Shown here piece after piece: positions 1 through 64,000 of a DNA stretch of 64,000 nucleotides. Position numbers and translations under genes: made by a program. The first letter of the stretch is position 1; each line of letters begins with the position of its first letter. This stretch comes from an uncultured Rhodospirillaceae bacterium (GTDB lineage Bacteria > Pseudomonadota > Alphaproteobacteria > GCA-2731375): the NCBI GenBank assembly GCA_964344935.1, contig CAYFPL010000013.1:27625-91624 (forward strand). Reading direction: 5' to 3'. The notes below the pieces were generated by a model. That model did not search any database. It was not told the DNA's origin and was given only the letters and a program-made list of their open reading frames with translations.

Positions 1-1
1 G

Positions 2-1087
2 GAAATGATCTATGGCGTGGATCTGGTGGAACAGATGATCCGCATCGCCGCGGGCGAAGCCATGACCGTTTCACAGGACGATATGCAGGCCGACGGCTGG
101 GCCATCGAATGCCGCCTTTATGCCGAGGATCCCTACCGCAACTTCATGCCGTCCATAGGCCGCCTGGTGCGCTGCCGACCCCCGGCGGAGAGCGAGAGCG
201 TCCGGGTGGACACCGGCGTCGTGGAAGGCTCCGAAATCACCATGTTCTACGATCCCATGATCGCCAAGCTGTGCGCCAAGGGACAGGACAGACAAGGCGC
301 CATCGATGCCATGGCGGCGGCGCTGGACGGCTATTACGTACGCGGCATCAACCACAATATGAGCTTCCTCTCCGCCCTGATCACCCATCCCCGTTTTATC
401 GAGGGCCGGCTCACCACCGCCTTTATCGACGAGGAGTATCCCGACGGCTTCACAGGCGCCCCCCGGGACGGCCAGGTTCTCGACGCCCTGATCGCGGCAT
501 CGATCCTCCTCCATCGTCGCCGCGTCGGCCGGGAGGGCGAGATCGGCGGGCAGTTACCCCATTACCGGCCCGGCTTCGGCAGCGATTGGGTGGTCAGCCT
601 GGACGACAGCAATCATCCGGTCACGGTGGAGGATGCCGAGGACGGCCTGGATGTGCGGTTGGGTGACCGTCTGATTGCCGTGCGCAGCCATTGGCGCCCC
701 GGCCAGCGCATCTTCGAAGGCACGGTGGATGGCCGCCATGTCACCCTGCAGGCGGATCCGGAGGCGGACGGCTTCCGCCTCTTTCACGGCGGGGTGGAGG
801 CAAAGGCCACGGTGCGCACGCCCCGGGCAGCGGCGCTGGCGGCGCTGATGCCGGTGAAGCTGCCCCCCGATACCTCTAAATTCCTGCTCTGCCCCATGCC
901 CGGCCTTGTGGTCTCGCTAGACGTAGAGGCGGGCGACGAGGTCAAGGCGGGCCAGGCCCTCGCCGTCGTCGAGGCCATGAAGATGGAGAACATCCTGCGC
1001 GCCGAGCGCGACGGCGTGGTCGCCGCCCTCAAGGCCGCTCCCGGCGACAGCCTCGCCGTGGACGACATCATCCTGGAGTTCGAATAG
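2..1087 (+). CDS. Acyl-CoA (propionyl/acetyl-CoA) carboxylase alpha subunit, C-terminal part (biotin carboxylase C-domain + biotinyl/BCCP domain); 5' end lies outside the window
   Basis: ORF 5-1087 has no real start and the frame is open to base 2. The C-terminus carries the canonical biotin attachment motif EAMKMEN. Confidence 0.8.
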   Translation, partial: EMIYGVDLVEQMIRIAAGEAMTVSQDDMQADGWAIECRLYAEDPYRNFMPSIGRLVRCRPPAESESVRVDTGVVEGSEITMFYDPMIAKLCAKGQDRQGAIDAMAAALDGYYVRGINHNMSFLSALITHPRFIEGRLTTAFIDEEYPDGFTGAPRDGQVLDALIAASILLHRRRVGREGEIGGQLPHYRPGFGSDWVVSLDDSNHPVTVEDAEDGLDVRLGDRLIAVRSHWRPGQRIFEGTVDGRHVTLQADPEADGFRLFHGGVEAKATVRTPRAAALAALMPVKLPPDTSKFLLCPMPGLVVSLDVEAGDEVKAGQALAVVEAMKMENILRAERDGVVAALKAAPGDSLAVDDIILEFE

Positions 1088-1094
1088 GCCTGCC

Positions 1095-1385
1095 ATGGCG
1101 GCGCCCGGCCGCAAGGTGCATACAGTCATCACCGGCCGGGTACAGGGCGTCTGGTTCCGCGGCTGGACCGTGGATCAGGCCCGCGCCCTCGGTCTCGACG
1201 GCTGGGTCCGCAACCGGGGAGACGGCAGTGTCGAGGCGGTGCTGGCCGGCCCTGAAACTGCCGTGCAGAACATGCTCGTCGCGTTACACCAGGGTCCGCC
1301 CGCGGCCCGGGTGCATACCGTGGCGGTTTCGGATTGGGATGGGAACGTGGCGCCCGGTTTCCAACAATACCCGACGGAATTGTAG
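1095..1385 (+). CDS. acyP: Acylphosphatase
   Basis: 96-aa ORF with VQGVWFRGWT...GWVRNRGDGSVE, the classic acylphosphatase signatures. It starts 8 nt after the carboxylase stop. Confidence 0.8.
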   Translation: MAAPGRKVHTVITGRVQGVWFRGWTVDQARALGLDGWVRNRGDGSVEAVLAGPETAVQNMLVALHQGPPAARVHTVAVSDWDGNVAPGFQQYPTEL

Positions 1386-1395
1386 TGGCCGCGAA

Positions 1396-1947
1396 TTAGG
1401 GCGCCAAAGGCAGGGGAACGCCCTCGGGCAGCGGCATATCGAACACGTTCAGGGTCATCGCAACCAGGACGTAATAGCCCAGCACCCCGACCAGATCGAC
1501 CACGCCCTGTTCACCCAACTGGGTCTTGGCGGATGCGTAGGTGGCATCCGAAACCGTGCGCTCGCGGTAGAGTTCGGTTGCGAACTCGTAGACAGCCGCT
1601 TCGTCCGCCTTGTCGAATGTGGGTTGGCGCCGCTCGCGAATGGCCTCGATGACCATTTTTGACAGGCCGCCTTTCAGGGCCATGGGCTCGTGGGCGTACC
1701 ATTCGAACTGGGCCGTCCAATGCCGGGCCGTGATTAGGATGGCCAGCTCCGACAGGCGTGGCTCCAGGACACTGTTGAAGCGGCAGTATTCGCCCAGCCG
1801 CTGCGCCCGGTCGGCGAATTCGGGGCTGTGGATCCATGCCTGGAACGGCCCGCCCATGCCACCCCGGGGGCCAGAGACGATGGCATCGTGGAACTGGCGC
1901 TGGGCGTCGTTCATATCGGCGGGGTCAATGGCGGGGATACGGGGCAT
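1396..1947 (-). CDS. Carboxymuconolactone decarboxylase (CMD/AhpD-like) family protein
   Basis: Translation from MPRIPAIDPADMNDAQRQFHD...ARHWTAQFEWYAHE matches the CMD family. The start was moved to the internal ATG at 1947. Confidence 0.65.
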   Translation of the reverse strand: MPRIPAIDPADMNDAQRQFHDAIVSGPRGGMGGPFQAWIHSPEFADRAQRLGEYCRFNSVLEPRLSELAILITARHWTAQFEWYAHEPMALKGGLSKMVIEAIRERRQPTFDKADEAAVYEFATELYRERTVSDATYASAKTQLGEQGVVDLVGVLGYYVLVAMTLNVFDMPLPEGVPLPLAP

Positions 1948-2015
1948 GCGTGATGTCCTAACGCTATTGTTAAAGTGGAGTGGTGATTGTTGGTGGACGG
2001 CGTCGGCGCGCCCGG

Positions 2016-2948
2016 TCAACGCACTTTGAAAACCAGCTTACCGCGCAGATGCCGTGCTTCGCTGACCCGGTGCGCGGCGGCTGCCTCGGAAAGTGGATAT
2101 TCGGTGATCGGCGGCACAGTGACCGAGCCGGCCTCGAACAGTTCCACAATGCGCTCCAAATGCTCTCGGTCCCGGCCCACGGCGGGGCGTAGGGCGTCCA
2201 CGTCGTCGCGGGGGCATTCCGGCGCCGTGGCGCCGGAGGCAATGAAGGCGGCCCGGCCGCCCGGTTTCAAGACCGCGAAGGATCGTTCCGCCACATCGCC
2301 GCCCACGGTTTCGAACACCGCGTCGCAGTCGAACACCGCATCGGCGAAATCCTGAGCGTTGTAATCGATAATGCGGTCGGCGCCCAGGGCGGAGACATAG
2401 TCGTGGTTGGCGGCGCTGGCGGTGGTGATGACACGGGCGCCCAAATGCTTGGCCAGTTGGATGGCAAAACCCGCCACGCCGCCGGCACCGCCCTGGATCA
2501 GAATGGTCTCGCCGGGCTGCAACTTCAGGGTATCTTCAAGGCTCACCGTTGCTGTCAGGCCGGCCAGGGCGAGTGCGGCGGCGGCCACGTGGGAGAGGCT
2601 GTCGGGCTTGCGGGCGATAATGGCGGCCTTGATGGCGATCTTCTCGGCATAGGCGCCTTCTTGGCCCACGTCGCAGACCCCGAACACCGCATCGCCGATG
2701 GCGAAATCCTCCACACCGTCGCCCAGGGCGCTGACCACGCCGGAGAAGTCCCGGCCAAGGATATAAGGGAACGCCAGCTTGGCGCCGCCATATTCATCCG
2801 CCCGCACCTTCCAATCGGCGGCATTGACAGAGGCCGCGTGGATGTCCACTACCACTTGCCCGGGACCCGCAACCGGGTCGGGCATATCGCCATAAACGAG
2901 GACTTCCGGACCCCCGTTCCGCTCCATCAACGCCGCTTTCATGACCAA
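2016..2948 (-). CDS. NADPH:quinone oxidoreductase / zinc-type alcohol dehydrogenase (MDR) family protein
   Basis: MKAALMERNGGPEVLVYGD...ILIQGGAGGVAGFAIQLAK is the MDR Rossmann pattern. Confidence 0.8.
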   Translation of the reverse strand: MVMKAALMERNGGPEVLVYGDMPDPVAGPGQVVVDIHAASVNAADWKVRADEYGGAKLAFPYILGRDFSGVVSALGDGVEDFAIGDAVFGVCDVGQEGAYAEKIAIKAAIIARKPDSLSHVAAAALALAGLTATVSLEDTLKLQPGETILIQGGAGGVAGFAIQLAKHLGARVITTASAANHDYVSALGADRIIDYNAQDFADAVFDCDAVFETVGGDVAERSFAVLKPGGRAAFIASGATAPECPRDDVDALRPAVGRDREHLERIVELFEAGSVTVPPITEYPLSEAAAAHRVSEARHLRGKLVFKVR

Positions 2949-3079
2949 TCCCCATATTTATTGTTTGCCGGCTATCTTGCCGGACGGGCAGGGCGAAGTC
3001 CAACGCCACCCGGCTGGATTATGCCAGCCGGAGCGCTTAGGTTGGTGCCTGAGTGTTTGTTCTGTTGAGGCGGAAAGAG

Positions 3080-4261
3080 ATGCGGAAATCCAGATTGCCG
3101 GCGGGTGGGGCGAATATCTTCATGAAGATTCGGGCCAAGCGGGCCGAGGCCGCGGCGGCGGGCCAGAAACTCGTGGATCTGTCCATCGGCGAGCCTAAGG
3201 GGGCGGCGCTGATGAGCGCCCGGCTGGCGGCCCGCGATGCCATCATGAGCGAAGAAGAGGCCATGCACGCCTATCAATACAACGACAGCGCCGCTGTCCC
3301 TGGGTTTTCCCAGCGTTTCATCCGCGCGCATTTGAAGAGCGATCTGCCGGACGACGGCCTGGATTATCTGCCCATCTCGGGCATCAAACCATCCCTGGGT
3401 TTCCTCCCACTCGCCTGCGGCGCTGTTGAAGGACCGGTGAAGGTGGCCACCATGACCAAGCCGGGCTATCCCACGCCGGCCGATCAATGCGCCCTGCAGG
3501 TCAATGTGGAGCACTATGCCCTGCCCCTGAACGGCGGCAATGAATACCGCTTCGCCATTTCGGAGATCGCGCCGGGCACCGACCTGATCATGGCCAACTA
3601 TCCCCATAATCCTTCCGGACAGATTGCCGAGGCCGACTGGTGGCGGGACCTGTGCCAATACTGCTCCGACAACGACATTCGCCTGTTCAATGACGCCGCC
3701 TATATCTCCCTCTCCCATAGTGACGATTGCGCCACGCTGTCGGAGGTCGCCGTCGATTTCCCCGACCTGTCCTGGTCGGAGGCCTTCACCGCCGCCAAGC
3801 TGATCGGCAACGGCACGGGCTGGCATATCGGCGCCATGGTCGGCTCGGCGGATTTCATCGGCGATGTGAAGATCATCAAGGGAAAAACCGATACCGGCTT
3901 CGTCGCCCCCCTGGCCGCCGGCGTCCTGGCGGCGCTGGAAACCGACCAGGCGGGCATCGCTGCTTGCCGGGAAATGTATGCCGAACGTCTGCGCGTCCTC
4001 ATCGATCTTATGCAGGGTTGCGGCATGCGCCTGGCCATCGAGCCCCGGGCCGCCTTCTATACTTTGTGGGATACGCCTACGAAGGCCTTCGGCGAAGCGA
4101 TCACCAGCGGCGAACAGTTCAATTTCATGATGATCGAGCGCACCGGCGTGGTGGGTGTGCATTTCGGCGATGCCTTGCGGTATGCGGTCTGTGCCGACGT
4201 GGCCGCCATGGCCGATGACCTGCGAGAGGCGTTCCAGGCGGCCGACGTCTCATACGACTGA
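3080..4261 (+). CDS. PLP-dependent aminotransferase (class I/II fold)
   Basis: N-terminal DLSIGEP motif and ANYPHNPSG (the NPTG-like motif of fold-type I aminotransferases). The start is uncertain between 3053, 3080 and 3125. Confidence 0.7.
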   Translation: MRKSRLPAGGANIFMKIRAKRAEAAAAGQKLVDLSIGEPKGAALMSARLAARDAIMSEEEAMHAYQYNDSAAVPGFSQRFIRAHLKSDLPDDGLDYLPISGIKPSLGFLPLACGAVEGPVKVATMTKPGYPTPADQCALQVNVEHYALPLNGGNEYRFAISEIAPGTDLIMANYPHNPSGQIAEADWWRDLCQYCSDNDIRLFNDAAYISLSHSDDCATLSEVAVDFPDLSWSEAFTAAKLIGNGTGWHIGAMVGSADFIGDVKIIKGKTDTGFVAPLAAGVLAALETDQAGIAACREMYAERLRVLIDLMQGCGMRLAIEPRAAFYTLWDTPTKAFGEAITSGEQFNFMMIERTGVVGVHFGDALRYAVCADVAAMADDLREAFQAADVSYD

Positions 4262-4276
4262 AATGGGGGAGGGAAC

Positions 4277-5704
4277 ATGACCAGCCATGCCGCCAACGGC
4301 CTCACGGGCGCCGATATCCGCGCCAAATTGCAGCATCCGGTGGTGGATGCAGACGGCCATATGATCGAATGCACTTTCGCGGTGCTGGATTTTGTGCGCC
4401 AGGTGGGCGGCCCTGAACTGGCCAAACGCTATGAGGATATGCTGGCGGGCGATCAGACCGGGGCCGGGCGGCGCGCGGTCTGGGTCGGTAATTCCGGGCC
4501 CGGCTCCATCGATCGGGCCACAGCCATGCTGCCGAAGCTCTACCGCGCCCGCCTGGACGAGGCCGGTATCGATTTCGGCGTGGTTTACGGCACTCTGGCG
4601 TTAAGCGTGTTGCGTCTTGATGACGACGAATTGCGGCCCGTGGTCTACCGCGCCATGAACATGCTGTATGCGGATATGTTCCAGGAGGTCGGCGACCGTC
4701 TCACACCTGCTGCCCTGATCCCCATGACCGACCCAAAGGAAGCGGTCGCGGAACTGGACTTCGCGGTGGGCGAGCTGGGCCTCAAGGTCATCGTGGTCAA
4801 CACCATGCTGCAGCGCCCGGCGCCGGAAGTGGCCGAAGCCGTGCCGCATCTGGCGCATCTGAGTTTGGATCTGACCTCTCCCGGTATCGACGTGGGCGAT
4901 GCTTACGATCCGGTCTGGGCCAAGTGCGTGGAACTGGGCGTCGCACCCAGCTGCCACAACGCCTTCCGGGGGCGGGGTTCCACCCACGGCTCGCCCCGGA
5001 ACTATTGCTACAACTCGTTGAACAGTTTCGGCCATGGCAGCGAATTTTTCTGCCGCTCTCTGTTCTTCGGCGGTGTGCCTCACCGCTTTCCCGACCTGAA
5101 GTTTTGCTTCCTGGAGGGGGGCGCCGGCTGGGCGGCGCAGCTCTATAACAGCCTGTTCGAATATTGGGAGAAGCGGAACCTGGGCGCCCTGAGCCAAAAC
5201 CTGGACCCGGCCCGCCTGGACATCGACCTGCTGGTGGAGATGGCGGAGAGGTATGGCGATGCGCGCCTGACACCGGAACGCATCCGGGCCCAGCCGCACC
5301 AGCCGGGCACGACGCAGCTGTTCGTGCCGCCGGACGAACTGGATGATTTCGCCGGCACCGGCATCACCGGCGGCGAAGACATCCGCCGCATCTTCGATGA
5401 CAACTTCTATTTCGGCTCGGAAGCCGACGACCGCATGACCGCCGTCGCCTTCGATACCCGACTGAACCACCATGGCGCCAAGCTGAACGCCATTCTGGGG
5501 TCCGATATCGGCCATTGGGACGTGCCCGATATGACCAAGGTGATGGTGGAGGCTTACGAAATGCTCGATGACGGCTTTCTGGACGAGGCCGACTTTCGCG
5601 ATTTCACCTTCGCCAACGTCAGCCGTATGCATACCGGCATGAATAGGGATTTCTTCAAGGGCACGGTGGTCGACGGCGCGGTGGAAGATCTTTTGGCCGA
5701 ATAG
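4277..5704 (+). CDS. Amidohydrolase-2 (ACMSD-like metal-dependent hydrolase) family protein
   Basis: VVDADGHMIE N-terminal metal-binding motif and overall TIM-barrel amidohydrolase_2 pattern. It sits 15 nt after the aminotransferase. Confidence 0.65.
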   Translation: MTSHAANGLTGADIRAKLQHPVVDADGHMIECTFAVLDFVRQVGGPELAKRYEDMLAGDQTGAGRRAVWVGNSGPGSIDRATAMLPKLYRARLDEAGIDFGVVYGTLALSVLRLDDDELRPVVYRAMNMLYADMFQEVGDRLTPAALIPMTDPKEAVAELDFAVGELGLKVIVVNTMLQRPAPEVAEAVPHLAHLSLDLTSPGIDVGDAYDPVWAKCVELGVAPSCHNAFRGRGSTHGSPRNYCYNSLNSFGHGSEFFCRSLFFGGVPHRFPDLKFCFLEGGAGWAAQLYNSLFEYWEKRNLGALSQNLDPARLDIDLLVEMAERYGDARLTPERIRAQPHQPGTTQLFVPPDELDDFAGTGITGGEDIRRIFDDNFYFGSEADDRMTAVAFDTRLNHHGAKLNAILGSDIGHWDVPDMTKVMVEAYEMLDDGFLDEADFRDFTFANVSRMHTGMNRDFFKGTVVDGAVEDLLAE

Positions 5705-5712
5705 ACGAGCTC

Positions 5713-6642
5713 TCAGGGAACGATCAGGGTCGGCGGCAGACGCCAAAGCCGTTCGGCGTTCTTATGGGCGATGGCCTCGGCCACCGCCAGGGGCATATGT
5801 GCCAATGCGCGGCGCCAGTGCCGGGCCTGGGCCACGTAGAAGCCGCCCCAATGCTCTGGAAACACATTGTCGAAGGCCAGGATGAAACGGTCCGGATGAT
5901 CGGCCATCACCTTCGCCCAGGCCGGCTTTAGGCGCTCGCCGTCGAACAGGTTGGCCCAGGGCTGCCGGGAGCGGGCCACGGTAATGGGATTGCTGTGGGA
6001 GGTGAGGAAATGCAGATTGCGATGGGCTTCCAACAGGGCCCGGGCCTCGACCGGATCGTCGATCTGGCCCATATGGATCAAGGCCATGGGGTGGCCGGGG
6101 TGGCGCTCGAGCAGCGCTTTCATTTTGGCCATGAAGGGTGCCCGGTCGTCGCCGGCGGCGGCGAACTCGATATGCAGGATAAAGGGCCAGCGATGTTCCA
6201 TGGCCGCATCCAGATAAACCCCGACTTTTGCATGGTCGGGCGCGATGACGAATTTCCCGGCCTTGTTGCCCTTTTGCGCATGCCAAAGAATGACTTCCGC
6301 CAGGGCGCCATAGCTGCCTGCTGCGATTTCCTTGCCCACGAACCGGCGAAAGAAAGCGATGCCCTTGCGGCCCCTGAAATAAGCTTTGGTCTTGGTCCGC
6401 ACGGTTGCAGTGATGCGATCGGGATGGGCTCGGGCCAGAGCCAGGATATCCGCCGGCGCCCGGCGGAAGCGCGGCGATAGCAAAACCCGGCCGATGCCGG
6501 CCCGGTTCATGGTGCGGATCACCAGGTCCATATCCGTATCGCCGTCGATCTGGCTATGGGCATCGAGCAGAGGCAATTCCGCCGCCCAGACAAGTCTTGA
6601 TGCTAAAAGCAGCAGCAGGAGAGCGAGAGCAGCAGCTTTCAT
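5713..6642 (-). CDS. Amidohydrolase-family protein with N-terminal signal peptide
   Basis: MKAAALALLLLLLASRLVWAAE signal peptide, then LLDAHSQID and a metal-dependent hydrolase pattern. Confidence 0.55.
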   Translation of the reverse strand: MKAAALALLLLLLASRLVWAAELPLLDAHSQIDGDTDMDLVIRTMNRAGIGRVLLSPRFRRAPADILALARAHPDRITATVRTKTKAYFRGRKGIAFFRRFVGKEIAAGSYGALAEVILWHAQKGNKAGKFVIAPDHAKVGVYLDAAMEHRWPFILHIEFAAAGDDRAPFMAKMKALLERHPGHPMALIHMGQIDDPVEARALLEAHRNLHFLTSHSNPITVARSRQPWANLFDGERLKPAWAKVMADHPDRFILAFDNVFPEHWGGFYVAQARHWRRALAHMPLAVAEAIAHKNAERLWRLPPTLIVP

Positions 6643-6648
6643 GTGGCC

Positions 6649-8103
6649 TCAGTCCGGCCAGCCGCCGCGGGCATCCTGCAACAATTCGAACTCCAGGTTC
6701 GTGCGCGGGCCATAGGTCAGATGGCTCGGCTCCGGTGCCTCAAGGTATGCCGTCTTCAGGCGGCCGACCGGGTCCAGGCCGGCCTTGCGCTTGATCTCGG
6801 CCGGATCGACGCCATAGACGGCGGCGCCGTTGAGGCCGAACACTTTGGCCTTCAACGTCTCATCCAGAGCGGGGTAGCCGTGGCGTTCCTGAAGTTGTTC
6901 GGATATCTCGAAGGCGCGGAAAGCCTGGATCTGATCTTGGGGGGAGCCGTACCAGATGGAATCCGTACCCCATAGCAGCCGGTCGTGGCCGACATATTTC
7001 AACAGCTTGCCCAGGGTATGGGCCGCCGCCGTCGGATCCCGCATCAGGATGCGCCAGGTACTGCCCAGTTCCGCATAGACATTGGCGTTGGGGGCAATGC
7101 CGTTATCAGCCAGGCTTTTGATCAGGGTGTTGACGCCGCGTTGGGCGTTGTCGGGGTCGTAGGCGCCTTCCCGGGTGTCGGTCTCCAGCCCGGAATGATA
7201 GATGATGAAATTGACGTCCGGGAACCGCCGCGCCGCCGGGCCCACATCCGTGCAGTCGCTGAATTTTGGCGAGAAGCGCGGAAAGGTCAGGCCCTTGTGG
7301 ATGCAGATGTTGCGGATGCCCAGGGTCCGGGCCTTTTCGATGAACGGGATGCCCACCTCTTCGTCGTCCAGGCGCCAGCCGATGCCCCGGGGCCCCCATT
7401 GGGTATAGACCTTCCAGGCCGCGATCTGCCAGGTGGCGGCGGCCTGTTCCATGCCGCGCAGCTGTTCCCCCAGCGGCGGCAGGTTGGGCAGCACGACCGC
7501 ATGCAGCAACAAACGCCGGCCATCGCCCAGGGCCGCCACCAGGTCCCGCGTGCGGGCCGCCTCCGCCATGCTCAGCGGATTGCGGTCGGGCGGTGCGGGA
7601 ATGAAGCTCATCACCGCCATGTCCGTGTCGCTGTTGTGGAACACTTCATGCACGTAGTGGGCCGCGGAGTAGCAGTCCACCGGGTCGCTCTCGCCGCAGG
7701 ATCCCTGGGGCCACCAGGCCAGCACCCGCTCGAAGCCCGGGTTCCTTTGCCGCCAGCCGCCCTGCGGTTCCACCATGTGGGTCTGCACATCGAAGATGAA
7801 CTCATCCCCCGAAAGGGCGGCCTGCGCCGCCTCGCCGTCGAGGGCGGCATCCTTGGGCAGGATGAAACGCCCGCCCTGATTGCCCTTGGCGGCAAAGGCG
7901 GTATTGAACGCCGCCAATGTCGTGGCCGCGCCACACAAACCGTTCAGAAAGGCGCGGCGGGGGATGCCGGATTTCCTGGCATTGTCGGTCAGCAGCTCCT
8001 GGGCCAGAGCGTGGGCCTTGCGCAAATGTGCCGGCACCGGGATGGGCCGGTATTCACCGTTGGAGGTGCTGTCGATCTTGATGGGCAGGCGGCCTTGGCG
8101 CAT
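6649..8103 (-). CDS. Tat-exported amidohydrolase-family protein
   Basis: Twin-arginine motif RRAFLNGLCGAATTLAAF, then FIFDVQTHMVEP and an amidohydrolase_2-like body. Confidence 0.55.
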   Translation of the reverse strand: MRQGRLPIKIDSTSNGEYRPIPVPAHLRKAHALAQELLTDNARKSGIPRRAFLNGLCGAATTLAAFNTAFAAKGNQGGRFILPKDAALDGEAAQAALSGDEFIFDVQTHMVEPQGGWRQRNPGFERVLAWWPQGSCGESDPVDCYSAAHYVHEVFHNSDTDMAVMSFIPAPPDRNPLSMAEAARTRDLVAALGDGRRLLLHAVVLPNLPPLGEQLRGMEQAAATWQIAAWKVYTQWGPRGIGWRLDDEEVGIPFIEKARTLGIRNICIHKGLTFPRFSPKFSDCTDVGPAARRFPDVNFIIYHSGLETDTREGAYDPDNAQRGVNTLIKSLADNGIAPNANVYAELGSTWRILMRDPTAAAHTLGKLLKYVGHDRLLWGTDSIWYGSPQDQIQAFRAFEISEQLQERHGYPALDETLKAKVFGLNGAAVYGVDPAEIKRKAGLDPVGRLKTAYLEAPEPSHLTYGPRTNLEFELLQDARGGWPD

Positions 8104-9299
8104 TAGACGGCCCGCAGATTTTCCATCGGCCGGATGGCGCGGCTGTCCGGGAACACCTTGTCCTCCACGAAAGCCTGGTCGATGCCCAGATGGGACATGA
8201 CCACGCCCTTGAAGACCGATCGTAAGTCCGTGGTGGGCATCAGGTCGCGGCCTTCATACAGCGCCGTCTTGCCCAGGCCCGGCCAGTCGCTGTGGACCTT
8301 GCCGCCGCGCACGGCGCCCCCCAACAGCAGCATGGCGCCCCCCGTGCCGTGGTCGGTGCCGTCGGTGCCGTTGGGCACGGCGGTGCGGCCGAACTCGGTC
8401 ACCACCAGGACCATGGTTTTCTCCCAGGCCGCGCCCAGGCCTGACTTCAAGGCCATCAACATGCCGTCCAGGGTCGGCATGCGGTAGGACAGGGCGATGT
8501 TCTGATAGCCATGGGTGTCCCAGCCACCCATGTCCAGGGCCGCCACCCGGGCGCCATCGTCGGCGGCCAGCATGCGCCCGGCTGCCGCCGCCAGGTCGGC
8601 CAGGGCCTGGCGGCCCGAGGCCCCACTGCGCACGGTTTCCAGATGGCCGAGGCGGTCCCGGTTGGCCAGATCGGACTTGATGCCTTGGTTCAGGGCCCCC
8701 GCGATGGCGGGGTCGGTGCTGGAGATGGCCAGCAATTTATTCAGGTAGTCAGGTTCCGGCCGGGGCAGGCGCCGGGGTGCCCAGGTGGAGATAGGCGTCG
8801 CACCCTGCAGGATCAACGGCGTGCCATAGCCCACCGCCAGGCCGGCCCGGGGCTGGCGCTCGCCAAAGTAACCGAGCGCCCGGTTCAGCCAGCCATCGGC
8901 CAAGGCGCTGACGCTGTTCAGGCCGTTCTCCAGCAAATCCTGGGCATCGAAGTGGGAGCGGCGGCGATAGCCGGTCTGGGCCGCATGCACTACGGCCAAT
9001 TGCTTTTGCTGCCACAACTGGCCCAGGCCCACCAGTCTGGGATGCAGGCCGAAGAAACCATCCAATTCAATATGCGGTATGTTGTCATTCAGCTGGGCCA
9101 GATTCTGGCGCAGCTTCTTGAACTGGCTATCGCCCGGCGCCGGCACCATGGCCAGACCATCGGCGCCGCCGCGCAGGATCACCACCACCAGGCGGCTGTC
9201 CAGGGGCGCGGCCGCCAGGGCCAGGCGGCCGCCGCCCATGGTTGCAATCGCGGTGGCCGTGGCGGCGCTGCCTTGGAGAACCTTGCGTCGCGTGATCAT
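8103..9299 (-). CDS. DUF1501 family protein (Tat signal)
   Basis: Start set at MITRRKVLQGSAATATAIA (Tat motif). LDMGGWDTHG and VVTEFGRT motifs typical of DUF1501. Its stop overlaps the start of the 6649-8103 gene. Confidence 0.75.
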   Translation of the reverse strand: MITRRKVLQGSAATATAIATMGGGRLALAAAPLDSRLVVVILRGGADGLAMVPAPGDSQFKKLRQNLAQLNDNIPHIELDGFFGLHPRLVGLGQLWQQKQLAVVHAAQTGYRRRSHFDAQDLLENGLNSVSALADGWLNRALGYFGERQPRAGLAVGYGTPLILQGATPISTWAPRRLPRPEPDYLNKLLAISSTDPAIAGALNQGIKSDLANRDRLGHLETVRSGASGRQALADLAAAAGRMLAADDGARVAALDMGGWDTHGYQNIALSYRMPTLDGMLMALKSGLGAAWEKTMVLVVTEFGRTAVPNGTDGTDHGTGGAMLLLGGAVRGGKVHSDWPGLGKTALYEGRDLMPTTDLRSVFKGVVMSHLGIDQAFVEDKVFPDSRAIRPMENLRAV

Positions 9300-9321
9300 G
9301 GTTCCAGCCTTTCCAAATCTG

Positions 9322-10656
9322 CTAGCGCCGCTGCATGGCCGGGCTGGCCAACAGCAGGGCCAAGGCCTCTTCGTTGCTTTCCGCCGACGTGATGGTCGCC
9401 AACGCCTCGCCCGGCGCACGCCCGGCCAGGATTTCCCGCGCCAAATCCGCCGCATCTGTATCGCCATTATGCGCGGCAGCCGTGGCGGCAGCGAAGCGGG
9501 CCCGGCGCAGGGCGCTGTCCGGGTTCAGCCAGGCGCCTTCGTCATCGGCCCAACCGGCGGGCGAGGGCTGCATGAAGGGCAGATGCCCGAACGAGGTCAG
9601 GACCTCGATGATCTCCCGCGGATCAGGCCGGCCGTCGATGGCGCGCAGGCAACCGACCACAAATTCCTGGGGCGTTTTGATCTTCCCTGGCCCCTCGGCC
9701 CAAGTTTCCGGCATGACCACCAGGGCCCGGGCCATCTCCTTCAAGTCGCCCTCGGTCTCCTGAAAGGTCCGCGCCAGCTTGTTCACCGCCGAAGGGGGCG
9801 GTTCGTCGGCGATGAAATGGCGCGCCATCTTGAAGGCGATGTGCCGGGCCGTGGCCTCTTGCCCGGCCAGCCAGTCCAGGGCGCCGCGCCCTTCTGCCTC
9901 GCCCGCCTCTTCATAAGCCTGGCCCATGAGTGTCTTCGGTCCCGGTTCGTGGGATTTTTCGCTGAAATGGAATTCGCCGGGGTTCGGCTCGTATCGGCGG
10001 GCGAATGTCCAGCCGGTCAGCATCTTGGCGAATTCTCGCACGTCGTCCTGGTCATAGCCGCCCTGGACGCCCAGGGTATGCAGCTCCAGAATTTCACGGG
10101 CCAGGTTCTCGTTCAGGCCGCGGTCATAATAGGTCACTGTGCCCCGGTGGGACCGCGGCCCGACGGAATTGTAGTTATCCAGGTAGAACAGCATGCCGGG
10201 ATGGCTGGCGGCATCGTGCAGCATGTCGCGAAAGCGGCCGGTGACGTGGGGGCGGACGGCTTCCCGCTCATGGCCGCCGGCCATGCCGATGGCCACGGCC
10301 TTGCGCCCGGAAACCGTAAAATGATTGCCCCAGAACCAGACCAGGCGTTCGCGGAACGGTTGCTCCGCCTCCACTGCCGCCAATATGCGGGCCGCCGCCT
10401 CCCGGGCCCAGAGGTCGCGGTAGTCGCCGCGGATGCGCTTGACCAACTCCGCCACCGACGTCAGCACCGCATCCCACCAGTCCAGCACATTGGCGCTGAC
10501 AGGGGGCAGGTCGGCCATGGCGGCGGGTGTCACCGCCTCACCTTCAAGCTGTTGCAATAGCCATCCCCGGGGATCGCCCGCCATCTGGGCGATCTCGCCC
10601 GGCTTTGGGCCCAGGCCGAAGCGGTGGGCGGCGATCAATGCCTCTTTTCGCGACAT
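9322..10656 (-). CDS. DUF1800 family protein
   Basis: WFWGNHFTVS motif characteristic of DUF1800. It lies 23 nt upstream of the DUF1501 gene, forming the canonical pair. Confidence 0.7.
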   Translation of the reverse strand: MSRKEALIAAHRFGLGPKPGEIAQMAGDPRGWLLQQLEGEAVTPAAMADLPPVSANVLDWWDAVLTSVAELVKRIRGDYRDLWAREAAARILAAVEAEQPFRERLVWFWGNHFTVSGRKAVAIGMAGGHEREAVRPHVTGRFRDMLHDAASHPGMLFYLDNYNSVGPRSHRGTVTYYDRGLNENLAREILELHTLGVQGGYDQDDVREFAKMLTGWTFARRYEPNPGEFHFSEKSHEPGPKTLMGQAYEEAGEAEGRGALDWLAGQEATARHIAFKMARHFIADEPPPSAVNKLARTFQETEGDLKEMARALVVMPETWAEGPGKIKTPQEFVVGCLRAIDGRPDPREIIEVLTSFGHLPFMQPSPAGWADDEGAWLNPDSALRRARFAAATAAAHNGDTDAADLAREILAGRAPGEALATITSAESNEEALALLLASPAMQRR

Positions 10657-10746
10657 TGCGGAAAAACTCCTGTTCCCGATATTCGCCTGAATGGCATGAT
10701 GGCAGTTTATCCCCAAGACGTTGGGTAAACAATTCGGGAGGCGGAT

Positions 10747-11121
10747 ATGGACGAAGCGGCAACTTTGAAGTTAATTGACGAAATCGGGGCCGCCTTCGCC
10801 CGCCACGATATCGACGCCATGGTGGGCTATTTCGCTCCTGACGGCGCGTTCGTCAACGCCATCGGGCCGGAGCCCCACGGCACCCGCTACCAAGGCCATC
10901 AAGAGATCAGGGGCTATTTCGAGGCGCTTTTCGAGGCGGTCGAGGATGTGCAGTGGGAGAAGAGCGATATCCGCGTGGCCGGCGAAAAGGCCTATGCGGA
11001 ATGGCATCGCCGCGCCACCTTGAAGAGCGGCGAGAAGCAGGACTGGTTGGGCGTGGACATCTATACCTTCGGCAACGGCCAGATCGTGAAAAAGGACACC
11101 TACATCAAGGTTGTCCGCTAG
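10747..11121 (+). CDS. SnoaL-like / NTF2-fold (ketosteroid-isomerase-like) protein
   Basis: 124 aa with LIDEIGAAFARHDIDAMVGYFAPDGAFVN, the pattern of the NTF2-like superfamily. Confidence 0.65.
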   Translation: MDEAATLKLIDEIGAAFARHDIDAMVGYFAPDGAFVNAIGPEPHGTRYQGHQEIRGYFEALFEAVEDVQWEKSDIRVAGEKAYAEWHRRATLKSGEKQDWLGVDIYTFGNGQIVKKDTYIKVVR

Positions 11122-11172
11122 ATTGCGGCAAGATTGACTGTGCTTGTCTTCTTACGGCAATTACATCTCGTC

Positions 11173-11254
11173 ACTCCCGCGAAGGCGGGAGTCCAGATCT
11201 CTCCAGAATTTCAGCGGTTTTCCTAGGTCCCTGGATTCCCGCCTTCGCGGGAAT
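11173..11254. repeat. Cluster of short palindromic intergenic repeats: ACTCCCGCGAAGGCGGGAGT at 11173-11192, ATTCCCGCCTTCGCGGGAAT at 11235-11254, and a partial CGAAGGCGG copy at 11266
   Basis: Read directly. Two perfect 20-bp palindromes share the CCCGC-N-GCGGG core in the 170-bp gap between convergent genes. Confidence 0.7.
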
Positions 11255-11292
11255 GACAGTGCCACGAAGGCGGTAACTCCCGCGGCATCCAT

Positions 11293-11907
11293 TTACGATT
11301 GTTCGCTAGCATATTCCGGGCACATGGCGGCGCGGCCCCGTTCGATATAGGCGGTCAGAATACTGTCGTCCGTGACCAGGGCGCTCAAGGGCGTTGACAC
11401 GGGCGAGGCGGCGATGGCGGCCAGCACGGGCACCAGGGCGCCGTCCGCCGCCACGGGCCGGGCGCCGAACAAGAAGGCCTGATCGCCGAGCAGCGCCTTG
11501 ACCGCGTCCAAATCTTCTCCCGCCTGGTGCAACACCTCGGCCCCCGGCCGGTATCCCCAGCTCTGGTTCGGTAGAGCGGCGAGGGCCTCCTTGCGCGCCT
11601 CCTGGGTGACGAAGGTGAATAGGGGCAGGGGGATATGGCCGAACTGTACTTTCTTGAGCCGGTCCCAATTATCCTCGTCCACCCAGCGGTCGTGGATCAG
11701 GGCCGGATGCAGCCGCTCCGCCACCATGCGGATGATGGCGTCCGAGGCCGCCCGCTCTATGGGGCTCAGGCCGGCGTCGAATTCCCAATCATAGGGCACC
11801 GCGTCTTGGTCGTTGTCGGAATTGGGCGCCAGGCCAAATGGTGTGTCGCAGGGGCTATGCTGGGGATCGGAGGCTGTGGGCGGGTGGGCGGTCAGGCTTT
11901 GCATGGC
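11293..11907 (-). CDS. Glutathione S-transferase-like protein (C-terminal GST domain)
   Basis: The C-terminal half ([25 protein letters not shown]) resembles the GST C-terminal helix motif. The N-terminus is low-complexity and the start at the internal ATG is uncertain. Confidence 0.45.
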   Translation of the reverse strand, partial: AMQSLTAHPPTASDPQHSPCDTPFGLAPNSDNDQDAVPYDWEFDAGLSPIERAASDAIIRMVAERLHPALIHDRWVDEDNWDRLKKVQFGHIPLPLFTFVTQEARKEALAALPNQSWGYRPGAEVLHQAGEDLDAVKALLGDQAFLFGARPVAADGALVPVLAAIAASPVSTPLSALVTDDSILTAYIERGRAAMCPEYASEQS

Positions 11908-11987
11908 ATCCTCTTGATTTGTTCGTTCTGTATTTGTACCAAAGCCTGCTGCCAACTTATGGCAGTAATGCGGGGGATAATCCGCCC

Positions 11988-12665
11988 ATGTCCCGAAGTG
12001 AACGGCTGCTGAAATTGATGCAACTGATGCGCGCTATGACCCCGCCCATACGGGCGGAGGAACTGGCGGATGAACTAGACGTTTCCAAACGTTCCATCTA
12101 TCGCGATATCGAGAGCCTGCGCGCCACTGGCGCCGTGATCGATGGCGAGGCCGGGTTCGGCTATACCCTGGTGGAGGATCCGGCCCTGCCGCCCATGATG
12201 TTCAGCCGGGATGAGATGGAGGCTCTGGTCCTGGGCCTGCGCGAGGTGCGCGAGGTGGGCGACCCAGTGCTGGCGGATGCGGCCCAGAACGCCCTGGCCA
12301 AGCTGCGCGCCTCCCTGCCCGATCGCATGGCGGCGCAGTTCGAGAATGCCGTCCTGCATGCCAAGCGCTGGTACGAACGGCCCAAGATCTCCATCGACGT
12401 GGCCGCCCTGCGCCGTGCTGCCTGGGATGAACGGGTGGTGGAGATCACCTATACGGATCTCTCCGGCAACTTCACCCGGCGGCGGATCAAGCCCCTGTCC
12501 ATGGTCTTCATGGACCGCTCCCTGGTGCTGTTGACCTGGTGCCTGCTGCGCCAGGACTTTCGTGTCTTCCGCGTCGATCTGATCGAGACCCTGGAAGTGA
12601 CCGAAGAAAGCTTCCGCCCGCACCGGGTCTCCCTGCTGCGCGACTGCCTGGCCAAGGTCGGTTGA
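11988..12665 (+). CDS. YafY-family transcriptional regulator (HTH + WYL domain)
   Basis: MSRSERLLKLMQLMRAMTPPIRAEELADELDVSKRSIYRDIESL is an HTH_11 domain. The WYL-type C-terminus includes EITYTDLSGNFTRRRIKP. Confidence 0.8.
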   Translation: MSRSERLLKLMQLMRAMTPPIRAEELADELDVSKRSIYRDIESLRATGAVIDGEAGFGYTLVEDPALPPMMFSRDEMEALVLGLREVREVGDPVLADAAQNALAKLRASLPDRMAAQFENAVLHAKRWYERPKISIDVAALRRAAWDERVVEITYTDLSGNFTRRRIKPLSMVFMDRSLVLLTWCLLRQDFRVFRVDLIETLEVTEESFRPHRVSLLRDCLAKVG

Positions 12666-12768
12666 CGGCTCCGCTGTGAAGGATGCTGGCAAGACCGCCC
12701 GGGCCGGCTTAAGATTCGCCGCTGTAAGAGTTTGTTGAAACAGCCAAGAATCGGTCCATGGAGATGGC

Positions 12769-13197
12769 ATGCACGCATTCAAGGGCGCCTGTCACTGCGG
12801 CAATCTCACGGTCGAGTACCTCACCGCCATTCCGGCGGCGGCGGCGGCGGTCAGGGCCTGCCAATGCACATTCTGCCGCAAGCATGACGCCCGGGCGGTA
12901 TCCGACCCTGGTGGCCGTATTACAATCACGGCGAAAGACCCCGGGCGGCTCCTGCGCTATCGCTTTGGATTGGAGGTCACCGACTACCTGATCTGCGGGC
13001 AATGCGGCGTCTATGTTTCCGCCTATACGCAACAGGGCGGTGAGGCCTATGCCAATGTCATGGTCAATGTCCTCGATGACCGGGCCGCCTTTCCGACGCC
13101 CCGGCCCGTAGATCTGGACGGCGAGGATGCGAATGGAAAATGGCAACGCCGCCGGGAGAATTGGACGCCCGCGGTCTTGATCACCACGGCCGGATGA
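12769..13197 (+). CDS. GFA (glutathione-dependent formaldehyde-activating / CENP-V-like) family protein
   Basis: CHCGNL...CQCTFCRKH...CGQCG zinc-binding cysteine pattern of the GFA family. Confidence 0.8.
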   Translation: MHAFKGACHCGNLTVEYLTAIPAAAAAVRACQCTFCRKHDARAVSDPGGRITITAKDPGRLLRYRFGLEVTDYLICGQCGVYVSAYTQQGGEAYANVMVNVLDDRAAFPTPRPVDLDGEDANGKWQRRRENWTPAVLITTAG

Positions 13198-13294
13198 GAT
13201 CGTATTGACACCCCGGCCATGACGGCCAGGGCGGCAAAGGCATAAGTGGACGGCACGGTAGCCGGCAAAGTAGACGGCGTGAAAGGAACGATCC

Positions 13295-14317
13295 ATGGCG
13301 GAAGACAGCGCATTCGACCCCCAGACCCTGAATCTGGAGACCGCGCGGGCCCGGCACCGGGAACTGGCGGATGCGGTGATTGCCACGCCTCTGGTGCGCC
13401 TGGCCTCCCCCGCCATCGGCCGGCTGCTGGAGAGCGAAGATATCTACCTGAAACTGGAATGTTTCCAGCACACCGGCACGTTCAAGGCCCGGGGCGCCCT
13501 GTCTGTGGCCCGCGCCATTCCCAGCAGCGATGCCGGCAAGGGCATCACCGCCGCATCCGCCGGCAACCATGCCATCGCCGCTGCCTGGGCGGCGCGGCAA
13601 CTGGGCATGAGCGCCAAGGTGGTGATGCAGGCCACCGCCAATCCGTTCCGGGTCGGCATGGCCCAGGCCGAAGGCGCCGAACTGATCATGAAGCCGGACG
13701 GCATGGCCGCCATTGGCGAGGCGGAGCGCCTGGCGCGAGACGAGGGGCGCACCTTCATCCATCCCTTCGAGGGCATCAACACCACCCTGGGTGCCGCCGG
13801 CGTGGGGCTGGAGATTATGGATGCCCAGCGGGACCTCGAGGCCGTGGTGGTCTCGGTCGGCGGCGGCGGTTTGATCAGCGGCGTGTCCGCCGGCGTCAAG
13901 CTGGTGAACCCTGACTGCGCCGTCTATGGCGTCGAACCGGTGGGCGCCGACAGCGTCTCCCGCAGCCTGGCCGCCGGCGAACCGGTGACCCTGGACAAAG
14001 TGGACACCATCGCCGACAGCCTGGGTCCCCCGATGTCCCTGCCCTATGGCCTGTCCGTCATCCGCGCCTTCGTGGACGATGTGGTGACCATCACCGACGA
14101 TCAGATCCTCGCCGGCCTCGTGGTCTGCCAGGAAGAGGGCAAGCTGGCCGTCGAACCCGCCGCCGGCGCCGCCATGGCCGCGGCCCTGGGCCCCTTGCGG
14201 GCGCGCCTTAGGGGCAAGCGCACCTGTATCCTGATCTGCGGCGCCAACATCGACGGCGAAACCTACACCGCCCAGCACCAACGCGGCCGGGCCCACGTGG
14301 CGGCGCTGATGGGATAG
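13295..14317 (+). CDS. Threonine/serine dehydratase (PLP fold-type II, catabolic-type, no ACT domain)
   Basis: LKLECFQHTGTFKARGA, SAGNHA and GGGGL motifs. The last ~25 codons (ICGANIDGETYTAQHQRGRAHVAALMG*) are the sequence copied in the downstream repeat array. Confidence 0.85.
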   Translation: MAEDSAFDPQTLNLETARARHRELADAVIATPLVRLASPAIGRLLESEDIYLKLECFQHTGTFKARGALSVARAIPSSDAGKGITAASAGNHAIAAAWAARQLGMSAKVVMQATANPFRVGMAQAEGAELIMKPDGMAAIGEAERLARDEGRTFIHPFEGINTTLGAAGVGLEIMDAQRDLEAVVVSVGGGGLISGVSAGVKLVNPDCAVYGVEPVGADSVSRSLAAGEPVTLDKVDTIADSLGPPMSLPYGLSVIRAFVDDVVTITDDQILAGLVVCQEEGKLAVEPAAGAAMAAALGPLRARLRGKRTCILICGANIDGETYTAQHQRGRAHVAALMG

Positions 14318-14400
14318 CGCCGCCCGGGTGTGGCAGCGCTGATCCGCATCGGCCCCGGATCTATTTCAGCCCAGCGGCCGACATTGTCCGCTTTGTGCTA
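14236..14400 (+). repeat. R0: native copy of the array repeat (3' ~80 nt of the dehydratase gene + ~85 nt downstream)
   Basis: Serves as the reference for the degenerate copies R1-R4. Confidence 0.8.
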
Positions 14401-14515
14401 GAAAGGGGCATCGGCAGGCGGAATTTTGGATCGTCCCGACAAGTGTCATTTCATCGACCAAGGTCGTCCAACCGCTTGAAGGCTCGTCGTCACTCCGCCG
14501 TTCTCGGCAAGAATC

Positions 14516-15829
14516 TTGCTTGCTACACTGCCAAATTGGCAACGGTCACCTATTTGGAACCATGATATTTTGATGGATCAGTTGAACGTCACTGCGGACA
14601 ACGCCGCGCGGCGGTTGATACGTTGGTGGGCGAGGCTCGGGATCGAACCCTATCCACCGCGCACCCGGCGACGGCTGGCCCTGATCAACGTCGTGGCGTT
14701 GATCTGTGCGGGCCTTTCCTATGGCTACGCCATCCTCAATCTGGTCGAGGATGCCATCGGCCTTTGGGCGCCGATGCTGGTGATCGTGGTGCAGGGCGCG
14801 TTGTTCTTGTGTACCCCTCTTTGGCATCGCTTCGGCGATCTGGCGGCGGCGTTCTACTTCATATTTATCTGGCTCACCAACGTTCTGGTGGTTGCGCTGA
14901 TGGCCGGCGTCGATACCGGGGCGCATTTCTATTTTCTTCCCGGCGCCGCCGGCATGCTGCTCTTTCTGGGACCGGGGCGCATTCGTCTGGCGTCCGCGCT
15001 GGCCTTGATCCCGCTGGCGCTATTCATATCCATCGAGGCGACGCAACCGGCCACGGCAAGTTTCGTCCGCGTCGACCAGGCTTATCTGACCACAAACTAT
15101 TATGCGGGCATCGTAGGTTCCTACTTCATGATCTTTGTCATGTTGATCTACGCCTTCCGCGAGACCTCCCGCGCCGAGGACGCGCTCGAACGCGAGCATG
15201 CCCGCTCGGAGCGGCTGCTCGGCAATTTGCTACCCGAAAGCATCGCGCTTCGCCTCAAGGACGAGCCTGACAATGTGATCGCCGACGATCTGGGGCATGT
15301 CACGATCCTATTCGCCGACATCGTCGACTTCACGCCGAGGGCGCAGCGGCTGACACCGCCGGAATTGGTCGCCTTCTTGAATCGTGTCTTCACCGAATAC
15401 GACGGGTTGGCCGAGAAATACGGACTCGAGAAGATCAAGACCATCGGCGATGCCTACATGGTCGCCGCCGGCATGCCTGATCCGCGCCACGATCACGCCC
15501 AGGCCGTGGCCGACATGGCGCTCGATATGTTGCAGGTCACCGCCAAACTCGGACGCGAGATTGGCGAGGACCTGTCGGTTCGCATTGGCCTTCACACCGG
15601 CAATGCGGTGGCCGGGGTTATTGGCACGCGAAAGTTCTTCTATGACGTTTGGGGAGACACGGTGAACACCGCAGCGCGGATGGAAAGCCACGGTGAGCCG
15701 GGCCGCATTCAGGTCACTTCCGAGGCCAAGGAAGTGCTGTCCGACGTCTTCACATTCGAACCAAGGGGTGAAGTAGAGATCAAGGGCAAAGGGCGGATCC
15801 ACACCTGGTGGCTCACTGGGCGAGCTTGA
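14516..15829 (+). CDS. Membrane-anchored class III adenylate/guanylate cyclase
   Basis: N-terminal multi-TM region, then a CYC domain: ILFADIVDFT...KIKTIGDAYM...GDTVNTAARMES. The stop abuts repeat R1. Confidence 0.8.
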   Translation: MLATLPNWQRSPIWNHDILMDQLNVTADNAARRLIRWWARLGIEPYPPRTRRRLALINVVALICAGLSYGYAILNLVEDAIGLWAPMLVIVVQGALFLCTPLWHRFGDLAAAFYFIFIWLTNVLVVALMAGVDTGAHFYFLPGAAGMLLFLGPGRIRLASALALIPLALFISIEATQPATASFVRVDQAYLTTNYYAGIVGSYFMIFVMLIYAFRETSRAEDALEREHARSERLLGNLLPESIALRLKDEPDNVIADDLGHVTILFADIVDFTPRAQRLTPPELVAFLNRVFTEYDGLAEKYGLEKIKTIGDAYMVAAGMPDPRHDHAQAVADMALDMLQVTAKLGREIGEDLSVRIGLHTGNAVAGVIGTRKFFYDVWGDTVNTAARMESHGEPGRIQVTSEAKEVLSDVFTFEPRGEVEIKGKGRIHTWWLTGRA

Positions 15830-15980
15830 AGGATGGCGCCCGGCACACCCGCGACTGGGCCCATGTCGCGGCGCTGATGGAATAGCGCGGGCGGGCGCAG
15901 GACTGCCGATCCGAATTGGAACAGGATCTATTTCAACCGAGCGGCCGCCCATGTCTGCTTCGTGCCACAAGCGGACATTA
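15829..15980 (+). repeat. R1: degenerate copy of the dehydratase 3' end and downstream region
   Basis: cacacccgcgactgggcccatgtcgcggcgctgatggaatag...ggatctatttcaaccgagcggccgcccatgtctgcttcgtgcc aligns with the native 14270-14400. Confidence 0.8.
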
Positions 15981-16023
15981 CAGTACTTCGCATTGTCGTC
16001 CCATTGGCGCACAATAGTGTTCC

Positions 16024-16857
16024 ATGAGATCTATGGTTACGACGTTCCTGTTGGTTAGCTGCCTTATCTTTCCTGACGGCGGGATGGCCGAGAAACGAGC
16101 CGTCGATTTGGAGCTGGTGCTGGCGGTCGACATTTCGCGCAGCATGGACTTGGATGAGGCTGCGCTGGTGCGTCAGGGCTTTGTCCGTGCCCTCCGTCAC
16201 CCTGATGTCGTTGCTGCAATCGAACGGGGCCGGCTCGGGCGCATCGCCGTCACTTATGTTGAATGGGGCAGCGAGCGATACCAAAGAGTGCGGGTCGATT
16301 GGTCTGAATTGTCCGACGCGGCCAGCGCCGCCGCATTCGCCGAGGAGATCGAGCGGTCCAGCGTCTTCCTTGTTGAGTATACCTCAATCAGCGATGCCAT
16401 TGCGTTCGCCAGCCGGCACTTCAAGAACAACGGTTTTCAAGGCGAGCGGCGCGTCGTCGATATCTCCGGTGACGGCCCGAACAATAGCGGCCCCTACGTG
16501 AACCTTGCTCGCGACCAGGCGACTGCCGAGGGCATTGTCATTAATGGTCTGCCCATCGTCAACGACCGCCCCAACGTCTATAGCTTTCCGCCATTTCCCG
16601 ATCTTGACCTATATTACGAGGACTGCGTCGTCGGCGGCCCTGGCGCATTCATCGTAGTTGCCGATGGCTTTGAGGATTTTGCTCGCGCCATTCTTCGCAA
16701 GCTGGTGACGGAGATAGCTGATCGATCACCTCCGCAAGGTCGCATATGGTTGACCGCAACCAGACCTCGACCACCCTGCAATGCGGGAGAGCTGCAGCTT
16801 CAGGAGTTCCAAAGAAATCCAACCTGGCGACAACCTATTCCCCTGTACGACTTTTAA
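16024..16857 (+). CDS. DUF1194 (VWA-like) domain protein with signal peptide
   Basis: LVLAVDISRSMD is a MIDAS-like DxSxS motif. VDISGDGPNN is typical of DUF1194. Confidence 0.6.
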   Translation: MRSMVTTFLLVSCLIFPDGGMAEKRAVDLELVLAVDISRSMDLDEAALVRQGFVRALRHPDVVAAIERGRLGRIAVTYVEWGSERYQRVRVDWSELSDAASAAAFAEEIERSSVFLVEYTSISDAIAFASRHFKNNGFQGERRVVDISGDGPNNSGPYVNLARDQATAEGIVINGLPIVNDRPNVYSFPPFPDLDLYYEDCVVGGPGAFIVVADGFEDFARAILRKLVTEIADRSPPQGRIWLTATRPRPPCNAGELQLQEFQRNPTWRQPIPLYDF

Positions 16858-17218
16858 TATCTTCAAACAGGCGTGCCCGATTGAGTGCAGCTCCAAGCAT
16901 CTGAATTGAGGCCATCTCGACGGCAATTTTGCATTCCAACAATGCTTGATGTTGGATGAACAGCGGAATTGGGGTAGGCGACGCATATCGGCAGGTCTGT
17001 GCCATGGGCCGACATCGGTCGCCTCACATAACCTGCATGGATTTGGTGTTCGAGGGTCGTTACACTCCGGTGCATGTCAGGCGGACCCCAGCGTAGATTG
17101 GCGGCCATCGATGCCACCGACATCTTCGGCTATTCGAGGTCGTGCCTTGCCAACTGAGTGTAGGATTGCTGTCACGACCAAGATTACGATTCAATATTGC
17201 GGATAGGCAGAGACAAAC

Positions 17219-17989
17219 ATGCGATTAGAAAACAAAGTGGCACTGTTGACAGGTGCCGCCGCCGCGATAGATGGCGAGCTGATGGGCTTTGGCGGGGCAT
17301 CCGCCCACTTGTTCGTCCGGGAGGGCGCAAAGGTTGTCTTGACCGACATTCGCGATGAGTTGGGCGAGCGATCGGCCGCTGCCCTGCGGGACAAGGGGGC
17401 CGATGCCATCTACCGGCATCTGGATGTCACCTCTGAAGCGGATTGGAACCAGGCCGTTGAAGACACAATGGAGGCATTCGGCCGCCTCGATATCCTGTTC
17501 AACAACGCCGGCGTCGCCTTTCCCACGAAGATCGAGAATTTATCGGAGGAGACTTGGGACCTCGAACTTGCCGTGCATGCCAAGGGCGCCTTTCTTGGCA
17601 CCAAGTCCGTCATTCCGGCCATGCGCCGGGGTGGCGGCGGATCGATCATCAACACCTCATCCATAATGGGTATCGTGGGCAGTCCGACGACGCCTGCCTA
17701 TTCCGCCGCCAAGGGGGCCATCCGGCTGTTTACCAAAACCGCGGCGCTGCAGTATGCGGCGGAAAATATACGCGTGAATTCAATTCATCCCGGATATGCG
17801 ACCACCCCACTTACCGCCGAACGGTTCAGCGACCCAGAGGTCAACGAAGTCCTGTTGGCGAGGACCCCCATGGGCCGGCTTGGAACAGCTGAAGATATCG
17901 CCAACGGTGTTTTGTTTCTGGCCTCCGACGAATCCGCTTGGATGACCGGTTCCGAACTTGTCATAGATGGCGGCATGACCGCTCAATAA
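17219..17989 (+). CDS. SDR-family oxidoreductase
   Basis: TGAAAAIDG glycine-rich motif, NNAG, and a YSAAK catalytic Y-x-x-x-K. Confidence 0.85.
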   Translation: MRLENKVALLTGAAAAIDGELMGFGGASAHLFVREGAKVVLTDIRDELGERSAAALRDKGADAIYRHLDVTSEADWNQAVEDTMEAFGRLDILFNNAGVAFPTKIENLSEETWDLELAVHAKGAFLGTKSVIPAMRRGGGGSIINTSSIMGIVGSPTTPAYSAAKGAIRLFTKTAALQYAAENIRVNSIHPGYATTPLTAERFSDPEVNEVLLARTPMGRLGTAEDIANGVLFLASDESAWMTGSELVIDGGMTAQ

Positions 17990-18229
17990 ATACCGGCTGG
18001 GAAAGTCCGGCCCGAATAATCTGTGGACGGCCAACAATATGGATAGAATCTCAGAGTTCGATCCCAGTCATTCTTGTTGATCCCCAGTTTTTCCGGCAAT
18101 GCGCGAAGTCGGGAAACCAGCGGAAACTGGTCTCAGAGGCGCTGAGTAACCATGTGTGCCATAAGCAGACATCATCCCTCGCTTCAATCCGCGTAGATTC
18201 CCTGTGCGGCGATAGTTACACTCGACCCT

Positions 18230-19960
18230 ATGGTGGAGGGAACACAACGTAGGCTAGCAGCCATTTTGGCCGCTGATGTTGTCGGCTATTCCAGCCTGAT
18301 GGGTGAGGACGAGGCCGGCACTTTATCTGCACTTCGATCAATGCGTACTGACTTGTTAGTACCGGCTGTCAGCGCCCATCGCGGCACCATCGTGAAAAGC
18401 ATGGGCGATGGCTGGTTGATTGCATTCGACAGTGCTGCGGAAGCGGTCAGTTGTGCGGTCGAATGGCAGGAAAAACTGTCCGAGCAAGCGTATCTGGCTG
18501 TAAGGATGGGCCTTCATATCGGCGATGTTACCTACGCTGATGGCGACGTGTACGGCGATGGCGTCAATATTGCTGCACGCCTGCAGGAAATCGCCGAGCC
18601 TGGCGCCATCGTGATTTCAGAGACGGCGAAAAGAAGCATCGATGGGCGGCTGGCAACTGATTTCAACGATCTAGGGCGGGTTGAGTTAAAGAACATCGCC
18701 GAGCCTGTCACAGCGTTCGGTTGGGGCATGTCTGCCGTCGCGGCCGACGCCGTCACGTTGCCCTTGCCCGATAAGCCCTCGATCGCAGTTCTGCCCTTCA
18801 ACAATATGTCGGGCGATCCAGAACAGGAGCACTTCGCCGACGGCATCGCCGAAGACATCATTACATCGTTATCAAAATTCCACCTATTCTTCGTGATCGC
18901 CCGTAACTCCAGTTTTACATACAAGGGCAGACCAGTTGACGCGAAGCAAGTGGGGCAGGAACTTGGTGTACGTTACATATTGGAAGGTAGCGTGCGCAAG
19001 GCCGACAATCGAATTCGGATCACATCCCAGTTAATCGAAGCTGCAACCGGGCATCAAGTTTGGGCAGAGCGCTACGACCGCGAACTCCATGACATCTTCG
19101 CTTTGCAAGACGAGATGACGGACACGATTGTCGGCGCTTTGGAACCCGAGATCGGGGCGGCGGAACGCAACCGCGCCAAGCGGAAAAGACCCGATAGCCT
19201 TGACGCCTGGGAGTTTTATCAACGGGGGCTTTGGCATCTTTGGCGAACAACGATGTCTGATTACACAGAGGCGGAAAGACTTTTTGACAGCGCAATTGAA
19301 CTGGATTCCGGGTTCGCTCCGGCCCATGCAAGCCTTTCCTATCTCAACTTTGCCAGAGTCCTGTTCGGATGGACGGACAAACCAGAAGATTGTCTCGACA
19401 ATGCTCTGCGCACCGGAAAACAGGCAGTGGCGGCGGATGAAAACGACGCTTTCGGCCATTATGCACTGGGCCGAATTCATAGCATGAGAGGTGAATTTGA
19501 TGCCGCTATTGCGGAATTGGAAAAGTCACTCGAACTCAACCCCAATCACGTACATGCGGAATTTGGTCTCGGATTTGTGCATTGTTGGCGGGGCAAACCG
19601 GAAGAGGCGCTGCCGCGCTTCGTAAAGGCAATCCGGCAAAGTCCCCGTGATCCGGCGTTCTGGACATTCGAAGGAATGATGGGGTTCGCCCATTTGCAGC
19701 TCGGCCGCTACGATGCCGCGGTCGAATGGTCGAAGAAATCCGTCCGGCATCCGAATAGTACTGTTTGGCCACAATTGAACCTTGCGCGATCGCTGGTAAG
19801 TCTCGGCCAGCTTGATCAGGCGCGCAAGGCATTGAGTGATGCACTTAAGATACAGCCAAATATTTCAGCGAAGACCATCACCATGATGTTTGGCGCGATG
19901 CACAAGGCACATCGGGACTCCTACATTGAGGCCCTCCGCCAAGTGGGCCTGCCCGATTGA
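18230..19960 (+). CDS. Class III adenylate/guanylate cyclase fused to a TolB-N-like middle domain and C-terminal TPR region (paralog 1)
   Basis: RRLAAILAADVVGYS...MGDG...GDGVNIAARL is the cyclase core, then VLPFNNMSGDPEQEHFADG and TPR-like helices. It is a paralog of the genes at 22073, 28183 and 38850. GTG start. Confidence 0.8.
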   Translation: MVEGTQRRLAAILAADVVGYSSLMGEDEAGTLSALRSMRTDLLVPAVSAHRGTIVKSMGDGWLIAFDSAAEAVSCAVEWQEKLSEQAYLAVRMGLHIGDVTYADGDVYGDGVNIAARLQEIAEPGAIVISETAKRSIDGRLATDFNDLGRVELKNIAEPVTAFGWGMSAVAADAVTLPLPDKPSIAVLPFNNMSGDPEQEHFADGIAEDIITSLSKFHLFFVIARNSSFTYKGRPVDAKQVGQELGVRYILEGSVRKADNRIRITSQLIEAATGHQVWAERYDRELHDIFALQDEMTDTIVGALEPEIGAAERNRAKRKRPDSLDAWEFYQRGLWHLWRTTMSDYTEAERLFDSAIELDSGFAPAHASLSYLNFARVLFGWTDKPEDCLDNALRTGKQAVAADENDAFGHYALGRIHSMRGEFDAAIAELEKSLELNPNHVHAEFGLGFVHCWRGKPEEALPRFVKAIRQSPRDPAFWTFEGMMGFAHLQLGRYDAAVEWSKKSVRHPNSTVWPQLNLARSLVSLGQLDQARKALSDALKIQPNISAKTITMMFGAMHKAHRDSYIEALRQVGLPD

Positions 19961-20296
19961 CCCTGACCGCAATCCTACGTGACTTGATGCCGTAACGCGG
20001 TGAGGCTTTGGGCCGCGAGATTGTCCGAGGCCCCTATGTCGACCCATGACCACCGAAACGCGCCGGAAAATGAACTGTAATGCCATCCCGGTTCTAGGAT
20101 CGCTGATTAGCGCATGCTCGAGATTGGGTGTCTTGCAGACATGGACCAAACTTAGGATTTGGTCTGTTCGGTGCCATGAGCGGTTAGGCGGTCTGACCGC
20201 GTTTCAGACGCAATGCCCCTCGGCCGACATTCGCGTTCATGGTTAACGGGCCGTTAGCAAATTCCGGTCACATTCCATAATCCATACATCCTAAGG

Positions 20297-21769
20297 GTGT
20301 CGGAAATTTGGGGTAATCCGTTCTGGAATGGGGCAATGGCACAGACAGAGCAAGCGAGCAGCGGTGTGATCGACGCTGAAGCGACCGCTGACGAGACCGG
20401 TCGGGCATTGGCCGGAGAATTGGCGGAGCGCGTGGGGGGCTTTGGAATCGAAGTCGCAGGTGTCGCCGGTAACATTGAAGACGTGGCGCAACTGGTCCAT
20501 CAACAGGCCGATCAGTTCCATGGCATGCGAGGTGATGTGCAAAAGATCATCGATGCCAACCAGCAGATCGACGGCGCCGCGCAGAACGCTCTCGAAACCG
20601 CGCGAGAATCCGCTAAGACCATGTCGCAGTCGCGGGAAACAGTCGAAAATGCGATCGAGACTATCAGGGAACTTGTTTCCGCCGTCACCGAGATATCGAG
20701 TCAGTTGGAGAACCTATCCACCTCTCTCAACCAAGTTGCCAAGGTCAGTGGCGTGATCGATGACATCGCCAGCCAAACGAACCTGTTGGCGTTAAACGCG
20801 ACCATCGAGGCCGCGAGGGCCGGCGATGCAGGCCGGGGCTTCGCGGTGGTGGCCAGCGAAGTGAAGAATCTTGCCGGCCAGACCGCCAATGCGACCACGG
20901 AAATATCGTCAACCGTGGGCGATCTGAATACAAGGGTCGATGCCCTGCAGCAGACAATGGAAGCAGCGAGCAAAAACACCGAGGCTGCCAGCACCGGCAC
21001 CAATGCGATCGGTGATATTATCGCTGAAGTCAGCGCCCGCTTGCAGCAGACCGAAGAACAGATCGGCACCATCGCCTCAGCTTCCGACGCCAACCAGAAT
21101 TCCTGCGCCGCCGTAAACCATGAATTGACTGCGATGGGCGACAGCGTCGATCACACCGCCGACAATCTGCGTCACGCCGACGATGCGGTGCAGGGTCTGT
21201 TGAACATGAACGAAGACCTGATGGAGGTGATCGCCCAGAGTGGCTGTCAAACGGTCGATACGCCCTTTGTTCAGGCCGTCACAGAATTTGCAGCACAGAT
21301 TTCGGACATCTTCGAGCAAGCCGTGAGGGAGGGCGAGATCAGCGCCGACGATCTGTTCGACAGAAACTATGAGGATATCCCGGCTACCGATCCGGCTCAG
21401 GTGATGGGCAAATTTACCGCATTCACCGATCGCGTCTTGCCGGCCATCCAGGAACCCGCCCTGGAACTGGATGAGCGGGTGGTTTTCTGCGCCGCTGTTG
21501 ATACCTTGGGCTACTTGCCGACCCACAATTCGAAGTTTTCCCGCCCCCAGGGGAACGATCCGGTCTGGAATGCTGCCAACTGTCGCAACCGGCGGATGTT
21601 CGTGGACCGCACGGGCCTAGCGGCGGCGCAAAACACCAAACCGTTTCTGCTGCAGACCTATCGGCGCGACATGGGCGGCGGCGAATTCGCAATCATGAAG
21701 GATGTCTCCGCGCCCATCGTGGTCAACGGCCGGCACTGGGGAGGTCTGCGCCTAGCCTACCGCGCCTAG
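20297..21769 (+). CDS. Soluble methyl-accepting chemotaxis protein-domain protein with uncharacterised C-terminal domain
   Basis: MCP signalling domain [32 protein letters not shown] with no TM segments. The C-terminal ~200 aa was not recognised. The start is 20297 (GTG) or 20336 (ATG). The stop abuts R2. Confidence 0.7.
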
Positions 21770-21780
21770 GCGATATTTCG

Positions 21781-21934
21781 CGCCTACACCACCTTGCACG
21801 TCCGCGGCCGGGCCCATGTGGCGGCTTTGATGGGATAGGGGCAACAGGGTGTGGGATCGGCGATCTGTATTGGCGCCAGATCTGATTCAGCCGAGCAGGT
21901 GCCCACATCCGCGTTGTGCCAAGAGCGGACTGTC
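21781..21934 (+). repeat. R2: degenerate copy of the dehydratase 3' end and downstream region
   Basis: tacaccaccttgcacgtccgcggccgggcccatgtggcggctttgatgggatag...gatctgattcagccgagcaggtgcccacatccgcgttgtgccaagagcggact aligns to R0/R1. Confidence 0.8.
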
Positions 21935-22072
21935 AAATTCTCTCAATACATGACATCTGGGCCCCAAAATCCGAAGCCGTTCGCGGCGACATGAGCCGAC
22001 AATCGGCAAAACTCGCTCAACTGGTGAAGATTAAATAATATGTCTAGTATATCCCGGTCCGGTTGAACGGAG

Positions 22073-24295
22073 ATGGAGATGGCCGAGGCAGGCGTTGAGC
22101 GGCGGCTGGCAGCAATCGTCATTGCCGATGTGGTGGGGTATTCCAGGCTCATCCGCGAAGACGAGGCGGGCACGTTGGCTCGATTTCAACGCCTGCAAAC
22201 AACGATCTTCCAACCCCGCATCGCCGAGTATGGCGACCGCGTGGTCAAGACCATGGGGGATTCCTATCTGCTTGAGTTCCCCTCTGCCGTCGCCGCCGTC
22301 GAATGCTGTACAGCCATTCAAAAGGCCATGTCCTTTCACGAAATTGAAACGCCGGAGGAAAGGCGGATCAGGTTCCGCGTTGGCATCAACCTGGGCGACA
22401 TTGTTGTCGACGGCGAGGATATTCATGGCGACGGCGTAAATGTCGCGGCGCGACTTGAAAGCATGGCCGAGCCGGGCGGCATACTGGTCTCCAACGCTGT
22501 TTACGAACAGGTGCGGGACAAACTCTCTGCTGGGTTTGAAGACAAGGGCGAGATCGAGGTCAAGAACATCGCCCGCCCCGTGCGGGTGTTCCAGGTACGG
22601 TCGACGGGACCGGCGGCAACCGTGCCGGCGGGCGAAGAGGCTGCGAAACCGCGCGGGAGAATATGGCTCGCAGCAGCCTTGGCGGTCCTGCTGATCGCCG
22701 TTGCCGGTGGCGCCTGGTGGTGGCTGCTCCGTGACGCAGCGCCGGTCGCCGCGAACCCGACAATCGCCGTCCTGCCGTTCGAAAATTTGTCCGAAGACGC
22801 CAGCCAGGCGTATTTCGCGGAAGGCATGGCGGAGGACATCATCACCGATTTGTCGAAGATCGACGGCCTGGCCGTGATTTCGCGCACCAGTTCCTTCTCG
22901 TTCAAGGGCAAGGCCGTCGACATCAAGACCATCGGCAAGGCGCTTAACGCCCGCTACGTGTTGGAGGGTTCAGTGCGCCGCGCCGGTGGCCAGCTCCGTA
23001 TCAATGCGCAGCTCATTGACGCCGCCTCCGGCGGACACCTCTGGGCCGAGCGCTACGACGGCGATGTGGGCAAGGTGTTCGCTTTTCAGGACCAGATGAC
23101 GGCGGCGATCGTCCAAGCTCTGGCAGTGACGGTGACCAAAAGCGAAGGGACGCGTCTGGCGCGCAAGAGAACGAGCAATCCGAAAGCCTACGATTTCATT
23201 CTGCGTGGACGCGCAGCGCTGTACCGGTTCAATCCAAAGAGTCTGTCCCAGGCTGTGGATTTCTATGAGCAGGCAATTGCGCTGGACCCGGATTATGCCG
23301 ATGCCCATGCCGGCCATGCGGCGGCCGCGAGTCAGATCTATCGTTACGATTGGGCCACCTCCGCATTATCGCCGGACGCGGCGCGGGAACTGGCGGAGCG
23401 TTCTATGGTGAGGGCGTTGCAGCTCGATCCGGAAAACGCCAGTGCGCTCACCACACAGGCAAATATGTTGCTGCGGACGAGTGGCAATATGAAGCGAAGC
23501 ATCGAACTCATTCGGCGGGCCATTGCGCTTGAACCCGGCAACTACCATATTCGTCGAACACTGGCATGGCGCTACGCCCAAGCAGATCGGCCCAAGGACG
23601 CACTGCGGGAACTCGATCTCGCGATGCGACTGGCCCCGCGGCCGACACCCGGCGAGGCTGCCCTCATCGGTGATACCTTGTACTACGCTGGTGATGTTCC
23701 GCGCGCGGTGGACTTTCTGGAGATGGCGCGGAAAGGGATGAAGGGCGTTGCCTGGATACGTAGGAAATTGGCAGCAGCTTATTTCGAGGCGGGGCAATTG
23801 GCCAAGGCCAATGCTGAGATCCAAGCATTGCTTGGCGTCAAGAAATGGGCGAATAGGAATGTCCGACGCGAGGCAATGTATCTTAACCATTTAGCCTCTG
23901 GTGTGCGGCAGCGCTATCTCGAATCCTTGCGCCTCGCTGGTCTGCCGGAGTGGCCAAATGGATACGAGCCGGATCTGTCCCAGCAATTGGACGGCGAAGC
24001 GATCCGCAAACTGATTTTCGGCCAGACCCGCATCGGCAGATCGAACGTAGTCGGTCCGTATGTGTCGGACATTGCCCCTAATGGCGATTTCGTGTTTCGT
24101 TTCGGTAAATCCGTCGTCAAAGGACGTTATTGGCTCGACGATGACTCAATTTGCTACAACCTTCCTCGCTGGTATGCCTCCGACAGAGGCTTTTGCGGCT
24201 TGATTCTTCGCAACCCAGACGGCAACTACGAAAAGCAAGACGAGTTCATTCACATCAATCCTAATTCCGTCGGGAAATTTTCGATCAAACGCTGA
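22073..24295 (+). CDS. Cyclase-TolB-like-TPR paralog 2, with a TM helix after the cyclase domain and an extra C-terminal domain
   Basis: Same N-terminal CYC core. RIWLAAALAVLLIAVAGGAWWWLL is a predicted TM helix, then VLPFENLSEDASQAYFAEG. The extra ~120-aa C-terminus was not recognised. Confidence 0.8.
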   Translation: MEMAEAGVERRLAAIVIADVVGYSRLIREDEAGTLARFQRLQTTIFQPRIAEYGDRVVKTMGDSYLLEFPSAVAAVECCTAIQKAMSFHEIETPEERRIRFRVGINLGDIVVDGEDIHGDGVNVAARLESMAEPGGILVSNAVYEQVRDKLSAGFEDKGEIEVKNIARPVRVFQVRSTGPAATVPAGEEAAKPRGRIWLAAALAVLLIAVAGGAWWWLLRDAAPVAANPTIAVLPFENLSEDASQAYFAEGMAEDIITDLSKIDGLAVISRTSSFSFKGKAVDIKTIGKALNARYVLEGSVRRAGGQLRINAQLIDAASGGHLWAERYDGDVGKVFAFQDQMTAAIVQALAVTVTKSEGTRLARKRTSNPKAYDFILRGRAALYRFNPKSLSQAVDFYEQAIALDPDYADAHAGHAAAASQIYRYDWATSALSPDAARELAERSMVRALQLDPENASALTTQANMLLRTSGNMKRSIELIRRAIALEPGNYHIRRTLAWRYAQADRPKDALRELDLAMRLAPRPTPGEAALIGDTLYYAGDVPRAVDFLEMARKGMKGVAWIRRKLAAAYFEAGQLAKANAEIQALLGVKKWANRNVRREAMYLNHLASGVRQRYLESLRLAGLPEWPNGYEPDLSQQLDGEAIRKLIFGQTRIGRSNVVGPYVSDIAPNGDFVFRFGKSVVKGRYWLDDDSICYNLPRWYASDRGFCGLILRNPDGNYEKQDEFIHINPNSVGKFSIKR

Positions 24296-24600
24296 GAGCT
24301 CTCAGGTCCGTTCTGGATCGTATGCCACGAGCGTTCCATGAGCACCTGCGACACATGGTGTGCGAGAGATGAAGAAGGTTTTCCCCGGGTTCGTTCGTCA
24401 CGGGCTGAATCCAAGCCATCGCAGGCGACAACTGGAGGCTTGTACTTCAATGCTTGGTGAGTACCAACTTTGAAACGGCGATGCCCGCTCCCTGTCAGAG
24501 GCCGACGTCGTTAAGCCCAAGAGGTCACCGTTCCTAATGCGGAACAAAGAGCGCGACGGGCTCGGAGAACCCTTTCAGTTCTTCTGAGCCTGCGGCCTCG
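24296..24600 (+). repeat. R2': partial or alternative-form array repeat, sharing the 5' segment of R3
   Basis: 24296-24332 resembles 27115-27160 (ctcaggtccgttctgg... against ctgaggtccgctctgg...). 24549-24598 resembles 27205-27260 (gggctcggagaaccctttcag...gcctgcggcctcgaac). Confidence 0.55.
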
Positions 24601-24849
24601 AACCGCAGGTCGGTGTTCTCGCAGGCGCGCCTGGTTTCATCGGAAGCAAAGATGCGGCGGTAGGGTGTGGCCCAGAGAACCGCAATGGCGCCGAATACAT
24701 ACCAGCCGAGTGACAGGCCATTGCTTCGATTTCGACTCGCCATTGAACCCAAATGAATTAATTCTTTCTGGGGTGCCTTTACCGGTTCAAATTTGTAGCG
24801 GTATGTGATCCCGAGAACACAACCTTGATGTAGCGAATTAGACAAGAAC

Positions 24850-27114
24850 TTGACTGGCAAAACAAAAATTGTGGAAACGACATCGGTTGCCCGCGACGAA
24901 GAGTTCGCCATAAATCAATGGCTCGCAGTCTTTCGAGACGCCAGCACCGAACACATGTACCGGCAATCGCAGTCGGCGACGGAACGGCGTAAGACAATAC
25001 TATTGGCGGTACTGCTTATCGTCGCGATGTTCTTTTTTGTTTTTGCCGCCTACACGGCCTTCGGTCTCGGTCCAGACTTCGTGCAGGCGTTGGCTATCAG
25101 AAGCATCGGATTGGCACTGAGCGTGACGCTTCTCGTAGCCGCATTCAAGCAAGCCTCCTACAAAGTCCTGGATCGAATTTTCATACTATTGGCAGGCGCC
25201 TTTGTCTTCACGACGCTGGCCTTGATGCACCATGTCGATCCAACCCGCATTACTCTGGTTATACGGACGCTGCTGTTCATATCTTTTGGCTATATGCTTC
25301 TACCCATCCCGCTGCTGCCTTTGACGATGTCTTTGTCCGCTCTAGGACTGATCGTGATGTTTCAGGTCGTCTTCTTTTTCGAATTTACCACGCCAGAACG
25401 TATCGTCCTTGTCATCTCGGCGGTTTTTGTGAATGTGATTGGCTACATCACTGCGCGATCAATGTACTGTCAGCGTCGCGAAACCTACGCCAGTCAAATC
25501 TCCCTGGAACGGGCGAACCGGGAATTGCAGGCGATCAGCGATTCCTTGAGCGGCCAAGTCGAATTGCGAGAGGGGCAACTAAGCGAGGCCGCGCGCGAGC
25601 TGCAAGGCCAGGCTGATCAGTTGCGGCTGATTGCCGATGCTATGCCGGCGTTGATCGTTTATGTGGATGCGTCGCAACGCCTGCAATTTGTGAATGAGAC
25701 GGCGGAGCAATGGCTTGCCCGGCCATCGCGCGAGCTTTTGGGCCGCGCAACGTCTGAAGTCTTCGGAGCCTCGTTATCCCACGCCGCGCGACATCAGATC
25801 GATGCGGTTTTGGCGGGGAAACCTCAATTCTTTGAAAGCGCCCAAACCTATCCCGACGGTCAAACACGGGAGGTGGCCGCGAACTATATTCCCCATTTCG
25901 ATGAAAACGGTCTGGTTCTTGGTTTCTATGCCTTGGTTGTCGACATCACCGAACGGCGTGCTTTGGAAGAGCGTCTGAGGCAGTCCGAGAAAATGGAGGC
26001 GATTGGTCATTTGACCGGCGGCATCGCGCACGAATTCAATAATTTGCTGCAGGTCGTCAACGGCAATATCTCGCTTCTGGCGGACGATATTCCAAACGAT
26101 CCGGCGTCAGTCCATCTATTTCGAGCGATCAAAAGGAACGTGGCACGCGGGGCCGAACTGACCAGTCGTCTGCTGTCGTTCGGACGCCGGCAACAGTTGG
26201 CTCCCAAGGCTTTGGTGATCGGTGATGTGCTTGCGGAGATGCAGGGCATGCTGGGGCAGACCCTGGGCGAGATGATTGAGGTCAAGGTCGCACCAGCAGT
26301 TGACGTTTGGGAGGTTGAAGCCGACCCAGGCCAGTTGGAAAACGCCCTGTTGAACCTTACCCTGAACGCCCGCGACGCCATGCCCAATGGCGGTGTCATA
26401 ACACTGTCCGCCGAAAACATCTCGTTCGACGAGGAAGCTTCGGCGGAGCATGAAGAGGCGAGGTCAGGTAGCTACGTAATGTTGAGCGTGACCGACGACG
26501 GCAGCGGCATGACGAAGGAAGCAATGAGCCGCGCGTTTGAACCGTTCTTCACCACCAAGGATGTTGGCGAAGGCACCGGGCTTGGCCTCAGCATGGTCTA
26601 TGGTTTTGCCCAACAATCAGGCGGCTTCGCCGAAATCGATAGCGTGTTGGACCAGGGCACCACCGCACGCTTGTACCTGCCCAGGCTGGTCGGAACGAAG
26701 GGCGAAGAAACGGCCCCTCAGGATGGTCCGGCTGTGACTGATTTGCCCCGCAGCGGCACCATTCTTCTGGTCGAGGATAACGCAGACGTCAGAGGGTCGC
26801 TGGCGGGCGAGCTAACCGGACTGGGCTACAAGGTGATAGAGGCCCATGACGGCGCGGCGGCCTTGGCTCGTCTGGCCGATGAGGGGCAGCTTGATTTGCT
26901 ATTCACGGATGTGGTGATGCCCGGCGGGCTAAATGGTCTTGAGTTAGCGCGTCAGGCGCTACGACTTCGGCCGCAGCTCAAGGTGCTCTATACCACTGGC
27001 TACAGTGATGAAATTATCATCGAAGCGGGGCAGCTGCCGGATGGCGCCACTGTACTACGCAAACCATTCGACAAGGTCGAACTAGCCGCCACGATTTCCC
27101 ACATTCTAAATTGA
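24850..27114 (+). CDS. Hybrid sensor histidine kinase / response regulator (membrane N-terminus, PAS, HisKA, HATPase_c, C-terminal receiver)
   Basis: HEFNNLL is an H-box and GTGLGLS a G-box. The receiver domain includes LLVEDNADVR...DLLFTDVVMPG. The exact start is uncertain. Confidence 0.85.
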   Translation: MTGKTKIVETTSVARDEEFAINQWLAVFRDASTEHMYRQSQSATERRKTILLAVLLIVAMFFFVFAAYTAFGLGPDFVQALAIRSIGLALSVTLLVAAFKQASYKVLDRIFILLAGAFVFTTLALMHHVDPTRITLVIRTLLFISFGYMLLPIPLLPLTMSLSALGLIVMFQVVFFFEFTTPERIVLVISAVFVNVIGYITARSMYCQRRETYASQISLERANRELQAISDSLSGQVELREGQLSEAARELQGQADQLRLIADAMPALIVYVDASQRLQFVNETAEQWLARPSRELLGRATSEVFGASLSHAARHQIDAVLAGKPQFFESAQTYPDGQTREVAANYIPHFDENGLVLGFYALVVDITERRALEERLRQSEKMEAIGHLTGGIAHEFNNLLQVVNGNISLLADDIPNDPASVHLFRAIKRNVARGAELTSRLLSFGRRQQLAPKALVIGDVLAEMQGMLGQTLGEMIEVKVAPAVDVWEVEADPGQLENALLNLTLNARDAMPNGGVITLSAENISFDEEASAEHEEARSGSYVMLSVTDDGSGMTKEAMSRAFEPFFTTKDVGEGTGLGLSMVYGFAQQSGGFAEIDSVLDQGTTARLYLPRLVGTKGEETAPQDGPAVTDLPRSGTILLVEDNADVRGSLAGELTGLGYKVIEAHDGAAALARLADEGQLDLLFTDVVMPGGLNGLELARQALRLRPQLKVLYTTGYSDEIIIEAGQLPDGATVLRKPFDKVELAATISHILN

Positions 27115-27425
27115 AGTCATAAGCCTCTGAGGTCCGCTCTGGGTCAAATGCCGACGCACGTGGGCTCCAGAGATCATCATTCCCAGTGCGGCACTAACAG
27201 CTCAACGGGCTCCGAGAACCCTTTTTTCAGCGCCTCAGTGCCTGCGGCATCAACATCGACGGCGAAACCTACACCGCCCAGCACGAACGCGACCGGGCGC
27301 ACGTGGCCCGGCTGATGAGAAAGCGGCGGCAGGGTGTGGGACCGCCGATCCGTAAAACAGCCGATTATTTATCCGCCGAGCGACCGGATAAGAATGCCTG
27401 CATTGTGTCATGGGCGGACATTGCC
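27115..27425 (+). repeat. R3: long form of the array repeat (5' extension + a frameshifted copy of dehydratase codons + the downstream part)
   Basis: 27247-27300 ctgcggcatcaacatcgacggcgaaacctacaccgcccagcacgaacgcgaccgggcgcacgtgg is near-identical to native 14242-14300 with a 1-nt deletion. The downstream part aligns to R0-R2. Confidence 0.85.
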
Positions 27426-27522
27426 AAAACCTGATAGACACGAAGAGTATGGAAGTCGGGTTTTGCAAAGCCGGTTAAGTGCGATCAATTCGAACCGTAA
27501 TCACCACCGAAAAGGATTCATC

Positions 27523-27942
27523 ATGGCAATTGAACTAAACCACATGATCGTCCATGCCGTGGACCAGCAAAAGTCGGCTCAGTTTTACTGCGACATTTTC
27601 GGATTAGAGTACCAAGAGTTATTTGATGGCCACTTTCTGGCGGTTCGCATAAACGGATCGCTGACGCTTGACTTTGAACGCGTCATGAACCCGCCAACTA
27701 TGAGGCAACATCTTGCATTCAAAGTCAGCGAGCCGGAATTTGATGAGATATTTGATCGGATCAGGGCGGGTAAAATTCCATACAACAGTTCGCCTGACTA
27801 TAGGGCCATGGATATGAAGGTTAATCACCACAACGGTGGGCGAGGGGTATACTTCCGAGATCTGGACGGAAATATGCTGGAAATTCTGACGGCGGACTAT
27901 GATGACAGCCAGCCCTTCGAGTACGGCATTCATGATCGTTGA
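27523..27942 (+). CDS. VOC (glyoxalase/bleomycin-resistance/dioxygenase) family protein
   Basis: MAIELNHMIVHAVDQQKSAQFYCDIFGL and YFRDLDGNMLEI are the two VOC beta-alpha-beta-beta-beta module motifs. Confidence 0.75.
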   Translation: MAIELNHMIVHAVDQQKSAQFYCDIFGLEYQELFDGHFLAVRINGSLTLDFERVMNPPTMRQHLAFKVSEPEFDEIFDRIRAGKIPYNSSPDYRAMDMKVNHHNGGRGVYFRDLDGNMLEILTADYDDSQPFEYGIHDR

Positions 27943-28182
27943 GGCCAGTCTGTGCGGCCTAGCCGCGCAAGGAATGTTGATCATTGAAAAACGAAGTGCC
28001 GCCGCGTGCATCGCCGTCAATCACTGAAAAGCCGGGGTTTGGATCGGGAACCGCGCGCTCCCAAACGGTCGCGGCAATTTCATCGGCCACCGCCGCCCTG
28101 GTTCGAAAACGGCCCCTTTGCGTCTGCCTCGCCTAGTTTTCTTTCTCGGTTGAATTAGAATGTCTCGGAAGGAGGCGTTCCA

Positions 28183-29952
28183 TTGCAGCGCGAGAATCGT
28201 AGACTGGCCGCCGTCGTTTCGGCTGATGTCGCTGGCTACAGCCGGCTCATGGGGCTTGATGAAACGGGTACGTTGCAGCGCCTGAAGGCGCACCGCGCCG
28301 AGTTGATCGATGATATGATCGGCCGGCACGGTGGCCGAATCGTCAAGACGACAGGTGATGGCCTATTGTCGGAGTTCCCCAGCGTCGTCGCCGCCGTCGA
28401 GTGCTGCCTCTCCGTGCAAGCGGGCATGGCCGAGCGTAATGCGGGTATCCCCGACAACGAGGCGATCCGCTTTCGCATCGGCGTGCATCTGGGCGACATC
28501 ATTGTTGATGGTGATGACATCTTCGGTGATGGTGTAAACATCGCGGCGCGCTTGCAGGAGATCGGCGAGGCAGGTGGTGTGACCGTGTCGGCGGTCGTAC
28601 ATGACTATCTGGATGAAGCCACCGCTGCCCGTTTCGTGGATCTGGGCGAACGGGAGTTAAAGAACATCCGTCGTGCGGTTCGAACCTGGCAATGGCGCCT
28701 GGCCGAAGCATCGCCCGTCAGCAGCGTTGATGTGTCGCAACAAGTAGCGGGTTTTGATGGCAGGCCCGCCATTGCGGTGCTGCCATTCGAGAACATGTCG
28801 GGCGATCCGGAACAGGAATACTTCGCCGATGGGATTGCCGACGACATCCTGACACGTCTTTCGATGTGGCGGTTGCTGCCTGTCATAGCGCGAAACTCAA
28901 GTTTCATTTTCAAGGGACGCAACGTCGACATTAAGGAAGTCGGCGAATTGCTGGGCGCGCGTTACGTGCTTGAAGGCAGCGTGCGCAGGGCCGGCGATCG
29001 ACTACGGATCTCGGCGCAACTCATCGATGCAGAAAGTAGCCATCACCTCTGGGCTGATCGCTTCGATGGGGCGGTCGATGATGTCTTCGAATTTCAGGAC
29101 GAGATCACCGATCTCGTGGTTGCCGCGCTGGAAGCTGTTGTCGGCAACGCGGAGCGGCAACGGGCTCGCAAACAAAATCCGAAAAACCTCGGTGCCTGGG
29201 AGCTCTGTCATCGCGGCTGCTGGCATTTGAACCGATTAAATAGGGATGACATTGTCGCCGCAGAGAAGTTGCTACAACAGGCCATCGATATAGAGCCGGA
29301 TTTCGGATACGCGCTCGGCCAATTGGCCCTGGCTAGTGTCTATAAGGTGTTTTTCGGCTGGACCGATGATGTCACCGCCGAACTGGAACTGGCCAAGGTG
29401 AAAGCTCAACAGGCACGGTCCGCAGACGAACTGGAACCGATTAGCCATACCATCCTGTCGTTTGTTCATATGTTTGCGGGCGAACACGCGGCTGCGCGCG
29501 TGGCGGCGCAAAAGGCCATCGACCTCAATCCCAGTCTGCCAATGGCTTACCATGCCATGGGCGCCGCTGTCGGTCTTGATGGAGATCCGGATGGCGGTAT
29601 CGAGCTGTTTATGCAGGGCCAAAGGCTTAGCCCGGACGATCCAAATGCACAATTCCGCCTTGGCGGCATCGCCGGACTGCATATCGCGGCAGGGCGCTAC
29701 GAACAGGCGCTGGAATATGCCGAGCGGGTAACCCAGATGGCGCCGGGCTTTCCCGTTGGGCATCTCAGAAAGGCCGTCGCCTTGGCCGAGTTGGGGCGCG
29801 GCGAGGACGCCGAAGCGGCGCTGGGGGAGTACTTGCGATTCTCGCCGAAGGCAACCGTTCAGTCGGCCCTGACGACGCTTCGGCTCAGTCGTGCCGAGGA
29901 TGTCGCGCGCTACGCCAATTCCCTGCGCAAGGCCGGCCTGCCCGAACAGTAG
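28183..29952 (+). CDS. Cyclase-TolB-like-TPR paralog 3
   Basis: RRLAAVVSADVAGYSRLMGLDETGT...VLPFENMSGDPEQEYFADG plus the TPR tail. TTG start. Confidence 0.8.
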   Translation: MQRENRRLAAVVSADVAGYSRLMGLDETGTLQRLKAHRAELIDDMIGRHGGRIVKTTGDGLLSEFPSVVAAVECCLSVQAGMAERNAGIPDNEAIRFRIGVHLGDIIVDGDDIFGDGVNIAARLQEIGEAGGVTVSAVVHDYLDEATAARFVDLGERELKNIRRAVRTWQWRLAEASPVSSVDVSQQVAGFDGRPAIAVLPFENMSGDPEQEYFADGIADDILTRLSMWRLLPVIARNSSFIFKGRNVDIKEVGELLGARYVLEGSVRRAGDRLRISAQLIDAESSHHLWADRFDGAVDDVFEFQDEITDLVVAALEAVVGNAERQRARKQNPKNLGAWELCHRGCWHLNRLNRDDIVAAEKLLQQAIDIEPDFGYALGQLALASVYKVFFGWTDDVTAELELAKVKAQQARSADELEPISHTILSFVHMFAGEHAAARVAAQKAIDLNPSLPMAYHAMGAAVGLDGDPDGGIELFMQGQRLSPDDPNAQFRLGGIAGLHIAAGRYEQALEYAERVTQMAPGFPVGHLRKAVALAELGRGEDAEAALGEYLRFSPKATVQSALTTLRLSRAEDVARYANSLRKAGLPEQ

Positions 29953-30050
29953 GTCATCGCACGAGGTCATCGAACGCAGCAGTAGCCGTGCGGCTTACGT
30001 ATTTGATATCTCAAACCACCGCCATTTTCGCTGACTAGCCCCCCGTTTCG

Positions 30051-30145
30051 ACGTCATCATCGACGTTGAAACCTATACTGCCCGGAACGCCCAGGGCCGG
30101 GCCCACGTGGCGGGGCGGATGGAATAGCGGTGTGACTTGCGACCG
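30051..30145 (+). repeat. R4: short degenerate copy of the dehydratase 3' end (last recognisable copy in the array)
   Basis: atcatcgacgttgaaacctatactgcccggaacgcccagggccgggcccacgtggcggggcggatggaatag aligns with native 14246-14317. Confidence 0.75.
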
Positions 30146-30232
30146 CCGAAACGCTATGGAGGCAGATTGGTCTGGGCTGAGTTGCCGCCTACGATCGCTT
30201 TGCGCCGGCAGCGCGCATCGGCTGGATGATCC

Positions 30233-31039
30233 CTACGCCGGCTTTGATGCGGTGAACGCTGCGTAGGCCATGTAACCGAAGAACGCACCCTGTTGCGCCC
30301 GCCAACGCCCCTCCGCCTTCAGGGCCTCGGCGAAATTTTCACTGATCCGGCCCTGTGCCGCCAAGGCGTCGGCACCCCGATCGATCCACGTCATGGTCAG
30401 CGCAGGCGATAAGGTTTCGACCAGGCCATAGCTTTTCAGCGGCGATACGACGAAGCCGACGTCCTGAGCCAGGGCGGTCATCCTTCGGACCAACCACTTG
30501 TCATTGACAAAGTTGTCCACGAACGCGGCCGTGCAGGCTTCCAATGGGTCGCCATCGCCGGTTTGCAGTGTCGCGGTGGAGAAATCGCCATCGCACACCC
30601 CGAGATAGCCACCGGGTTTCAGCACGCGATAGGCTTCGGCCAGATAGTCTTCGGGGCCTGGAACGTGGGTGAGCAGGGTGTGCAGAACGACGGCATCGAA
30701 TGTGCCATCGGGAAACCGCAAAGCCTTGCCGTCGCCAACCTCGTAGGTGATTCCGTCTTCATCTGCCGATAGCGACCGCGCCTTATCGATAAACACCTCA
30801 GACGGGTCAATGCCCGTTATGTTGCCTCCATTGACGATTTCGGCCAACACACGGCAGATCGGCCCCGTTCCGCATCCGACTTCCAAAACGCTCGCGCCAT
30901 CGGACAATGGAATGTCCGAAAGATAGTCCCTTGTCATTTCCTGTTGCGAGGGAATTGCGGCGCGGGTCTCCAGAACATTGGCGATGACCTCGAGCATTTC
31001 ATCCGGCGCATTGGTGATGCTGGCAAATATGTCAGGCAT
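30233..31039 (-). CDS. Class I SAM-dependent methyltransferase
   Basis: VLEVGCGTG motif I and VLKPGGYL post-I motif. The start was moved to the internal ATG. Confidence 0.7.
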   Translation of the reverse strand: MPDIFASITNAPDEMLEVIANVLETRAAIPSQQEMTRDYLSDIPLSDGASVLEVGCGTGPICRVLAEIVNGGNITGIDPSEVFIDKARSLSADEDGITYEVGDGKALRFPDGTFDAVVLHTLLTHVPGPEDYLAEAYRVLKPGGYLGVCDGDFSTATLQTGDGDPLEACTAAFVDNFVNDKWLVRRMTALAQDVGFVVSPLKSYGLVETLSPALTMTWIDRGADALAAQGRISENFAEALKAEGRWRAQQGAFFGYMAYAAFTASKPA

Positions 31040-31404
31040 GACATGACCTCCATCCGCTTGTCGGCCGCAAACCGACCATTCTGACGCCAAGCCTATCCGC
31101 TTGCGTCCGCCATTGTCGAACCGTCTGTCCTTGGTGGCGAAAGCTGAAAGAGCCGCTCGCGCGTCATTGCGTAAAGAGGCAGGTTGCGGACGATATGACG
31201 TCCTGGTAGCGCTGAAGTGTGAATTTCAAGGGACGCTTTTGCGTGTCGAAATCCGGAAACAACCATATTCGGTTCGTGGCGGCGCCACTAGGGTAGGCGG
31301 ATCCGAGCAACCTCCTTCCTTCGACAGGCTGGTTTGTTTGTGCGGCCCGGTCTATCTATTTTGAGCGGACATAAGCCATCAGAATGCGATTGGAGAACGC
31401 CGTT

Positions 31405-32409
31405 ATGCGTTTTGCGATTATCGGCTATCGAAACCATGCGGCCCGCCTTCGGGGTCTGTTGGCCGACATAGAAGCGGTATCCGAAATTATCGTATTCCAT
31501 CCCGACAGCGACCGCCTCCGGGACCTGGAAGCCGACAGCGCTCATGCGGCGATCACGGCGACGTCGGATTTCGACCAATTGCGGGATTGTGCCGGCGTTC
31601 TGATCAGTTCGCCCAGCGATAGCCATCGCCAATATATTGAACAGCTCCTGCGCTTGGGCGACATGGCCATCTTTTGCGAGAAGCCCATTGCAACGACGCC
31701 GGAAGACCTCAATTGGCTGCGCAAACTGCCTACCACGGCCAAGAGAAGACTCTTCTGCAATCAAAGCTATGCCCACAACGCGTTCAGCCGCCAAGCGGCC
31801 GAACTGATCGAAAGCGGCCGGGCCGGACAGCCGCGGCATCTGGAAATCAATGCCACCCATGGCCTCGCCTTCAATCCGTCATTTGAGGGCAATTGGCGGT
31901 TTCGAACCCGGGATCCCTTCGCCTCGATTGTCGGCAACCTCGGCGTCCACTATGTCTATCTCGTGCTGCGCCTGTTTGGCGAACCGGACCGCATCATCTG
32001 TCACAAATCTCGCGGCAATCCCAACAGCGTCGATGCCGATACCTGCGCGATATTGATGACGCTGCCCGCGGGACAATCGGTTTCGATCTATGTGTCCTAT
32101 GCCACGCCTTTTACCAACACCGCGCGATTGCTGTTCACGGATGGCATTCTGCACCTGGACGATGGCTGCTTGCGCCTCTATTCGCCGAGGGACAGCTTTG
32201 ATGCCGATGGCCGATATGCCACGCCGCCCCATGAGGAGATCTGCCGCTTTGACTCCTACAAGGCCTTCGCCGATCAATCATTGCAGCGCGCATTGCGCGA
32301 CTTCGTCGCTGGTCTCGATGACGACACGGGCTATTCCGAAGAAGCCTTCGCCATGGCCATCAGGAGCGCGGAACTGGTGCTGCAGATGTACGGCGATGAG
32401 CCAACTTGA
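31405..32409 (+). CDS. Gfo/Idh/MocA-family oxidoreductase
   Basis: MRFAIIGYRNHA N-terminal Rossmann motif and the EKP motif FCEKPIAT. Confidence 0.75.
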   Translation: MRFAIIGYRNHAARLRGLLADIEAVSEIIVFHPDSDRLRDLEADSAHAAITATSDFDQLRDCAGVLISSPSDSHRQYIEQLLRLGDMAIFCEKPIATTPEDLNWLRKLPTTAKRRLFCNQSYAHNAFSRQAAELIESGRAGQPRHLEINATHGLAFNPSFEGNWRFRTRDPFASIVGNLGVHYVYLVLRLFGEPDRIICHKSRGNPNSVDADTCAILMTLPAGQSVSIYVSYATPFTNTARLLFTDGILHLDDGCLRLYSPRDSFDADGRYATPPHEEICRFDSYKAFADQSLQRALRDFVAGLDDDTGYSEEAFAMAIRSAELVLQMYGDEPT

Positions 32410-32565
32410 ATGCGGGTTGTAGGAGCCGTCACAGCCGGTTGGACAATGAACCATCCTAGCTTTGCGGATGAACATATGCATGGGCGTTTCGCTCGCTGTC
32501 ATTGACATAATATTGCGGCTGTGCAACCGTTTTTTTGAGGGCATGACATTATCCGGAGATTGAAG

Positions 32566-32853
32566 ATGTTGACAAAGATGGTTTTGCCAGCAGCGGCATT
32601 GGTAATGGGTTTTGCTATCGGATCGGTTCAGGCGGCAGAAAAATTTTCCGTGCTGGATGATGTATCCGCCCAGGCGTTGACGCAAAAACAGATGGCTCAA
32701 GTCGAAGGCATGGGAGGTAAACTTGTGGTTGTGCCGCTCGCGGCGAAAAATGGCGCTCATAATTCCACTAACAAACGCGGAAATCACCTAATTGCGACTG
32801 GTAAGGGGGGCTGCCCAGGTCAAGGCTGTGGCGTGCTAAGAAAACGTAGATAG
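32566..32853 (+). CDS. Small exported peptide (95 aa) with Sec signal peptide and an internal double-glycine motif
   Basis: A GGAG RBS sits 7 nt upstream of the ATG. The signal peptide is MLTKMVLPAAALVMGFAIGSVQA|AE. Then ...ALTQKQMAQVEGMGG|KLVVVPL... and a Cys-containing basic C-terminus CPGQGCGVLRKRR. Confidence 0.4.
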   Translation: MLTKMVLPAAALVMGFAIGSVQAAEKFSVLDDVSAQALTQKQMAQVEGMGGKLVVVPLAAKNGAHNSTNKRGNHLIATGKGGCPGQGCGVLRKRR

Positions 32854-33090
32854 GCCTTAAACAAAACTTGGCGCAATAGAACTGAAGTTTGGTATTTGGC
32901 TCATGCATTGAGTCATTCCCGCTATCGCAAATAACCTGATTGGGACGTTGGTAAAGGTATTGGCGGGGAGACAGTAGGAAACGTTCTCGCGGCTGCGCTT
33001 TGATTAGCGCGGCCGCTATTTTTCGGGGTGGGAAAGACCGTGCCTTGGTGCCACCATGGTTGCTCTCTATACTTCCGCGCTAATACGAAA

Positions 33091-33843
33091 ATGGCTTTCG
33101 GTCTCACCATGAATAGCCTTGTCCGTCGGATTTGGATGCGTTCCGTGCTCCACTTGGCGCTCACGTTGATGTTTGCTGTGACGCCGTACCAGGCGATAGC
33201 GACCACCGTGGAAATCGGGTCAGGGCTGCGGGTTCATGTTCCCTTGAAATCATGGCGAGCCCTGCGGGACGAGAACCTCGTCATCCAGCGCTTTGACTAT
33301 TCTTGCGGGTCCGCCGCGTTGGCAACCCTTATGCGCTATGCCCATGGCCGCACGGTCGGCGAGAAGGCGATCCTGGATACGGTCTTTCAAACGCTGCCGC
33401 GCCAAGACAGGCGTGCGCGAAAGGAGAAAGGCTTGTCCCTTTTGGACCTGCAGCGCGCGGCCGAACATTACGGTTTCCATGCCCAGGGGTTCAAGCTGCG
33501 GGCGGATCAATTGCCCAAGCTCAAGGGTCCGGTCATCGTCTTCATCAGTCCCGGCGGCTACGATCATTTCGCCGTGCTGCGCGGCGTGCGCGGCGGACGG
33601 GTCTACCTGGCGGATCCATCGTCGGGTAACGTCCGAATGCCCGCCTACCGGTTCCTCGAAAGTTGGTTGGGCAGCGATGGCAAGGGCATAATTTTTGCCA
33701 TTCAGCGCAAGGATCCTCGCAGCGATCAACCAACCAAACTCAAGCCCTTGGGCGATGGCTTGGCGCAGCCGGAAATCCTGGCAGCGCGGCAAATGCTGGC
33801 GGTCGGCAACCTGCTCACCCGCATGCCCGCGTTACGACGCTAA
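33091..33843 (+). CDS. Peptidase C39-like domain protein, stand-alone, with signal peptide (predicted periplasmic)
   Basis: QRFDYSCGSAALATLMRYAHG matches the C39 Q...C-G-x-A-A-L active-site region. Downstream HFAVLRG provides a candidate catalytic His. N-terminal hydrophobic leader. Confidence 0.6.
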   Translation: MAFGLTMNSLVRRIWMRSVLHLALTLMFAVTPYQAIATTVEIGSGLRVHVPLKSWRALRDENLVIQRFDYSCGSAALATLMRYAHGRTVGEKAILDTVFQTLPRQDRRARKEKGLSLLDLQRAAEHYGFHAQGFKLRADQLPKLKGPVIVFISPGGYDHFAVLRGVRGGRVYLADPSSGNVRMPAYRFLESWLGSDGKGIIFAIQRKDPRSDQPTKLKPLGDGLAQPEILAARQMLAVGNLLTRMPALRR

Positions 33844-33858
33844 TGGCATGTTGACGAC

Positions 33859-35187
33859 ATGAAGCGCGGCCCGAACAAACGCGCGCGTACCTGTTCTGGC
33901 GTCTTCATGGCGGCGGTATTGTGCACGCAATTGTTGTGGGGCACTCCCGTCTTTGCCGGGCAGAAGGGCGTGCGGCCAGAGGTACTTACGCTTGCCGAGA
34001 CGGCGGCGTTCCTGCGTGTGTCGGAAAACGAAATCGTAAGACTGGCCAGCTTGCGTCAACTGCCGGCCCGTAAAATTGGTGGTCAGTGGCGCTTTAGCCG
34101 GAGGGCTTTGCTGGGCTGGCTTGCCGGCAAGCCCATTTCAAGTGATGCCGGCGAAATCGAACGGCAAACCGTTGCAACGGCCCGTCCTGGCTATCCCCCG
34201 TTGTTGCCTCCCGGTTACCGCCAGCCAGTTGTCGGAGGGCGCAACAGGGAACAAATCGGCCAGGGGGCGCTGTTGACGAGTTCGCCTCAACTGGCACCCA
34301 TGGCCATGGCACAAATCAAAGGCCGTGGCACGGACGTGGCACAGGCCGCGCCGGCTTCGCGCGCACCGCCAAGCCAACCGATCGGCGAAGCCTCCAATGT
34401 AGAAACGGCAGATGACATATTTCTGCGCGATCAACGTGTGCTACTTGGTGCCGACGAAGTCACACTGGAATTCGGGCAGTTCTATGCCCACCGGGATGAA
34501 CCGACATTGACGCTGGTGGCCGGTGGCGTCGGGCTAGGGAGCCTTGAGACCGACACGTTCATCACCCAGATGGCTGCACGCTATGGGCTAACACCAAACG
34601 TCGAACTGTTCGCGAGCGTCCCGTTCTCGCACCGCACCACCAAGGTTTTCATTGGCAATTTAAAAACCAGCGAGACTGACGTTACTGAATTCGGGACAAT
34701 CAGTCTGGGCGCACGGGGGACCGTGTTGCGCGAGGGCACGGGGGTGCCGGAAATTGTGCTTACCCTACAATCCGGCATTCCGACGGGAGAGGCGTCCTAT
34801 TCCCTTGGCGGCGGCATGGCGCTGATCAAGAGCTACGACCCAGCCATTCTTTTCGCCGGTCTGAACTACACACATACCTTCAGTCGTGATTTTTCCGATG
34901 TAACCCGGCTGGAGCCGGAAGACACGGTCGATGGGTCCTTGGGATTTGCATTTGCCCTTAACGAAACATTGCTATTGAGCACTTCACTTTCGGGGATTAT
35001 CTCGGCGGCAACAGATTTCCCCGCGGCGAAATTGCGGCAGAGTGAATCCTTCAGCCTAAAGTTCGGACTGACCACACAATTGCTTCCGGGCCTCTACATC
35101 GAACCGACGGCGAGTTTCGGACTCGACGGTCCCGGCAATAGCTTCGTCCTTGGCGTCAGCGTCCCCTACAGCTTTCCCGTCAAATAG
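33859..35187 (+). CDS. Signal-peptide protein fusing an excisionase-family HTH (HTH_17-like) to a C-terminal outer-membrane beta-barrel-like domain
   Basis: LTLAETAAFLRVSENEIVRLASLRQLPARKIGGQWRFSRRALLGWL matches the HTH_17 consensus. The C-terminal ~250 aa have alternating hydrophobic beta-strand character and end in YSFPVK, typical of OM barrels. Confidence 0.5.
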   Translation: MKRGPNKRARTCSGVFMAAVLCTQLLWGTPVFAGQKGVRPEVLTLAETAAFLRVSENEIVRLASLRQLPARKIGGQWRFSRRALLGWLAGKPISSDAGEIERQTVATARPGYPPLLPPGYRQPVVGGRNREQIGQGALLTSSPQLAPMAMAQIKGRGTDVAQAAPASRAPPSQPIGEASNVETADDIFLRDQRVLLGADEVTLEFGQFYAHRDEPTLTLVAGGVGLGSLETDTFITQMAARYGLTPNVELFASVPFSHRTTKVFIGNLKTSETDVTEFGTISLGARGTVLREGTGVPEIVLTLQSGIPTGEASYSLGGGMALIKSYDPAILFAGLNYTHTFSRDFSDVTRLEPEDTVDGSLGFAFALNETLLLSTSLSGIISAATDFPAAKLRQSESFSLKFGLTTQLLPGLYIEPTASFGLDGPGNSFVLGVSVPYSFPVK

Positions 35188-35382
35188 CCCTCGTCACTAT
35201 TCGGGTTCTCGGGCAGACGTCAGCAGATATCGAACCCACGCCCGCTCCGGCGGACGATCATTGTGTTGACCGGGGGAAGCTCGGTTAAAGCCTCCTTAAT
35301 CCTATCGATTTACCATTCCAAGTCATTGCGATTGACGCCTGAGCCGAACGCGCCGAACAACGGGGACACCGCCTTTGCCATG

Positions 35383-36639
35383 AGCAGCGATGTGCAAGAT
35401 CAGTATGAGGCCTATCCCTATCCGCTGCGTGATCCGGAGACCGAAGATCCACACGCGCACATCGACGTGACGCCCGGCCATCTTTTCGAAGTGAACCAGT
35501 TCGTCTTTGACGGCGGGCTTGGCGCCGGGCGCCCATTCCGTGCCCTGTATGCAGGCGGCGGCACGGGCGATGGCACCTTGTTGGCGGCCATTCAGGCGAT
35601 TGCCATGGGTCTGCCCGGCGAAGTCGTGCATCTAGACATATCCGCCGCCTCTATCGCCATCGCCAGGCAGCGGGCCGAGCTGCGGGGGCTGGACAACATA
35701 CGATTTGTCCAGGGTTCGCTTCTGGATGTGGAGGATATGGGGCTCGGCACCTTCGACTATATCGATTGCTCCGGTGTGCTGCATCACCTGGCCGATCCCG
35801 ATGCCGGCCTGCGCTCCTTGTGCGGCGTCCTGGCGGCGGGCGGCGGCATTGGTCTGCTGCTCTATGGCGAATATGGCCGCACCGGGCTTTATCACATTCA
35901 ACATGGGCTGCGTATCCTGAACAAGGCACTGCCGGCGCCGCAGGCGATCGAACGGGCCCGGCGCTTCATCGCCGGATTGCCGCCGACCGCCTGGGCCAAC
36001 CGCAATCCACAGCTTGCCGGCGATCATGCCAACCTTGACGACACCGAGTTCTACGACCGCTATCTGCACAGCCAGGACCGGGCCTATACGGTGGGGCAAC
36101 TCTATGAAATGGCCAGGGGGTGCGGCCTCGAGGTGACCGCACTGGTTACGCCGGGGCGCTACGACCCCCTGTCCTATCTGCCGGACGAGGAGCTTGCCGA
36201 ACAGGCGAAAATGCTGTCGCCGGCACAGGCGGCGGAATTGGCGGAGCTGATGGACGGCGAGATGGCGATGCACTCGTTTTATCTGCGGCCCCGCAGAGAT
36301 GTGCCGCAGTCACCCATTGGGCCAGGATTGGCAGAGGCCATTCCCGCGCTGCGCCACCAGGATGGGGCCGAGTTGGCCGTCAAGCTGCCGCTCGGCACGG
36401 CGCTGTCAAGAAACTACGGCGGCCGCGAGATCAACTTCGAAATGCTGGCCACCTCATCCGCCATCATTGCGCTGATCGACGGCCGGCGTAACCTTCGCGA
36501 AATTCACGCTGCCCTAGTGGACAAATTCCCCGGGTTGACCTGGCCAGCCTTCATGCAGGATTTCGCCTATCTGTATGAAGTGTTGCACCGGCATATGTTC
36601 CAGCTATTCCTGAGTCGCGTGCCGGTCGGCGGCAGCTAG
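35383..36639 (+). CDS. Class I SAM-dependent methyltransferase with C-terminal extension
   Basis: LYAGGGTGDGTL motif I and VHLDIS. The start is uncertain; the ORF opens at 35263. Confidence 0.65.
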   Translation, partial: SSDVQDQYEAYPYPLRDPETEDPHAHIDVTPGHLFEVNQFVFDGGLGAGRPFRALYAGGGTGDGTLLAAIQAIAMGLPGEVVHLDISAASIAIARQRAELRGLDNIRFVQGSLLDVEDMGLGTFDYIDCSGVLHHLADPDAGLRSLCGVLAAGGGIGLLLYGEYGRTGLYHIQHGLRILNKALPAPQAIERARRFIAGLPPTAWANRNPQLAGDHANLDDTEFYDRYLHSQDRAYTVGQLYEMARGCGLEVTALVTPGRYDPLSYLPDEELAEQAKMLSPAQAAELAELMDGEMAMHSFYLRPRRDVPQSPIGPGLAEAIPALRHQDGAELAVKLPLGTALSRNYGGREINFEMLATSSAIIALIDGRRNLREIHAALVDKFPGLTWPAFMQDFAYLYEVLHRHMFQLFLSRVPVGGS

Positions 36640-36827
36640 CCGCCCCACCGGTCGTCCGGCAGGCGTCATCTTTCGACCAATGTCTGCGTTGGAGCAATGC
36701 CGGCCTTTCGATATCATTTGCCGCCACTTCCGGCGTCGATACCGGGAAACGTCGTACCGCCGGAAATCAACCGTTCATGGACAAGCGCAACATGGACGTG
36801 TCTTAATTGGCCGATTGAGGCCAATAA

Positions 36828-37217
36828 TTGGCGGAAGCCGCAATGCTTTCTGAAGTTCGGTATGACAAGGCGGACAATGTCGTACGAGTGACGATTTCGG
36901 AGGACCTTACGCAAAAAGATTTCCGGGATGCGTTGCGGAAAATTACGGCATCTGTGGACCATCCACCCAACGTGAATGTCATTTGGGACCTGCAAAACGT
37001 AAATTTTTTCAATGTCGACATTCAGCTGTTATCAAAGTTGAAGGACGTAAGGGATGAGTACGCGGCAATGCGAAACGCGTCGCGTGCGGCCATTCTTGTT
37101 CCCGGTTTCATCGAAGGGTCTTTGATGAAGATGTTTAGTGACATTGCGAACACACCTTCCGGACACATCAAAATTGTCACAACCCCCGCCGATGCCGAAG
37201 GCTGGTGTGTCGGTTGA
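36828..37217 (+). CDS. STAS/SpoIIAA-like domain protein (putative anti-sigma-factor antagonist fold)
   Basis: Pattern VRVTISEDLT...VNVIWDLQNVNFFNVDIQLLSKL resembles STAS. This is a weak call. Confidence 0.4.
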   Translation: MAEAAMLSEVRYDKADNVVRVTISEDLTQKDFRDALRKITASVDHPPNVNVIWDLQNVNFFNVDIQLLSKLKDVRDEYAAMRNASRAAILVPGFIEGSLMKMFSDIANTPSGHIKIVTTPADAEGWCVG

Positions 37218-37402
37218 GCTAACGTTGCCGACCGTTGCGAACAATCGATTGGTTCGCATCGTGGCTATCAATTCACAAAAATGCACACCTTGAGATTTGG
37301 CAGCAACTACCTTTGGGCTTGCCGGTCCTAGAGGCGTTCAAAGGAGATCTCGCGAATTCCGATAGAAACGGCGCCGCCTTCATTCAGTTCGTCCCTGTAT
37401 CT

Positions 37403-37849
37403 CTAATCATACGATGGGGAAATGGGTCCAGCGTGGAATTCGGATTCATCAATGGCGTATTGCACGCCGACAAAGTTGTCGATCTCTCCGTTATCGGAGA
37501 CGATTGGACGTATGCTGAGGCGATTAAGGAAAGGCGTGCCGTCCTTCTTGTAGTTCAGGATGTCGACGGTGATCGCCTTGCCGCTCTCAATGGCTGTGCG
37601 GATCGCGCCGACAGTGGCGGGATCGGTGTCCTCGCCCTGAAGGAACCGACAGTTCCGACCCAGAATTTCATCGCGGCTGTAGCCCGTCAAATCGACGAAG
37701 GCGTCGTTCGCGAAAACGATTGGGTTGTCCGTTTGTCGCGGGTCGGTGATGAGAAACGACCTTTGGCGCTCCTCTTCGGTGATCCGTTCGTAGGCTTCAT
37801 CAAGAGACATCATCGGAACCGCACCCAGGGCAATTGGATAATGAAGCAA
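37403..37849 (-). CDS. Short LOV-domain (PAS) blue-light photoreceptor protein
   Basis: The GRNCRFLQG flavin-adduct cysteine motif is diagnostic of LOV domains. No effector domain is present. Confidence 0.8.
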
Positions 37850-37978
37850 ACGCCAAACACAACGCCATGTACTTAAGATTGCCCATTCTTTCCCGATTGT
37901 CCACGCTGGCGCGCCGGGCTTTGCCCCATAACTTCAAACATGAATTTGTCTAATGGTGATATCGTCGGAGCCTAACCC

Positions 37979-38773
37979 ATGGCCCCGCACGAGCAGGCGC
38001 GAATGAGGCAAGCAATGCAGGAAGATCAGGTTCGCATAATCGGCAGTCCCATCTCGCCCTATGTACGCAAGGTCCTGGCAGCTTGCGAACTGAAAGGCAT
38101 CGCGGTGGAGATCGATCCCATCGTGCCGTTTTTCGGTGACGATCGGTTCACGGAAATGAGCCCGTTGCGGCGGATTCCCGTTTTTGTGGATGGCGATGTC
38201 ACGTTGAGTGATTCCTCCGTGATTTGCCAATACATTGAAGACCGTTGGCCGGCAAATAGGCTTTACCCGGAAGACATTGCACAACGGGCCCGGGCCCGCT
38301 GGCTGGAGGAATATGCCGACACGCGGATCGGCGATGTCTTCATCTGGCGGCTCTTCAACAACGCCGTTATTTCACCTTCGGTGTTCGGCACAAAGCGGGA
38401 CGATGAATTGCGCAGCCATGCCATGGCGCACGAGGTCCCCCAAATCATGGACTACCTTGAGGCGGAGATGCCATCGGAAGGCTTCCTCTGCGGCGACCTG
38501 GGCATCGCCGATTTTGCCGTGGCGCCGTTCTTCGAGAACTTGACCTGGGCCCGTTGCGAGCCCGATTGGAAGCGTTGGCCGCGCACCGCCGCATGGCGCA
38601 CGCGCACGCTTGAGGCCAGCGCACTAGGACCGTTGGCATCCATCGGCGCGGAACTGGCACGCACACCCATCCCCCATCATCGTGACAAGCTGGCCAGCCT
38701 GGATATGCCGTTGACGGAAGACACCCTCATGGTTGCAACACCGCGCCGTGGCCCCATGACCGTCGCCATTTGA
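37979..38773 (+). CDS. Glutathione S-transferase family protein
   Basis: N-terminal thioredoxin-like SPISPYVRKV and RIPVFVDGDVTLSDSSVICQYI. C-terminal GST helices. Confidence 0.7.
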   Translation: MAPHEQARMRQAMQEDQVRIIGSPISPYVRKVLAACELKGIAVEIDPIVPFFGDDRFTEMSPLRRIPVFVDGDVTLSDSSVICQYIEDRWPANRLYPEDIAQRARARWLEEYADTRIGDVFIWRLFNNAVISPSVFGTKRDDELRSHAMAHEVPQIMDYLEAEMPSEGFLCGDLGIADFAVAPFFENLTWARCEPDWKRWPRTAAWRTRTLEASALGPLASIGAELARTPIPHHRDKLASLDMPLTEDTLMVATPRRGPMTVAI

Positions 38774-38849
38774 TTTTGTGCGGAAAGAGACGCTGCCTTC
38801 TCCTGATCTTGAATGGATTTGCCGGGGAGCGATCGCTAATATTCATGCC

Positions 38850-40643
38850 ATGACTGACGGCACCAAACGCAAGCTGGCGGCGATCGTAAGCGCCGACGTG
38901 TCCGGTTATTCGCGCATGATGCAAGTTGACGAAGCCGGCACGCACCGCCGTCTCAAGGCCCGCTACGACGAGCTTGTCGCTCCGCAAATCGAACAGAAGG
39001 GCGGCCGCATCGTCAAGCTCATGGGCGACGGTTTGCTGGCCGAATTTCCCAGCGTGGTCAGCGCCGCGGAATGCGCATTGGAAGTTCAAATCGCCGCAGC
39101 CGCCGCCGATGCGAATGTAGATCCAGGGCGGCGCATCGAATACCGCATCGGTATCCACCTCGGCGACGTGATCGTTGATGGCGACGATATCTATGGCGAT
39201 GGCGTCAATCTGGCCGCCCGCTTGCAGGAATCCGGGGATGTGGGCGGCATCTCCCTGTCCGACGATGCTTATCGTCAGGTGCGCGGCAAGGTTGATGCTG
39301 CGTTCGTCGATGGCGGCGCGGTGTCTCTCAAGAACATCTCCGGCGATGTCCGCGTCTGGCGCTGGACGCTCGGATATGATGACGAGTCACTTCGTGGCGA
39401 GGGCATCGAAGCGGCGATTGGACCAGCGGCAACCCAGCCTCTTGCCGATAAACCTTCCCTCGCCGTGCTGCCCTTTGACAACCTTTCCGGTGATCCGGAA
39501 CAGGAATATTTCGCAGACGGGATGACGGAAGATATCATTACCGGCCTGTCTCGGTTTCGGTCGTTGTACGTGATCGCCCGCAACTCCACCTTTGCCTACA
39601 AGGGAAATTCGCCGGACGTTCGCCAGGTCGCCCGCGACTTAGGTGTTCGTTATATTCTCGAAGGCAGCGTTCGCCGGGGTGGCCAACGCATTCGCATCAA
39701 TGCGCAACTTATCGATGCCGAGGCCGGTGGTCACCAATGGGCCGAGCGTTATGATCGGGAGTTGGCCGACATATTCGCGGTTCAAGACGAGGTTACGGAA
39801 GCGATCATCGCCGCCATCGCGCCCGAAATCGACCAGGCGGAGCGCAACCGCGCACAACGCAAGCCGCCGGAAAGCTTGGATGCCTGGAGTCTGTACCAAC
39901 GTGGTCTTGCCGCCTATCACGCAACGACCAAGGACGGCTTCGAAACCGCGATCCAATTGTTCGACAGGGTTAACGACCTTGATCCCGGCTTCGCGCCGGC
40001 CTTCGCCATGGGCGCCGATGCCCGTACGCGCCTGACCATCCATTACATGCCCGGCGATACATCGCTGCTGCGCCAGGCCCAGGACAAGGCCGGCGTGGCG
40101 ACGACCCTTGATGCAAACGACGCGGATTGCTTATGGGTCGACGGGAAAGTGCAAAGCTTCCTAGGCTATCACGACGCCGCGGTCGCTAGGGGACAGGAGG
40201 CCATCACCCTCAATCCGAATTCCGCCATGGCGCATCAGGCCTTTGGTCTGATCCTGCAACGTGCGGGCCGCTCCGACGAAGCCATACGCCATATCACCCA
40301 GGCCATAGATCTAAGCCCTCGCGATTTGTTCTTGCCCGGCTTCTTGGCGCTCGGATCAAAGGCCTTGTATGACATCGGCCGCTTTCAGGATGCACTGAAT
40401 TGGGCGGGCCGCGCCAACCGTAGTCGCAATCCGCGGCCGCTGTCGTTTATCGTCGCCGCCGCCGCGTTGAGCGAACTTGGCGATCGGGATGCGGCGGTGG
40501 CTGTAGTTGCCGAGATGCTTGATCTCACGGGCCTCAAATCGGCACCGGAGCTTCGTGAGCTTCTGTTTTGGAACTGCCCCATGAGCCAAGAACGGAACGA
40601 ACAAACCATGGAGGCGTTGCGTCAGGCTGGCTTGCCAGACTAG
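38850..40643 (+). CDS. Cyclase-TolB-like-TPR paralog 4
   Basis: RKLAAIVSADVSGYSRMMQVDEAGT...VLPFDNLSGDPEQEYFADG plus the TPR tail. The start was set at the ATG at 38850. Confidence 0.8.
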   Translation: MTDGTKRKLAAIVSADVSGYSRMMQVDEAGTHRRLKARYDELVAPQIEQKGGRIVKLMGDGLLAEFPSVVSAAECALEVQIAAAAADANVDPGRRIEYRIGIHLGDVIVDGDDIYGDGVNLAARLQESGDVGGISLSDDAYRQVRGKVDAAFVDGGAVSLKNISGDVRVWRWTLGYDDESLRGEGIEAAIGPAATQPLADKPSLAVLPFDNLSGDPEQEYFADGMTEDIITGLSRFRSLYVIARNSTFAYKGNSPDVRQVARDLGVRYILEGSVRRGGQRIRINAQLIDAEAGGHQWAERYDRELADIFAVQDEVTEAIIAAIAPEIDQAERNRAQRKPPESLDAWSLYQRGLAAYHATTKDGFETAIQLFDRVNDLDPGFAPAFAMGADARTRLTIHYMPGDTSLLRQAQDKAGVATTLDANDADCLWVDGKVQSFLGYHDAAVARGQEAITLNPNSAMAHQAFGLILQRAGRSDEAIRHITQAIDLSPRDLFLPGFLALGSKALYDIGRFQDALNWAGRANRSRNPRPLSFIVAAAALSELGDRDAAVAVVAEMLDLTGLKSAPELRELLFWNCPMSQERNEQTMEALRQAGLPD

Positions 40644-40687
40644 CGGCGCCTTTCTGCAAGAGACGGTCCGGTCTGCTTCAACGAGTT

Positions 40688-41194
40688 ATGCCAACGGGGA
40701 TGCCGATGGATTGGAATGATGACCCGGCTTTGCCATCGCCGACGAAACGCATGCTGCTTTCCTGTTTCGGACTGACCGCGATGCTGCCGCTGCCCGGCCT
40801 GGCCCAGGCATCGAGTCTGGAGCGCCTGGTGGCGGCACCGATCCGGCAGCCGGCTGAAGGCACGGCGGCGGCCTATATCGCCCGCGCCTTCGAGATGCGC
40901 CAACTGGCCGTGGCGCACGGAGATCAGGCCTATGGGGCGGTCGTGGTCCGGGATGGCCGCATCATCGGGCAGTCGTGGAGCCGGGTGGTCATAGACAACG
41001 ATCCCACGGGCCACGCGGAAATGTCGGCGATCCGCGATGCCGCCCGGCGCAGCCACGGCGCCTTGGCCGGCGCGCAACTCTATTCCACCAGCATACCCTG
41101 CTCCATGTGTCAGGGTGCTGCCGCCTGGGTCGGCATCGCCGGTATGAGATATGGCCGTAACGGCACGGATGCCGGCCCGCCGCGTTCTTGTTGA
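40688..41194 (+). CDS. CDA-fold nucleoside/nucleotide deaminase (TadA/GuaD-like) with predicted N-terminal signal peptide
   Basis: HAEMSAIRDA and PCSMCQGA zinc-binding motifs. N-terminal TKRMLLSCFGLTAMLPLPGLAQA|S. The start is uncertain and overlaps the end of the preceding gene. Confidence 0.6.
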   Translation: MPTGMPMDWNDDPALPSPTKRMLLSCFGLTAMLPLPGLAQASSLERLVAAPIRQPAEGTAAAYIARAFEMRQLAVAHGDQAYGAVVVRDGRIIGQSWSRVVIDNDPTGHAEMSAIRDAARRSHGALAGAQLYSTSIPCSMCQGAAAWVGIAGMRYGRNGTDAGPPRSC

Positions 41195-41225
41195 TACTGG
41201 TGGGGAAACGCCTGCGAACGATATT

Positions 41226-42503
41226 CTAGGCTGCGGCGAGATGCACGCAGTTGCGGCCGCCGGCCTTGGCGAGATAAAGCGCCTCGTCTGCCCGATGTAA
41301 GGCAGCATCGATCGAATTGTCCGATTTCAGCCAGCTTGCGGCCCCGAAGCTGGCCGTGGCCGTGATCGTCTCGCCGGCATGGACGATTTGTGAAGCCGCC
41401 AGGGCCTCTCGCAGCCGCTCCGCCACTTGCACCGCCTCGTCGCAGCCGGTTTCCGGCATCAGGATGCCGAATTCCTCTCCGCCCAACCGGCCGAAACAGT
41501 CGAGGTTTTCCCGCAACTGGCCGCGGCCGATATCGGCAAAATGTTTTAACACTTCGTCTCCAGCCGCATGGCCCCAGCGATCATTGATGGACTTGAAATG
41601 ATCAAGGTCGCAAAGCACGAGGCTCATTTGACGGTTGTAACGCCGGTTGCGGGCAATTTCGATCTCGGCGACTTCGAGGAAGTGCCGCCGGTTGCTGAGG
41701 CCCGTCAGCGGGTCGGACAGGGCCATATGCGTCAACTCGGCTTCGAGTGATTTGCGCTCACTGATATCAAAACTGATACTGGCATAGCCGATCACCTCGC
41801 CGAAACGGTTGCGAAGGGGCGAAACGCGCAGATCAACATCGATGACCGTGCCGTCCTTGTGAACGCGCTGGGTTTCCCGCAAATGCGGTTTGCCGGTTGC
41901 CAAGATCGTTTGAGCCGCCTTGCCAACGGTGTTTCGCAAGTCGGCGGGTGCGAGAATTGTGTTGGGCTGGCCGATCAACTCGTCTTCCGAATAGCCATAA
42001 AGGACTTCTGCCGCCGGGTTGCAGCCTTGAATGACCAGATCGCGGTTCACAATAATGACCGCCACCGAAGTCGTTTCCAGGATTCGCCCGGAATCACGGG
42101 CAACTTGTTCGACGCGCCGTAGTTCGGTGACATCGATACCCGTCATAACACAGACCCTATTTCCTTCACCGCCACCCTGGCCACGAACGCCAGCGAACGA
42201 CCATGCCACGTTCGTGGCGGCGTCATCGGGCGATGAAATGCAGGTTTCAAGTGTTTCGTGCGGCTCGCAGGCGAATGCAGCCTCAATACCTGCTGACAGG
42301 CTGCGTCGGTATTCGTCAGAGAACAGTTCTGCGATGGGACGGCCCAGGGCGCCGTTCCTAGGGCGAGCGAAAATCTTCACCGCCGCGTCGTTAAAGGCGA
42401 TGATGTTCGTACTTTCGTCGACGGCGACAATACAGGTGCCTATCGCCTCGAAAATTTCTGCGACCGAGTCTTCCTTCATCGCGATACTCGCCGCCTGGTT
42501 CAT
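41226..42503 (-). CDS. PAS-PAS-GGDEF diguanylate cyclase
   Basis: GGEEF active-site motif (RLGGEEFGIL) and two PAS-like N-terminal modules. Confidence 0.85.
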   Translation of the reverse strand: MNQAASIAMKEDSVAEIFEAIGTCIVAVDESTNIIAFNDAAVKIFARPRNGALGRPIAELFSDEYRRSLSAGIEAAFACEPHETLETCISSPDDAATNVAWSFAGVRGQGGGEGNRVCVMTGIDVTELRRVEQVARDSGRILETTSVAVIIVNRDLVIQGCNPAAEVLYGYSEDELIGQPNTILAPADLRNTVGKAAQTILATGKPHLRETQRVHKDGTVIDVDLRVSPLRNRFGEVIGYASISFDISERKSLEAELTHMALSDPLTGLSNRRHFLEVAEIEIARNRRYNRQMSLVLCDLDHFKSINDRWGHAAGDEVLKHFADIGRGQLRENLDCFGRLGGEEFGILMPETGCDEAVQVAERLREALAASQIVHAGETITATASFGAASWLKSDNSIDAALHRADEALYLAKAGGRNCVHLAAA

Positions 42504-42578
42504 CTACTGCGGCAAATCGTAGTCAAATTATGTAAAGAAAATATTCACAGGCTTGGCCGGGAAAGGAGAGTAAAGACC

Positions 42579-42887
42579 ATGAAAAACATACCCTTGAACG
42601 TTGCGGCCGTCGTTCGGGCTGCCGTCGTCGGCATTCCGATTGCACTTTCCGGCCCGGCGATGGCCGATGGCGTTGACCGGGGGCAGTTCCGCGCCCTCGA
42701 AACACGGGTCAAGCAGCTGGAGCGCCACGTCCGCAGCCTGGATCGAAAGGCGGTCAGGGGCCGGGGCACCGGCGTACTGGCCGACGAGATCAACCGGCTG
42801 GCCCAGCAGAATGCCGCCCTGTGGAACAAGATCGCCGAACTGGAAGCACAGCTCAAAGTTCTGCGGTCCGAACTGCATTCCCATTAG
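42579..42887 (+). CDS. Small exported coiled-coil protein (102 aa)
   Basis: Signal peptide MKNIPLNVAAVVRAAVVGIPIALSGPAMA, then heptad-like LETRVKQLERHVRSLD...LEAQLKVLRSEL. Its 3' 165 nt are duplicated at 46393-46560. Confidence 0.45.
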   Translation: MKNIPLNVAAVVRAAVVGIPIALSGPAMADGVDRGQFRALETRVKQLERHVRSLDRKAVRGRGTGVLADEINRLAQQNAALWNKIAELEAQLKVLRSELHSH

Positions 42888-42890
42888 AAG
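42724..42890 (+). repeat. DR-left: 3' end of the coiled-coil gene, one copy of a ~165-bp direct repeat
   Basis: Aligns with 46393-46560 at roughly 80% identity, ending at the shared cattcccattag. Confidence 0.8.
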
Positions 42891-42914
42891 ACGTAAGGTC
42901 TCCTAATCCTCGAG

Positions 42915-43664
42915 CTAATGCCAAGTGCGGATGATCCGTGTGAACAGGGCGACAATAGCCAACGAAAACACAAGCGTGGGTCCCGTGGGCAGGTCCGCGA
43001 TCATTGACATTCCCAGGCCCAGGATGATGCCGGTCATTGCCAACGCGATGGCCCAGACGGGACGAGCCGGTTGCATTTCGTTCACGGCCAGGGCCGGCAG
43101 GATTAAACTGGCAAAGACCACGTAAACCCCGACGAGTTGCACGGAAGCGGTGACGATAATGCCAAACAGCAGGAAGAACGCGAGACCGTGTCGGACAAGT
43201 GGCACCAGGAACCACAACAACGTCCCGACAAGGTAGACGGGGGCAAAGGACAACACCGTCCGCCAATCCGCGAACAGGACTTGCCCTACCAGGACATGTT
43301 GGATTTCCTCGCCCCCATGCGGTTGGTCTGCGAGTACGAGCAACATGGCGGAAGCGGCGACGATGAAAGTGGCGCCGATCACCGCTTCCTGTTCCCGCGG
43401 CATCGCCTTTTCGACCCATCGGAAATAGAGTGCCGCGCAAACGGCCGAGAACAGGGCGGCCAACTGAACCACCGCCCACGGTGGTTCGTGCAATAAGAGG
43501 TTCGCCAGCACGACATAGAGGCCGGCAATTTGCGCAATGGCAAGATCGATGAAGACGATGCCACGGCGCAGGACCTCCATGCCCAAAGGCGCGTGCAACA
43601 CAGCAATCATGAGCCCGACCGCGAGCGCCGGGCCCATGATCTCGATGTAATTATTGCCTGGCAT
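42915..43664 (-). CDS. znuB: Metal (Zn/Mn) ABC transporter permease, ABC-3/ZnuB family
   Basis: Polytopic membrane protein with the ABC-3 family pattern (GIVFIDLAIAQIAGL...). The start was moved to MPGNNYIEIMGP. Confidence 0.7.
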   Translation of the reverse strand: MPGNNYIEIMGPALAVGLMIAVLHAPLGMEVLRRGIVFIDLAIAQIAGLYVVLANLLLHEPPWAVVQLAALFSAVCAALYFRWVEKAMPREQEAVIGATFIVAASAMLLVLADQPHGGEEIQHVLVGQVLFADWRTVLSFAPVYLVGTLLWFLVPLVRHGLAFFLLFGIIVTASVQLVGVYVVFASLILPALAVNEMQPARPVWAIALAMTGIILGLGMSMIADLPTGPTLVFSLAIVALFTRIIRTWH

Positions 43665-44577
43665 GCGAGACGGACTGGACGGTAACGAGCTGATTGATGA
43701 TCTCGTCAAACATAGTCCGCAACGCGCCTGGGGCGGCATCTTTGGTGACCGTGTAGGGCGGCACCAACACGGCGATGCCCGTCTTGTCCGACAACCATTT
43801 TGCCGCGTCCGGGGGATCATAGGGAGTCCGCAAGATCGCTGCGGCAGGTCGCGATTTCATCGAGCTCAACAGTCTATTCAGATGTGCCGGTGTCGGGGGA
43901 ATGCCGGGCCTCGCTTCCAGGGTGGCGACCTCATTCAATCCCAGCCAATTGACAAGGTAGGACCAGGTCTTGTGGTGCACGACGACCGGCATGCCTTTCA
44001 ACGGTCTCGCCTTCGCCCGCCAATCCGACAACGCCTCTTGCCAGCTTCGTATGAAGCGATCGGCGCCCTTGCGATAGGTGCTTGCGTTTGCACTGTCGAT
44101 GCGGCTTAGACGTTCGGCGACTTCCCTCGCCAAAGGGGCAATGTTTCGCGCGTCGAGATGGACATGCGGATTGCCTTCGGGATGGATATCGCCGAGGCTG
44201 CGATCCACAACCCTGGGCTTTTCCAACACGGTTACGTGGTCGACCGCCATAAGATAGCCGGATTGGCCGGGCTGAACGCGCGCCGGGGCGCCGCGTTGCA
44301 GAAGGATGGGCAGCCAACCGATCTCCAGACCACCGCCTGAACAGAAGAGCAAGTCGGCTTGCCGTATGCGGGCAATCAGGCTCGGTCGCGCCCGAATGTA
44401 GTGGGGATCCTGACGGTCACTGGTAGCGGAGAACACGGATACCTTATCGCCGCCCACTTCACGGGCCAATGCCGCCCATTCCGGTTCGCAGGCAAAGACC
44501 TTCACGTCGGCTGCGGCCGGGGTGGGCAAAACCCACCCCGGTGCAATCAACAGGAACAATAGGAACACGCCCCTCAT
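43651..44577 (-). CDS. znuA: Metal ABC transporter substrate-binding protein, ZnuA/TroA family
   Basis: Signal peptide, DIHPEGNPHVHLD metal-coordinating His cluster and two-lobed TroA-like pattern. Confidence 0.7.
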   Translation of the reverse strand: MRGVFLLFLLIAPGWVLPTPAAADVKVFACEPEWAALAREVGGDKVSVFSATSDRQDPHYIRARPSLIARIRQADLLFCSGGGLEIGWLPILLQRGAPARVQPGQSGYLMAVDHVTVLEKPRVVDRSLGDIHPEGNPHVHLDARNIAPLAREVAERLSRIDSANASTYRKGADRFIRSWQEALSDWRAKARPLKGMPVVVHHKTWSYLVNWLGLNEVATLEARPGIPPTPAHLNRLLSSMKSRPAAAILRTPYDPPDAAKWLSDKTGIAVLVPPYTVTKDAAPGALRTMFDEIINQLVTVQSVSHARQ

Positions 44578-44587
44578 AATGCGCTGC

Positions 44588-45916
44588 TCAAAAGGCATGG
44601 GCACCATGGGCGCCGATGCTCATGACGTATTGCAGGATAAGCTGATTATCATCAGCGCCGGAGGATAGCTCCTCCCTGTTATACTGCAGACGAATGCGGC
44701 CGAACTCGCTGCTCGTCCAATCGCCCATGACCGAAATGGTATGCGGATCGTGGCCGGCCGGATCGAGGGCACTGCCCACCAGACCTGCCGGTGCGGCTTC
44801 CGAATCCATCTGGGAATAGCGTGCGCCAATGCGCCAACTGGGGGCAAATTTGTAGACGCCTTGCACGTACCAGCCTCGTGTCGTGTCATCGACGGTGACC
44901 CGACCGGTGCCTGCGTCTGCATCCTCATAGGTGCCATCCTCATTACGCTGGAATAGCTCGGCCTGCAAAATCAGTTCGCTCTGTTTTGCATCCCCCGTCG
45001 GTGCCATCGTATAACGCAAATCAGCGGCATAGAGGCGCGATTCGCCAATGAACGTCACCATGTCTTCGTTGGACTTGCGATCCGTGGCATCGCTGTCCAG
45101 ATAATAGCCGCCTATGCGCCAGCTTTGATTGTCGCCGATATCACCGCCAATTCGCGCGAATGCCGACCAGGCACCCAAGCCGCGAACCGAGCCGCCGGCG
45201 GGGAAATCCTCGGCCCGGAAGGCGCCACCGCCGAACTCGGTATAGAGATCCGTCGGCAATACGTACGACAATTCCACGCCGTCGTCGTTGAACGCCTTGT
45301 TGAGATAGACCCTGTAGGGCAACGGCCGATCGGCGAAGTCGTCCGCATGGGCGTGATGCTCGTTCAAATATCCCAATGTCCAGAACTTGCGCCCGAAGGT
45401 CGCGCGGGCGCCCTCAGGCAACCCGACGCCGGGTAGGGTCTGGGCGTAGGCCTCTTCAAGCTCGACCTTGTCTTCGCCGTCCTCGCGGACGATCGCCGCC
45501 GTCAGGCTGCCGAAAAACTTATCGTCCACATTGGCCGAGAAGTTGAGCTCGGATTCATCGATCGCCAAGCCCTCCCGGCCGCGCTCGCCTTCTTCGCCAA
45601 CGCCAAAGCCGGCGATTTCCGAGGCGTTGCGCGAGAACGACGAAGCCTTGCCGTTCAGGATAACCCCGATAGCTGGATTAAAGCTGTTGCCGAATATGGC
45701 TCTTTTACCGGAAGCAGGCGCGGACGCCGCCTCGGTCTGCTTTGCATCACCCATGGTTTTGAGTTTTGCTTCAAGTTGAGAGATCCGCGCCTCGTAGTCT
45801 TTCTTGAGGGCCTGGATCTCCTTAAGGATCGCCTCTGTGTCCTGTGCGTAAACAGGGGTGGCGTGCCAAGCGGACACGGCCAAAGCCGCCGCCAGGCAGC
45901 GAATTAGCTTCTTCAT
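44588..45916 (-). CDS. Outer-membrane porin-like beta-barrel protein (signal peptide, N-terminal coiled-coil, C-terminal Phe)
   Basis: MKKLIRCLAAALAVSAWHATPVYAQD signal peptide, alternating beta-strand pattern, and a terminal ...GAHAF. Confidence 0.5.
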   Translation of the reverse strand: MKKLIRCLAAALAVSAWHATPVYAQDTEAILKEIQALKKDYEARISQLEAKLKTMGDAKQTEAASAPASGKRAIFGNSFNPAIGVILNGKASSFSRNASEIAGFGVGEEGERGREGLAIDESELNFSANVDDKFFGSLTAAIVREDGEDKVELEEAYAQTLPGVGLPEGARATFGRKFWTLGYLNEHHAHADDFADRPLPYRVYLNKAFNDDGVELSYVLPTDLYTEFGGGAFRAEDFPAGGSVRGLGAWSAFARIGGDIGDNQSWRIGGYYLDSDATDRKSNEDMVTFIGESRLYAADLRYTMAPTGDAKQSELILQAELFQRNEDGTYEDADAGTGRVTVDDTTRGWYVQGVYKFAPSWRIGARYSQMDSEAAPAGLVGSALDPAGHDPHTISVMGDWTSSEFGRIRLQYNREELSSGADDNQLILQYVMSIGAHGAHAF

Positions 45917-45964
45917 CGTATGTCTCCTGATTTAATAGGTTTGCCGCCACGATGGCGGAAATGC

Positions 45965-46285
45965 TCAAGTCAGGAGGGTTGGCGGGCCGCGAATACATCG
46001 CCGATCACCGACGGCGCGGCCCGTGAGACATACGTGCGTTGGGTTGCATAAAGTGACCCTGACAAGGCGCGGCGCCCCAATTGCCGCGAGAGTAGGCGGG
46101 CTCAGTTCCTTTGCCGCCTCGGCGAGAAACTGAATGGCACAAGGGGTGCCATCATGTTCGTGGGGATCCGCGCCGAATTCCGCTGCATGCACGGTTGCAT
46201 GCACTTGGCCGAGCAGGAAAAGCAGCGCCACGAACCATCGCCAGCGCACCTGCCGTCGGTCACCGCTGCGGCGATGGCTATACAT
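45965..46285 (-). CDS. Small hypothetical exported His/Asp-containing protein
   Basis: MYSHRRSGDRRQVRWRWFVALLFLLGQVHATVHA|AEFGADPHEHDG. Weak call; it is the first gene downstream of the Zur-box-like palindrome. Confidence 0.25.
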   Translation of the reverse strand: MYSHRRSGDRRQVRWRWFVALLFLLGQVHATVHAAEFGADPHEHDGTPCAIQFLAEAAKELSPPTLAAIGAPRLVRVTLCNPTHVCLTGRAVGDRRCIRGPPTLLT

Positions 46286-46326
46286 CCGCTTTCTGCCGTC
46301 CCCGATTTCGTAGTTAATCAGTTTTG

Positions 46327-46342
46327 TTATGTTATAACATAA
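46327..46342. promoter_or_regulatory. Perfect 16-bp palindrome TTATGTTATAACATAA, a Zur-box-like operator candidate
   Basis: Read directly, about 45 bp upstream of the leftward operon. The ATGTTATAACAT core resembles Zur-box operators of proteobacterial znu operons. Confidence 0.45.
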
Positions 46343-46392
46343 GTTTTTGTTGCGATGTCCAGTGCATTCTCGGGCAGGAATCGTCATCGGAG

Positions 46393-46560
46393 CTGCCCGC
46401 CGCCACATCCGCAACCTGGATCGAAAGGCGAACAGGGGCCGGGGCACGGGCGTACTGGCTGACGAGATCACCCGGCTGGCACAGCAAAACGCGGCCCTGT
46501 GGAAGCGGACATTGGAACAGGAGGAGCAGTTCTAAGTTCATTTTGTCCGAACAGCATTCC
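46393..46560 (+). repeat. DR-right: degenerate second copy of the 3' end of the coiled-coil gene
   Basis: ctggatcgaaaggcgaacaggggccggggcacgggcgtactggctgacgagatcacccggctggcacagcaaaacgcggccctgtggaag...cattcccattag aligns with 42724-42890. Confidence 0.8.
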
Positions 46561-46639
46561 CATTAGGTGATGTCGTTGCAGACTTTTGAGAAATTCCGGA
46601 GCGTTGAACCTGTGTCATCAGGCGATTAGGGTCTCCATC

Positions 46640-47698
46640 ATGGAACAGATACCTGAAACCATGCGCGGCGTTTGGCTCACCGGGCATGGGGGCCCTGAGA
46701 AACTTTCCATCCGCGATGACATCCCCGTCCCCCGCCCGGGCCCAAGGGAGGTTCTCGTTCGCGTGGCCGCCGCGGCCCTCAACAATACCGACATAAATAC
46801 GCGAACCGCTTGGTATTCGAAGAGCGACGGCGCCAGTGAGGATGGGAGCTGGTCCGGGTCGGCCATAAAATTTCCAAGAATTCAGGGCGCCGATGTTTGT
46901 GGACGCATCGTCTCCGTCGGGGCGGCGGTCAACCAAGACCGGATCGGCGAGCGCATACTGATAGAGCCGTGTATTCGGGAGGCTGATGGGAAAACACTGG
47001 AGCAGCCCTGGTATTTCGGATCGGAATGTGATGGCGGATTCTCTGACTACACGGTTGTTGCCGCCCGCCACGCATACAAAATCGAAAGCGGCTTGAGCGA
47101 TGTCGAACTGGCCTCGTTTCCATGTTCCTATTCGACGGCGGAAAACCTGCTTGAAAGATCAAACACAGGGACCGACGACAGGGTGCTTGTCACCGGCGCG
47201 TCGGGCGGCGTGGGCTCCGCGGTCGTTCAATTGGCCCAGGCCCGTAAGGCACGGGTTTTCGCCGTAACCAGCCAATCGAAATCCGACGACGTATTGCGCC
47301 TTGGCGCGGAACAAACGTTCGCCCGCGAGGACAGCCTTGTCGAGGTGATCGGCGGCAATACCATCGACGTCGTGATTGACCTGGTCGGTGGGGCACAATG
47401 GCCGCAGCTTCTCGACATCCTTCGCCCGGGCGGTCGTTACGCCGTGGCCGGCGCGATCGGCGGGCATAGTGTCGAATTGGACCTCAGGACTCTTTATCTA
47501 AAGGACTTGAACTTGATTGGATGTACGGTTTTGGAGCCTGACGTATTTGCGAACTTAATCCGCCGTATTGAAGGCGGGCAGGTATCACCCATCGTTGCCC
47601 TGACTTTTCCGCTTGACGGGATTCTTGATGCGCAGGCTGCATTCGCCACGAAGAACCATACAGGGAAAATAGTTCTTACCGTCGATGAAAGGCGTTAG
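46640..47698 (+). CDS. Zinc-binding alcohol dehydrogenase / MDR-family oxidoreductase
   Basis: MRGVWLTGHGGPEKL...VLVTGASGGVGSAVVQLA. Start at MEQIPET. Confidence 0.75.
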   Translation: MEQIPETMRGVWLTGHGGPEKLSIRDDIPVPRPGPREVLVRVAAAALNNTDINTRTAWYSKSDGASEDGSWSGSAIKFPRIQGADVCGRIVSVGAAVNQDRIGERILIEPCIREADGKTLEQPWYFGSECDGGFSDYTVVAARHAYKIESGLSDVELASFPCSYSTAENLLERSNTGTDDRVLVTGASGGVGSAVVQLAQARKARVFAVTSQSKSDDVLRLGAEQTFAREDSLVEVIGGNTIDVVIDLVGGAQWPQLLDILRPGGRYAVAGAIGGHSVELDLRTLYLKDLNLIGCTVLEPDVFANLIRRIEGGQVSPIVALTFPLDGILDAQAAFATKNHTGKIVLTVDERR

Positions 47699-47775
47699 CG
47701 GAAGTGCGCTAGGCCAAGCGACACAAGACCCTCCTATCGACGTTTGCCGGAACGCCCCGGCAATGAAGATCAAGT

Positions 47776-49446
47776 ATGAAAGGATCAAATATGGCCACCC
47801 CGACAGATCTTGAAAGTGCGGGTTGCGCCGCTTGCGCGGCCACGGCGTCCGCCGATCCCAGGACCGCCGGTGACATCGTCGCGGCCGCCAGCCCGGGCGA
47901 GGAGATGCCGGCATTGCGCACGGGCGGTGGCAAGGCGATCCCGGCGCAATCTCCGAAACTCAATGGCGACCAAGGACCCTTCAGCCGTCTGGTCATTCGC
48001 GGCGCGACGGTAATTGACGGTACCGGTGCGCCGCCCATTGGGCCCATCGACGTCGTGATCGAGAATGACCGCATCATGGAGGTGCGGAGCGTCGGCTTTC
48101 CCGGTCTGCCCATCACCGCCCCGCGCCCCGAGGCGGGCGATCGGGAAATCGATGCCCATGGAAAATATGTGCTGCCCGGATTTGTGGATGCCCATGTCCA
48201 CATCGGCTATCCGATGCAAAGCAGCCATGGCCCCTTGGCGCCAAGCGAGTACGTCTACAAACTGTGGCTAGCTCATGGCGTTACCACAGTGCGCGAAGTG
48301 GGCTGCCTGAACGGACTGGCCTGGACATTGGAGCAGCGGCGCCAAAGCCAAGCGGGCGAAATCGCGGCGCCTGATATCGTCTGCTACGCCATGTTCCCGT
48401 TGCCTGAATTCACCGACAGATCACCCGAGACGGCCCGGGCCTGGGTCAACCATGTGGCGGAGGCGGGCGCCCAGGGCGTCAAATTCATGGGCGCTGATCC
48501 CGAACCTATGGCGGCGGCCCTGGATGAGGCACGCAAACTTGGCCTCAAGACCGCCTGCCATCATGCGCAAATGTCCGTCGCGCGCATGAATGTGCTGGAT
48601 ACCGCCGGCTGGGGCCTGACCAGCATGGAGCATTGGTATGGCCTGCCCGAGGCCCTGTTCGAGGATCGCACCGTGCAGGACTATCCCGCCGGCTACAACT
48701 ACAACAACGAGCAGGACCGTTTTGGCGAGGCCGGCCGGCTTTGGCTGCAGGCGGCGGAACCGGGCAGCGCCCGCTGGCGGGAGGTGATGGACCGACTGTT
48801 GGAATTGGATTTCACCATCGTGCCGACTTTCGTGGCCTATGAAGCCACCCGGGATGAAATGCGCGCGCGGCGGATGGAATGGCATGATGAATATACGTGG
48901 CCTGGGGTCTGGGACTTTTTCCAGCCCAATCGCGCTGCACATGGATCGTTCTGGTTTTATTGGACCACCCAGCACGAGATCGCCTGGCGGCGGAATTATC
49001 AACGCTGGATGATGTTCATCAATGAATACAAGAACCGGGGCGGCCGGGTCTGCGCTGGCAGCGATTCCGGCTTTATCTACAACCTCTATGGCTATGGCTT
49101 TATCCGCGAGATGGAGTTGCTGCAGGAAGCGGGCTTCCATCCCCTCGAAGCGCTCCGCTCGGCGAGCTTGCGATCAGCCGAACTGTTGGGCGTGGATGGC
49201 GAAACCGGCTCGGTGCAGGCCGGCAAGCGCGCCGACCTGGTCATTCTGGATGAAAACCCCCTGGAGAATACCAAAGCACTCTATGGCACCGGTGCGGTAA
49301 AACTGAACGACGAGACCAGGCTGGCGGATCGGGTCGGCGGCGTGCGTCATACCATCAAAGGCGGCGTCGTACATGACGCCAAGCAAATGCTGAGCGAGGT
49401 GCGGGCCATCGTCGAAGAAGAGAAGGCAAGGCGCGCGGCTGAATAG
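47776..49446 (+). CDS. Amidohydrolase-family metal-dependent hydrolase
   Basis: LPGFVDAHVHIG is the HxH metal-binding motif, and GSDSG comes late in the barrel. Confidence 0.7.
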   Translation: MKGSNMATPTDLESAGCAACAATASADPRTAGDIVAAASPGEEMPALRTGGGKAIPAQSPKLNGDQGPFSRLVIRGATVIDGTGAPPIGPIDVVIENDRIMEVRSVGFPGLPITAPRPEAGDREIDAHGKYVLPGFVDAHVHIGYPMQSSHGPLAPSEYVYKLWLAHGVTTVREVGCLNGLAWTLEQRRQSQAGEIAAPDIVCYAMFPLPEFTDRSPETARAWVNHVAEAGAQGVKFMGADPEPMAAALDEARKLGLKTACHHAQMSVARMNVLDTAGWGLTSMEHWYGLPEALFEDRTVQDYPAGYNYNNEQDRFGEAGRLWLQAAEPGSARWREVMDRLLELDFTIVPTFVAYEATRDEMRARRMEWHDEYTWPGVWDFFQPNRAAHGSFWFYWTTQHEIAWRRNYQRWMMFINEYKNRGGRVCAGSDSGFIYNLYGYGFIREMELLQEAGFHPLEALRSASLRSAELLGVDGETGSVQAGKRADLVILDENPLENTKALYGTGAVKLNDETRLADRVGGVRHTIKGGVVHDAKQMLSEVRAIVEEEKARRAAE

Positions 49447-49550
49447 ATCCGCTTTCCAAGGCCCGCCGTGGCATACAAGGGGCCTGGGAAGTCAATTGGC
49501 TGCGGCTTGCCCGCAGATGTGTCTTTCTGGCTATGAACTGACGGGCGGCT

Positions 49551-50567
49551 TCAATCCTGTGTGGTGAGAAACTGTTGGTTGACGCAGTTTCGCAGGGTCC
49601 CGTCCGCAAGATAGTTTATCACTGTCTTCGCCGCCTTCTCGCGGGCGTCGTGGGCGCCGTCGGGGCTGTACCACGCAACGTGTGAGGTGACGATAACGCG
49701 GCCCACGGTCCAGCTTTCGCCGGCCTTTAGAGCAGCGAATAACGGATGCTCCGGTTGCGGCGGCTCCTCGGGAAACACGTCCAAACCGGCGGCGGCGATG
49801 CGGTTGTTCTTCAAGGCGTCGGTAACCGCATCCAGGTCATAGACCTTGCCGCGGGCGGTGGCGATCAGAATGGCCGTGTCCTTCATGCACGAGATCGCCT
49901 GACCATTGATCATGCCGCTGGTCTCCGGCGTCAGCGGCGTGTGGATGCTGACCACGTCGGCCTCGCGCAGCATATCTTCAAGGCTCTCGTACCTATCGAA
50001 GCCCACCGACTGGTCCTTGCCGTCCGGTACGTAGGGGTCATAGAAAATCACTCTCATGCCGAGGGCCTTGGCCCGCAAGCCGGCCGCCGTGCCGATGCGG
50101 CCGCAGCCGACGATGCCGAACGTGGTGCCGCGTGCCCGGCGCATGATCGGGATGTCGATGGACGTCCAGTTGCCGACCGGATCGGCGACGATCTTGTTAT
50201 GCACCTGGACGATGCCGCGCGTCAGGCCAAGCATGAGACCGATCGCGTGGTCGGCGACATCGGTGGTGCCGTAATCCGGCACGTTGCAGGCGGGAATGCC
50301 GCGCCGCCCGGCTTCTTCAATGTCGAGCGCATCGAAACCTACACCCATGCGGATGATCATGCGCACATTCGGCGCCAGATCGAGCATCGCCTTGTCACAG
50401 CGCAGCCGGCCCCAGATCATCAATGCCTCCGCCGCGGCCCAGGACTCCGCCGGGACTTCATCAAGGCGCGTCGCCTGATAAAGGCGCAACTCTGCGCGGT
50501 CGCCGAATACAGCTTTTTCGATATCCCCGCTGCCTGAATAGCGTGCGTCGGGCATGACAACAATCAT
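49551..50567 (-). CDS. D-isomer-specific 2-hydroxyacid dehydrogenase family protein
   Basis: GIVGCGRIGTAAG is the NAD-binding motif and the family pattern is present. Confidence 0.8.
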   Translation of the reverse strand: MIVVMPDARYSGSGDIEKAVFGDRAELRLYQATRLDEVPAESWAAAEALMIWGRLRCDKAMLDLAPNVRMIIRMGVGFDALDIEEAGRRGIPACNVPDYGTTDVADHAIGLMLGLTRGIVQVHNKIVADPVGNWTSIDIPIMRRARGTTFGIVGCGRIGTAAGLRAKALGMRVIFYDPYVPDGKDQSVGFDRYESLEDMLREADVVSIHTPLTPETSGMINGQAISCMKDTAILIATARGKVYDLDAVTDALKNNRIAAAGLDVFPEEPPQPEHPLFAALKAGESWTVGRVIVTSHVAWYSPDGAHDAREKAAKTVINYLADGTLRNCVNQQFLTTQD

Positions 50568-50726
50568 GACGCCTAGTCCTCCTCAATTCCAGGTGTCGAG
50601 CATCGGGGGAAAACGCTTTGTTATCAAGTGCGGGTGGCGATCTTCGAGAGCCTCTCGGTCATCCGCGTCCGGGATCGAAATTCATCCCCGGATCAGGTCG
50701 TCGGTGCGTTGCTGCGCGCGGCGCCT

Positions 50727-51227
50727 CTAGCCGGACTGGGCCGGATCCTTGTTGGTGGCGACCTTTACAAAGCACCCCATAAGGATGGTGCGGATATACG
50801 TCTGATCATTCCATCGTGTCAGCCCGGCATAGAGCTGCTTCACCTGCTGCGCCCGGTACCGCCCGTCGAGAGGATGCATGGCGTCCTGCAAGGCATCTTT
50901 CAGGGCAAATGACCTCGATTGTTCCCGCCGTGCCTGCGATGCCTCCCCGTCCACCGGCAATTGGTTGACGCCTGCGCCCAGCTTGCCTTCGCTGCAATAA
51001 CCCGCCGCATTGTTGCGAACGATCTGCTGCATGCCGGCGTGATCGTCGAATTTAAGCCGCATGATGCTTTGCAAAATCTCGTCGGGGGAATTGGTGCCGT
51101 ACTTTACCGCGACGGATTTGGCCTGATTGGCTTGCGCGACCTTCGCCCTGGCCTTGGCCACCGCATCATCTTCGCCGCAGCCCAGCAGAAGGGGTGCGAG
51201 AGCAAGGAGTGGGATAAGTATCTTCAT
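50727..51227 (-). CDS. Lipoprotein of unknown function
   Basis: MKILIPLLALAPLLLGCGE contains a lipobox (LLGC). Confidence 0.4.
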   Translation of the reverse strand: MKILIPLLALAPLLLGCGEDDAVAKARAKVAQANQAKSVAVKYGTNSPDEILQSIMRLKFDDHAGMQQIVRNNAAGYCSEGKLGAGVNQLPVDGEASQARREQSRSFALKDALQDAMHPLDGRYRAQQVKQLYAGLTRWNDQTYIRTILMGCFVKVATNKDPAQSG

Positions 51228-51394
51228 AGCGCCGTCTCGGCCTGCTCAATTTCCGATCATGTGGGCACCGTGTTGCCCACGTGCGCGCGATCCTACCGGC
51301 AAGCCAATAAGAAAGTGTTTCGATTTGGCGTAATTTTCAGGCGTCGTTTCCGGCCGCCCGCATCACAGGGGCGAGGGCGAAGTGAACGCCGTTC

Positions 51395-52228
51395 TTACCC
51401 CGCGCCCGGCCCCGGCGGCAACGGGCCTGTTGCCGGGTAGGCGCCGTCGGCATCATGGACCTCCTGTCCGGTCAGCGGTGGGTCGAAGACCGAGATGACG
51501 TGAACATCGGTCACGGCCTTGAGATGGTGCGGGTCGTCCGGGCCAACCAGGTAGAGCCCGCCGGGCCCCAACAAACTGGTTTCGCCGCTGGTCTTGTCGG
51601 TAACTTCCAGGCTGCCGTCCAGGACCAGGTTCGCCTCCCAATGGTTTTTGTACCAAAGATCGGCTTCGATGCCCGCCTTGACCTTGTTCGAATTGAGGGA
51701 AAAGCCAAGCTGATCGGCGGCGGTTATATAACGCTCGGATACCACCTGGCCGTCCAGGACGCTGACCGCCAAACCGGCGGCGTGGACCTCTTCCAGGGTG
51801 GTGACGGTCATGCGGCCCTGCCGCGGCGGTAAATCGCCACTGGGCGGATAGGCGCCATCGTCGTCATGGGTTTCCAGGCCGACGATCGGCGGGCTGAAGA
51901 CCGAGATCAGGCGCGTGTCGCTTTCCACCTCGCGGATAATGCGGTGTTTGTCCAGTGGGCCGACGCAATAGAGTACGCCCGGTTCCAGGGGCCAGCGTTG
52001 TCCGGAGTGGCAATCCTCCAGGATGGCCTTGCCCGAACGCACATAGTTGGCTTCCCAGTGGTTCTTGTACCACAGCGTCGAGACCCCGACCTGACGGCCG
52101 CGCGCTTCGGAGACAGAGAAATTGAGACCGTCGGCCTTGGTCAACAGGCGCACCGCCGTCGCCTTGCCGTGGGAGATGGAGATCACCCGATCTTCCGCCT
52201 CGATCTGCTCCATGGTCCGTATCAGCAT
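51395..52228 (-). CDS. Tandem cupin protein with two ectoine-synthase(EctC)-like repeats
   Basis: WYKNHWEAN occurs twice, about 150 aa apart. Confidence 0.5.
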   Translation of the reverse strand: MLIRTMEQIEAEDRVISISHGKATAVRLLTKADGLNFSVSEARGRQVGVSTLWYKNHWEANYVRSGKAILEDCHSGQRWPLEPGVLYCVGPLDKHRIIREVESDTRLISVFSPPIVGLETHDDDGAYPPSGDLPPRQGRMTVTTLEEVHAAGLAVSVLDGQVVSERYITAADQLGFSLNSNKVKAGIEADLWYKNHWEANLVLDGSLEVTDKTSGETSLLGPGGLYLVGPDDPHHLKAVTDVHVISVFDPPLTGQEVHDADGAYPATGPLPPGPGAG

Positions 52229-52347
52229 GACGACACCTTTCCTTTTCGAAGCCCATCGATCTGACAGTCGTATAACCGGCGCCATCCCGCAAGCCTTCGC
52301 ATTGAATTCTCCGCATTGTGACCGATCCAAATTGGATCTCGTTCGCC

Positions 52348-53754
52348 CTAGATGAATTCGCGCGCGTCGGCCAGACGGCCGGTGATGGCGGCGGCTGCCG
52401 CCGTCGCCGGGCTTGTCAAATGTGTTCGGCCGCCCGGACCCTGCCAATTTTCAAAATTTCGGTTCGAGGTCGAAGCGCTGCGCTGGCCCGGCGCCAGCCG
52501 GTCGGCGTTCATGGCGATGCACATGGAACAGCCGGGCGCGCGCCAGGCAAAACCCGCTTCGATCAGAATTTCGTGCAAGCCCTCGGCCTCGGCCTGCCGT
52601 TTCACCAGGCCGGAGCCCGGCACGACGATGGCATCGACCCGGCCGGAAACCTTGCGGCCCTTGGCGACGGCGGCGGCGGCGCGGATATCCTCAACGCGGC
52701 CGTTCGTACACGATCCGATAAAGACCCGGTCGATGGCGATATCCTCGATCGCGGTGCCGGCGGTAAGGCCCATATAATCCAAGGCTTGCTCGATGGCTGT
52801 ACGCTTGGCGGGGTCGTCCGTCTGGGCCGAGTCCGGCACCTTCCCGGTCACCGGCAGGGCATCCGCGGGGCTGGTGCCCCAGGTCACGTAGGGCGCCAAT
52901 GCATCAGCCCGCAGGGTCACTTCCTTGTCATAGGCCGCGCCGGGATCGGAGACCAGTGTCCGCCAATGGGCAACCGCTTTGTTGAATTCATCGCCCTGCG
53001 GTCCCATCGGCCGGTCCGCCAGATAAGCAAATGTGGTGTCATCCGGGGCGATCAGGCCGGCCCGGGCGCCGGTCTCGATGCTCATGTTGCAAAGGGTCAT
53101 GCGGCCTTCCATGGACAGGGCGCGGACCGCATCGCCGGTATGTTCGATGACATGACCCGCACCGCCGGCGGAGCCGATGGCGGCAATGATGGCCAGAACC
53201 ATGTCCTTGGCGGAACAACCGACGGGCAACTCGCCGTCGATTGAAACCCTCATGTTGCGGGAACGCTCCTGGATCAGTGTCTGGGTTGCCAACACGTGGG
53301 CCACCTCGGATATCCCGATGCCATAGGCAAGGGCGCCGAAGGCGCCGTGTGTGGCGGCATGGGCATCGCCGCATACGATGGTGTTGCCGGGCTGGCAAAA
53401 CCCCTGCTCGGGCCCGACGATGTGGACGATGCCCCGGCGCGGATCGTCCGTATCGAAGAGCGGGACCGCGAAATCCCGACAGTTTTCACGCAGCGTCTTG
53501 ACCAGAATGTGGCCCTCTTCACCTTCCAGGCCCTGGCCCCGGTCTACCGTCTCAACGGTGTGGTCGGCCATGGCCAGCGTCGCCCCGGCGCGACGCACAT
53601 TGTTTCCTCTTTGCCGAAGTGTCTCGAAGGCCTGGGGGCTGGTAAATTCGTGCACCAGATGGCGGTCGATGTAGAGGGTGCAAAATTCGCCATCGAGCCG
53701 CTGTACCACATGGCTCTCCCATATTTTGTCGTAGAGCGTTCGGGCCTTCGCCAT
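52348..53754 (-). CDS. leuC: 3-isopropylmalate dehydratase large subunit
   Basis: [18 protein letters not shown]-terminus and aconitase-family Fe-S cysteines (GSCTNGR, CxxC). No leuD is adjacent. Confidence 0.9.
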
Positions 53755-54129
53755 GACAACATCCCCTTCGTGCCACATATGTACCAGCCCGCCGGATTCC
53801 CGTCCTCAGCGAATACTTGGAACGCGCAGCATTGGAACAAGCGACAGCAGTGACTTTAAGCGATCTACGGCGCGAGGGTGCCCGGCCTTGCGATTGTCGT
53901 TCGACTTTGTTTGATTGACTTCGCTCGCGGGGCCTCTAGGGTCGATGTAACTCTTCGCAGGGACCTCTCTGTATCGATTTGGCTCAATGCCTTCGTTCCC
54001 TGGCCCATTCGACAGCGCCGTTCTGTTGAGGCGTGAAAAACGCTCGGCGGGGGCCGGCCTACCAGGTTCGGCCGAGCAGGATGCAATGCATCCTGATTGC
54101 GACCTATGGAACAAACCAGGAGCCAGCAC

Positions 54130-54442
54130 ATGAGAGAAGTCGCCAGTGGCGACACGGTGCGCGTGCACTATGTCGGAACATTCGCGGACGGTGACGCTGG
54201 CGCCGGAGCAGGCCTATGGGCCCCACGATCCCCAATTGGTAAACGTCATGTCACGTGCCGAGTTGCCAGGCGAGATCGATCTGGAGGTCGGTACCGTGCT
54301 GAAGGCGACCAAGCCTGACGGTTCGATTGCGCGATTGGTGGTTTCGGAATTCGACGACAATAATGTGACCGTTGATGCCAACCATGTCATGGCCGGCAAG
54401 ACGCTCATTTTCCAGCTAAGTCTGGTCGGGTTCGTCAACTAA
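54130..54442 (+). pseudogene. FKBP-type peptidyl-prolyl isomerase remnant (frameshifted with an internal deletion)
   Basis: ORF 54097-54318 gives the FKBP N-terminus MREVASGDTVRVHYVGTFADG. ORF 54146-54442 gives the C-terminal part TVTLAPEQAYGPHDPQLV...ANHVMAGKTLIFQLSLVGF. The frames switch near 54190 and the FK506-binding core between them is missing. Confidence 0.45.
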
Positions 54443-55594
54443 CCCATCGTTGTCAACCTGCGCGGGGCGGGCGCCAACGGCACCCGCCGGCAGACCGCGC
54501 GAGGCTTTGAACGAAATCAGGCGTTGCGTGCCCTCGTCCCAAAGGGCAAGCCGGAAGCAGGACAGACTGTCGCTCAAAGTGATCCGATTGAGCGTCTGCA
54601 GGGCGGGTATTTCGGCCAGGCAGGCGGCGAGCCGGTAATTGGGAATGCGCGAGGACAGGTGATGTAGGTGGTGGATCCCTATGTTGCCGGACAACCAGCG
54701 CAGCGGTTGCGGCAGATCGTAATAGCTGCTGGATAAGACGGCGGCCTGCTGGAAATCCCAATCGGTGCCGCGTCGCCAATATGTTTGCGCGAATTGGTGC
54801 TGCACGTAGAACAGCCAAACACCCGCCGCCGATGAGAACAGCACGATGGGCCCTTGGACCAGCAACAGATCTAGAAAGCCGAAGGCAATGCCCAAACCGA
54901 CCAATATGCCGGCGATGACAAGGTTCGTGATCATCACGCTGATCAACAGCCTGGGATAGCGGCGGATCAGGTCCAGGGGCAGGCGGTACTTCACGACGAA
55001 AACATAAACCGGCCCGACAACCAATAGGACGAGCGGATTGCGGTATAGCCGGTAAGCAAGCCGCTTTGGCCAGGGCAGGGCCTGGTACTCGCTGACCGTG
55101 AGCAGCTCGATGTCACCGATGCCGCGCTTTTGCAAATTGCCACAAGTGGCGTGATGCAAATTGTGGGAACGACGCCAATAGCTGTGGGGCGTTAAGGTGA
55201 TGACACCGAGCAGGGTGCCAAGAATGTCGTTGCCCAGGCGTGAAGGAAAGAACGATCGATGGCCGCAATCATGCTGGATGATGAACAGACGCACCAGGAA
55301 AGCGGCGGCGGGTACGGCCAGCAGCCATGTTAGCCAAACCGCGTCGCCGACAGTCAGCATCATTGCCGCCCACAACGCGGCAAAGGGTGGGATGGTCGTC
55401 AACAGTTGCATGACGCCAGCAGCCGTCTTTGGCTGTGCGTAGCCGCGTGCGATCCGTGACCACCGCTCTGTGCATTCGGACGACGGCGTGTCATTGCCCG
55501 GACCTATGGAAGCAGTCTTCGTTGCAACTCTTGTCGAGATGACGTTATTCCCGGCTGTTTGATGTTGGTATTGGCGCACGGTGTCTGGAGACAA
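54416..55594 (-). CDS. Membrane fatty-acid desaturase
   Basis: The three His boxes HDCGH, HNLHH and HHLHH are present. Confidence 0.8.
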   Translation of the reverse strand: MSPDTVRQYQHQTAGNNVISTRVATKTASIGPGNDTPSSECTERWSRIARGYAQPKTAAGVMQLLTTIPPFAALWAAMMLTVGDAVWLTWLLAVPAAAFLVRLFIIQHDCGHRSFFPSRLGNDILGTLLGVITLTPHSYWRRSHNLHHATCGNLQKRGIGDIELLTVSEYQALPWPKRLAYRLYRNPLVLLVVGPVYVFVVKYRLPLDLIRRYPRLLISVMITNLVIAGILVGLGIAFGFLDLLLVQGPIVLFSSAAGVWLFYVQHQFAQTYWRRGTDWDFQQAAVLSSSYYDLPQPLRWLSGNIGIHHLHHLSSRIPNYRLAACLAEIPALQTLNRITLSDSLSCFRLALWDEGTQRLISFKASRGLPAGAVGARPAQVDNDGLVDEPDQT

Positions 55595-55639
55595 CGCGGG
55601 ACAATGGCCCGTCTCCGAATGGCCGTTACGCAGGACGAT

Positions 55640-55662
55640 GCCGCCGGGTGCATCCCGGCGGC
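55640..55662 (-). terminator. GC-rich hairpin GCCGCCGGG-tgcat-CCCGGCGGC just downstream of cspA
   Basis: Perfect 9-bp stem read directly. There is no obvious U-tract. Confidence 0.3.
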
Positions 55663-55671
55663 ACAGTCGGT

Positions 55672-55881
55672 TCAGCCAAGTGCGGTCAGATTTTCTGCGG
55701 CAAATTTGCCGTCGCGGCTGGAAACCAGTTCGTAGGAAACCTTCTGGCCTTCTTGCAGGCCGACCAGGCCAGCGCGTTCGATGGCGGAAATGTGGACGAA
55801 GGCGTCCTTCGAGCCATCATCGGGCTGAATGAATCCATATCCCTTGGCGGCGTTGAACCATTTTACTGTTCCATTTGTCAT
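55672..55881 (-). CDS. cspA: Cold-shock protein
   Basis: [34 protein letters not shown] contains the RNP1 and RNP2 motifs. Confidence 0.9.
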
Positions 55882-56201
55882 AATATTTTCTCCAACAAAG
55901 TGAGAATTGCCGGCGGCACACCATGTGCTCGCCGGATGGGTAGCAGTCACAATGTCAGGAGATAGCTCGGCCAACCGGAAACGCGGTCGGAAAAGGTCTA
56001 TACCGAGAATTGCGTAGCGTGCGCCGCATATAGTGCCTTCCGAGCCAGGGGTCAAGAGCCGCCGATGCAATCTTCACTTCGCCGGACGCTCCGGCGCCGA
56101 GAGACCGAATTCGGCAGCAATAGATACAAGGCCGCTCAATCGTTGATGTCGTCCGGTACCGGACCGGGCGCCGCGAGCCGCTGATCACGCGTAGCAAGGG
56201 G

Positions 56202-56765
56202 CTAGGCAAGGGGCAGACCCAAATCCTTCAGTTCCTGTTCCCGTTGCGGCAGTTCCGTCGTCATGAAGAATTCATCCAATTGCGGCGGCGGCACCGATGT
56301 GGCCGAGAGCATGTCGTGAACCTGACCGCGGTGATGGATTTGATGGCAGAATAGGTGCGCCAGCACGTCTGTGACACACTCGGTATACGAGGTTCCATTC
56401 ATCAGCCGAAAAGTGACCGTCGAGGCCAAAAGGCCGGGCGTCGCACTTTCGCAGAATTCGATGAGCGCGCGGTCCACTGCGATCTGATCCTGCGCCAGCG
56501 GTTCGAACGCCTGGTGCAAAGTTTCGCCATGGCCGTCGGGCAAAAGTTCTTTTCCGGTAAGGCGCTCCAAATATAGCCAATCCACGAGGACAATATGATC
56601 CAGGTGGGCATGGATGGAGCCGAAGAAACTCGGTCGTTGGGCGAAATACTCCGAGGCCGGCAGACGGGCGCAAGCCATGTGCAGGCGGTGGTTGCTCCAA
56701 TGGTTGTTTCGCGCCTGCGAAACGAGGTATTCGTGCAGTCCATGTTCTGTGCGGGTCGGGGTCAT
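56202..56765 (-). CDS. DinB/YfiT-like (DinB_2) family protein
   Basis: Family-typical histidine triad spacing (HLDHIV...HHRGQ). Confidence 0.55.
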   Translation of the reverse strand: MTPTRTEHGLHEYLVSQARNNHWSNHRLHMACARLPASEYFAQRPSFFGSIHAHLDHIVLVDWLYLERLTGKELLPDGHGETLHQAFEPLAQDQIAVDRALIEFCESATPGLLASTVTFRLMNGTSYTECVTDVLAHLFCHQIHHRGQVHDMLSATSVPPPQLDEFFMTTELPQREQELKDLGLPLA

Positions 56766-57262
56766 GACTTGACGAAGCTCACGGTTTGATTGTGCGGGAG
56801 CAAGAGCTTACCCCCACATGCCCATTTCCCATATCCGCCGGGTGATCGCCATGGACGATCCGGAAATAGAGCAAAGTTGGCTAGACGCGTTGTGAAAGGC
56901 GGGCATGCCGGAGTGAGCAAGCAAGGTTTTCATAACGGCCGCCGGTTAAGGCGGCTAGGATCGAACTCGCAATAGAAGCGGACATCAGGCCAACGCAGCT
57001 TGAGTCTCGAGAAGGACTAGAAACGGACAAACTTTCTTGTCCACGATTACCAATTAGGCTTGAACTGCCAGGGGCGGAAGTCGTTGGGGGATAGGTTCGT
57101 GACGGCATATGTTATTCTTGACGTTCTGAAAATCGACTTTGAAGCGATAAAACCATACCTTTATACCGCCCGCGATACGCGGTTTGTGCCTGCATGTTGT
57201 CATTCGTAAGATCGACAAAATGACACTTTCGATCTAGTAACGCGAACTCTTACCGGGTCTAA

Positions 57263-57823
57263 GTGAGGCAATCAGTGATCACACTCGACGAATGTGCTGA
57301 CATCCTCAAAGAGGCGCCCAATTGCACGGCATTCTTGGAGGCGTGGCTCGGCTGGCGCGGAGATCGTCAGATACCACCAATCGAGAACATGCGGCCTGAG
57401 GATCTGGGCAAGGCCCTCCCAAGTCTAACGGTGTTTGAGATCCAGTCTTCAGACCACATCACATATCGGCTTGCCGGTGGGCTGCACGAAGACCTCTCTG
57501 AAAGAGACCTTAAGGGGACAAATCTATTGGACCTAACGCCGCCCGAAGATCGTCATGTAATTATTGAACGGGCGCGGAACATAGTTGCTTATCCCTGTGG
57601 CGCAGTGTCCTACGGACGGTATGTTCGGCAGAGTGGTCAGGAAACACCGATGCGAATTCTGGCACTGCCTATGAAGCCACGGTCCCAGAACGAAAATAAG
57701 AAGGCATACGTTGCTCTGGACAGCTATGGCATCGAAGCTCGGTTGGCCGACGACCCGGTATCGACCATCCCACTCCCTGACGAGTTTCACTATGTGGATT
57801 TGGGAAACGGCGCGCCGGAATAG
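57263..57823 (+). CDS. Hypothetical protein, possible PAS-like fold
   Basis: No recognisable motif. GTG start. Confidence 0.3.
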   Translation: MRQSVITLDECADILKEAPNCTAFLEAWLGWRGDRQIPPIENMRPEDLGKALPSLTVFEIQSSDHITYRLAGGLHEDLSERDLKGTNLLDLTPPEDRHVIIERARNIVAYPCGAVSYGRYVRQSGQETPMRILALPMKPRSQNENKKAYVALDSYGIEARLADDPVSTIPLPDEFHYVDLGNGAPE

Positions 57824-58088
57824 TTGCCTGCTAGTGCCTGACACCAAATTCCTGCGACTGGGTCTATGACGGAAACCGCCGTTCAATCCCATGATCAGCG
57901 GTCTGTGCCATAAGCGCTGATCAATGGCCCACTGACACCGAAATGCCGGAGGTAAGACTGGCGGTCATTGCGCTTGATATTGTTGGGCTGGGACGCGAAC
58001 GAGAAACACAGTAAACAAGCGGTCTGTGCATACATAATACGCCATCCCAAATCTGACATGGGCTCTATTAAGACGGGATGCCATTGCT

Positions 58089-59300
58089 ATGAATCGTTTC
58101 AAGTGTCTCGTAGTGCTGCCTGTTCTTCTTGGTGCCTGTGCGGCATTGGCAAAGCCGCTGGAACACGGCGATCCGCAGCAGTTGGGCTTCGATCCCGCCA
58201 AGTTGGCCAAGATCAGTCAGGAGATCGGAGGGCTCATAAGCGATCAACGTTTGCCAGGCGCTATCGTTGCCATCGTGAGGCGCGGCAAGCTCGCCTATCA
58301 TAAGACCTTTGGCAAACTAAGGCCGTCCGCCAACGCGCCAATGCGGCCCGATGCCGTATTTCAGATCTTTTCAATGACCAAACCTATCACCGCAGTCGCG
58401 GTGATGCAGTTGGTGGAAAGCGGCAAGCTGTCTCTGGACGACCCGGTCGGGAAGTACATTCCGGCGTTTGGCAAGACGACCGTTTGGGAAGACGGTGTCG
58501 AGGTCCCGCCCAAGGGAACGATCACAATTGCCGAGTTGCTGCGCCATACTTCGGGCCTGACCTATGGATTTTTCGGCACTGGCCATGTGCGCGCCCAATA
58601 CAAAGCGAGAGGCGTTAGCGCCAGCAACCAAACCTTATCTGAGTTTGTCGACAACATCGCCGCAATACCTTTGGAGCACCATCCGGGCACGGTGTGGGAA
58701 TATTCCATGGCATCGGACGTTTTGGGACGGATTATCGAGATTGTCTCGGGTCAGCCGTTGCAGGACTATTTGAGGCAAAAGATATTCATTCCGTTGAGAA
58801 TGAATGACACCCATTTCCCTGGCCCATGGGTGCCCATGGAACGGGTTGCGGGTGCCGCCGCCGCCGGCTGGCAATTGCGCCCGGCTGCTGTCGACGTCCA
58901 ATTCAAAAGCGGTGGCGGCGGACTGTTATCGACGATGGACGATTACCTAAGCTTTTGCCGAATGATCCTCCAGGGCGGTAGCCTGAACGGCAATCAGGTC
59001 TTGAAGTCATCAACAGTCGCATTGATGACCCGCGATCAGCTTGGCAGCCTGCCGAGGGGACAATTTGACGGACCGGGCTATGGCTATGGTTTCGGCTACG
59101 GATTTGCCGTGCGCACTGGTGCGCGCGCGGCCTATCCCGGCTCGGTCGGTGATTTGTGGTGGGGCGGCTATGCCGGCACCTATTTCTGGATCGACCCCGT
59201 CGAAGAGATGATCGCCGTCATTCTGGTTCAAGCACCAAATATGCGCCGGACGCTCCGGCCGATGTTGCGAAGGCTGGTCTATGACGCCCTACTACGGTAG
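58089..59300 (+). CDS. Serine hydrolase of the beta-lactamase/transpeptidase-like family (EstB/class C-like) with signal peptide
   Basis: FSMTKP is an S-x-x-K active-site motif. Signal peptide MNRFKCLVVLPVLLGACAALA. Confidence 0.8.
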   Translation: MNRFKCLVVLPVLLGACAALAKPLEHGDPQQLGFDPAKLAKISQEIGGLISDQRLPGAIVAIVRRGKLAYHKTFGKLRPSANAPMRPDAVFQIFSMTKPITAVAVMQLVESGKLSLDDPVGKYIPAFGKTTVWEDGVEVPPKGTITIAELLRHTSGLTYGFFGTGHVRAQYKARGVSASNQTLSEFVDNIAAIPLEHHPGTVWEYSMASDVLGRIIEIVSGQPLQDYLRQKIFIPLRMNDTHFPGPWVPMERVAGAAAAGWQLRPAAVDVQFKSGGGGLLSTMDDYLSFCRMILQGGSLNGNQVLKSSTVALMTRDQLGSLPRGQFDGPGYGYGFGYGFAVRTGARAAYPGSVGDLWWGGYAGTYFWIDPVEEMIAVILVQAPNMRRTLRPMLRRLVYDALLR

Positions 59301-59604
59301 CCGTGGCGCGATAATGATGTCCTGCAGTAGCACCGGTTCGGGTAAACGGCGGAGGGTGGAGGAGATGGTGGGGCCCTTCGTCAATCGAGAAAAGATCACT
59401 CAACTCCGAAATCGGTGATGTCTTCCCAGAGCATTTTGGCGCGCTTGAAAACACTCTCGGTATCCCCGCCGGGGCGTTGGGAGAGAACCGGGCAGGAATG
59501 CCTGAATTGTGCCTGGAATGGACAGTGACCTGAACAAGTTCGCAAATTTGCTCATTGTACGACCGTTGCTTGACTTCAACATTGCGTCGCGTAATTGGTA
59601 GACG

Positions 59605-61194
59605 ATGAAGCGATATGAGATCGTCGTATTCTGTACCGGCGCCGTCATTCTGTCGTTGGAATTGATTGCGTCACGGATAATGACGCCCTACTTCGGTGTG
59701 AGCCTGTATATATGGACGGGCATCCTTGCGATCACCCTGATTTTTCTTGGGCTGGGCTATGGCCTCGGCGGCAAATTCACCAGGGCAAAAATTTCCGGAC
59801 CCGAGCTCGAGTTGGGCTTTCTGTCGGCACCTATTTTGGCTGCCCTGGCGATCGTGCTTTCGGCGGCGGTCTATCCGGCGCTGTTTCCAATATTCTCAAG
59901 GGTCCATTTGATTGTCGGCAGTTTTGTTGCCGCCGGGCTTTTGCTGGCCATACCGTTGATCCTGTTGTCTGCGCTCAATCCAATACTCATTGCGATGCAG
60001 CGCCACGCTGCTTCTGCGGACGGGAGCGATGGCGGCGCCGGCCGGATCTTCTTCATTTCCACCATTGGGTCCGTATGCGGCGTTTTGTTTACCGCATTCC
60101 TGTTTATCCCCTACATCAGCAATTACCGGGCCATCCTGATACTGGCCATATTGCTGTGCTTGTTGGTGGTTGCGTTTACGCGATTTGCGGCCGGCGCACC
60201 TGCGAGTGCGAAATGGAAACTCAACATCGCCAGTCTGCTCGTCATTGTCCTATGTGCGGCGTTGCTGATAGGCAGAGATGGTTATTTGCGCCTCATCACT
60301 TCATCGGAAAATGACCAACTGACTTTCAAGATCGTGGCCGAATACACCTCACTCTTCGGCAATATTAAGGTTGCCGAGGTGCGCCGCCGGGATGGCGGCG
60401 GCCCTACCGAACGATACTTCATCCAAGATGGCGTCATCCAAGGCCAGACCGCAATGAATAACCAATCCCAAGCCATGTACACCTATGCACTCGAACTACT
60501 GGCCCGCAGCCATGCGCCGAAGGCCCGCAGCGCCGTGGTTTTTGGGCTGGGGGCCGGCACCGTGTCTCGGAAACTAGTGCGCAACGGCCTCAAGGTCTCG
60601 GTGGTGGAAATCAATCCGGATGCATTGGCGGCGGCAGTAACACATTTTGGTTTTCCGGCCAGCGACGTCGACATGCATCTACAGGATGCGAGGACCTTCG
60701 CCCGCGAATGCAAAACCTCTTATGATATTGCCATTGTTGATCTGGCCCAGGATGACTCGGTACCGGATTATCTGCGTGCGAAGGAGTTCTTTGCCGATCT
60801 CAAGCGCTGCCTCCATCCCGACGGCATACTATTGATGAATACCTTCCTGGACACGCGGAATGACGAGCCCAATGGCCGGCTATTCGCCACCATCGCTTCA
60901 GCCTTTCCGGTCTTGTATCTCTCGGGTGAACGCAAGGGCAACAGTTTCATCGTTGGCAAATCCTTGGCACGGGCGGGCGAGCCAATTGTCGACCAAGGAG
61001 GCGTGCCAGAGGCTGTCGCACCACTGGTTCGCATGGCGCTGACCGAAGGCCGGCGGTTGTGGCCTGACGACTACGATAGATGGGCACCGGTTTCGGACGA
61101 TCACAATACCTTCAGTGTGCTGTTTGCTGATGCTGATATGGTTGATCGATCGTTAGTGGTAGGTTTCGTGCCGCCACGCTTGCTGGTCAACTAA
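59605..61194 (+). CDS. Fused polytopic membrane domain + spermidine-synthase-like (class I MTase fold) protein
   Basis: About 7 N-terminal TM helices, then VVFGLGAGTV...DIAIVDL, the spermidine synthase-like pattern. Confidence 0.65.
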   Translation: MKRYEIVVFCTGAVILSLELIASRIMTPYFGVSLYIWTGILAITLIFLGLGYGLGGKFTRAKISGPELELGFLSAPILAALAIVLSAAVYPALFPIFSRVHLIVGSFVAAGLLLAIPLILLSALNPILIAMQRHAASADGSDGGAGRIFFISTIGSVCGVLFTAFLFIPYISNYRAILILAILLCLLVVAFTRFAAGAPASAKWKLNIASLLVIVLCAALLIGRDGYLRLITSSENDQLTFKIVAEYTSLFGNIKVAEVRRRDGGGPTERYFIQDGVIQGQTAMNNQSQAMYTYALELLARSHAPKARSAVVFGLGAGTVSRKLVRNGLKVSVVEINPDALAAAVTHFGFPASDVDMHLQDARTFARECKTSYDIAIVDLAQDDSVPDYLRAKEFFADLKRCLHPDGILLMNTFLDTRNDEPNGRLFATIASAFPVLYLSGERKGNSFIVGKSLARAGEPIVDQGGVPEAVAPLVRMALTEGRRLWPDDYDRWAPVSDDHNTFSVLFADADMVDRSLVVGFVPPRLLVN

Positions 61195-61473
61195 CCGCAT
61201 ACAGGTTTGACCGCGGCTGCAATAGAGGGTTAGGCGGTCACCGCGGCACGGCGCGATATATTGTTGGCCTTTTAACTGCTCGTCCCCGCGCCACTCACGC
61301 CTAACGGCGGCCTCAACATCCTTGAAAATTCCACCCCTTTGTCATGCATTCTAGTCTTGGCCGATGGTTGCCAGACCCAAGGCGGATCCCGCTTTTCGGC
61401 GTGAAGAAAGCCAATTGCGATCATCAACCCGAAGCAGGATAATTAGGCCTGTGGGCACTTCGGCTCCTTTGCG

Positions 61474-62481
61474 TTGTTCGACTGCCCGTTATCGGAGGAA
61501 ACAAAATTGAAAATCGCTCCTGTTGAAAATAAATCGTTCGGCGCCGTCGTCACCGGCGCCAACATCGGCGCATTGAACGATGCCGACTTTGCGGCCATCG
61601 AGGCAGCGTTGCTGGACCGCGGCTTTTTGGTCTTCCCCGAACTCTTTCCGTCCGACAGCGATACCATCGCCTTCGCCAAAAATTTCGGTGAGCTGGAATT
61701 CGCGGTGGTGCCCTTTCTGTCGAACCAGGATCCCAATGCGGACGGCACGCCCGGCAACGTCTATGACCTCAATTCCCAGCGCATGCGGATGATCCTCGGC
61801 AATGAGGCCTGGCATACGGATTCGACCTATAAGCCCTATAGCAGCAAATGCGCCATGCTGTGCGCGCTGGTGGTGCCCGAACAGGGCGGTGGCACCGGGC
61901 TGGCCGATATGCGGGCCGGCTATGCCGCGTTGGATCAGGCGACAAAGGACCGTATCGCCGGCCTTGCCGCCTATCATTCGAACCTTTATTCCCAAGCCAA
62001 CGACCTGGGCGACTTCCCGGCCGTGCAGGAGGGCACGATCTATCACGGCGAGGCCTATCTGCGGCCGTTGGTCAAGGTGCACCCGCAGACCGGGGTCAAG
62101 AACCTGTTCATCGGGCGCCATGCGTTCGGTATTCCGGGGCTTCCGCGGGAGGAAAGCCGGGCGCTGTTGAAATCGTTATTGGATTTCGTCGTCGCCGACG
62201 AAGCGCGGGTATATGAACATCATTACCGGCCCGGCGATCTCTTGGTTTGGGACAACCGGGCGCTGCTGCACCGCGCGCTGCCCTACGATTACACAGAGCC
62301 GCGGACGGTGATCGGTACCCGGGTGGCGGGGGACGAGAGCGAATTCGCCTACAACCCCACGGACCCGGAGGCTGCCGCCGGCCGGGAGGCGCTGGCCACG
62401 GAGCTTGAACTGCTGCGCGGCGAAACCCAGGACCGGAGATACAAGGCGACCATGGCTCCTGACAGCCTTGCCGTGATCTAA
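61474..62481 (+). CDS. TauD/TfdA-family Fe(II)/2-oxoglutarate dioxygenase
   Basis: WHTDSTY is the HxD motif, with LLHRA and a late VIGTR motif. Confidence 0.75.
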   Translation: MFDCPLSEETKLKIAPVENKSFGAVVTGANIGALNDADFAAIEAALLDRGFLVFPELFPSDSDTIAFAKNFGELEFAVVPFLSNQDPNADGTPGNVYDLNSQRMRMILGNEAWHTDSTYKPYSSKCAMLCALVVPEQGGGTGLADMRAGYAALDQATKDRIAGLAAYHSNLYSQANDLGDFPAVQEGTIYHGEAYLRPLVKVHPQTGVKNLFIGRHAFGIPGLPREESRALLKSLLDFVVADEARVYEHHYRPGDLLVWDNRALLHRALPYDYTEPRTVIGTRVAGDESEFAYNPTDPEAAAGREALATELELLRGETQDRRYKATMAPDSLAVI

Positions 62482-62959
62482 GGTACATCCTGGCTGCCCC
62501 GCGTGGGCGACGCATAGGCGCCGGGCCGCCCTCGCGGCCTGATCCGCGTAGATCAATCCAGAAAATGAAAGAGAGCAACCTGGGTCCCATCGAACGCGGA
62601 CAAGGTGCTCTAAGCAATTGAGTTGGGCCTGTTGGTGACGGCCTCATCTCAAAACGGGCAGCGGAAGATATGGAAAGTCTCTACACCTAACGCAAACGGA
62701 CCGCCCGGCCCGACAATCGGTGATGTCGTCCCAGCATTCCTTGGCGCGCTTGAGGGCGCCGTCGCTTTCCAGACCGGCGTGTTCAGATAGGACGCGGCAA
62801 TTCTGTCTGCTTTGTGCCACGGGAAGTAATGCGTTTTTCCCAATTTGGTGTCCCGTTCCGGCGCACCAGTACCGGCGTAGAAATGTTCTTTACCGACTGT
62901 TCGCCCATATCGATACAATAAAACTGAAACCCATGTAGCCGCCCCTTGAGGGAACCCCA

Positions 62960-64000
62960 CATGCAGGCAAACACACCTTTGATTTCAGCCGTCACGAAAA
63001 CCCATGCCGGATTGGAGGTCACGTTTTGCGACGGTTCGGAGCCCGCGAGATTCTCGTGGTTTTGGTTGCGGGACCATGGTGTCGATGAAGACAGTCTCGA
63101 CCCAGAAACCCTACAGCGACGTGTTGATACTTTCGCCATCCCTCAAGACATTCAGGCGACAGCCGTTCAATTCGACGAGAACACGCAATTAATCGACATC
63201 GAATGGTCTAATGCGCCAACGACGACTGTGTCGGCACAACTCCTGGCAGGTGTTGACTCACGGATTCCCGAACCGCATGAGCTGGCGCCACATCGCGAAC
63301 GCATCCTCTGGGACAAGGATGCGCCACTGTCAGAATTGCCAACAGTGCCGTATGACGGCGTTATGTCCGGCGATGATGCGCTGAGAGAGTGGCTGGAAAA
63401 CATCGAGGTTTACGGGTTTTCGCTGGTTAATGGCGTACCCTCAACAGAAGCTGCCACCAAGGAATTGGCGGAACGAATCGGTATCATTGAAGAAACAATT
63501 TTTGGCCGCATCTGGATGTTGACTGCGGAAATGCAGGACCATGGCGACACAGCCTATTCCACTCAGTTTCTCGAACCTCACACCGATGCGACTTATCAAC
63601 ATGATGCTCCGGGCCTGCAGATGTTCAACTGCCTGGTTTTCGACGGCAAAGGCGGAGAAAGTGTTCTGGTTGACGGCTTTGCCATCGCCGAGCGGATCAG
63701 GCAAGGCGACCCCGAGGCCTATAAAACGCTGACCGAAATCATTGTCCCCGCTCACTATCTGGAGCCGGGCGTGCATCTGCGTGCGGAGCGCCCGCCATTT
63801 CGGCTGAACGCCAAAGGTGGACTGGTTCAGATTACCTTCAACAACTATGACCGGGCACCAATGCATTTGCCGGATGCCGATGACGAGCGTTTCCGTCATG
63901 CCTATGGCCTGTTCCACCAGCACGCGATGAACCAGGACAACTGGATCAAAATCCCCCTGCGTCCTGGATTGTTGTTGATTTTCAACAACTGGCGCAACCT
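62960..64000 (+). CDS. Gamma-butyrobetaine hydroxylase-like dioxygenase (DUF971 + TauD domains), 3' end outside the window
   Basis: The frame from the ATG at 62960 stays open to the window end. The N-terminal ...EVTFCDGSEPARFSWFWLRDH is DUF971-like. HTDATY is the HxD motif. Confidence 0.6.

Follow-up and report, generated by a model that had tools for sequence, protein, structure and literature searches.

A zinc operon of the omr-znuAII-znuBII type without an ABC ATPase gene, bracketed by a duplicated gene end, in an uncultured Rhodospirillaceae bacterium

Introduction

The closest described system to the locus reported here is the omr-znuAII-znuBII cluster of Vibrio parahaemolyticus (VP_RS21430-21420), in which ZnuAII is Vpa1307. 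The cluster is repressed by Zur, with a 283- to 1033-fold derepression when zur is mutated, and its ZnuAII protein helps the cells to grow when zinc is depleted. The gene of the binding protein was found in about 40% of isolates and was judged to be horizontally acquired. Overall, this type of system is little studied.

The present locus lies in a stretch of 64 kb of DNA from an uncultured Rhodospirillaceae bacterium, the whole of which is called the window. A preliminary description of the window had noted a group of znu-like genes flanked on both sides by the 3' end of a small coiled-coil gene (cc). Judged on sequence, the module in the window is the omr-znuAII-znuBII cluster of V. parahaemolyticus and its Harveyi-clade orthologues. 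Other known systems serve for comparison. TRAP and TTT are binding-protein-dependent secondary transporters. The elements e14 and phage 21 (icd, Escherichia coli) and the ICE/CIME elements (fda and other genes) integrate at the 3' end of a gene and bring a replacement end.

Gene content of the interval

The four minus-strand genes first described between the copies, for a small exported protein, a porin-like protein, znuA and znuB, were all confirmed and are listed with their surroundings in Table 1.

Table 1. Positions of the operon, its repeats and its flanking genes in the window.
Feature	Position	Strand	Basis or remark
PAS-GGDEF diguanylate cyclase, left flank, divergent from cc	41226..42503	-	Pfam
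cc gene, 102-aa exported coiled-coil protein ending HSH, intact	42579..42887	+	RBS, signal-peptide-like N-terminus
Left copy of direct repeat	42723..42894	+	cc codons 49-102, stop codon and 7 nt further
ZnuBII-type ABC-3 family permease relative, 249 aa	42915..43664	-	Pfam ABC-3, E = 1.4e-15
ZnuAII-type periplasmic zinc-binding protein, 318 aa	43651..44607	-	Pfam ZnuA, E = 1.3e-40
Outer-membrane porin, 442 aa, counterpart of Vibrio 'omr'	44588..45916	-	Signal peptide, 16-strand barrel
Small membrane-anchored His/Cys protein, 106 aa	45965..46285	-	Homologues upstream of porin in most loci
Zur box cTTATGTTATAACATAAc	46326..46343		42 nt upstream of start codon of small gene
Right copy of direct repeat	46401..46573	+	5'-truncated decaying cc fragment; abuts ADH gene
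Zn-dependent alcohol dehydrogenase (ADH)-family gene, right flank of insertion	46604..47698	+	Pfam

The permease scored 57.9 bits with PF00950 (cutoff 20.1) and matched E. coli ZnuB (9oko) with E = 3.9e-4. The best solved relative of the binding protein was AdcAII (3cx3), and the histidines of the protein aligned with those of AdcAII and ZnuA; as in ZnuABC of E. coli, it is a cluster A-I binding protein with a histidine zinc site. The ZnuA-family histidines His69 and His148 have the same numbering as in Vpa1307 (H69/H148/H202). The third, His212, aligned to a histidine of the V. campbellii orthologue, with which the protein shares 41.6% identity, and the V. campbellii locus is here equated with the V. 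parahaemolyticus genes by gene order, annotation labels and clade only.

The porin had no match in Pfam or NCBIfam and more than 2,400 homologues. Residues 23-64 form a periplasmic helix, the NEHHAHADDFADRP loop is invariant and the C-terminus reads GAHGAH-F. The AF2 model of the protein (pLDDT 73, pTM 0.71) was matched by Foldseek to OmpF, OmpC, OprP, DcaP and AlgE with TM values of 0.5-0.65. The 16-strand barrel is shared with the trimeric porins OprP/OprO, OmpF/OmpC and DcaP and the N-terminal periplasmic helix with DcaP, a porin that has a coiled coil at its N-terminus; however, there is no detectable sequence similarity to these porins (9-13% identity), and the His/Asp-rich invariant loop and the C-terminal GAHGAH motif set the window porin apart from them. 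The loop and the motif suggest that the porin may be selective for metal. The legacy label of 'omr' as a TonB-dependent receptor was rejected: such receptors have a 22-strand barrel, a plug domain and about 700 aa or more, whereas the proteins here have 380-442 aa, a 16-strand porin fold and no plug.

In the small protein the motif H-AE-x-G...HEH-x-G..C is conserved, and the C-terminus has R(A/G)PP. Two members of its family hit DUF2946 (PF11162) with E = 0.02-0.04 and 15-16 bits against a cutoff of 23.7, and the member in the window gave no match to this model.

The window operon and the Vibrio cluster have in common the order of outer-membrane protein, ZnuA-subfamily binding protein and permease without an ATPase, Zur boxes directly upstream, the ZnuA-family histidines, a 19-residue deletion of the coupling helix in the permease and the porin C-terminus GAHGAHAF. 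The window operon differs in its additional first gene, for the small His/Cys membrane protein, and in the N-terminal periplasmic coiled coil of its porin. Overall, the genes of the interval form a complete operon for zinc starvation, of the omr-znuAII-znuBII type and with one extra gene for a small His/Cys membrane protein.

Absence of an ABC ATPase

The window had been described as free of any znuC-type ATPase gene, and the same result was obtained with an ABC-ATPase HMM applied to every ORF of 120 aa or more and with Pfam scans of about 55 ORFs. A ZnuC-type ATPase was likewise absent from all 72 related loci, which come from many phyla, and from the Vibrio locus. ABC ATPases near the related loci were counted with an iterated profile: no ABC ATPase lay within 10 kb in 64 of the 72 loci and none was adjacent in 71, the sole adjacent one (L077) being of the LolD/DevA type.

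Analysis of the permease by sequence and hydropathy showed a 19-residue deletion at ZnuB residues about 144-165, spanning the coupling helix 154-162, and a TM5-TM6 loop of 6 residues only. Over 80% of 71 family members had the deletion, as did every representative that was aligned, Vibrio included. Like ZnuABC, the module has a membrane protein of the ABC-3 family in which the counterpart of ZnuB Asp36 is retained, and it shares with ZnuABC the Zur repression proposed below. Unlike ZnuABC, it has no ZnuC, neither coupling helix alpha2 (residues 154-162) nor the cytosolic extension of TM5 is present in its permease, His40 of ZnuB is replaced by Ala or Gln and the FGD motif by xGQ, and a dedicated porin is encoded in the operon.

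The preliminary description had offered, as one of two readings, that a deletion between the repeats removed part of the operon, which would make it a crippled ZnuABC operon that lost znuC. The local lack of an ATPase gene agrees with this reading, and nothing else does. The ATPase-less order was found in 72/72 loci and in Vibrio, the coupling helix is lost across the family, and the Vibrio counterpart works in zinc acquisition. The reading is thus refuted, because the family is fixedly without the ATPase and its permease without the coupling helix, and we regard such a deletion as extremely improbable.

We infer from the permease sequence that transport would proceed independently of ATP. Our tentative proposal is that ZnuBII permeases may be membrane domains of ABC importers that turned ATP-independent and kept a dedicated binding protein, and that the module may represent a widespread, unrecognised class of zinc importers that depend on a binding protein, are not powered by an ABC ATPase and have a metal-selective porin of their own. 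Alternatively, a distant, unlinked ATPase possibly docks on the permease in a non-canonical way. If the ATP-independent working is correct, it would be like that of TRAP and TTT in that a periplasmic binding protein feeds a membrane component not driven by an ABC ATPase; however, the membrane proteins share neither sequence nor fold, the one here being derived from an ABC type II importer permease. We know of no earlier case in which the membrane domain of an ABC type II importer became a binding-protein-dependent, ATP-independent transporter. A permease without an ATPase would, if true, be the first such conversion known to us, and it would bear on zinc acquisition by oligotrophs at picomolar concentrations. 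For the question of ATP independence, Vibrio is a genetically tractable host. Compared with this, the flanking duplication on its own is of lesser importance.

Zur box and other signals

The Zur box occurred once in the window, with 0 occurrences expected by chance. Its central 14 nt equal the Rhodobacter-group consensus GATATGTTATAACATATC, and a site nearly identical to it has served as the probe in a Zur-binding EMSA. A conserved box also precedes the module in close relatives and in Vibrio. A broad scan for Zur half-sites returned boxes in 6 of the 72 reference loci, where about 0.6 were expected, and because of this count the putative Zur control is claimed for the closer alphaproteobacteria and Vibrio only, not for all phyla. 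In addition, zur-like genes adjoin the module in two of the related loci (L031 and L037). Scans for sigma-70 promoters and terminators gave nothing exceeding the shuffled expectation, no riboswitch or other RNA was found in the region or the window, and no tRNA or tmRNA was found in the window.

Distribution of the module and its neighbourhood

The gene order of the module was kept in all 72 related loci, and its surroundings differed in each relative whose neighbourhood was examined. A tblastn search with 16 flanking proteins of the window showed no linkage to the module in any fetched locus, and cc-like or other recurrent small genes were not found 3' of the permease in relatives. These differing neighbourhoods and unlinked flanking genes, together with the horizontal acquisition judged for the Vibrio counterpart, support the module as a portable unit. 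The module is common in marine bacteria, the more than 2,400 porin homologues including those of Pelagibacterales, Rhodospirillaceae and Harveyi-clade Vibrio, and public annotations label it as an ordinary ABC transporter with a 'hypothetical' or 'TonB-dependent' outer-membrane protein.

The cc gene had a GC content by codon position of 0.73/0.42/0.76, similar to the neighbouring genes. A word-indexed search of an index of 5.8 billion proteins returned the cc protein itself as the sole match, and an exhaustive search gave one real homologue, P0242 (37% identity, E = 1.2e-8). No cc-like gene was found in the plasmids and phages searched, and the cc protein showed no homology to the N-terminal coiled coil of the porin (BLASTP E = 31). 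On the right flank, ADH orthologues at 86% and 75% identity had unrelated neighbours. The 86% orthologue belongs to a sister lineage (L165/L166) and has another upstream neighbour without the module beside it; the DNA homology to that locus was restricted to 46603-47694. On the left flank, a metagenome scan with the GGDEF protein gave distant paralogues only, at 53% identity or less.

Structure of the direct repeat

The last 165 nt of cc had been described as recurring in degenerate form downstream, and the alignment bears this out. In a blastn self-comparison of the window, 42723-42887 and 46401-46566 were 82.7% identical over 168 columns (E = 8.2e-35), and a repeat search split the pair into 139 nt at 82% and 29 nt at 86% with a 1-nt indel between them. 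With the flanks included, the homology extended over about 42714/42723-42894 and 46388/46401-46573. The repeats bracket exactly one operon, leaving 20 nt after the permease stop codon at one end and, at the other, 115 nt before the first gene, operator included. The earlier statement that the 3' end of the adjacent gene is duplicated is supported, and what the copies enclose is one self-contained operon. A direct repeat that duplicates the 3' end of the target gene is the arrangement of 3'-end genomic islands.

The right copy had a premature TAA and a +1 indel and retained the CATTCCCATTAG end. It kept the codon-position GC pattern of a coding sequence, and in the cc frame only the differences between the copies were skewed to third positions (2/3/7 by codon position), with a dN/dS of 0.33; this synonymous bias consists of 12 differences only (p about 0.07). 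The coding periodicity and third-position bias suggest that the right copy diverged while still coding and decayed afterwards. The heptad pattern of the only cc homologue was present in the left copy and absent from the right copy.

The window comes from a metagenome assembly and the repeat has about the size of a template of a diversity-generating retroelement (DGR), so an assembly chimera, a DGR pair, an integron attC or a REP-like element had to be weighed. Independent per-sample assemblies reproduced the left junction (L001, 100% over 39726-43763) and the right junction (L171, 99.96% over 44238-49048); both junctions are therefore real and a chimera was ruled out. Mismatches were spread over all four bases in both copies, those at A being 10/29 in the right copy and 8/29 in the left, and this mismatch spectrum and the absence of a reverse transcriptase from the window eliminated a DGR template/variable pair. 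Folding of the copies was no better than that of shuffled controls (z = -0.3 and -0.9), with no special secondary structure, and attC and REP-like elements were rejected on this ground. Taken together, an artefact or another repeat type is hardly credible.

Origin of the bracketed arrangement

Insertion of the operon is the most likely reading, with a direction and mechanism that we infer, since the repeats bracket a portable unit and the neighbourhood differed in each lineage examined. The other reading in the preliminary description, an integration event, stands as to the duplicated gene end and the portable operon and is unproven in a site-specific sense, as no integrase, transposase, tRNA or compositional anomaly accompanies the operon. 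The suggested search of relatives for an unoccupied site was run: no unoccupied cc-ADH junction was found in the public data searched, nor any relative with a cc gene beside an ADH orthologue. Several observations count against insertion. The window holds no integrase or transposase, and GC was 0.57-0.62 inside and outside the insert, with similar codon-position GC and no anomaly. The longest identical run between the copies is now 16 bases, a poor RecA substrate unless their similarity was higher when the event took place. In addition, the repeat divergence is not uniform and is concentrated in a block of about 40 nt, for which insertion gives no account.

The absence of a recombinase and of a compositional sign of foreign DNA would fit a local duplication, in which the operon is resident and had, on its right, an ancestral cc divergent from the promoter with the Zur box; cc would then have been copied leftward, and the old copy would have lost its 5' half and decayed. 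The right fragment stands directly beside the Zur box and promoter region, as expected of a divergently transcribed gene, and both copies carry traces of coding constraint. However, two events are required for this history: about 400 bp had to be transferred duplicatively over 3.6 kb, and a 5' deletion had to leave the adjacent operator untouched, whereas a single insertion accounts for both boundaries. The module is also portable, and a cc-like gene adjoins it in no relative. We consider a local duplication unlikely.

Site-specific integration by a recombinase acting in trans would make the operon a CIME-like element, lacking a recombinase of its own and mobilisable in cis, with its attachment site in the 3' end of cc, and would explain likewise the insertions at a PLP-dependent enzyme gene elsewhere in the window. 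The geometry is that of islands that supply a replacement end at a gene 3' end, with the displaced original end decaying downstream, and that second locus with five tandem gene-end copies resembles tandem accretion at one attachment site. Moreover, the 12 nt CATTCCCATTAG are identical in the left copy, the right copy and the 37%-identical cc homologue. As in elements of the icd and fda type, the direct repeat is the gene 3' end, the gene is intact and the displaced copy at the far end is free to decay; unlike in those elements, there is no integrase or excisionase, no phage or conjugation gene and no recognised identical core, and the cargo is a single operon of housekeeping type. No tyrosine or serine recombinase was found in the 64 kb (about 55 ORFs scanned), the two repeat families showed no evident common motif in a by-eye comparison, and the repeats have neither a special secondary structure nor a definable identical core. 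An origin by trans-acting integration appears quite improbable.

The best explanation, and in our judgement a fairly probable one, is that a complete Zur-repressed zinc operon, working without an ABC ATPase, was inserted as a cassette between cc and the ADH gene. A recombination event in the 3' end of cc would have brought in the 3.5-kb operon, on DNA that also carried a diverged copy of that end; because of this, cc would have stayed intact and a second, 5'-truncated copy would have been left to decay at the far end of the insert. Under zinc starvation Zur would leave its box, zinc would pass the outer membrane through the His-rich porin and be captured by the three-histidine ZnuAII-type protein, and the small His/Cys protein may act as a relay. 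The binding protein would then pass zinc to the ZnuB-derived permease operating without an ABC ATPase. Uptake would be a facilitated or ion-coupled transport gated by the binding protein, with the very low concentration of free zinc in the cytoplasm as its driving force.

Other gene-end duplications

The gene-end duplications in the window and around the cc homologue would provide a route for adding single operons with no recombinase left behind. P0242, the only cc homologue, lies itself in a cassette flanked by an 81-nt gene-end duplication, and a recurrent insertion process is therefore possible. With less support, the three cases seen may point to a recombinase-poor process of cassette insertion in these bacteria, in which 80-170 nt of a gene end are duplicated. 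The third case is the 'dehydratase array' of the window, in which five copies of the 3' end of the PLP-dependent enzyme gene stand around inserted signalling genes; the likeness of the zinc locus to this array, already remarked on in the preliminary description, holds at the level of the signature.

Gene content of the operon

The sequence between the two repeat copies (42895-46400) was exactly one minus-strand operon, with margins of 20 nt past the last stop and 115 nt upstream of the first start. The preliminary description had placed a small exported protein, a porin-like protein, znuA and znuB here on the minus strand, and this gene content was borne out. Homologues of the small protein were found ahead of the porin in most loci, and its similarity to DUF2946 was below threshold. 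The porin-like protein had no match in Pfam or NCBIfam and more than 2,400 homologues. Its AlphaFold model (pLDDT 73, pTM 0.71) predicted a periplasmic helix and a 16-strand barrel with structural matches to OmpF, OmpC, OprP and the coiled-coil porin DcaP, while a NEHHAHADDFADRP loop and a GAHGAH-F C-terminus were invariant. The binding protein carried the zinc-site histidines of the ZnuA family, with AdcAII as the closest solved relative. Between the permease and E. coli ZnuB, the relationship was no more than a distant one (E = 3.9e-4).

Coordinates of the operon genes, the repeat copies and the related gene-end duplications
Feature	Coordinates	Strand	Description
Small membrane-anchored protein	45965-46285	-	106 aa; conserved His/Cys motif, C-terminal R(A/G)PP
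Porin-like protein	44588-45916	-	442 aa
ZnuA-family binding protein	43651-44607	-	Pfam E = 1.3e-40
ABC-3 family permease	42915-43664	-	249 aa; over Pfam threshold
Left repeat copy	Codons 49-102 of 42579-42887 and 7 nt past the stop		End of the intact 102-codon ORF (cc)
Right repeat copy	46401-46573		First 48 codons missing, premature TAA, +1 indel, end still CATTCCCATTAG
cc-like gene of contig L172	823-1101		Between gltX and comEC
Direct repeat of contig L172	722-802 and 1210-1290		81 nt, 84% identity, brackets the cc-like gene
CATTCCCATTAG (His-Ser-His-stop)	42876-42887, 46555-46566, L172 1090-1101		12 nt, identical in all three
PLP-gene-end copies	14236-14400, 15837-15965, 21783-21896, 27242-27352, 30049-30129		77-86% identical

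Absence of an ABC ATPase and the permease family

A porin-based scan of reference genomes produced 76 loci from Alpha-, Beta- and Gammaproteobacteria, Thermodesulfobacteriota/Dadabacteria, Nitrospinales, Pelagibacterales and others, and gene order was assessed in the 72 loci with a contig of sufficient length. The order porin, binding protein and permease was conserved in all 72. The ABC-ATPase profile had no match anywhere in the window, which agreed with the earlier statement that no znuC-type ATPase gene is present there, and none within 10 kb of the module in 64 of the 72 loci. An ATPase directly adjoined the module in one of these loci only (L077) and was rejected as ZnuC, being of the LolD/DevA/MacB type.

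Alignment of 71 family permeases with E. coli ZnuB showed a 19-residue gap in more than 80% of the members, located in the cytoplasmic loop after TM5, where hydropathy indicated that about 6 residues were left. In the cryo-EM structure of ZnuBC, TM5 reaches into the cytosol and is followed by the coupling helix alpha2 (residues 154-162), through which ZnuC mainly contacts ZnuB (PMC12236471). By our count along the 9oko sequence, alpha2 corresponds to SPDLAFVDG, essentially all of which falls in the family gap; the gap was common to representatives of every lineage sampled. Asp36 and His40 of ZnuB are important in zinc uptake (PMC12236471). The family retains the equivalent of Asp36, whereas Ala or Gln stands in place of His40 and xGQ in place of the FGD motif of E. 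coli ZnuB. The ATPase-less order in 72/72 loci and the family-wide loss of the coupling helix thus refute the alternative of a partial operon loss by deletion between the repeats. The most interesting outcome is the evidence, drawn from sequence comparison, that a whole family of ZnuB-like permeases may have dispensed with the ABC ATPase.

ABC ATPases of the LolD/MacB type, not ZnuC-like, were also seen near the module in L004 (317-2283), L020, L023, L031, L040 and L077 (13001-13654), at 0.8-2.5 kb upstream in L020, L023, L031 and L040. Pfam also identified a MacB_PCD/FtsX permease in L004, and in L043 the ORF immediately preceding the porin looked FtsX-like by eye. These genes resemble the Zur-regulated ZrgBC/PA4064-4065 type of system.

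Probable Zur control of the module

A perfect palindrome, TTATGTTATAACATAA, was found 42 nt upstream of the first gene of the operon and was unique in the window. The published Rhodobacter-group Zur-box consensus GATATGTTATAACATATC (PMC2706843) is identical to the central 14 nt of the palindrome, and a near-identical site in the UPEC hlyII promoter has served as a Zur-binding EMSA probe (PMC5916954). Zur-type boxes occurred upstream of the module in about a dozen loci of closer alphaproteobacterial relatives, against a background of 0.03 per kb, and a broader scan of the reference loci gave 6 of 72 with about 0.6 expected. In addition, the gene immediately upstream of the porin was zur-like in L031 and in L037; of these adjoining Fur-family regulators, the L031 protein was best assigned as Zur (NF008646, E = 1.6e-30; Fur 5e-7).

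In two marine contigs, L006 (8500-15462) and L007 (240-7235), the module lacked the small gene and was situated within a cobalamin/cobalt cluster, from cobW-cobN to cbtB/cbtA, and the porin gene was preceded, at a distance of 60 nt, by a compact Zur-type box, GGAATGTTATAACATTTC. The setting is a hint that the module may be linked to COG0523/CobW-type metallochaperones or may take cobalt as a substrate instead.

Counterpart of the module in Vibrio

By tblastn, Vibrio campbellii was found to have the same three genes on its second chromosome, with two canonical Zur boxes at most 70 nt upstream, no ATPase and the same coupling-helix gap in the permease. The module is already known under another name, omr-znuAII-znuBII. 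In a V. parahaemolyticus zur mutant, omr, znuAII and znuBII were derepressed 1033-, 543- and 283-fold, and the table of the Zur regulon contains no ATPase (PMC9817125). [quoted passage not shown] Zinc limitation induces this protein, which adds to growth when zinc is depleted and depends on residues H69, H148 and H202; it was found in about 40% of clinical isolates and judged horizontally acquired (PMC3794297). The binding protein of the window shows 41.6% identity to its V. campbellii counterpart, and two of its histidines, His69 and His148, are numbered as in Vpa1307. The missing ATPase and the loss of the coupling helix are remarked on in neither PMC9817125 nor PMC3794297, nor in any other paper found. 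The operon joins a known, misannotated and mechanistically unexamined Zur-regulated zinc system, to which it brings two extra features.

The V. campbellii porin gene (L173 5929-7071) and its protein cluster share with omr of the V. parahaemolyticus Zur-regulon table the label of a TonB-dependent receptor, which is impossible for a protein of 380-442 aa with a 16-strand fold; by size and fold, this is a misannotation. The Vibrio version of the porin had extra His-rich loops, EDHDHGHADEHGHDHSHG and GHAHGDHMH.

Direct repeat around the operon

The preliminary description had reported that the 3' end of the small coiled-coil gene (cc) recurs beyond the operon. Comparison of the window with itself upheld this, aligning 42723-42887 with 46401-46566 at 82.7% identity over 168 columns (E = 8.2e-35), far above chance, and this was the only second copy of the cc end within the 64 kb. 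Identity between the copies was approximately 91% in the first 100 nt and 55-74% in the next 40 nt or so, and reached 21/22 around the stop codon. An assembly chimera was ruled out because both junctions were reproduced in independent per-sample assemblies: the left in contig L001 (100% identical over 39726-43763) and the right in contig L171 (99.96% over 44238-49048). A diversity-generating retroelement pair was excluded as the mismatches of each copy were distributed among all four bases. Neither copy folded better than shuffled controls (z = -0.3 and -0.9).

The cc gene was preceded by a ribosome-binding site and encoded a coiled-coil body behind a signal-peptide-like N-terminus. By codon position, its GC content (0.73/0.42/0.76) was like that of neighbouring genes, and this periodicity was kept in the right fragment. 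Over the first 35 codons, differences between the copies fell 2/3/7 on codon positions 1/2/3 with a dN/dS of 0.33 in the cc frame, and the other two frames showed the opposite pattern; with n = 12 differences and p about 0.07, this bias is merely suggestive as a coding trace. In our reading, the right copy is a fragment of a formerly coding cc sequence and is now in decay.

The cc and permease genes were convergent with 27 nt between their stop codons, an unusually tight spacer for two genes terminated independently. In this region (42883-42907), the spacer contained a weak hairpin (TTAGAAGAC-GTAAG-GTCTCCTAA, z = -1.4) and no T-run.

Insertion or local duplication

The interpretation in the preliminary description stood in part. 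The operon was probably inserted between the repeat copies. As cc has almost no relatives, the empty site joining it directly to the Zn-dependent alcohol dehydrogenase-family (ADH) gene on the right was not found. A single functional unit is bracketed exactly by the repeats, the neighbourhood of the module differed in each relative with examined surroundings (such as the cobalamin cluster of L006 and L007), and none of 16 flanking proteins of the window was linked to the module in any locus. In a sister lineage, the ADH orthologue (86% identical) had a gamma-glutamyltranspeptidase gene upstream and no module, and DNA homology covered the ADH gene only. The Vibrio counterpart was strain-variable. 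Incoming DNA with a diverged copy of a gene 3' end would recombine with that gene and leave the intact gene, the insert and the displaced 3' end in the same orientation; the observed geometry fits insertion because recombination at a homeologous gene 3' end would give that order.

However, integrase, transposase, tRNA and Rfam RNA were all absent from the window, the insert showed no GC anomaly, and the longest run of identical bases between the copies is now 16. These points, with the missing empty site, count against insertion or are lacking for it. The main rival, in which cc was duplicated locally and its older copy then decayed, is considered unlikely. Possible mechanisms of insertion are single-crossover integration of a circle with a homeologous anchor, one-ended homology-facilitated illegitimate recombination and a recombinase acting in trans.

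The only mobile-element-flavoured match in the window was a 442-aa protein (33859-35187) whose sole recognisable domain was an N-terminal HTH_17 (excisionase/MerR-like helix-turn-helix); its gene adjoins a C39 peptidase-domain gene and a methyltransferase gene.

Other gene-end duplications

An exhaustive HMMER search found one credible cc homologue, P0242 (92 aa, 37% identity over the full length, E = 1.2e-8), encoded on a single contig, L172 (Logan SRR12149292, 2671 bp), in the order gltX, cc-like gene, comEC. Of the two L172 repeat copies, the downstream one belonged to comEC proper, comprising its 5' end and the genuine region upstream of it, and the upstream one was a decayed duplicate. 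Since this repeat brackets it, the cc-like gene constitutes an inserted cassette of its own, about 488 bp in size. CATTCCCATTAG was shared by cc, the out-of-frame right fragment and the P0242 gene, the proteins being just 37% identical; the chance of identical codon choice was roughly 1/72 or less, and CATTCCCATTAG could be a conserved DNA site beyond a mere protein motif.

The five PLP-gene-end copies comprised the last 80 nt or so of a PLP-dependent enzyme gene (13295-14317) and about 90 nt downstream, the latter with a hairpin, ATGTCCGC-N12-GCGGACAT. Each copy came after a block of at least one inserted plus-strand gene, encoding adenylate cyclases with MASE7 or TPR domains, MCP, hybrid histidine kinase, DUF1194, SDR and glyoxalase, with no recombinase among them. 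The array has the appearance of successive insertions at a single gene end. In total, three cases showed gene-end duplications of 80-170 nt at 77-86% identity around inserted genes, with a nearby recombinase in none of the three. The likeness of the operon's repeat to this array, drawn in the preliminary description (there the dehydratase array), held at the level of the signature, and one mechanism may underlie all three cases.

Four paralogous adenylate/guanylate cyclase-TPR genes were also present (18230-19960, 22073-24295, 28183-29952 and 38778-40643), with short DNA similarity between 18775-18869 and 28764-28857 and between 28774-28835 and 39462-39523.
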